A stretch of DNA of 22,276 nt from Calditrichia bacterium (GTDB taxonomy: Bacteria > Calditrichota > Calditrichia > RBG-13-44-9). A program made the translations under genes and the position numbers. Below are positions 1 through 22,276 of the stretch, one piece after another; positions within the stretch are counted from its first letter, which is position 1, and each line of letters starts with the position of its first letter. The stretch is taken from assembly GCA_037381445.1 (NCBI GenBank), contig JARRQT010000059.1, positions 1 to 22,276 of the forward strand, read 5' to 3'. The notes under the pieces were generated by a model, which saw nothing but the letters and a program-made list of their open reading frames with translations, was not told the origin of the DNA and did not search any database.

Positions 1-1
1 T

Positions 2-1960
2 CGGAAAGTGACTTTCTCTTTTCATCTCCGGCCGGATGAACGTCTTTATGGTCTTGGAGAAAAATTCCTCCCACTTAATCAAATGGGTCAACGGATTGTC
101 AGCTGGACCCGGGATGCGCTGGGTTCTACCAGTGAAAAATCCCATAAAAATATACCGTTGTTATGGAGCACCCGGGGGTATGGACTTTTCATTGATTCAA
201 CCGCCAGAATCACCTGGGAGTTGGGAACGGTCTCCTGTCAGAGTGCGACGATCACGATCGAATCTGAAAATCTGGATCTGTATCTGATTTATGGTCCTTC
301 GCCTGCCGAAATACTGCAGCACTACGCAGAGCTGACCGGCCATGCACCACTGCCTCCTAAGTGGAGTTTTGGTTTGTGGGTATCATCAGGAGGCACTTAT
401 CGTAACCAAACCTCCATGGAACGGCTGCTGGATGGTCTGGAAGAGCACAATCTTCCCGCCGATGTGGTGCACATTGATCCCTGGTGGATGAACTGGCGGC
501 AATATTGTGATTTTCGCTGGAACCGGGACGCTTTCCCGGAGATTGAGAAGTTTATCGAAGCCCTGCATAATAAAGATCTGAAGCTTTGTCTGTGGATTCA
601 GCCGTATATCTCGGTGGAAAGCGATCTGTTTGAGCACGGCCGGAAAAATGACTATTTTCTGAAAAAGCCCGACGGGGATATCTATGTCATCAATTATGGA
701 CTTTCTTTGGCACCCCGTCCCGATGGAATCATCCGGACGGCAGGAGATAAAGACGGCTGGAATGCTCCTGTGGCTATCGTGGATTTTTCAAAACCCGAAG
801 CTGCGGATTGGTACCGGGAGCTTATGAAGCCGGTTTTGCAGGACGGTGTGGATGTATTTAAGACTGATTTCGGCGAGGATGTCCCCGAAGATACCTGTTT
901 CAGCAATGGACAAACCGGTAGGACCATGCACAATTTGTATCCGCTGCTCTATACTAAAACAGTATTTGACACCACCTGGGAGGTAAAAGGATATGCCGTT
1001 GTCTGGGCCCGTTCCGGTTGGGCCGGCAGCCAGAATTACCCGGTGTGCTGGTCTGCCGATCCGGCTGCCGACTGGGCCAGTCTGGCGGCAACCATCCGCG
1101 GCGGCCTTTCCATCGGGATGTCGGGAATACCTTTTTGGAGTAATGATATTGGCGGCTACCGGGGGATGCCGGAACCTGAGTTGTACATTCGCTGGGCGCA
1201 GTTCGGTTTGTTTTGCTCCCACAGCCGGATGCACGGCGATAGTCCCCGGGAACCCTGGCATTTTGGGGCAGAGGCCCTGGACATTGTCCAAAAATATGTG
1301 AATTTGCGCTATCGCCTCTTTCCTTATCTCTACAGCACCGCCATCGACAGCAGTCGCAGCGGCATGCCGGTCATACGCGCCATGCCACTTGCTTTTCCTG
1401 ATGATCCCAATGCTCACGATAAGGATCTGCAGTATATGCTGGGGGAGTCGATTCTGGTGGCACCGGTGTATGACCGCAGCCGTTTCAGGACGGTTTATTT
1501 CCCGGCGGGGGAATGGATCGACATGGAGGATGGCAATATATACCGGGGGCCGGATAATATAAAAGTGCCAGCTCCACTGCATAAACTGCCTCTTTTTGTC
1601 AGACGCGGAACGATTCTCCCAATGATGAATCCGGCGATGCACATTCCGCAGGAAAAAGTCGATCCGCTCATTCTGCATGTTTATCCGGATTCCCGGAGCA
1701 GCTATAATTTTTGGGAAGACAACGGCGTCAGCCGGATTCGCTGTGAAAAAGACTCGCAAAACATTGTTTTTAAAATTAACGCAGAACTTGAGCGCTCGTA
1801 TGTGCTGAAATTTTGGCAAGTTGAGCATTTCAGCGAAATTATTTTGCAAAAGAACGGCATCAATAAAGGAATTGATCCAAAGACTGTTGAGGTAAAAGAT
1901 GATTTTTTAACAATCAAACTTGCCCGTACCAAGGCGGCCGGGATCATCATACTCCTCTAG
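2..1960 (+). CDS. GH31 glycoside hydrolase, YicI/alpha-xylosidase-like (5'-partial)
   Basis: Motifs YGLGEKF, KNIP, PPKWSFGLW, FKTDFGE (YicI-type nucleophile Asp), WSAD (acid/base position), WSNDIGG, SHSRMHG, REPW, QYMLG. The frame is open to the window edge (cgg aaa gtg), so the true start lies upstream. Confidence 0.92.
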   Translation, partial: RKVTFSFHLRPDERLYGLGEKFLPLNQMGQRIVSWTRDALGSTSEKSHKNIPLLWSTRGYGLFIDSTARITWELGTVSCQSATITIESENLDLYLIYGPSPAEILQHYAELTGHAPLPPKWSFGLWVSSGGTYRNQTSMERLLDGLEEHNLPADVVHIDPWWMNWRQYCDFRWNRDAFPEIEKFIEALHNKDLKLCLWIQPYISVESDLFEHGRKNDYFLKKPDGDIYVINYGLSLAPRPDGIIRTAGDKDGWNAPVAIVDFSKPEAADWYRELMKPVLQDGVDVFKTDFGEDVPEDTCFSNGQTGRTMHNLYPLLYTKTVFDTTWEVKGYAVVWARSGWAGSQNYPVCWSADPAADWASLAATIRGGLSIGMSGIPFWSNDIGGYRGMPEPELYIRWAQFGLFCSHSRMHGDSPREPWHFGAEALDIVQKYVNLRYRLFPYLYSTAIDSSRSGMPVIRAMPLAFPDDPNAHDKDLQYMLGESILVAPVYDRSRFRTVYFPAGEWIDMEDGNIYRGPDNIKVPAPLHKLPLFVRRGTILPMMNPAMHIPQEKVDPLILHVYPDSRSSYNFWEDNGVSRIRCEKDSQNIVFKINAELERSYVLKFWQVEHFSEIILQKNGINKGIDPKTVEVKDDFLTIKLARTKAAGIIILL

Positions 1961-2027
1961 CTTTTTGGATATTAAGACGGTCCTGCAGAATTAAAATTAT
2001 CATTAAAATTAAGAAGAAGGCAGGAAG

Positions 2028-3182
2028 ATGACAGAGAAAAAATCCTTCCACAGCATTTGTCGCTGGACGTTTAATTCAGGAAAAGGCGGTTTTGTCCCCT
2101 CAAATATCCGTCCGGGTTGGAACGAAGATAAATTAGACACAGCCGGTGTCATTCGATTAATCAAAGAGAAAGTAATTCCTCGTCTGCCACAGCATGTCGT
2201 CATAGGCTTCGAAATGCATTATGACAATGAAATAAATGAAAAAAATGCAGAAGAAATTGCCGCAGTACTGCAGGAAACTGATATCTACCTCGCAATGATT
2301 ACGCCTGGGGCGCATATCCATTTTGCCTATGGCGGAATTGCTTCGCTGGATAGCAAAGAACGAAGGATGGCGGAGGAACTGGGGGAGCGTACCGTTGATA
2401 TGGCCTATGGGACCCTGCGCAAAGCATGGTATCCGAAGGAAGAACAATATCCCACGCTGGTATTGTGGAACGGTTCTTACGGGTATGACCTTGCGACAAC
2501 CGCCGTGAAGCAGATGTATCGGAACTTGAAGGAAAGCATCGCAAGACTTTGCGATTATGATGCGAGGAAAGGTGGCGAGCTTTTTATTGGTATCGAACCG
2601 AAACCAAATGAAGGGCACCCGGCCATGCTGCTTCCTACCGTCGCCAGCAGTCTGCTTTTATGGAAAAAGCTGGAGGAGGAGTTTAGCATTTCCCCGGAGC
2701 GCAAAGGTGTTAATAAAGAATTTGGCCACTCGGAAATGGTGGGGTTGGACCCAGTATATGACACGGTAGAGGAGCTTGACAATAATGCCATGGTGCACAT
2801 GCATGTTAATTCGCAGGGATATAGCGATGGAATCCTTTTGGGCGGTCCTGGCAAATTTGACATTGACAATGGCGCACGGGTGAATGGAATGAATATCGCT
2901 ATTGCCGATCTGACCTTAAAAGCAGGATATCATCGCTGGAAGGGACACGATATGCAGCCAAGGCCTTATGATAATGAAGAGCAGGCAACTGATAGGGTGG
3001 TGCGAAGTATCCTGAGTTGGGAGGCTTGTGAGAAAGCGGCATCTGATCTGGACGAGGGATTGTTAATGGAGCACCTATCCAGAAGAGAAACTGCTAAAGC
3101 TGAAGATATGATGCGCCAAGCCGTAATGTTGGCGCAAAAATATTTTAATGAGATGTATGGTAGCAGACTGCAGCCTGAATAA
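2028..3182 (+). CDS. Xylose-isomerase-like TIM-barrel sugar isomerase, substrate uncertain
   Basis: RWTF, HYDNE, WNGSYG, IEPKPNEGHP, NKEFGH, HMHVNSQ, FDID and GHD line up with the xylose isomerase motif series. RBS-like AAGGCAGGA upstream. Confidence 0.85.
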   Translation: MTEKKSFHSICRWTFNSGKGGFVPSNIRPGWNEDKLDTAGVIRLIKEKVIPRLPQHVVIGFEMHYDNEINEKNAEEIAAVLQETDIYLAMITPGAHIHFAYGGIASLDSKERRMAEELGERTVDMAYGTLRKAWYPKEEQYPTLVLWNGSYGYDLATTAVKQMYRNLKESIARLCDYDARKGGELFIGIEPKPNEGHPAMLLPTVASSLLLWKKLEEEFSISPERKGVNKEFGHSEMVGLDPVYDTVEELDNNAMVHMHVNSQGYSDGILLGGPGKFDIDNGARVNGMNIAIADLTLKAGYHRWKGHDMQPRPYDNEEQATDRVVRSILSWEACEKAASDLDEGLLMEHLSRRETAKAEDMMRQAVMLAQKYFNEMYGSRLQPE

Positions 3183-3267
3183 AGTTATATTCCCAATCGA
3201 CAGAATATGAAATTCCCGTTTTCGAAGAAAATTGTCTAGAAAAAGACGGATTTGAGAGGATGAGCGT

Positions 3268-4281
3268 ATGAATAGTCGGGAGCTTGTAAGAAATATTATC
3301 AGTCGCAAGGAAGTTCCAAGATGTGGCTTCTGGCTGGGAAATCCTCACCCGGAAATGTTGCCGATTTTACTGAATTATTTCAACTTGCCGGATGAGGAAA
3401 CGTTACGCCTGCAATTGGGTGATGATATACGCTGGCTGACACCCCAATATTTTCCTGGCATTTACCGTCATCCTGAAGGAAAGGGGATCTTCGATCTGTG
3501 GCAAAACAAAAAATCTCTGGGGGAAGCCGGTCCGCTGGCGGGATGCGAGAATGTTAAGGAAATTGATAATTATGAATGGCCTGATCCTGACTATCTCGAT
3601 TTCTCAGGATTCTTACCAGTCCTGGATAATGCTGGTAATTATTACCGGGCAAGCGGATTCTGGGCACCTTTTTTCCATGATATTGCCGATCTTTTTGGAA
3701 TGGAGAATTATTTTTTAAAAATGTATACTAATCCGGAAGTTGTACATGCCGTTACGGAAAGAGTGTGCGGATTCTATTTGGAGGCTAATGAGCGTTTTTT
3801 CCATGAAGCAGGAGATTTGGTGGACGGCTATTTTTTTGGTAATGATTTTGGCACTCAGATGGACCTGCTCATCACTCCGGAGCAGTTCGAAGAGTATTTG
3901 CTGCCATGGATCATCCGTTTTGCCGAGCAGGCTCACAGGCACGGTTGCCAGGTATTGTTTCATTCCTGCGGCTCGGTTGCCAGGATTATTCCTTTATTGA
4001 TCGAAGCTGGGGTAGATTGTCTTCATCCCCTGCAGTCTAAAGCGAGCCGGATGGATGCCGGTACTCTTGCGAAAGAGTTTGGCGGCCGGCTTGCATTTAT
4101 GGGGGGAATCGATACCCAGGATGTTTTGGTAAATGCATCCGCTGAGGAGGTACGTGAGGAGGTTCGCCGGGTAAAGAGGTTACTTAGTCCAAACCTGATC
4201 ATCAGTCCAAGTCATGAAGCACTTTTGCCCAACGTCCCTCCTCAGAACGTGCTTGCCATGGCAGAGGCGGCCCTGGAATAG
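3268..4281 (+). CDS. Uroporphyrinogen decarboxylase (URO-D)/MtaA-fold family protein
   Basis: LFGMENYF, GNDFGTQ, FHSCG, GVDCLHPLQ, FMGGIDTQ, SPSHE, NVPPQN. RBS GAGAGGA. Confidence 0.85.
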   Translation: MNSRELVRNIISRKEVPRCGFWLGNPHPEMLPILLNYFNLPDEETLRLQLGDDIRWLTPQYFPGIYRHPEGKGIFDLWQNKKSLGEAGPLAGCENVKEIDNYEWPDPDYLDFSGFLPVLDNAGNYYRASGFWAPFFHDIADLFGMENYFLKMYTNPEVVHAVTERVCGFYLEANERFFHEAGDLVDGYFFGNDFGTQMDLLITPEQFEEYLLPWIIRFAEQAHRHGCQVLFHSCGSVARIIPLLIEAGVDCLHPLQSKASRMDAGTLAKEFGGRLAFMGGIDTQDVLVNASAEEVREEVRRVKRLLSPNLIISPSHEALLPNVPPQNVLAMAEAALE

Positions 4282-4330
4282 TAATTCCAATTTTTATTAA
4301 CTTGAAATATTTGGAGTGGGAAGATTTTAG

Positions 4331-5335
4331 CTAACCGTTGAAGACTTTCAGTGCCCGAAAAAATGCATCGATATTTGCCTGAGGGACTCCCGGCGGTGTG
4401 TCGCAGCCGCTGGATAGCACAAAATTGGAATGCCCGCGGGTTGCCTCCAGCAACTTCCGGGTAGCTGTATAGACTTCTTCCTCCGATGCCATTTTCATGA
4501 CATTCACCGGATCAAGATTTCCCATGATTAATATGCTATCATCAATCGCATCAAGCGCTTTCACGATATCGCAGCGGTTTCCGAAATGCAGTCCGGCAGC
4601 ACCGGTATTCTGCATGGTTTCCAGAAGGGGATCGGTATTGCCGCAATTGTGCAGTACAATCATAAAGTAATCATCCTGCAGGGCGCTGACCAGTTGCCGT
4701 ATATAATGGGAAGAGAAAGATTCGCACATATCGGGAGACAGCATCCCCGCTGCGGGTTCTGCTATAAATATACCGCTGGCTCCGCAATTTTTGAATTCCT
4801 GGATATAGTTTGTTAAAAAGGCTGTGCATTTTTCCAGAAGCAGTTGCACAGGTTCCGGATCCAGCAGCAAGGCAGTCATGATTTCTGTCATGCCCAAAAG
4901 ACGTCCCGCCAGGCTGAATGGACCGATGCATCCGGCAAACACCGGACGGTCATCTATAGCCTGAGCAGCCTTCCGGGCCGCTTCCACATATTGTGGCAGC
5001 CGGCCAGCCTCCATTTTGGGCAGAGAAAGAGCGCGGATTTTCGCTTCGTCTTTCAGCAGAATATCGGCAACGGTAGGGATCTCATGTTCAGCAAACTTAA
5101 CCTGCGCACCAAATGCCTCGGCTTCCACCGAAAGATCCATGATCATTGTAGATGCTGCGCTGGGGTAAGACTCCGCCAGGCTCCGGATTGCCTGATACTG
5201 CACCTCGCCTTGTTTCACTGCTTCTTGAATTGTGGCTCCGATAGCCTCGATGCCCGGATGGGTCATGACCGGGATTGCTGCTCGTGTCTCCCTTTTGATC
5301 AAAGTTTCCTTCCATTCCCTCATGTTTATTTTCAT
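4331..5335 (-). CDS. MtaA/CmuA-like methylcobamide methyltransferase (URO-D superfamily)
   Basis: DLSVEAEAFG, GRLP, GPFSLAG, AEPAAG, LHNCG and SSGCD (His-X-Cys...Cys zinc-binding set of MtaA-type enzymes), MGNLDP. RBS AAGGGGAG. Confidence 0.87.
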   Translation of the reverse strand: MKINMREWKETLIKRETRAAIPVMTHPGIEAIGATIQEAVKQGEVQYQAIRSLAESYPSAASTMIMDLSVEAEAFGAQVKFAEHEIPTVADILLKDEAKIRALSLPKMEAGRLPQYVEAARKAAQAIDDRPVFAGCIGPFSLAGRLLGMTEIMTALLLDPEPVQLLLEKCTAFLTNYIQEFKNCGASGIFIAEPAAGMLSPDMCESFSSHYIRQLVSALQDDYFMIVLHNCGNTDPLLETMQNTGAAGLHFGNRCDIVKALDAIDDSILIMGNLDPVNVMKMASEEEVYTATRKLLEATRGHSNFVLSSGCDTPPGVPQANIDAFFRALKVFNG

Positions 5336-5550
5336 TTATTCTCCCCTTAGAAATTTATATTCTGCAGAGTCAGCTTTTCCACGATTCGCTGCGTACTGAT
5401 AGTAAGTAGTTATTTAAACGGTGCCATTTTAATCAGAACCATATGAATCCGGGGCCATCCGCTTTCGGAGATCGCACATTGATGCGCCCTCCGGGTTATG
5501 TTGTTATTTGATAAGGTATAATCAACATTTAACGTAAATTTACATACCCG

Positions 5551-8500
5551 CTAACTCTGGGTCAGATAGCTGAATGAATTTAACAGCAGTCTTTTGAGAA
5601 TCACCGGCTGCATTCCGCTCTGAGCCCCGGTCACTCCTCCGGCCATACCGGGAAGCGTAAAAAACAGGATCCTGCCTTTTCCCAGGGTGGAGGTAAAGAC
5701 TGCCGCCCCAATATTACGGTCGTGATCGCGGCCGTATCCCACAAAAACCTGAACGTTTTTTCCATCCAGCATAATGCCCTCCGAACCGCCAACTGGTACC
5801 TGGTAATAGCTTCGCATGGCCTGATTCACCGGTAATCCTTCAAATACTGGATTTTCCCGGATAAAAAACCAGGAGCCCATCCAGGAGGCCCGCACATTGC
5901 CAACATGACCGAGGTAATCATAAGCACCGGCTTTGCCAAGCAACTTCGCATATGCATCGGCGGCTTCGGAACCGTCCGGGATCAGAAGCAAGGGTGTTCC
6001 CTCCTTTACTTTCTGAATCACTCCACCATCGATATTGAGCTTCTGGCCATAAGTCTGCCAGACCAGCCCGTTTTTGTCGCGGTAGGGTTCACCGCCGCAA
6101 TTGATAGCAATAACAGTATCGCCGGCGGTTATTTTAATAGCGCTGAACTTGGCGTAATTTATTTTATGCTCCGGAATGGTAATTTTGATCACACCGGCCG
6201 GGGCATCTACAATGAAGCTGGTGTCAATGGCAATATTCTTGCCGCCGGCGGTTTTGAAGACATCAAAATCATCGAGCACTGTCTTTCCATTGATTGCCAC
6301 ATCGAACACCCGGTTTTCCGGTCCGCTGAGGGTAACTTCTGCGAACCGCAGGGTGACTCTGGCTTTCCCTTTCGGTAGATCACTGAAGATATACTCCAGA
6401 TTCTTGTTATATCCCCAGCTTTCGGTGTGGAACAGGCGGTCATCATCCGTTCCTGAAATCTCAGTAGTTGAATCCACAACAGAACGCCACCCCTGCAGCA
6501 GGCGGGTGGTCGCCAGAATGAGATCGTAGTGATGTCCTGGCTGGTATTTCTCAGCCCGGATACCTGGATAATTATTCAAAGCGCCAATCATTTCCGGAAT
6601 GTGGGTAATGACTCCCAGTTGTTTCTTTTGTGAGACTTCAGGGTGGGTATTCACCACCAGCAGTGTTTCTTCACTAAAAATGTCACTATTCTCTGCATCC
6701 ATCAGTTTGAGAAGATACCGACCCTCTTTTGTCAATGGGGGAGTGGTAAGGGCTTCAGCAATGGGGTAGACAAAGCAATCTTTTTTCCATTTCGGGACAG
6801 AGTAGCTGCCAAATGCTGTCTCCCCGCTATCGGGACTTATCATGGATAGCTGCAGCGTTTTGGAGGCAGGCTGGTTGGTTTCATTAAGCAGGAAAATATC
6901 CATAGTGTCTTTTTCACCTGCCGCCACCACCAGGGCCCGCGGCTTTATAACCGGTCGCAGATGGGCAAAACGGCTGTGCAGCAATTCGGGATTTCCCTTA
7001 AAATTGCGAAGATTATCCACCAGGCCGGAATGATTTTCAATGGATGTGGACTCCCAGCCACTGATTACCAGGAAATCGTTCTCATCCGACAAACGAGCGG
7101 TTTCAATGACCCTTCCCCAGAAATCATAACACTTGTTGCCAATACTCAGGAAGAGGGATTCATCGGTGGGGAAAGCCTGGCGGAATCCCCAGCGGTCAAG
7201 GAATTTGGCATATGCGTCTTCTACCTCAAGGTGGTCTTTCAGATCATAGCTCTCACCGCCGTTTGCCTTTATCTGTCGGATCAATCGGGTGTGATTATCC
7301 GGAACTGCTGCACCCAGCATTTCTCCCCAGGTCACAATTTCCTTGCGATTATCGGAATGGTGGGTGAAATCTTGCGGGTTCTTATACATATTGTCCAACC
7401 AGACTCCGGGGCCGCCCACCGTGTGCCGGTCCCACCACCCTGAATACCCATTCCCACGGTCGCAGTATATCGTGGTATCGTAAGGCTGCATCCAGACCTG
7501 GTTAACAGGAGGAATACCGGATTTCAGCACCACTATGCGGCTCGGATCTTCTTGATGAATTCGCCGGATAATACGGAAAACGCGCGGATTCTTTAAATCG
7601 GGATTGATTTCATTCTGAACACTATAAAGAACCAGCGATGGATGGCGGCGGTGATCCCGCACCATCTGCATGATCTTCGCTTCCATATATTTCTCTGCAA
7701 AGGTTTTTGCATCACCCTGTTTGCCGGAGGTATCCAGCGGCTTTTTGGGAGAATCCGCATATAAGGTGTATTCTTCGCCCAGTGCTGTTTGCCCGCCGCC
7801 CGGTTCCATATAGCGAAGCAGGCCCAGTCGGTCCTGGGCATCGAGAACTTCTGTCTTTCCCACATTCCGGTGAAACTGAATACAATTCATACCAAAAGCT
7901 TTGGCATCCTTCACTTCCTTCTCTGCCAATGCAGGAGATGGCCACAGCCCGTTCATACCCCAGAATCCCCAGGAAATGGCCGATATCAGACGAAGCCGTT
8001 TGCCGTTCAGACGCAGCACTGCGTTATTTCCGATGCCATCCGCCTCAAACCAGCGGAATCCAAAAGTGACCTCCCTGGTGTCTTTAAGATGCTGGCTAGT
8101 GCTGGCAGATGTGCACTGGATATTGGCTCTCAGCCGGTAAAGATTGGGATGATCCGGATCCCATAATTGCGCATCGGGATAGCTGAGCGCCTCATCCAGC
8201 AAGAGAGTCATATTTCCGTTGATCTTAAAAGGCTTTTGGATGCGGCTCACCACTTTGTCCGCTTGAGAAGGATCGATGATTTCGTAAGTTATGGTGCCTT
8301 TTATATCTTCTCCGGAGGCGTTCGTTAACTTGGCCTGAGCCTTGATAGTAGCGGTCTTGGGAGTATTCATGGCCCATAGATCGTTCACATATACTGGATC
8401 ATGGGCCCTGATTGTCATTCCGCGATCGAGTCCCCCAAAACCATGACTGGAGTGAAACCGGTATTTCCCCCAGGTAAGGTAGCGCGTATCCACCCAGTCC

Positions 8501-9078
8501 ATTTCTCCGCCCGGATTGGTAATGCGGATCGCTAAAAGGTTCTTTTCACCGGGCAGCATTGCCTCACTGAGATCACAATTGAAGGCGGTTTCATTGATAA
8601 TACTATACCCAACCAGTTTCTCGTTCAGATAAACTTCCGCCCGCAATCGTGCCCCTCTGATATGCAGGATAACTTTTTTCCCTTTAAAATCCGCCGGGAT
8701 ATCGATGGTGTGCCACCACCAGGACACCCCTTTGTAGTTTCCGTTCTTCACCTGCGGATCTTCTGTCTCAAAGTAGTACTCGTTTTTGTAAGGACGGTAG
8801 CCAAATGCCCCCCAAAAGTGTTCCTCCACGGGGGATGGTAAGGTGATTTCGATACCATGGGAAGAATTCAGAGCTTCCCATCCTCCAGAGGGAGGATTTA
8901 CCGGCAGTCTGGCAAGATCCACCTCATCCGGCAGATAGATATCGTCATTCTCCCAGGCCGCAGCTGTATCGGGCCAAAGGCGCCAACCGCTGTCCGGAAC
9001 CTCAATAATCTGTCCCGCCTGCAGCAGTGCATAGATGACAAGGGCAAGAATCCATGGTAGTAATTTTAGGCTACGCAT
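5551..9078 (-). CDS. Secreted GH2-family glycoside hydrolase with an inserted malectin-like module
   Basis: Signal peptide MRSLKLLPWILALVIYALLQA; GVSWW sugar-binding domain; LWDPDHPNLY; FGFRWF; LNGKR; RHPSLVLYSVQNE (acid/base); WGE (candidate nucleophile); malectin motifs VTLRFAE, RVFDVAING, FDVFKTAGG, FSAIKI. RBS GGAGG. Confidence 0.85.
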   Translation of the reverse strand: MRSLKLLPWILALVIYALLQAGQIIEVPDSGWRLWPDTAAAWENDDIYLPDEVDLARLPVNPPSGGWEALNSSHGIEITLPSPVEEHFWGAFGYRPYKNEYYFETEDPQVKNGNYKGVSWWWHTIDIPADFKGKKVILHIRGARLRAEVYLNEKLVGYSIINETAFNCDLSEAMLPGEKNLLAIRITNPGGEMDWVDTRYLTWGKYRFHSSHGFGGLDRGMTIRAHDPVYVNDLWAMNTPKTATIKAQAKLTNASGEDIKGTITYEIIDPSQADKVVSRIQKPFKINGNMTLLLDEALSYPDAQLWDPDHPNLYRLRANIQCTSASTSQHLKDTREVTFGFRWFEADGIGNNAVLRLNGKRLRLISAISWGFWGMNGLWPSPALAEKEVKDAKAFGMNCIQFHRNVGKTEVLDAQDRLGLLRYMEPGGGQTALGEEYTLYADSPKKPLDTSGKQGDAKTFAEKYMEAKIMQMVRDHRRHPSLVLYSVQNEINPDLKNPRVFRIIRRIHQEDPSRIVVLKSGIPPVNQVWMQPYDTTIYCDRGNGYSGWWDRHTVGGPGVWLDNMYKNPQDFTHHSDNRKEIVTWGEMLGAAVPDNHTRLIRQIKANGGESYDLKDHLEVEDAYAKFLDRWGFRQAFPTDESLFLSIGNKCYDFWGRVIETARLSDENDFLVISGWESTSIENHSGLVDNLRNFKGNPELLHSRFAHLRPVIKPRALVVAAGEKDTMDIFLLNETNQPASKTLQLSMISPDSGETAFGSYSVPKWKKDCFVYPIAEALTTPPLTKEGRYLLKLMDAENSDIFSEETLLVVNTHPEVSQKKQLGVITHIPEMIGALNNYPGIRAEKYQPGHHYDLILATTRLLQGWRSVVDSTTEISGTDDDRLFHTESWGYNKNLEYIFSDLPKGKARVTLRFAEVTLSGPENRVFDVAINGKTVLDDFDVFKTAGGKNIAIDTSFIVDAPAGVIKITIPEHKINYAKFSAIKITAGDTVIAINCGGEPYRDKNGLVWQTYGQKLNIDGGVIQKVKEGTPLLLIPDGSEAADAYAKLLGKAGAYDYLGHVGNVRASWMGSWFFIRENPVFEGLPVNQAMRSYYQVPVGGSEGIMLDGKNVQVFVGYGRDHDRNIGAAVFTSTLGKGRILFFTLPGMAGGVTGAQSGMQPVILKRLLLNSFSYLTQS

Positions 9079-9157
9079 TTTTATATGCCTCCAATTATTG
9101 ACTATGCGTTAAATAATGCGATGTATCAGAATCCCGGAATGAGGTCTGCTGCTTATT

Positions 9158-9571
9158 TCAAAACACCACACCGGCGACCAGAATCAGATTAGAGAATGGG
9201 GTCGCTTCGCCCGTTCGGGCAAAAGCAATATTATGGGTTTCACGAGTCAGTTTTTTAAACTGCTCGTGGGAAATCTTCCTGACCGGTACACCTGTGAGTT
9301 CTTCGTTCAGCAAGGTATTAAGCGCGTTAAAAAAATCGGGCGATCTTTTTTCCATTTCATTGGTGACAATGACCTCTTCCACCTTCAGCTCCTGTAATAT
9401 GACTTTTAAGACATCCAGAAGCCGCGGAAGGCCGGGTGTTATAGCCAGATCCACCAACTCTTTTCCATATGGGATCGGCAACCCGCTGTCTGCTACAACC
9501 AGATGGTCCCCATGTCCCATACGGGCGATCACCGCGGAGAGCGGCGCATTGATTAAGGATGTTTTTTTCAT
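9158..9571 (-). CDS. rbsD: D-ribose pyranase (RbsD/FucU family)
   Basis: MKKTSLIN..LS.VIARMGHGD.LVVADSGLPIP, DLAITPGLP, HEQFK and RTGEATPFSN.ILVAGVVF match RbsD end to end. Confidence 0.93.
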   Translation of the reverse strand: MKKTSLINAPLSAVIARMGHGDHLVVADSGLPIPYGKELVDLAITPGLPRLLDVLKVILQELKVEEVIVTNEMEKRSPDFFNALNTLLNEELTGVPVRKISHEQFKKLTRETHNIAFARTGEATPFSNLILVAGVVF

Positions 9572-9628
9572 GTTTCGGTTCCTTATTCTTCTTTGAGTTT
9601 ATGTTCTGTCATCAGGACCATTTTATTA

Positions 9629-12097
9629 TCATACTGGCCCGGCAATTTCTGCTTCATCGATCATGTCGACTTCTGCCCAGCGACCGGAGTGTTCGACACG
9701 GATAGTTTTTATTTCCAAAGGCTTAAAATTCAGCCGGATGAAAGCCTGCAGATCATTGAGATTCAGCTCAGACATGGTATTCTTTCCGGCGATTTCCTGC
9801 AGCCGGAAAACCAGGGATTTCCCATCCCACGATGGTTTGCAGGCCAGCACCCGGATATTTTGGGGAGCAATTCTGAAGAATTCCCGGAATCCGTCTTCGC
9901 TTTGGAACCGTTGGGGAAGATTAAGATCTTTGCGGAAAGATCCGAATGGCAGGTGGGCATAGACGGCCGGCGGCGTATTTAGCCAGTTGGCCAGAGCGCT
10001 TACCTTATCCCGAATCTCTTTAACCCGGCCAATGGTGACCGCAAGCCGGATATCATGGACACCCTGGTCCATATACTTGCGCTCCGGAAAATTACCCAGT
10101 TCAAATCCACGTTCGTGGCAATAGGCGGCACTTCTTAGCATGGATAATCGGATCTCGCCATCCCGGAAATCGAATCCGTTTTGTCCACTGTTGATGACTG
10201 CCAGGGCGGTGTCGGCGTGGGAGGATTTTCCCTGAACAATCAGCCAGCGTCCATGGACATATTCCTGCCCATCAGCAGGACTTTCAGAAAAGCCACCCGG
10301 AATTTCATGCACGACTGTCTCCTTTTCCAGAACTGTGGGAATTGATAATTTGAGTCGTCGTCGCTGTTCATTCCAGTGAATGCGGAGCCGGTATTCCAGC
10401 ACCGGCCATTGGGCATAAACAATGGTATCCAGAATCATCCGGCTGCTTTTATAATTCAATACCGTTTGATAGATGGTGCGAACCGGTCCGTTTTCCCTGA
10501 TCCGGGTGCCTGCAGGTTCAGTGACAAACTCGCCTGCGACATTGCGATATTGCCAGCATTCTGTTCCCCAGGAATCGCAGCAGTCTTCCATTATCAGCGG
10601 CCGTAACAGGAGACCGCTGAGCACATTTCCACCTTTACCAGTGGAAAGCGAATTAAGTAGACCGCTTTTTTCATCAAACTCAATATTCAGGGCGGACGGT
10701 GCGGATTCCTGTATCTTTTCACCTTCAATGGCTTCCAGGTGATAATTATAGAGTCCGACAGAGGGGAGGTCTGCCATAAAACAGATTTTCCGTCTCCATT
10801 GATTGAAGGGAAGCAGTGCTTCCGGCTGCTCTTCCTGGCACTGAATTTCCGATCCGTCCCGGTTGAGCAGGTTCAGATGCCATTTGCCGGACCATTTGGG
10901 CCTGTGAGAGATCATGCATTCAAACTCAACAGGGACATGGGGCATATGAGGTATGGTGTTTAAAACGGAAACGGGCAGATACACATTCCTGACGGGGCCC
11001 AGGTTATGGGCTATGGCAGCAGAAAGCTTGATGCGCCTGGCGGTTTCGGAGGCTTTGCCATACAAGTCCAGGGCATCTTTTTCTGCGGGTTCGGTGCAAC
11101 TGCCGGGAAGGATATCATGAAAATCGTTGAACAGGTGGTCCTTCCAGGCCTCCTCCAATTGGCGGTGAGGATATGGCTGGTTAAAAAGCCACCAGGCGGA
11201 CGTGCTTAGCGTTTCTGTCTGCAAAAGTTCATGCAAACTTGTCACCGAGCGCCTTTTCAGCCGCGAAAGGGAAGTATAGCAGCCGGTAAAAATGCGCTGC
11301 AGACCGCCTTCCACAACCGGAAGCTCATTATACAAATGCTTTACGACATTGTAGAACCTGTCCGGTGTGCTGTGGATAATCTTAACCCGCTTTTCCTTCG
11401 CCATAAAAGCGTCAATGATATTCAGATCCTCACGCGTGGCCCCACCGCCATGATCACCGATTCCCCAGAATACCGGAACATCCCGCTTTAATTGCAGGGC
11501 CAACTTCACTCCTTCTTCCAGCCGCTGCTTCATGTTTTCGTATTCGGTGTGATACAAACCCACGGCAATTCGATATCCCAAAATCTCCGATCCATCGACA
11601 CCTTTCCAGCGGTAAAGGTCCGAGGGGAGTTTCAGATCGGGATTCTGTGGCCGAAGATGGATGTACATCTTGTAGCCTGCCTTTGTCAGGAGCTGAGGGA
11701 GTGCTGCACCGTGGCCAAAGGAATCAAAATTATAGGCCACAAGTGGTGTGACGCCAAAGCGTTGTCGGAAATAATGGCGTCCGGTTGTTATTTGGCGGAT
11801 GAGGGACTCGGTGCCGGGAAGATTGACATCCGGTTGCAGATACCAGCCGCCGCTGATAAACCAGCGTTCTTCCCGAACCAAATCCTTAATCTCACTAAAT
11901 AATCCGGGATCATATTCCTCAACCCATTGATAAAGGATAGCTTCATTGTGATTGAATATAAATGTATCATGTTCCCTGAGCAGTTGGACTGCGGTTCGGA
12001 AAGTCGAAAGTGCTTCGGCACATCCTTCTTCCCAGCGCCATTGCCAGACAGGATCCAGATGTGCGTTGCAAATAAGATGAACAGTCGGGATGTCCAT
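9629..12097 (-). CDS. GH38 alpha-mannosidase-like glycosidase, no signal peptide
   Basis: NAHLDPVWQW (Zn-binding HxD), GGWYLQPD, ESLIRQ, FDSFGH (nucleophile), GDHGGG, GCYTS, FHDILPGS, EIPGG, LSMLRS. RBS GAGG. Confidence 0.92.
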   Translation of the reverse strand: MDIPTVHLICNAHLDPVWQWRWEEGCAEALSTFRTAVQLLREHDTFIFNHNEAILYQWVEEYDPGLFSEIKDLVREERWFISGGWYLQPDVNLPGTESLIRQITTGRHYFRQRFGVTPLVAYNFDSFGHGAALPQLLTKAGYKMYIHLRPQNPDLKLPSDLYRWKGVDGSEILGYRIAVGLYHTEYENMKQRLEEGVKLALQLKRDVPVFWGIGDHGGGATREDLNIIDAFMAKEKRVKIIHSTPDRFYNVVKHLYNELPVVEGGLQRIFTGCYTSLSRLKRRSVTSLHELLQTETLSTSAWWLFNQPYPHRQLEEAWKDHLFNDFHDILPGSCTEPAEKDALDLYGKASETARRIKLSAAIAHNLGPVRNVYLPVSVLNTIPHMPHVPVEFECMISHRPKWSGKWHLNLLNRDGSEIQCQEEQPEALLPFNQWRRKICFMADLPSVGLYNYHLEAIEGEKIQESAPSALNIEFDEKSGLLNSLSTGKGGNVLSGLLLRPLIMEDCCDSWGTECWQYRNVAGEFVTEPAGTRIRENGPVRTIYQTVLNYKSSRMILDTIVYAQWPVLEYRLRIHWNEQRRRLKLSIPTVLEKETVVHEIPGGFSESPADGQEYVHGRWLIVQGKSSHADTALAVINSGQNGFDFRDGEIRLSMLRSAAYCHERGFELGNFPERKYMDQGVHDIRLAVTIGRVKEIRDKVSALANWLNTPPAVYAHLPFGSFRKDLNLPQRFQSEDGFREFFRIAPQNIRVLACKPSWDGKSLVFRLQEIAGKNTMSELNLNDLQAFIRLNFKPLEIKTIRVEHSGRWAEVDMIDEAEIAGPV

Positions 12098-12118
12098 TGT
12101 ATACCTCGGAATTAATTT

Positions 12119-13879
12119 TTAAATCTCATCCGCAGCCGGCAGGTTTTTATACCAGGTGAAATACATTATCATTCCAAGCCCGGCAAAGATCACGATCCAA
12201 ATCCACATATTTCGCCACTGGTGCAGGAAAAGGAAAAAGGGGATGAGAGCCAATGAAACCTGAAAAAAGGCAGACAAAAGACCATTCAGAACATCAAATT
12301 TGGGCAGTTTGTCATTGACCGGTATCAGCCCACGGCGCTCTGCTTCCAGCCGGACCGGCTTCCAGACGCCGAATGGCCTTACCTTGGAATAGAATTTTAT
12401 GAGAATTTCCATATCGGTTGGTTTTGAAATGAATCCGATGACAAGAGTGATGATAAGCGAACCAATGGTATCAAATGCCAGTGAATGGGCTATTGACCAG
12501 GATGGCAGGAATATCTTCTGAAATACAATAATTCCGGCAGAGCAGGCCATGCTCCAGACAAATGCCCTCGCGCTGAAACGCCACCAGTGCCAGCGCATGG
12601 TCGCAGGGACAAGAATCATTGTCACCACTACAAAAATCATTACTTCCCAAGCGGATACGATGTTTTTGAAAGAAAGACTGAAGATAAAAGCAATGGTAAT
12701 TGCTACGATAGAAGCCAGCTGTCCGAAGCGGACCAGTTGCTTTTGAGTCAGATTTTTTCCCCAATATCGTTTCAGAAAGTCGTTCGTAACCACGGAACTG
12801 GTCACATTTACCATGGCACTCAGGGTCGACATCAGTGCTGCCAGCAGTATGGCCATAAACAGACCGCGCATACCCGTTGGGAGTTTGGTAAGCACCAGTG
12901 GCATGATCTTTTCAGCATCAAAGCCGGCTTCGGTTCCTAAATAATAGATGCCCAGAATGAGAAATGCGCAGCCAATAATCCAGCGAAGGGTATAACCGAT
13001 CGTCCACATCCCGGCAGCCAGAGAAGCGTCCCGAGGGCTTTTTGTAGTCAGGAAGAATTGAAAATCCCAGACATTGGGACCCGCCAGAACCCGGAAGATC
13101 AGCCAGGCAAAACCGGCCAGGATAATGGTCCCAAAGGCGCTGTAATGTTGATAGGCAGCGGGAGTATCTTTCAGATAGGATGACCAGAGATTCCAGGTGG
13201 GAGTCAGTGAACTCCATTCCGCGTTTTTGTTCGCAATAAAGGAAAGATCGGAACCTGTTTTGAAGGCCATGACACCAAGGATAATGGCGCCGACCGCAAT
13301 CAGCATCGTTTGGAAAACATCTGTAACAATCACCCCGATAAATCCACCCAGCGTGACATAAATACCCACTACTCCAAAAACCAGAAGTGCAGACTGCCAT
13401 TGTGAGAAAGGCAGGAATTCCTCTGCAAATTTGCCCGTTCCCACGGCCATAAACATCAGGTTAAATATCATGAGAACCAGCAGGAAGAGAGCAGCGGCGA
13501 TTCGTGCCATTTCAGCATCGCGGTTATCACCAAAGCGGGTTTCGTTCCATTCCGCAAAAGTCATCACACCAGACCGGCGGATATATTTGGCCTGGAATGC
13601 CATATAAAACGCGATAATCAGCCATCCCCAGAAAATGTGGGTGACCCAGATAGATTTTAGTCCAAGATAAAACATGGCGCCCACTAGGGCCATGGTTCCC
13701 CCGATATCAATGTAGCTGGAGCAGCCGGAAAGGCCCAGCATCCACCAGGGGACATTCCGGTCGGCCAGATAATAGGAATCCAGCTCTTTAGTGGCTCTTT
13801 TTTTGACATAAAAACCGATGAAAGCGACCAGAATAAGATAACCGGTAATCAGGATGAGGTCATACGGATGGAGATTCAT
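12119..13879 (-). CDS. Sodium:solute symporter (SSS/SLC5 family), likely sugar or oligosaccharide uptake
   Basis: Many hydrophobic helices; YYLADRNVPWW, TFAEW..RFG, YVTLGG..GVIVTD.FQ, GLFMAILLAALMST. ATG at 13879 preferred; the GTG at 13891 is an alternative start. Confidence 0.9.
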   Translation of the reverse strand: MNLHPYDLILITGYLILVAFIGFYVKKRATKELDSYYLADRNVPWWMLGLSGCSSYIDIGGTMALVGAMFYLGLKSIWVTHIFWGWLIIAFYMAFQAKYIRRSGVMTFAEWNETRFGDNRDAEMARIAAALFLLVLMIFNLMFMAVGTGKFAEEFLPFSQWQSALLVFGVVGIYVTLGGFIGVIVTDVFQTMLIAVGAIILGVMAFKTGSDLSFIANKNAEWSSLTPTWNLWSSYLKDTPAAYQHYSAFGTIILAGFAWLIFRVLAGPNVWDFQFFLTTKSPRDASLAAGMWTIGYTLRWIIGCAFLILGIYYLGTEAGFDAEKIMPLVLTKLPTGMRGLFMAILLAALMSTLSAMVNVTSSVVTNDFLKRYWGKNLTQKQLVRFGQLASIVAITIAFIFSLSFKNIVSAWEVMIFVVVTMILVPATMRWHWWRFSARAFVWSMACSAGIIVFQKIFLPSWSIAHSLAFDTIGSLIITLVIGFISKPTDMEILIKFYSKVRPFGVWKPVRLEAERRGLIPVNDKLPKFDVLNGLLSAFFQVSLALIPFFLFLHQWRNMWIWIVIFAGLGMIMYFTWYKNLPAADEI

Positions 13880-13901
13880 AATAAAACCCACTTTTGATAT
13901 G

Positions 13902-13915
13902 TGTTAGCGTTAACA
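13902..13915. promoter_or_regulatory. LacI-family operator TGTTAGCGTTAACA
   Basis: 14-bp near-perfect palindrome with a central CG, 22 bp upstream of the symporter ATG. Matches the TGTTANCGNTAACA pattern typical of LacI/GalR sugar regulators. Confidence 0.7.
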
Positions 13916-14284
13916 TTTATTGTTAAAAAATTTACCCTGCCTGGAAGTATCAGTGGAGATTCAGCAAGGTTTGCACTTTATTATATGAAATTGTCCTAGA
14001 CACTCAGCTGCATCCGCCGGGCTGAATATTAACCCTGTGCCACCGATGCAAGTCAACAGGAATTGATTTTAAGTTGACCCGGGGCAATCCCGAAATCAGG
14101 GATCAACAGAAAACAGAGACCAACATTGAGCAGGGTTCGGCCTTAAACCGTTTTTGAGTGATCGATATACAATTTGGGCATCAATTGAAATTCTTGTGCG
14201 GCGTATTTTGCATGTTTTTTGGATTTGACTCGTTTTAGTGGACAAGGGATCGCTAAAAGCATCCAACAAAAAAATTGTTTTATC

Positions 14285-14314
14285 TTGTATACTTCAAAAT
14301 TTATGTGTTAATAT
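14285..14314 (+). promoter_or_regulatory. Putative sigma70 promoter of galM (TTGTAT-N18-TAATAT with extended TG)
   Basis: Consensus-like hexamers about 110 bp upstream of galM. The context is AT-rich, so a chance match is possible. Confidence 0.3.
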
Positions 14315-14424
14315 GTTAAGTTGAAAATGGGTGTAATTGCATAATTGGGATGTCGGCAGTAAGTAAGATAATTCATAAAACAGCACGATAAGTTGATTGC
14401 CTAACGAGAAGAGGAGTATATGTA

Positions 14425-15567
14425 ATGAGAGTTTTAAAAATGTCAGTATTTTTAGGATTAATTGTTGCGCTCATGTTTTCCTGCACTAGTACTCCAAAAA
14501 ATGAAAACAGTATTAAAAAAGAAGTATTTGGAACGATGCCATCCGGAGAACAAGTTTTTCTTTATACCTTGAGGAATGAAAAGGGGATGGAAGCAACAAT
14601 AACAAATTATGGCGGCATTGTCGTTTCACTGTTGGTGCCGGATAAAAATAATAAGATGGGAGATGTGGTTCTTGGATATAATAATCTTGAAGGTTTTTTG
14701 CATGACAGCCCTTATTTTGGTGCTCTCATTGGTCGCTTTGGAAACCGTATTGCTAAAGGAAAATTCACGCTGGAGGGTAAGGAATATACGCTGGCAATCA
14801 ATAATGGCGAAAATACGCTTCATGGCGGTCTGAAAGGTTTTGACAAAGTGGTCTGGACTCCGGAAGAAATAAAAACCGCTGACGGACGTCCGGGGCTCAA
14901 ACTGACCTATCTCAGCAAAGACATGGAAGAAGGCTATCCGGGCAATCTTTCTGTCACTGTTGTCTATTCCCTTACCGATGATAGTGGTCTGCAAATTGAT
15001 TATTCAGCCACTACCGACAAAGCGACGGTTATCAATTTGACAAATCACTCCTACTTCAATCTGAGCGGCGAAGGATCAGGCACAATTTTGAATCAACTGA
15101 TGATGATTAATGCTGACAAATATACGCCTATTGATCAGGGATTAATCCCCACCGGGGAATTAGCGGATGTGGAAGGCACGCCTTTTGATTTCCGGGAACC
15201 GACAGCGATTGGCAAGCGCATCAACGAAGATAATCAGCAATTAAAATTTGGATTAGGGTATGACCATAACTTTGTTCTGAATAAAAAAGATTCAGAAATG
15301 TCACTGGCTGCCCGGGTTTCAGATCCCAAAAGCGGAAGAGTCATGGAAGTATATACAACTGAACCAGGTCTGCAGTTTTATTCAGGGAATTTTTTGGATG
15401 GAAAAATTATTGGAAAAAGTGGGCGGGCCTACAATTACCGCGATGCCTTCGTGCTGGAAACTCAGCATTTCCCTGATTCGCCCAACCATCCGGGATTTCC
15501 TTCCACGGTTTTAAGACCCGGGGAGAAGTATGTTTCCCAAACCATCTATAAATTTACGACAGAATAA
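14425..15567 (+). CDS. galM: Aldose 1-epimerase (galactose mutarotase), lipoprotein
   Basis: GRFGNRI, LHGG, EEGYPG, NLTNHSYFNL, GYDHNF, LETQHFPDSPN; lipobox LMFSC. RBS GAGGAG. Confidence 0.95.
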   Translation: MRVLKMSVFLGLIVALMFSCTSTPKNENSIKKEVFGTMPSGEQVFLYTLRNEKGMEATITNYGGIVVSLLVPDKNNKMGDVVLGYNNLEGFLHDSPYFGALIGRFGNRIAKGKFTLEGKEYTLAINNGENTLHGGLKGFDKVVWTPEEIKTADGRPGLKLTYLSKDMEEGYPGNLSVTVVYSLTDDSGLQIDYSATTDKATVINLTNHSYFNLSGEGSGTILNQLMMINADKYTPIDQGLIPTGELADVEGTPFDFREPTAIGKRINEDNQQLKFGLGYDHNFVLNKKDSEMSLAARVSDPKSGRVMEVYTTEPGLQFYSGNFLDGKIIGKSGRAYNYRDAFVLETQHFPDSPNHPGFPSTVLRPGEKYVSQTIYKFTTE

Positions 15568-15610
15568 ATTTATGTTATTTGGTGATTTATTCGTCTGATT
15601 TTAATAATTC

Positions 15611-15660
15611 TGCCATTTCCTGGGACCATTTCTTTTGAAGTGGTGCCGGGATGGTATTTC
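15611..15660 (+). terminator. Long hairpin downstream of galM, probable terminator or mRNA-end structure
   Basis: TGCCAT..CCTGG.ACCATTTC-TTTT-GAAGTGGT.CCGGG.ATGGTA, followed by a short T run. Confidence 0.45.
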
Positions 15661-15894
15661 AGATTAAAGGGAATCCTAAATTGTGGGTGTATTCTTCAGT
15701 AATTCTATATTCTGGTAATTTAACTTCGGTGAAAGCCCAATATTTGTTTTGGCAAAGTGGCAAAGAATCAAGAGAATAGGTCTCTGCACTCGCATATCCA
15801 TACATATTTTGTTCTCTTGGGGACCTGCCCCACTCGCCGGAATTATTCCCTCCAGGCATTTAGGAGTTTTGCCAGATGATACTTCTGCAGACAC

Positions 15895-16333
15895 AGCAGG
15901 TTTTGCAGGCCTAACCTACATTTGATCCACGAAGATTAGAGATTTTGCTGAATTTTGTCAAAGCTCAAACTAACATGGAGGATTTCAATCCTCTTTTGGC
16001 CGAAAAAATGCTCAAAAACCTTAAGGCAAACTCTTTAATGATAGGGGCCGTCTATTCCAATACCTTTCACATGAATGTTTTAGGATGTACTCCTGTCCTT
16101 AAGTGGTATCCATCTAATCACCTGTCTTCGAAAAGAACATATAAAGGTCTCCTAAGAATGTCAGAAATAAGAGCCTATTGCTGAAAAGGGGCCCAATAAG
16201 AATGGCCCACAGCAAATTAAAAGACATCTATCATATCGAACCTTCCCGGCGTCGAGGTGTTTACAACCTTTCCATGAATTTGCCTGCTGGTTTGGTTGCA
16301 TATATTTTCTGGCCTAAGAGACCAGCCATCTAA
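15895..16333 (+). pseudogene. IS982-family transposase remnant (frameshifted, internal stop)
   Basis: Stitched frames give RFCRPNLHLIHED*..LLNF..TNMEDFNPL..GKLFNDRG..SGIHLITCLRK..LLLKRGPI..KLKDIYHIEPSRRRGVYNLSMNLPAGLVAYIFWPKRPAI*. This is colinear with the IS982 pattern WFYGFKLHL..GKLFGDKGY..GIHLIT.LRK..IEHSRHRS..NL.AGL.AY.F.PKKP. Confidence 0.85.
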
Positions 16334-16373
16334 TGCGAGTTTGAGGATTCAAGGCAATTGGGCTTCTGTTGAG

Positions 16374-16390
16374 TTACGCCGAACTTATTT
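16374..16390 (+). repeat. Degenerate right terminal inverted repeat of the IS982 element
   Basis: TTACGCCGAACTTATTT lies about 40 bp after the transposase stop and resembles the ...CGAACTCACGT ends recalled for this IS982 subgroup. Confidence 0.5.
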
Positions 16391-16526
16391 TAGCTATGCG
16401 TGGATCAGTTTGTGGAATGGAAGACGGGCAGAGTTGATATGAACATAAAGAAAGATCCAATTGTCAAATTATGCCAAAAATAGCTACAGCAAAAAAGTTT
16501 CGACCTGGCTTCTGCTGCGCTTCAAT

Positions 16527-17047
16527 CAATCTTCTCCGATTATAAAATATTTCAATATATTCAAAGATACCTTCTCTGGCCTGCTCCCGGATTTGACAGG
16601 TATGGAAATAAACATGTTCTGTCTTTAAAGTATGGAAAGAACTTTCTGGAACGGCATTATCATAATGCCGTAAGGCATGGCTTATGCCACAGTTACCTTT
16701 ATGTGTTTTTGAGAAAATGGAGAGCGCTTTTTTTAAATGTCACGCCCCAGTTTGGTCTCCGCCGATTCATTTTGCAAACGGGCAACCTCCTTGTTTGTCT
16801 CTTTTGAGGCTGACCCATTCTTCTCTTCCTGCTCCGCTTTCTTTATCCGCCGATATAACAGATCTTTGCATATGTCTAATTCCTCGGCTACTGCTATAAC
16901 CAGTATCTCTGTCTGCCGGCATAAATTCACCGACTCTTGCTTAGAAGAATCATCGTATTTGCGTCGCTGCTTTACCAATGCGACACCGGCTTCTTTTCAT
17001 TATAATCTGCCTCCTAATTCTGTGTCCACAAAAAAATAGCAAGATTA
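16527..17047 (-). mobile_element. IS3-family element remnant: left IR, orfA, and the C-terminal piece of orfB
   Basis: Minus strand begins TAATCTTGCTATTTTTTTGTGGACAC (IS3-like IRL). orfA reads [39 protein letters not shown], then directly [44 protein letters not shown] (integrase C-terminus). Confidence 0.88.
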
Positions 17048-17191
17048 CCGGAACCCGGCGGATCGGTCGTGCGGATCGAAACCGTTTTATCATCTGCCGG
17101 TCCAGGCAAACTGAACACGTCGAATATCATACGCACGCAAAGAACTTTTTTCCAATCAACCGGGTTTCACAGGACGGGAGTATGGGATGAT

Positions 17192-18295
17192 ATGAAACCA
17201 AGTAATTATCTTCGTTCATTAGTTCTGCTCTTTTTGTTCATGGGGGTCCTTATTGTCCCGCCCTCCAGATCGACCCTGAACAGTCTCGCATCATTTTCAG
17301 GCAGCGGCCCGCGGCCGGCCGAGGTGCAGTCACAGAAACCCGCCCGGCAGAAGGGAGAAACAACAGCGGCGCTCCGGAAACTGGGACTCCAACTGGTTGC
17401 CGATGTTCCGCTGCCCGGCGGGATCGCCCGCTTCGATTATCAAACCATCGACCAGATTCACAGGAGGCTTTTCATCTCTCAAATGGGTGCAAATCTCATG
17501 ACTGTGTTCGATCTTGACGCAAACAAAATTGTGGGCACTGTAGGGGACATCCCGAGGCCTACCGGAATTCTGGCGGTCCCGGCGTTGAACAAGGTTTACG
17601 TATCGGCCAGCGCGGCAAATAAGGTTTATGTTGTGGATGAAAAGTCACTGAAAACCATAGCGATGGTGCCGACAGGGTCTTTCCCGGACGGCATTGCCTG
17701 GGATCCGGAACTGAAGCGAGTGTTTGTTTCATGCGAATTCGGCGAGGCCGTCACGGTATTCGATGCGCTGAATAACAATGTGATAACAAACATACAAGTG
17801 GACGGAGAAGTCGGGAATACCCATTTCGATCCCGTATCAAAGATGATCTTTTCCACGGTGCAGACCAACGGTGAACTCGTTGAGATCGATCCCGAGAAGC
17901 TGAGTATTGTTGCCCGCTATCCTCTGCAAGGATGCCAGGGCCCGCACGGATTTTATATCATCCCGAAGCCGCACTACGCGTTCATTACCGGGGAGGACAA
18001 CGCCAGCTATGTGGTCTTCGATATGGCATCGAAAAGCATCATCGCCCGCGGCAAAGTGGGGGCCGGGCCGGACGTTCTGGCCTACGACAGCGGGTATCAT
18101 CGGCTTTATGTCGCTTCGGAAAGCGGCGTCCTGTCTGTTTTCGACATTGAAGACAGGGCGGTAAAAGAGATTGGCAGTGCATTTTTAGCAGAGCATGCGC
18201 ACTCGGTCAGTGTGGACCGCAAGACGCACCGGGTTTTCCTGCCCCTCCGGAACAAAGGAGGAAGGGCGGTGCTGGAGATATTGAAACCGGATTGA
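17192..18295 (+). CDS. YncE/YVTN-type beta-propeller protein, probably exported
   Basis: Repeating blades (RFDY, RLFIS, PTGI, KVYVS, FPDGIAWD, RVFVS, GPHG, GPDVLAYD, RLYVAS, HAHSVSVD). Hydrophobic N-terminus after the ATG at 17192, which has GGGA/GGAG upstream. The track start at 17069 looks over-extended. Confidence 0.82.
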   Translation: MKPSNYLRSLVLLFLFMGVLIVPPSRSTLNSLASFSGSGPRPAEVQSQKPARQKGETTAALRKLGLQLVADVPLPGGIARFDYQTIDQIHRRLFISQMGANLMTVFDLDANKIVGTVGDIPRPTGILAVPALNKVYVSASAANKVYVVDEKSLKTIAMVPTGSFPDGIAWDPELKRVFVSCEFGEAVTVFDALNNNVITNIQVDGEVGNTHFDPVSKMIFSTVQTNGELVEIDPEKLSIVARYPLQGCQGPHGFYIIPKPHYAFITGEDNASYVVFDMASKSIIARGKVGAGPDVLAYDSGYHRLYVASESGVLSVFDIEDRAVKEIGSAFLAEHAHSVSVDRKTHRVFLPLRNKGGRAVLEILKPD

Positions 18296-18465
18296 GGAAC
18301 TTCAGATGTAGTCCGTCTTGCAGAGAGGGAAGAACCGTAGCGTCGGACGCCGTCCAGAATTACATCGCCCACGTCCTGCAAGGCGGCCATCCTGGCCCAT
18401 CTCTTTTGGGTTACGCTGAGGTTTCTTATGTTACGCTTTATTTTCATCCGTAAAAAACGGAATGA

Positions 18466-19224
18466 TCACTGGCGATCCTGTAATTTTTGCCAGGCATGCG
18501 TTTCCAGAAAACTGCCTTCCACAGCGGCTTCCATTTCCTGAAACAACCGGAATGGGACAGTAAACGTCAAAATCTCCCTGTCGACACTCGACCGTTGTGA
18601 AATATCAAAAAAGCCTATCACGGCTCCGGGATTTTCCTTCTTTGCTTCGGCATAGCCAAACAGTATCGATTGGCATGCCGCACCAAAAGGCGCCGTAACA
18701 CTCCGGTTCGTCCCACGGTTGTAATCCGCCATCACCAACAGGGCTGATAACTGATCCCCATTTACAAAAAAGACGATCAGCTCCGGTTCATCCTGTTCTG
18801 TGACCAGTTCCCAGGGTTTAAACACCACATACTCGGTGGGCACATCGGTCATAGGCAGCGAATCAACCCATTTTCTTGCCGCTTCAGGATTCTTATAAAA
18901 CCGTTCCCCCTCCGCCATGGAAGAGCCTCTGCGGCCAAATTGGGCCGCCATTTCCTTATCTCCGTTGGCAAGAAGGCAATCAATGCGAAAGCTTCCGTAT
19001 CTGTCGCCAAACCCCAGGCCGGTTCCCCCGCCGGGACAACCGAAAGATTTGCGATCGAAAAAAGCCATACGGCCTTTCTTGCTTACCGACACCAGCATGG
19101 AAGCCACACAGCCGAACCGATTTCCTTCTTTAAAGTGAAGTCCATCCTCCGGTTTATCATCCGTCAGTATGATTGCAACCGGCTGTATTTTTAATTTCAA
19201 AGCTTCGAGAAGTTTACTATTCAT
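18466..19224 (-). CDS. DUF169 family protein
   Basis: LKLKIQPVAI, GCV, GCPGGGTGLGF, PELIVFFVN.DQLSAL, AACQS, GFFDISQR, LTFTVP. RBS AGGTG. Confidence 0.85.
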   Translation of the reverse strand: MNSKLLEALKLKIQPVAIILTDDKPEDGLHFKEGNRFGCVASMLVSVSKKGRMAFFDRKSFGCPGGGTGLGFGDRYGSFRIDCLLANGDKEMAAQFGRRGSSMAEGERFYKNPEAARKWVDSLPMTDVPTEYVVFKPWELVTEQDEPELIVFFVNGDQLSALLVMADYNRGTNRSVTAPFGAACQSILFGYAEAKKENPGAVIGFFDISQRSSVDREILTFTVPFRLFQEMEAAVEGSFLETHAWQKLQDRQ

Positions 19225-19349
19225 ATGACAAGCACCTATGTATTCATGTAACTCAATTTAAAACTGTCGCTTAAAAAAACACGTAAAAAGAAAAAAAGTT
19301 CGCTTCAATTTATTTTCAATTTCTTAAATTAATAAAATCGTCCGTATCA

Positions 19350-19380
19350 AATGCAGCCTATTTTGCAGATGGGCTGCATT
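19350..19380. terminator. Strong hairpin AATGCAGCCTAT..ATGGGCTGCATT in the divergent intergenic region
   Basis: Stem of about 12 bp. On the minus strand it ends in a short T run about 125 bp upstream of the DUF169 start. Confidence 0.4.
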
Positions 19381-19737
19381 GTCGCGGCTCGTGGGTCGGT
19401 GCTAATTCTTCCCGAATTAGAGGGCTAACTGCCGCACCACCTCCTGTTTCCGGCGATTATATCTGTTAGGATCCGCTCACTTCCCTAATTGCCTGCTTCC
19501 GGCTGCCGCTGTCGGCTTCGGAAATTTGTATCATTAATCCCGCCTTTTGTATACGTCAATCTGACACAGCCTGAAGTATATTTATATCGAGAAAGATGAA
19601 GCTCGGGCAATTAAGACATTATTGCCGCCATGAAATTTGCAGCAAATTGCAGGTAAGTACCGGGGTGCTGAAGCGTAGACTGAATAAAAAGTATTGGATA
19701 GAGAAACGCTGTATCAATAAATAATCGGTAATAAAAA

Positions 19738-20202
19738 ATGATTGAAACAAAAACACAATTCATGGTGGTGCTGAGTTTTATTGCTTTTCTTATTCTTAAT
19801 TGCAATAATCAACAAATAATAGCAGGTAACACAATGGATAATTCAAAACAGTACAAAATTAAAATAATAATCGGGGATACCACACTCACTGCAACATTGT
19901 ATGATAATCCGACAACAAGAGACTTTATTCCTTTACTGCCATTAAGCTTAACATTAGAAGATTACGCGGGGACGGAAAAAATCAGTGACCTGCCCAAAAG
20001 ATTATCCACAGAGGATGCACCTTCAGGTTTTGATCCTTCGGTTGGAGATATAACCTATTATGCTCCCTGGGGAAATCTGGCAATATTTTATAAAGATTTC
20101 GGGTATGCAAACGGACTGATAAATCTTGGAAGAATAGATATGGGCATTGAAGAACTTAATAACGCAGGCTCATTAAAAGTAATAATAGAACTTGGCGAAT
20201 GA
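19738..20202 (+). CDS. Cyclophilin-like fold protein (Cyclophil_like2 type) with lipoprotein-like leader
   Basis: TATLYDNPTTRDF..LLPLSLTLEDYAGTEKI..LP..LST, GDITYYAPWGNLAIFY, GLINLG; hydrophobic leader ending LILNC. Confidence 0.85.
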   Translation: MIETKTQFMVVLSFIAFLILNCNNQQIIAGNTMDNSKQYKIKIIIGDTTLTATLYDNPTTRDFIPLLPLSLTLEDYAGTEKISDLPKRLSTEDAPSGFDPSVGDITYYAPWGNLAIFYKDFGYANGLINLGRIDMGIEELNNAGSLKVIIELGE

Positions 20203-20220
20203 GCGGGAAAGGAGAATCAG

Positions 20221-20712
20221 ATGAATAGAAAACATCTAATGCTTACTCTATCAATCATAGTTTTTATTGTAATTAATCAGAGTTGTCAGGAAGCTGCGGA
20301 CAAAAGCAGGTCAGCAGAAATCAATTCAATTTTCCCCAAAGGACAGCTTGCCCCTGCAAAATATTTTACCGGCCATGCCTGGGTTACAGGGCTGGTTGAC
20401 AATGACTCTGTTTTTACAACCGCAGTCGGAAGCGTTTTGTTTGAAGCCGGCGCAAGAAGTAACTGGCATTTGCATCCGTGCGGTCAAATCCTTTTGGTGA
20501 CCTCCGGTGTTGGTTATCACCAGATTAAGGGGCAGCCGATTGAGATCATAAGAAAGGGTGATGTCGTTAAATGCCCGCCGAATGTTTTGCACTGGCACGG
20601 GGCTTCAAAAGACAACAGCATGTCTCACATATATATTCTGCCAAATACCGAAAAAGGTATGGTGGAATGGAAAGCGCCTGTTACAGATAAAGAGTATTTA
20701 GATTTGAATTAA
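20221..20712 (+). CDS. Cupin domain protein with lipoprotein-like leader
   Basis: IFPKG, YFTG.AW, FEAGARSNWHLHPCGQ.L, GDVVKCPPNVLHWHGA, VEW..PVTD.EY. RBS AAGGAG; leader ending NQSC. Confidence 0.9.
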   Translation: MNRKHLMLTLSIIVFIVINQSCQEAADKSRSAEINSIFPKGQLAPAKYFTGHAWVTGLVDNDSVFTTAVGSVLFEAGARSNWHLHPCGQILLVTSGVGYHQIKGQPIEIIRKGDVVKCPPNVLHWHGASKDNSMSHIYILPNTEKGMVEWKAPVTDKEYLDLN

Positions 20713-20732
20713 GATATAAGAAGGTGAGAACA

Positions 20733-21113
20733 ATGAAAAAATGGTCTAAAAATGAATTAATAAAGCTGAGTGAGACTGATGATCTGCACATTTCACCCTT
20801 TCGTGAAGACGGGAAAACCTATGGTACGCCGACCTGGATCTGGTCTGTAGTAGTAGATGATGAACTTTTTGTGCGTGCATATAACGGACGGAATTCCAGT
20901 TGGTACAAGGCTGCCGTAAATCAGAAGGCGGGCCGGATAACTGCCGCCGGTATGACCAGGGAAGTTATCTTTGAGCAGGCAGATGCAGATGCCGGGCTTA
21001 ATGACTCAATAGATGATGCCTACAGGAAAAAATATAGTAGCAGTCCGTATCTTGACGCAATGATAAGCCATCGTGCCCGCTCTTCAACTGTTAAAGTGAT
21101 ACCGGAGAAATAG
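20733..21113 (+). CDS. DUF2255 family protein
   Basis: WS..EL....TDDLHISPFREDG.TYGTPTWIWSVVVD..LFVRAYNG..SSWY, IDDAYRKKY..SPYL..MI. The ATG at 20733 follows AAGGTGAG; the GTG at 20724 is an alternative start. Confidence 0.88.
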   Translation: MKKWSKNELIKLSETDDLHISPFREDGKTYGTPTWIWSVVVDDELFVRAYNGRNSSWYKAAVNQKAGRITAAGMTREVIFEQADADAGLNDSIDDAYRKKYSSSPYLDAMISHRARSSTVKVIPEK

Positions 21114-21162
21114 AAAATAGACTTAGCGAATATAAATAAAGGCAGGCGAGATTGTATAGTTG

Positions 21163-21272
21163 AAGATTCAAGCCATAAAGGCTATACAGATCACCGGACC
21201 CTGAAAAAAGCAATGAACAAACAAGCGCGTTTCAAGTATGTAATTGATATGGCAACATCTTGGAAATTGTAG
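21163..21272 (+). pseudogene. C-terminal remnant of an NAD(P)-dependent alcohol dehydrogenase (YahK/cinnamyl-ADH type)
   Basis: KIQAIKAIQITGP*(frameshift)KAMNKQARFKYVIDMATSWKL* resembles the ..I...QIN.AW.....K.ARYRYVID.AT tail of this family, which is common in such clusters. Confidence 0.5.
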
Positions 21273-21320
21273 AAAAATATATGCAGTTAATTAATAAAAT
21301 GAATAAGGGAGATATTAATC

Positions 21321-22178
21321 ATGATTTTAGAAGAAAAGTATACGCTGTCTAACGGGCTTGAGATTCCAAAACTGGGCCTGGGAACATGGTTTATAAGTGA
21401 TAAAGACGCCGGCAAGGCAGTGAAGGACGCTGTACAAATCGGTTACCGGCATATTGATACAGCGCAGGCATATCAGAACGAGAGCGGAGTTGGCGATGGA
21501 ATCAGGGCGTGCGGGGTGAAAAGAGAGAATTTGTTTGTGACCACTAAACTGGCTGCGGAAGTGAAGTCATATGAAGAGGCTGCTGCATCGATTGATAATT
21601 CGCTTAAAACATTGGGGCTCGATTATATTGATATGATGATTATTCACAGCCCGCAGCCATGGGCAGAATTCGGTGGAGATGATCGTTACTTCGAAGGAAA
21701 CCGTGAAGCATGGAGGGCGCTTGAAGAAGCATACAAAGCTGGAAAACTTCGTGCCATTGGCATTTCGAACTTTGAAAAAGCAGATATCGATAACATCCTC
21801 GAATCCTGCGCTGTAAAACCAATGGCGAATCAGATTTTGGCACACATAAGCAACACGCCCGAAGCGCTCATTCAATATTGTCAGGATAAAGGCATGCTGG
21901 TGGAGGCCTATTCACCAATCGGACACGGAGAATTATTGAAGAACCGGAAAGTGGCTGAAATGGCAGAAAAATATAATGTTTCGATACCCCAATTAGGCAT
22001 TCGTTACTGCCTGCAGCTTGAACTTGTCACAATAGCCAAGACCGCCAATCCGAAGCACATGAAAACCAATGCAGACGTGGACTTTGTAATCTCTGATGGG
22101 GACATGGAATTATTAAAAAATATGGAAAAAATGGATTACGGAGAAGCCAGCATGTTTCCTGTATATTCAGGAAAATGA
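21321..22178 (+). CDS. Aldo/keto reductase (2,5-diketo-D-gluconate reductase-like)
   Basis: LSNGLEIPKLGLGTW, GYRHIDTAQAYQNE (catalytic Asp/Tyr), TTKL (Lys), LGLDYID..IIHSP (His), AIGISNF, EAYSPIG. RBS AAGGGAG. Confidence 0.95.
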   Translation: MILEEKYTLSNGLEIPKLGLGTWFISDKDAGKAVKDAVQIGYRHIDTAQAYQNESGVGDGIRACGVKRENLFVTTKLAAEVKSYEEAAASIDNSLKTLGLDYIDMMIIHSPQPWAEFGGDDRYFEGNREAWRALEEAYKAGKLRAIGISNFEKADIDNILESCAVKPMANQILAHISNTPEALIQYCQDKGMLVEAYSPIGHGELLKNRKVAEMAEKYNVSIPQLGIRYCLQLELVTIAKTANPKHMKTNADVDFVISDGDMELLKNMEKMDYGEASMFPVYSGK

Positions 22179-22255
22179 GCCTGGAATGAATCAATTCCAT
22201 TACGCTGTTTAAGAATTATTTAAAAACAGGCAATTTGAACGAAAGGTAATTTATT

Positions 22256-22276
22256 ATGAACCGGATAGAACGAAGC
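22256..22276 (+). CDS. Start of the next gene (MNRIERS...), possibly carboxymuconolactone decarboxylase family
   Basis: GAAAGG RBS then ATG. Only 7 codons are visible, so the product is guessed from cluster context. Confidence 0.35.

Follow-up and report, generated by a model that had tools for sequence, protein, structure and literature searches.

The window examined here, the full 22,276 nt of contig JARRQT010000059.1 from the sediment bacterium Calditrichia bacterium GCA_037381445.1, holds two convergent rows of sugar-utilization genes, each ending in a gene of the URO-D/MtaA fold (Table 1). A first-pass annotation had described this arrangement and the absence of tetrapyrrole and methanogenesis genes from the window; both observations were borne out, and all of its genes were found where it had placed them. 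Its division into two transcription units stood in part: the convergent rows are real, but the plus-strand row forms the 3' end of a longer operon whose upstream part lies on a second contig, C113. The first 528 bases of the window form the join, and only half of the system lies inside the window. The join is present on single contigs in three relatives (G001, G014, and G015; ORFs overlapping by at least 60 bases were left out of this one-contig synteny comparison), where the G001 locus includes UroD-C and the G014 locus lacks UroD-E. Misassembly of the gene order is ruled out because one contig from a second study's run spans 1624-6666, covering the isomerase, both URO-D genes, and part of the GH2 gene. 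The truncated GH31 scores 587.9 bits against a cut-off of 606 for its YicI alpha-xylosidase-like family. By sequence comparison, the aldose 1-epimerase, though adjacent, probably stands outside the conserved system, because none of the fetched loci of relatives holds a homolog.

Table 1. Features of the window and of the upstream half of the system on contig C113
Feature	Position	Strand	Remark
Overlap with contig C113	1..528	.	end-to-end, 94% identity
GH31 glycosidase, YicI alpha-xylosidase-like	2..1960	+	C-terminal 652 aa; contig start cuts 5' end; N-terminus on C113
Class-I xylose-isomerase-like protein, divergent	2028..3182	+	
UroD-D, URO-D/MtaA-fold; candidate sugar O-demethylase (MT1)	3268..4281	+	
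UroD-E, MtaA-like; candidate thiol-methylating (MT2) or S-demethylating enzyme	4331..5335	-	
GH2 glycosidase with malectin domain	5551..9078	-	N-terminus signal-peptide-like
RbsD/FucU family pyranase/mutarotase	9158..9571	-	151 bits vs cut-off 93
GH38 alpha-mannosidase-like glycosidase	9629..12097	-	
Sodium:solute symporter	12119..13891	-	
Candidate LacI-type palindromic operator TGTTAnCGnTAACA	13902..13915	.	precedes symporter operon; same site before corrinoid operon (C113:8461)
Aldose 1-epimerase, GalM-like	14425..15567	+	divergent to symporter row
Operator, XylB-like kinase, corrinoid protein, MetH activation-domain protein, D-lyxose isomerase, UroD-A, UroD-B, UroD-C, GH31 N-terminus	C113 (operator C113:8461)	-	operon, in this order
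Ribokinase-like gene and divergent sugar-binding protein	C113, farther upstream		

The same palindrome, a candidate LacI-type operator, precedes both facing operons. It occurs at four sites in the genome, all intergenic, against 0.026 expected between genes, and 19 permuted-arm controls gave no sites; besides the facing operons, it stands before two other sugar operons. The palindrome is conserved, has a central CG, and stands ahead of operons, and a LacI gene is among its targets, as expected of a LacI-family regulon. Across genomes, it precedes xylB in seven, and in 4 of the 33 loci with a corrinoid gene it sits immediately upstream of that gene; in G044, one of these, the corrinoid gene is on a different contig from UroD-A. 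Ahead of xylB in L033, L078, L159, and L160, no site fitting the strict operator was found. In three genomes (G002, G003, and G011) the LacI regulon is retained, but neither UroD-A nor the corrinoid gene gave a match.

All five URO-D genes, UroD-A to UroD-E, match Pfam PF01208, and in a quick tree, which included no characterized enzyme and left the order among them unresolved, they form separate deep lineages of 20–30% identity. None reaches the cut-off of the MtaA/CmuA family (TIGR01463, 235.4; E 147.8, B 89.1, D 52.3, A 49.9, C 30.9) or of HemE (TIGR01464, 302.95; UroD-E 82.9 bits, B 31.6, with no match for D, A, or C). A strong URO-D match with heme neighbors on C396/C33 is the true hemE of this genome, and heme-synthesis paralogy was rejected on these two grounds. 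The N-terminal catalytic Arg motif of HemE is absent from all five, a comparison that has no positive control, the genome's own hemE N-terminus lying outside the ORF set. Predicted models of UroD-D and UroD-B match the MtaA/UroD fold, and a plasmid collection gave only distant matches.

The zinc sites sort the paralogs. The MtaA-type His-x-Cys is kept in all five, and UroD-E aligns to the MtaA residues with a full set, H229-C231-C311, in 60 of 60 sequences. At the third zinc position, where UroD-E has Cys (60/60), UroD-A has Asp (22/22), UroD-B Asn or Ser (43/43), and UroD-D His (56/56; His232-Cys234 with His316-Glu317 at the third position in the window copy); UroD-C has Asp, in a stretch where the alignment is weak. 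According to the available part of a study of methyltransferases of this fold, S-methyltransferases carry His-Cys-Cys, while in O-methyltransferases a carboxylate or a non-ligand replaces the Cys (PMC10418091). As judged from the aligned residues, the third-Cys replacement in UroD-A, -B, -C, and -D is the pattern reported for O-methyltransferases, and UroD-E has the thiol methyltransferase set.

The first-pass annotation had predicted a B12-binding corrinoid partner, and one exists in the same operon: a stand-alone protein (C113:6065-6730) with a DxHxxG motif whose D113, H115, and G118 are invariant in 30 of 30 aligned sequences. The predicted UroD-A/corrinoid complex scores 0.85, against 0.00 for the best of three controls, with contact agreement between runs of at least 92% and partner pLDDT of at least 91. 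Of the solved pairs, 116 of 157 attain the score mark, against 2 of 215 mismatched pairs, and this predicted score may reflect likeness to known complexes. Other expected partners differ from those proposed. No RamA/ASKHA activator (PF14574) was found in the 91.85% complete genome; a gene with a MetH-type, SAM-binding activation domain (PF02965) adjoins the corrinoid gene instead. Nor does the locus hold a stand-alone methyl-THF methyltransferase, the only PF00809 matches in the genome being a full MetH (C67) and one gene on C119, and FTHFS was not found in the same 91.85% complete genome. The recurring partner is a homocysteine methyltransferase, carried within the locus by G005 and L102 and next to the LacI cluster by G009. 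The label 'anaerobic' also fits less well than 'oxygen-independent', because the host carries heme-copper oxidase genes.

Linkage of URO-D genes to sugar genes recurs in other genomes. Of the 33 UroD-B loci that are 8 kb or longer, 24 have glycosidase matches, versus 77 of 3394 control genes, a contrast that is overstated because the reference set was partly drawn from these loci; the counts of UroD-B loci (33 long, 80 in all) were made without the overlap filter. UroD-A occurs in 15 of 86 genomes of the phylum, and a stand-alone corrinoid match accompanies it in 15 of 15, versus 36 of 71 genomes without UroD-A, counts that include kin and are not independent. The two genes share a contig for 10 of 13 close orthologs. 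The corrinoid gene is itself common (51/86), often with MtaB or a homocysteine methyltransferase and away from sugars. Although sugar linkage had been proposed for the two URO-D genes of the window in particular, UroD-D and UroD-E are the least tightly linked of the five and are often without sugar genes. No close relative has UroD-D in the locus, and the 12 loci with UroD-D orthologs in the phylum hold no corrinoid gene and one glycosidase match, while 11 of 80 UroD-B loci elsewhere include UroD-D. Nine distant UroD-E loci gave no glycosidase match to the reference set (0/9) and have corrinoid-system genes in four, two of them with a methanol-type MtaB.

We judge it reasonably probable that the two facing sugar operons carry out B12-dependent O-demethylation of sugars and pass the methyl group to homocysteine or another thiol. 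GH2, GH38, and GH31 would release methylated monosaccharides or short oligosaccharides, to be taken up by the symporter and a neighboring ABC system. Zinc, most likely in UroD-A, would activate the ether oxygen, allowing the methyl to move to the Co(I) of the corrinoid protein; UroD-B, -C, and -D would apply the same chemistry to other sugars or positions. The methyl could then reach a thiol through the stand-alone homocysteine methyltransferase, yielding methionine, or through UroD-E, while the activation-domain protein would rescue oxidized Co(II) with SAM. RbsD, the lyxose/mannose and xylose-type isomerases, and the kinases would feed the demethylated sugars into metabolism. The regulon is suggestive of a mixed glycan that contains mannose, xylose or glucose, galactose, and D-arabinose or L-fucose; rhamnogalacturonan II sugars and 4-O-methyl-glucuronate, named as substrates earlier, are set aside because the four operons contain no uronate or RG-II genes. 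Overall, then, the demethylation reading of the first-pass annotation gains a corrinoid partner and recurrent glycosidase linkage, and loses its activator type, folate route, anaerobic label, and named substrates. Several points weigh against the demethylation reading. In general chemical terms, the alkyl ethers of sugars make poorer leaving groups than do the aryl ethers on which known O-demethylases act. The need for methionine would hardly suffice by itself to take up the methyl groups of a catabolic pathway. CdmB is an O-demethylase relative with another substrate and no zinc (PMC13222342).

The near-equal match of the UroD-D model to UroD and MtaA (Z 24.7 and 23.9) bears on a different proposal, in which some paralogs, B, C, and D above all, perform corrinoid-independent, zinc-dependent sugar chemistry, for example decarboxylation of an oxidized uronate to a pentose or elimination from a keto-sugar, aided by a DUF455 di-iron, PhyH, or GFO oxidoreductase, with the B12 module serving UroD-A only or being a passenger. 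The namesake of the fold is a decarboxylase, several downstream genes encode pentose enzymes, and UroD-D is often solitary. Counted within loci rather than whole genomes, the corrinoid gene appears in only 4 of 33 long UroD-B loci (6/80 of all) and is missing from 29, whereas DUF455 appears in 9 of 33 (14/80), never together with the corrinoid gene, GFO in 5 of 33, and PhyH in 3 of 33. Nevertheless, we regard this as unlikely, given the MtaA-type His-x-Cys in all five paralogs, the same operator before the corrinoid gene, the constant company of UroD-A and a corrinoid match in the phylum, their predicted complex, and the lack of any uronate catabolism gene in the four operons. The thiol-type zinc set of UroD-E, in turn, would suit a methyl donor other than an ether, whether an S-methyl sugar (methylthio-pentose), methanol, or another small methyl compound from glycan breakdown, salvaged by the module into methionine. 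The gene set includes pentose kinases, RbsD, and an alpha-xylosidase-like GH31, UroD-E and corrinoid orthologs also occur with MtaB, and in G027 a cystathionine gamma-synthase family gene follows corrinoid-UroD-A; but the host genome has no MtaB match, four of five paralogs lack the third Cys, and UroD-E is in only 1 of 80 UroD-B loci, making such a donor quite unlikely.

The mobility of UroD-D and UroD-E, which often stand alone, could suggest unrelated passengers of a sugar island or heme-synthesis paralogs, yet scores below the hemE cut-off, a true hemE elsewhere, synteny conserved in several lineages, and the shared operator render this highly improbable. Most improbable of all is the system run in reverse, with sugars or glycans methylated from methyl-corrinoid for storage or detoxification: corrinoid methyl transfers are reversible and the activation domain binds SAM, as is established for MetH, but the surroundings are catabolic (hydrolases, importers, isomerases, and kinases), the site is of repressor type, and the conserved set has no glycosyltransferase.

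Known systems resemble the locus in parts. Aryl O-demethylases (MtvABC of Moorella, Odm/Vdm of Acetobacterium, and MtoABCD of Methermicoccus), as far as the available accounts describe them, likewise pair a UroD-superfamily MT1 with a stand-alone corrinoid protein and place transporters and a regulator in one operon, with several MT1 paralogs for different substrates (PMC8630106, PMC13222342). Of the four parts of a corrinoid O-demethylase (MT1, CP, MT2, and AE), the locus has a URO-D MT1 and a corrinoid protein, but neither RACo/RamA nor a folate- or pterin-directed MT2, and it differs further in its sugar rather than aromatic context, its MetH-type SAM-domain activator, the failure to find FTHFS, and a host with oxidases. 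The methylcobamide:CoM methyltransferases MtaA/MtbA (PDB 4ay7, 4ay8) share the fold and, with UroD-E, the His-Cys-Cys set, but all paralogs fall under the family cut-offs, four are without the third Cys, and the host is no methanogen. Type 1 mlp clusters, in the part of the study available (Kountz and Balskus, PMC10418091), also bring several URO-D-fold methyltransferase homologs together with a corrinoid protein and lack a folate methylase, yet they depend on a Ram protein, show His-Cys-Cys in nearly all cases, have S/Se-metabolism neighbors, and are described without sugar genes. Their definition of at least two Mlps with a corrinoid and a Ram protein, all co-directional, does not fit a genome in which no Ram was found. 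The 'Mta' genes BT_0340/BT_0342/BT_0343 of Bacteroides thetaiotaomicron, a glycan degrader, join a corrinoid protein to URO-D-type genes but are annotated as methylamine-type in the portion of the source available (PMC8941943), and the main text of PMC8121099 mentions neither BT0339, BT0340, and BT0343 nor corrinoid. These Bacteroides genes are presumably flanked by a GH31 and a symporter.

Methylated sugars resist breakdown. P450 sugar demethylases, an enzyme family unrelated to the locus, need oxygen and release formaldehyde. In marine bacteria they take off a methyl ether group that would otherwise keep a sugar from being catabolized, the purpose proposed here, and the available part of that work presents the described sugar demethylases as such oxygen-dependent P450s (PMC6292453). 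No description of a corrinoid-dependent sugar demethylase was found in a literature search light on subscription papers. The locus supplies a parts list for a putative system of this kind, with its paralogs sorted by their zinc sites, the B12 carrier linked to a sugar regulator, and UroD-A with the corrinoid protein as the leading pair. It is conceivable, though we stop a little short of expecting it, that B12-dependent sugar O-demethylases form a widespread and as yet undescribed family, in which each URO-D lineage (A–D) demethylates its own sugar, or its own position, in glycans from microbial walls or algae, the methyl exits via homocysteine or a thiol (possibly as methanethiol), and a di-iron or 2-oxoglutarate oxygenase is the oxygen-dependent alternative in some hosts. 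Database matches number 3354 for UroD-D and at least 7984 for UroD-E. If true, such a family would provide an oxygen-independent route into the methylated-carbohydrate pool of sediments and guts, and would re-annotate thousands of proteins now labeled uroporphyrinogen decarboxylase.

All nine genes that the first-pass annotation read in the window are present where it placed them, and a PF01208 gene, carrying the URO-D/MtaA fold, stands last in each convergent row, UroD-D in one and UroD-E in the other; a single contig from a second-study run covers 1624-6666. Going by the labels on homologues, the phylum is probably Calditrichota. The window begins inside the GH31 gene, and its bases 1-528 recur with 94% identity at the beginning of contig C113; strain overlaps of this type are frequent in the assembly. 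The locus thus extends onto C113, which adds kinase, isomerase and corrinoid genes and three further paralogues. A one-base gap puts the C113 copy of GH31 (L020:242-527) out of frame, whereas the window copy is in frame; the probable cause is a strain difference or an error at the contig end. The C113 corrinoid protein, a stand-alone carrier, is 221 aa long, and the D-lyxose isomerase matches PDB 7nzo (E 9e-83). Relatives G015 and G014 hold xylB, the xylulokinase-like gene, through the window's isomerase gene on a single contig, and G001 has the entire locus minus the corrinoid and activation genes, which are sited elsewhere, adjoining a homocysteine methyltransferase. No fetched locus contains a homologue of the epimerase at 14425; a weak transposase HTH remnant lies in the gap beyond that gene (16733-16978), followed by an unrelated-looking stretch (17069-22178) encoding a YncE-like beta-propeller, DUF169, then cyclophilin-like, cupin, DUF2255 and aldo-keto reductase proteins.

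Features of the extended locus and of the shared operator (C113 genes in reading order)
Feature	Location	Strand	Remark
UroD-D	window 3268-4281	+	PF01208
UroD-E	window 4331-5335	-	PF01208
Ribokinase-like PfkB	C113
Xylulokinase-like FGGY kinase	C113
Corrinoid protein	C113
MetH activation-domain protein	C113
D-lyxose isomerase	C113
UroD-A	C113
UroD-B	C113 (L020:2233-3393)
UroD-C	C113
TGTTAnCGnTAACA	window 13902		precedes symporter operon
TGTTAnCGnTAACA	C113		precedes xylB, hence also corrinoid gene
TGTTAnCGnTAACA	C120		precedes GH63-like gene and LacI gene
TGTTAnCGnTAACA	C10		precedes symporter-galactokinase-TonB-receptor row

Within the fold, UroD-D and UroD-E both score under the hemE and MtaA/CmuA cut-offs; the genuine hemE, among other haem genes, is on C396/C33. 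The five paralogues share 20-30% pairwise identity, and in a quick tree each branches as a deep lineage of its own. H229, C231 and C311 of UroD-E, kept in 60/60 homologues, align to MtaA chain positions 246, 248 and 325, which we take to be the zinc ligands H240, C242 and C319 of the native numbering. The third position is Asp in UroD-A (22/22), His in UroD-D (56/56), Asn or Ser in UroD-B (43/43) and probably Asp in UroD-C. Excerpted text describes His-Cys-Cys as the mark of S-methyltransferases, with a carboxylate or non-ligand replacing Cys in O-methyltransferases (PMC10418091). Predicted models of UroD-D (pLDDT 93.7) and UroD-B (pLDDT 90.1) both find MtaA as best Foldseek match, while VIA-align gives a tie for the UroD-D model, with 301 aligned positions at Z 24.7 and rmsd 3.2 for UroD, and 291-294 at Z 23.9 and rmsd 3.1-3.3 for MtaA. 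UroD-B shares 76-83% identity with proteins labelled Anaerolineae/Chloroflexi, unusually high between phyla, which suggests transfer or strong constraint.

Linkage counts identify UroD-A as the core of the system, and the two window genes on which the first-pass annotation built its proposal as its loosest parts. UroD-A occurs in 15/86 phylum genomes, every one of which (15/15) also has a stand-alone corrinoid match, compared with 36/71 genomes without UroD-A; among close orthologues, 10/13 have the corrinoid gene on the same contig. In G005 and L102 the locus itself includes a homocysteine methyltransferase gene. The predicted UroD-A/carrier complex scores 0.85 against 0.00 for the best of 3 controls, with contact agreement between runs of at least 92% and partner pLDDT of at least 91; the mark for this score is attained by 116/157 solved and 2/215 mismatched pairs, and a passing score may arise from resemblance to known complexes.

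A second thread is regulatory. Comparison of upstream regions yielded the palindrome TGTTAnCGnTAACA, whose 4 sites in the genome are all intergenic, where composition predicts 0.36 genome-wide and 0.026 between genes, and 19 permuted-arm controls gave 0 intergenic sites. The LacI protein encoded on C120 would recognise it. The operator lies upstream of xylB in 7 genomes and was not found there in L033, L078, L159 and L160; it immediately precedes the corrinoid gene in 4/33 corrinoid loci, including that of G044, where this gene and UroD-A occupy different contigs. G002, G003 and G011 retain operator sites and the galactose row, with a LacI gene visible in the first two, yet none gave a match to UroD-A or the carrier; the methyl module therefore seems to have been added to a sugar regulon. 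A literature text search for three forms of the operator returned no occurrence.

On balance we lean toward O-methyl-sugar demethylation via a Co(I) carrier. Glycosidases and importers would supply the methylated sugars, UroD-A, perhaps also B, C and D, would transfer the methyl group onto Co(I), and homocysteine methyltransferase or UroD-E would unload it, with the activation-domain protein rescuing the cofactor and isomerases and kinases taking up the freed sugars. The methyl group probably ends on a thiol rather than in acetogenesis, since the genome has a full MetH (C67) and a stand-alone homocysteine S-methyltransferase (L030:354-1764, C397, preceded by a short 164-aa activation-domain ORF), and neither RACo, an ATP-dependent corrinoid activator, nor FTHFS was found in this 91.85% complete assembly. 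Four COX1-family matches and one cobalamin riboswitch (L207:1501-1687, C34, close to a contig end) are also present; the piece examined does not include the gene that the riboswitch would control.

Neighbourhoods elsewhere bear unevenly on this reading. That the URO-D genes are mere passengers is very improbable. Among 80 metagenome UroD-B loci, the 33 of at least 8 kb contain glycosidase (24/33), transporter (17/33) and sugar kinase or isomerase (13/33) matches, against 77/3394 own genes as the glycosidase control, a contrast overstated by a reference set partly derived from the same loci. UroD-D, for its part, is in the locus in no close relative, and its phylum loci (n=12) show no carrier and 1 glycosidase match, although it falls within 11/80 UroD-B loci. 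It is unlikely, though the least so of the alternatives, that some paralogues perform sugar chemistry without a corrinoid; the corrinoid gene accompanies UroD-B in only 4/33 long loci, and a DUF455 gene in 9/33, never together with it, while within the phylum UroD-A always has its corrinoid match. A Pfam scan covered 93 proteins, mostly representatives of 154 unlabelled clusters from these loci, and the ferritin-like DUF455 gene adjoins UroD-B in 14/80 loci (L080-L149, e.g. L120:6577-7779), never with a corrinoid gene.

Slightly less likely again is a methyl donor that is an S-methyl sugar or a small methyl compound. UroD-E is within the locus in 5 family members and in 1/80 UroD-B loci; distant UroD-E loci (n=9) have corrinoid-system genes in 4 and, by reference-set search, a glycosidase match in 0. 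Operation of the system in reverse is the most remote reading. PhyH-family dioxygenase genes repeatedly adjoin corrinoid genes (L164:10477-11328, L176:10332-11183, L177:8602-9450, L167:12986-13855), also where these belong to MtaB or homocysteine-methyltransferase clusters that contain no sugar genes; another lies at L180:2752-3540 (C248).

GH31 is YicI-like, GH38 mannosidase-like, and comparison gave no specificity placement for GH2. The uronate and rhamnogalacturonan II sugars suggested earlier find no counterpart, no uronate or RG-II gene being seen in the four operons; methylated polysaccharides of actinobacterial walls, or glycans of algae, are candidate substrates. The wider island holds galactokinase, ribulokinase, a fucose-isomerase-like gene and GH172, a set resembling D-arabinan utilisation clusters as partly described (PMC10509167). 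It likely continues on C248, C303, C211, C250 and C109. The first four (L180, L203, L202, L204) carry ribulokinase, PhyH, GH2, ABC transporter, L-fucose-isomerase-like and GH63-like hydrolase genes, with a second GH38 split over two overlapping ORFs; C109 (L201) carries GH172 and GalT. A second sugar locus (L022:1-9191, C23) has two further URO-D-like genes, one of His-Cys-His type, with symporter, GH2, GH28, isomerase-like barrel and Nramp-like transporter genes; in G008 the orthologue of its UroD-F has symporter and corrinoid genes for neighbours (L073).

The working mode would resemble that of aryl O-demethylases as excerpted (PMC8630106, PMC13222342), but the locus falls outside their activator and methyl-unloading methyltransferase (MT2) definitions, and, no Ram being found, it is excluded from type 1 mlp clusters. 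Parts of other reports describe P450 demethylation of sugars (PMC6292453) and call B. thetaiotaomicron BT_0340, 0342 and 0343 'Mta', their function not demonstrated there (PMC8941943). The literature searched, mainly at abstract level, contained no corrinoid sugar demethylase; relevant evidence may exist in supplements, such as PMC8121099's fitness tables. New here are the operator that the operons share, the joint occurrence of UroD-A with its carrier, and the predicted complex between them.
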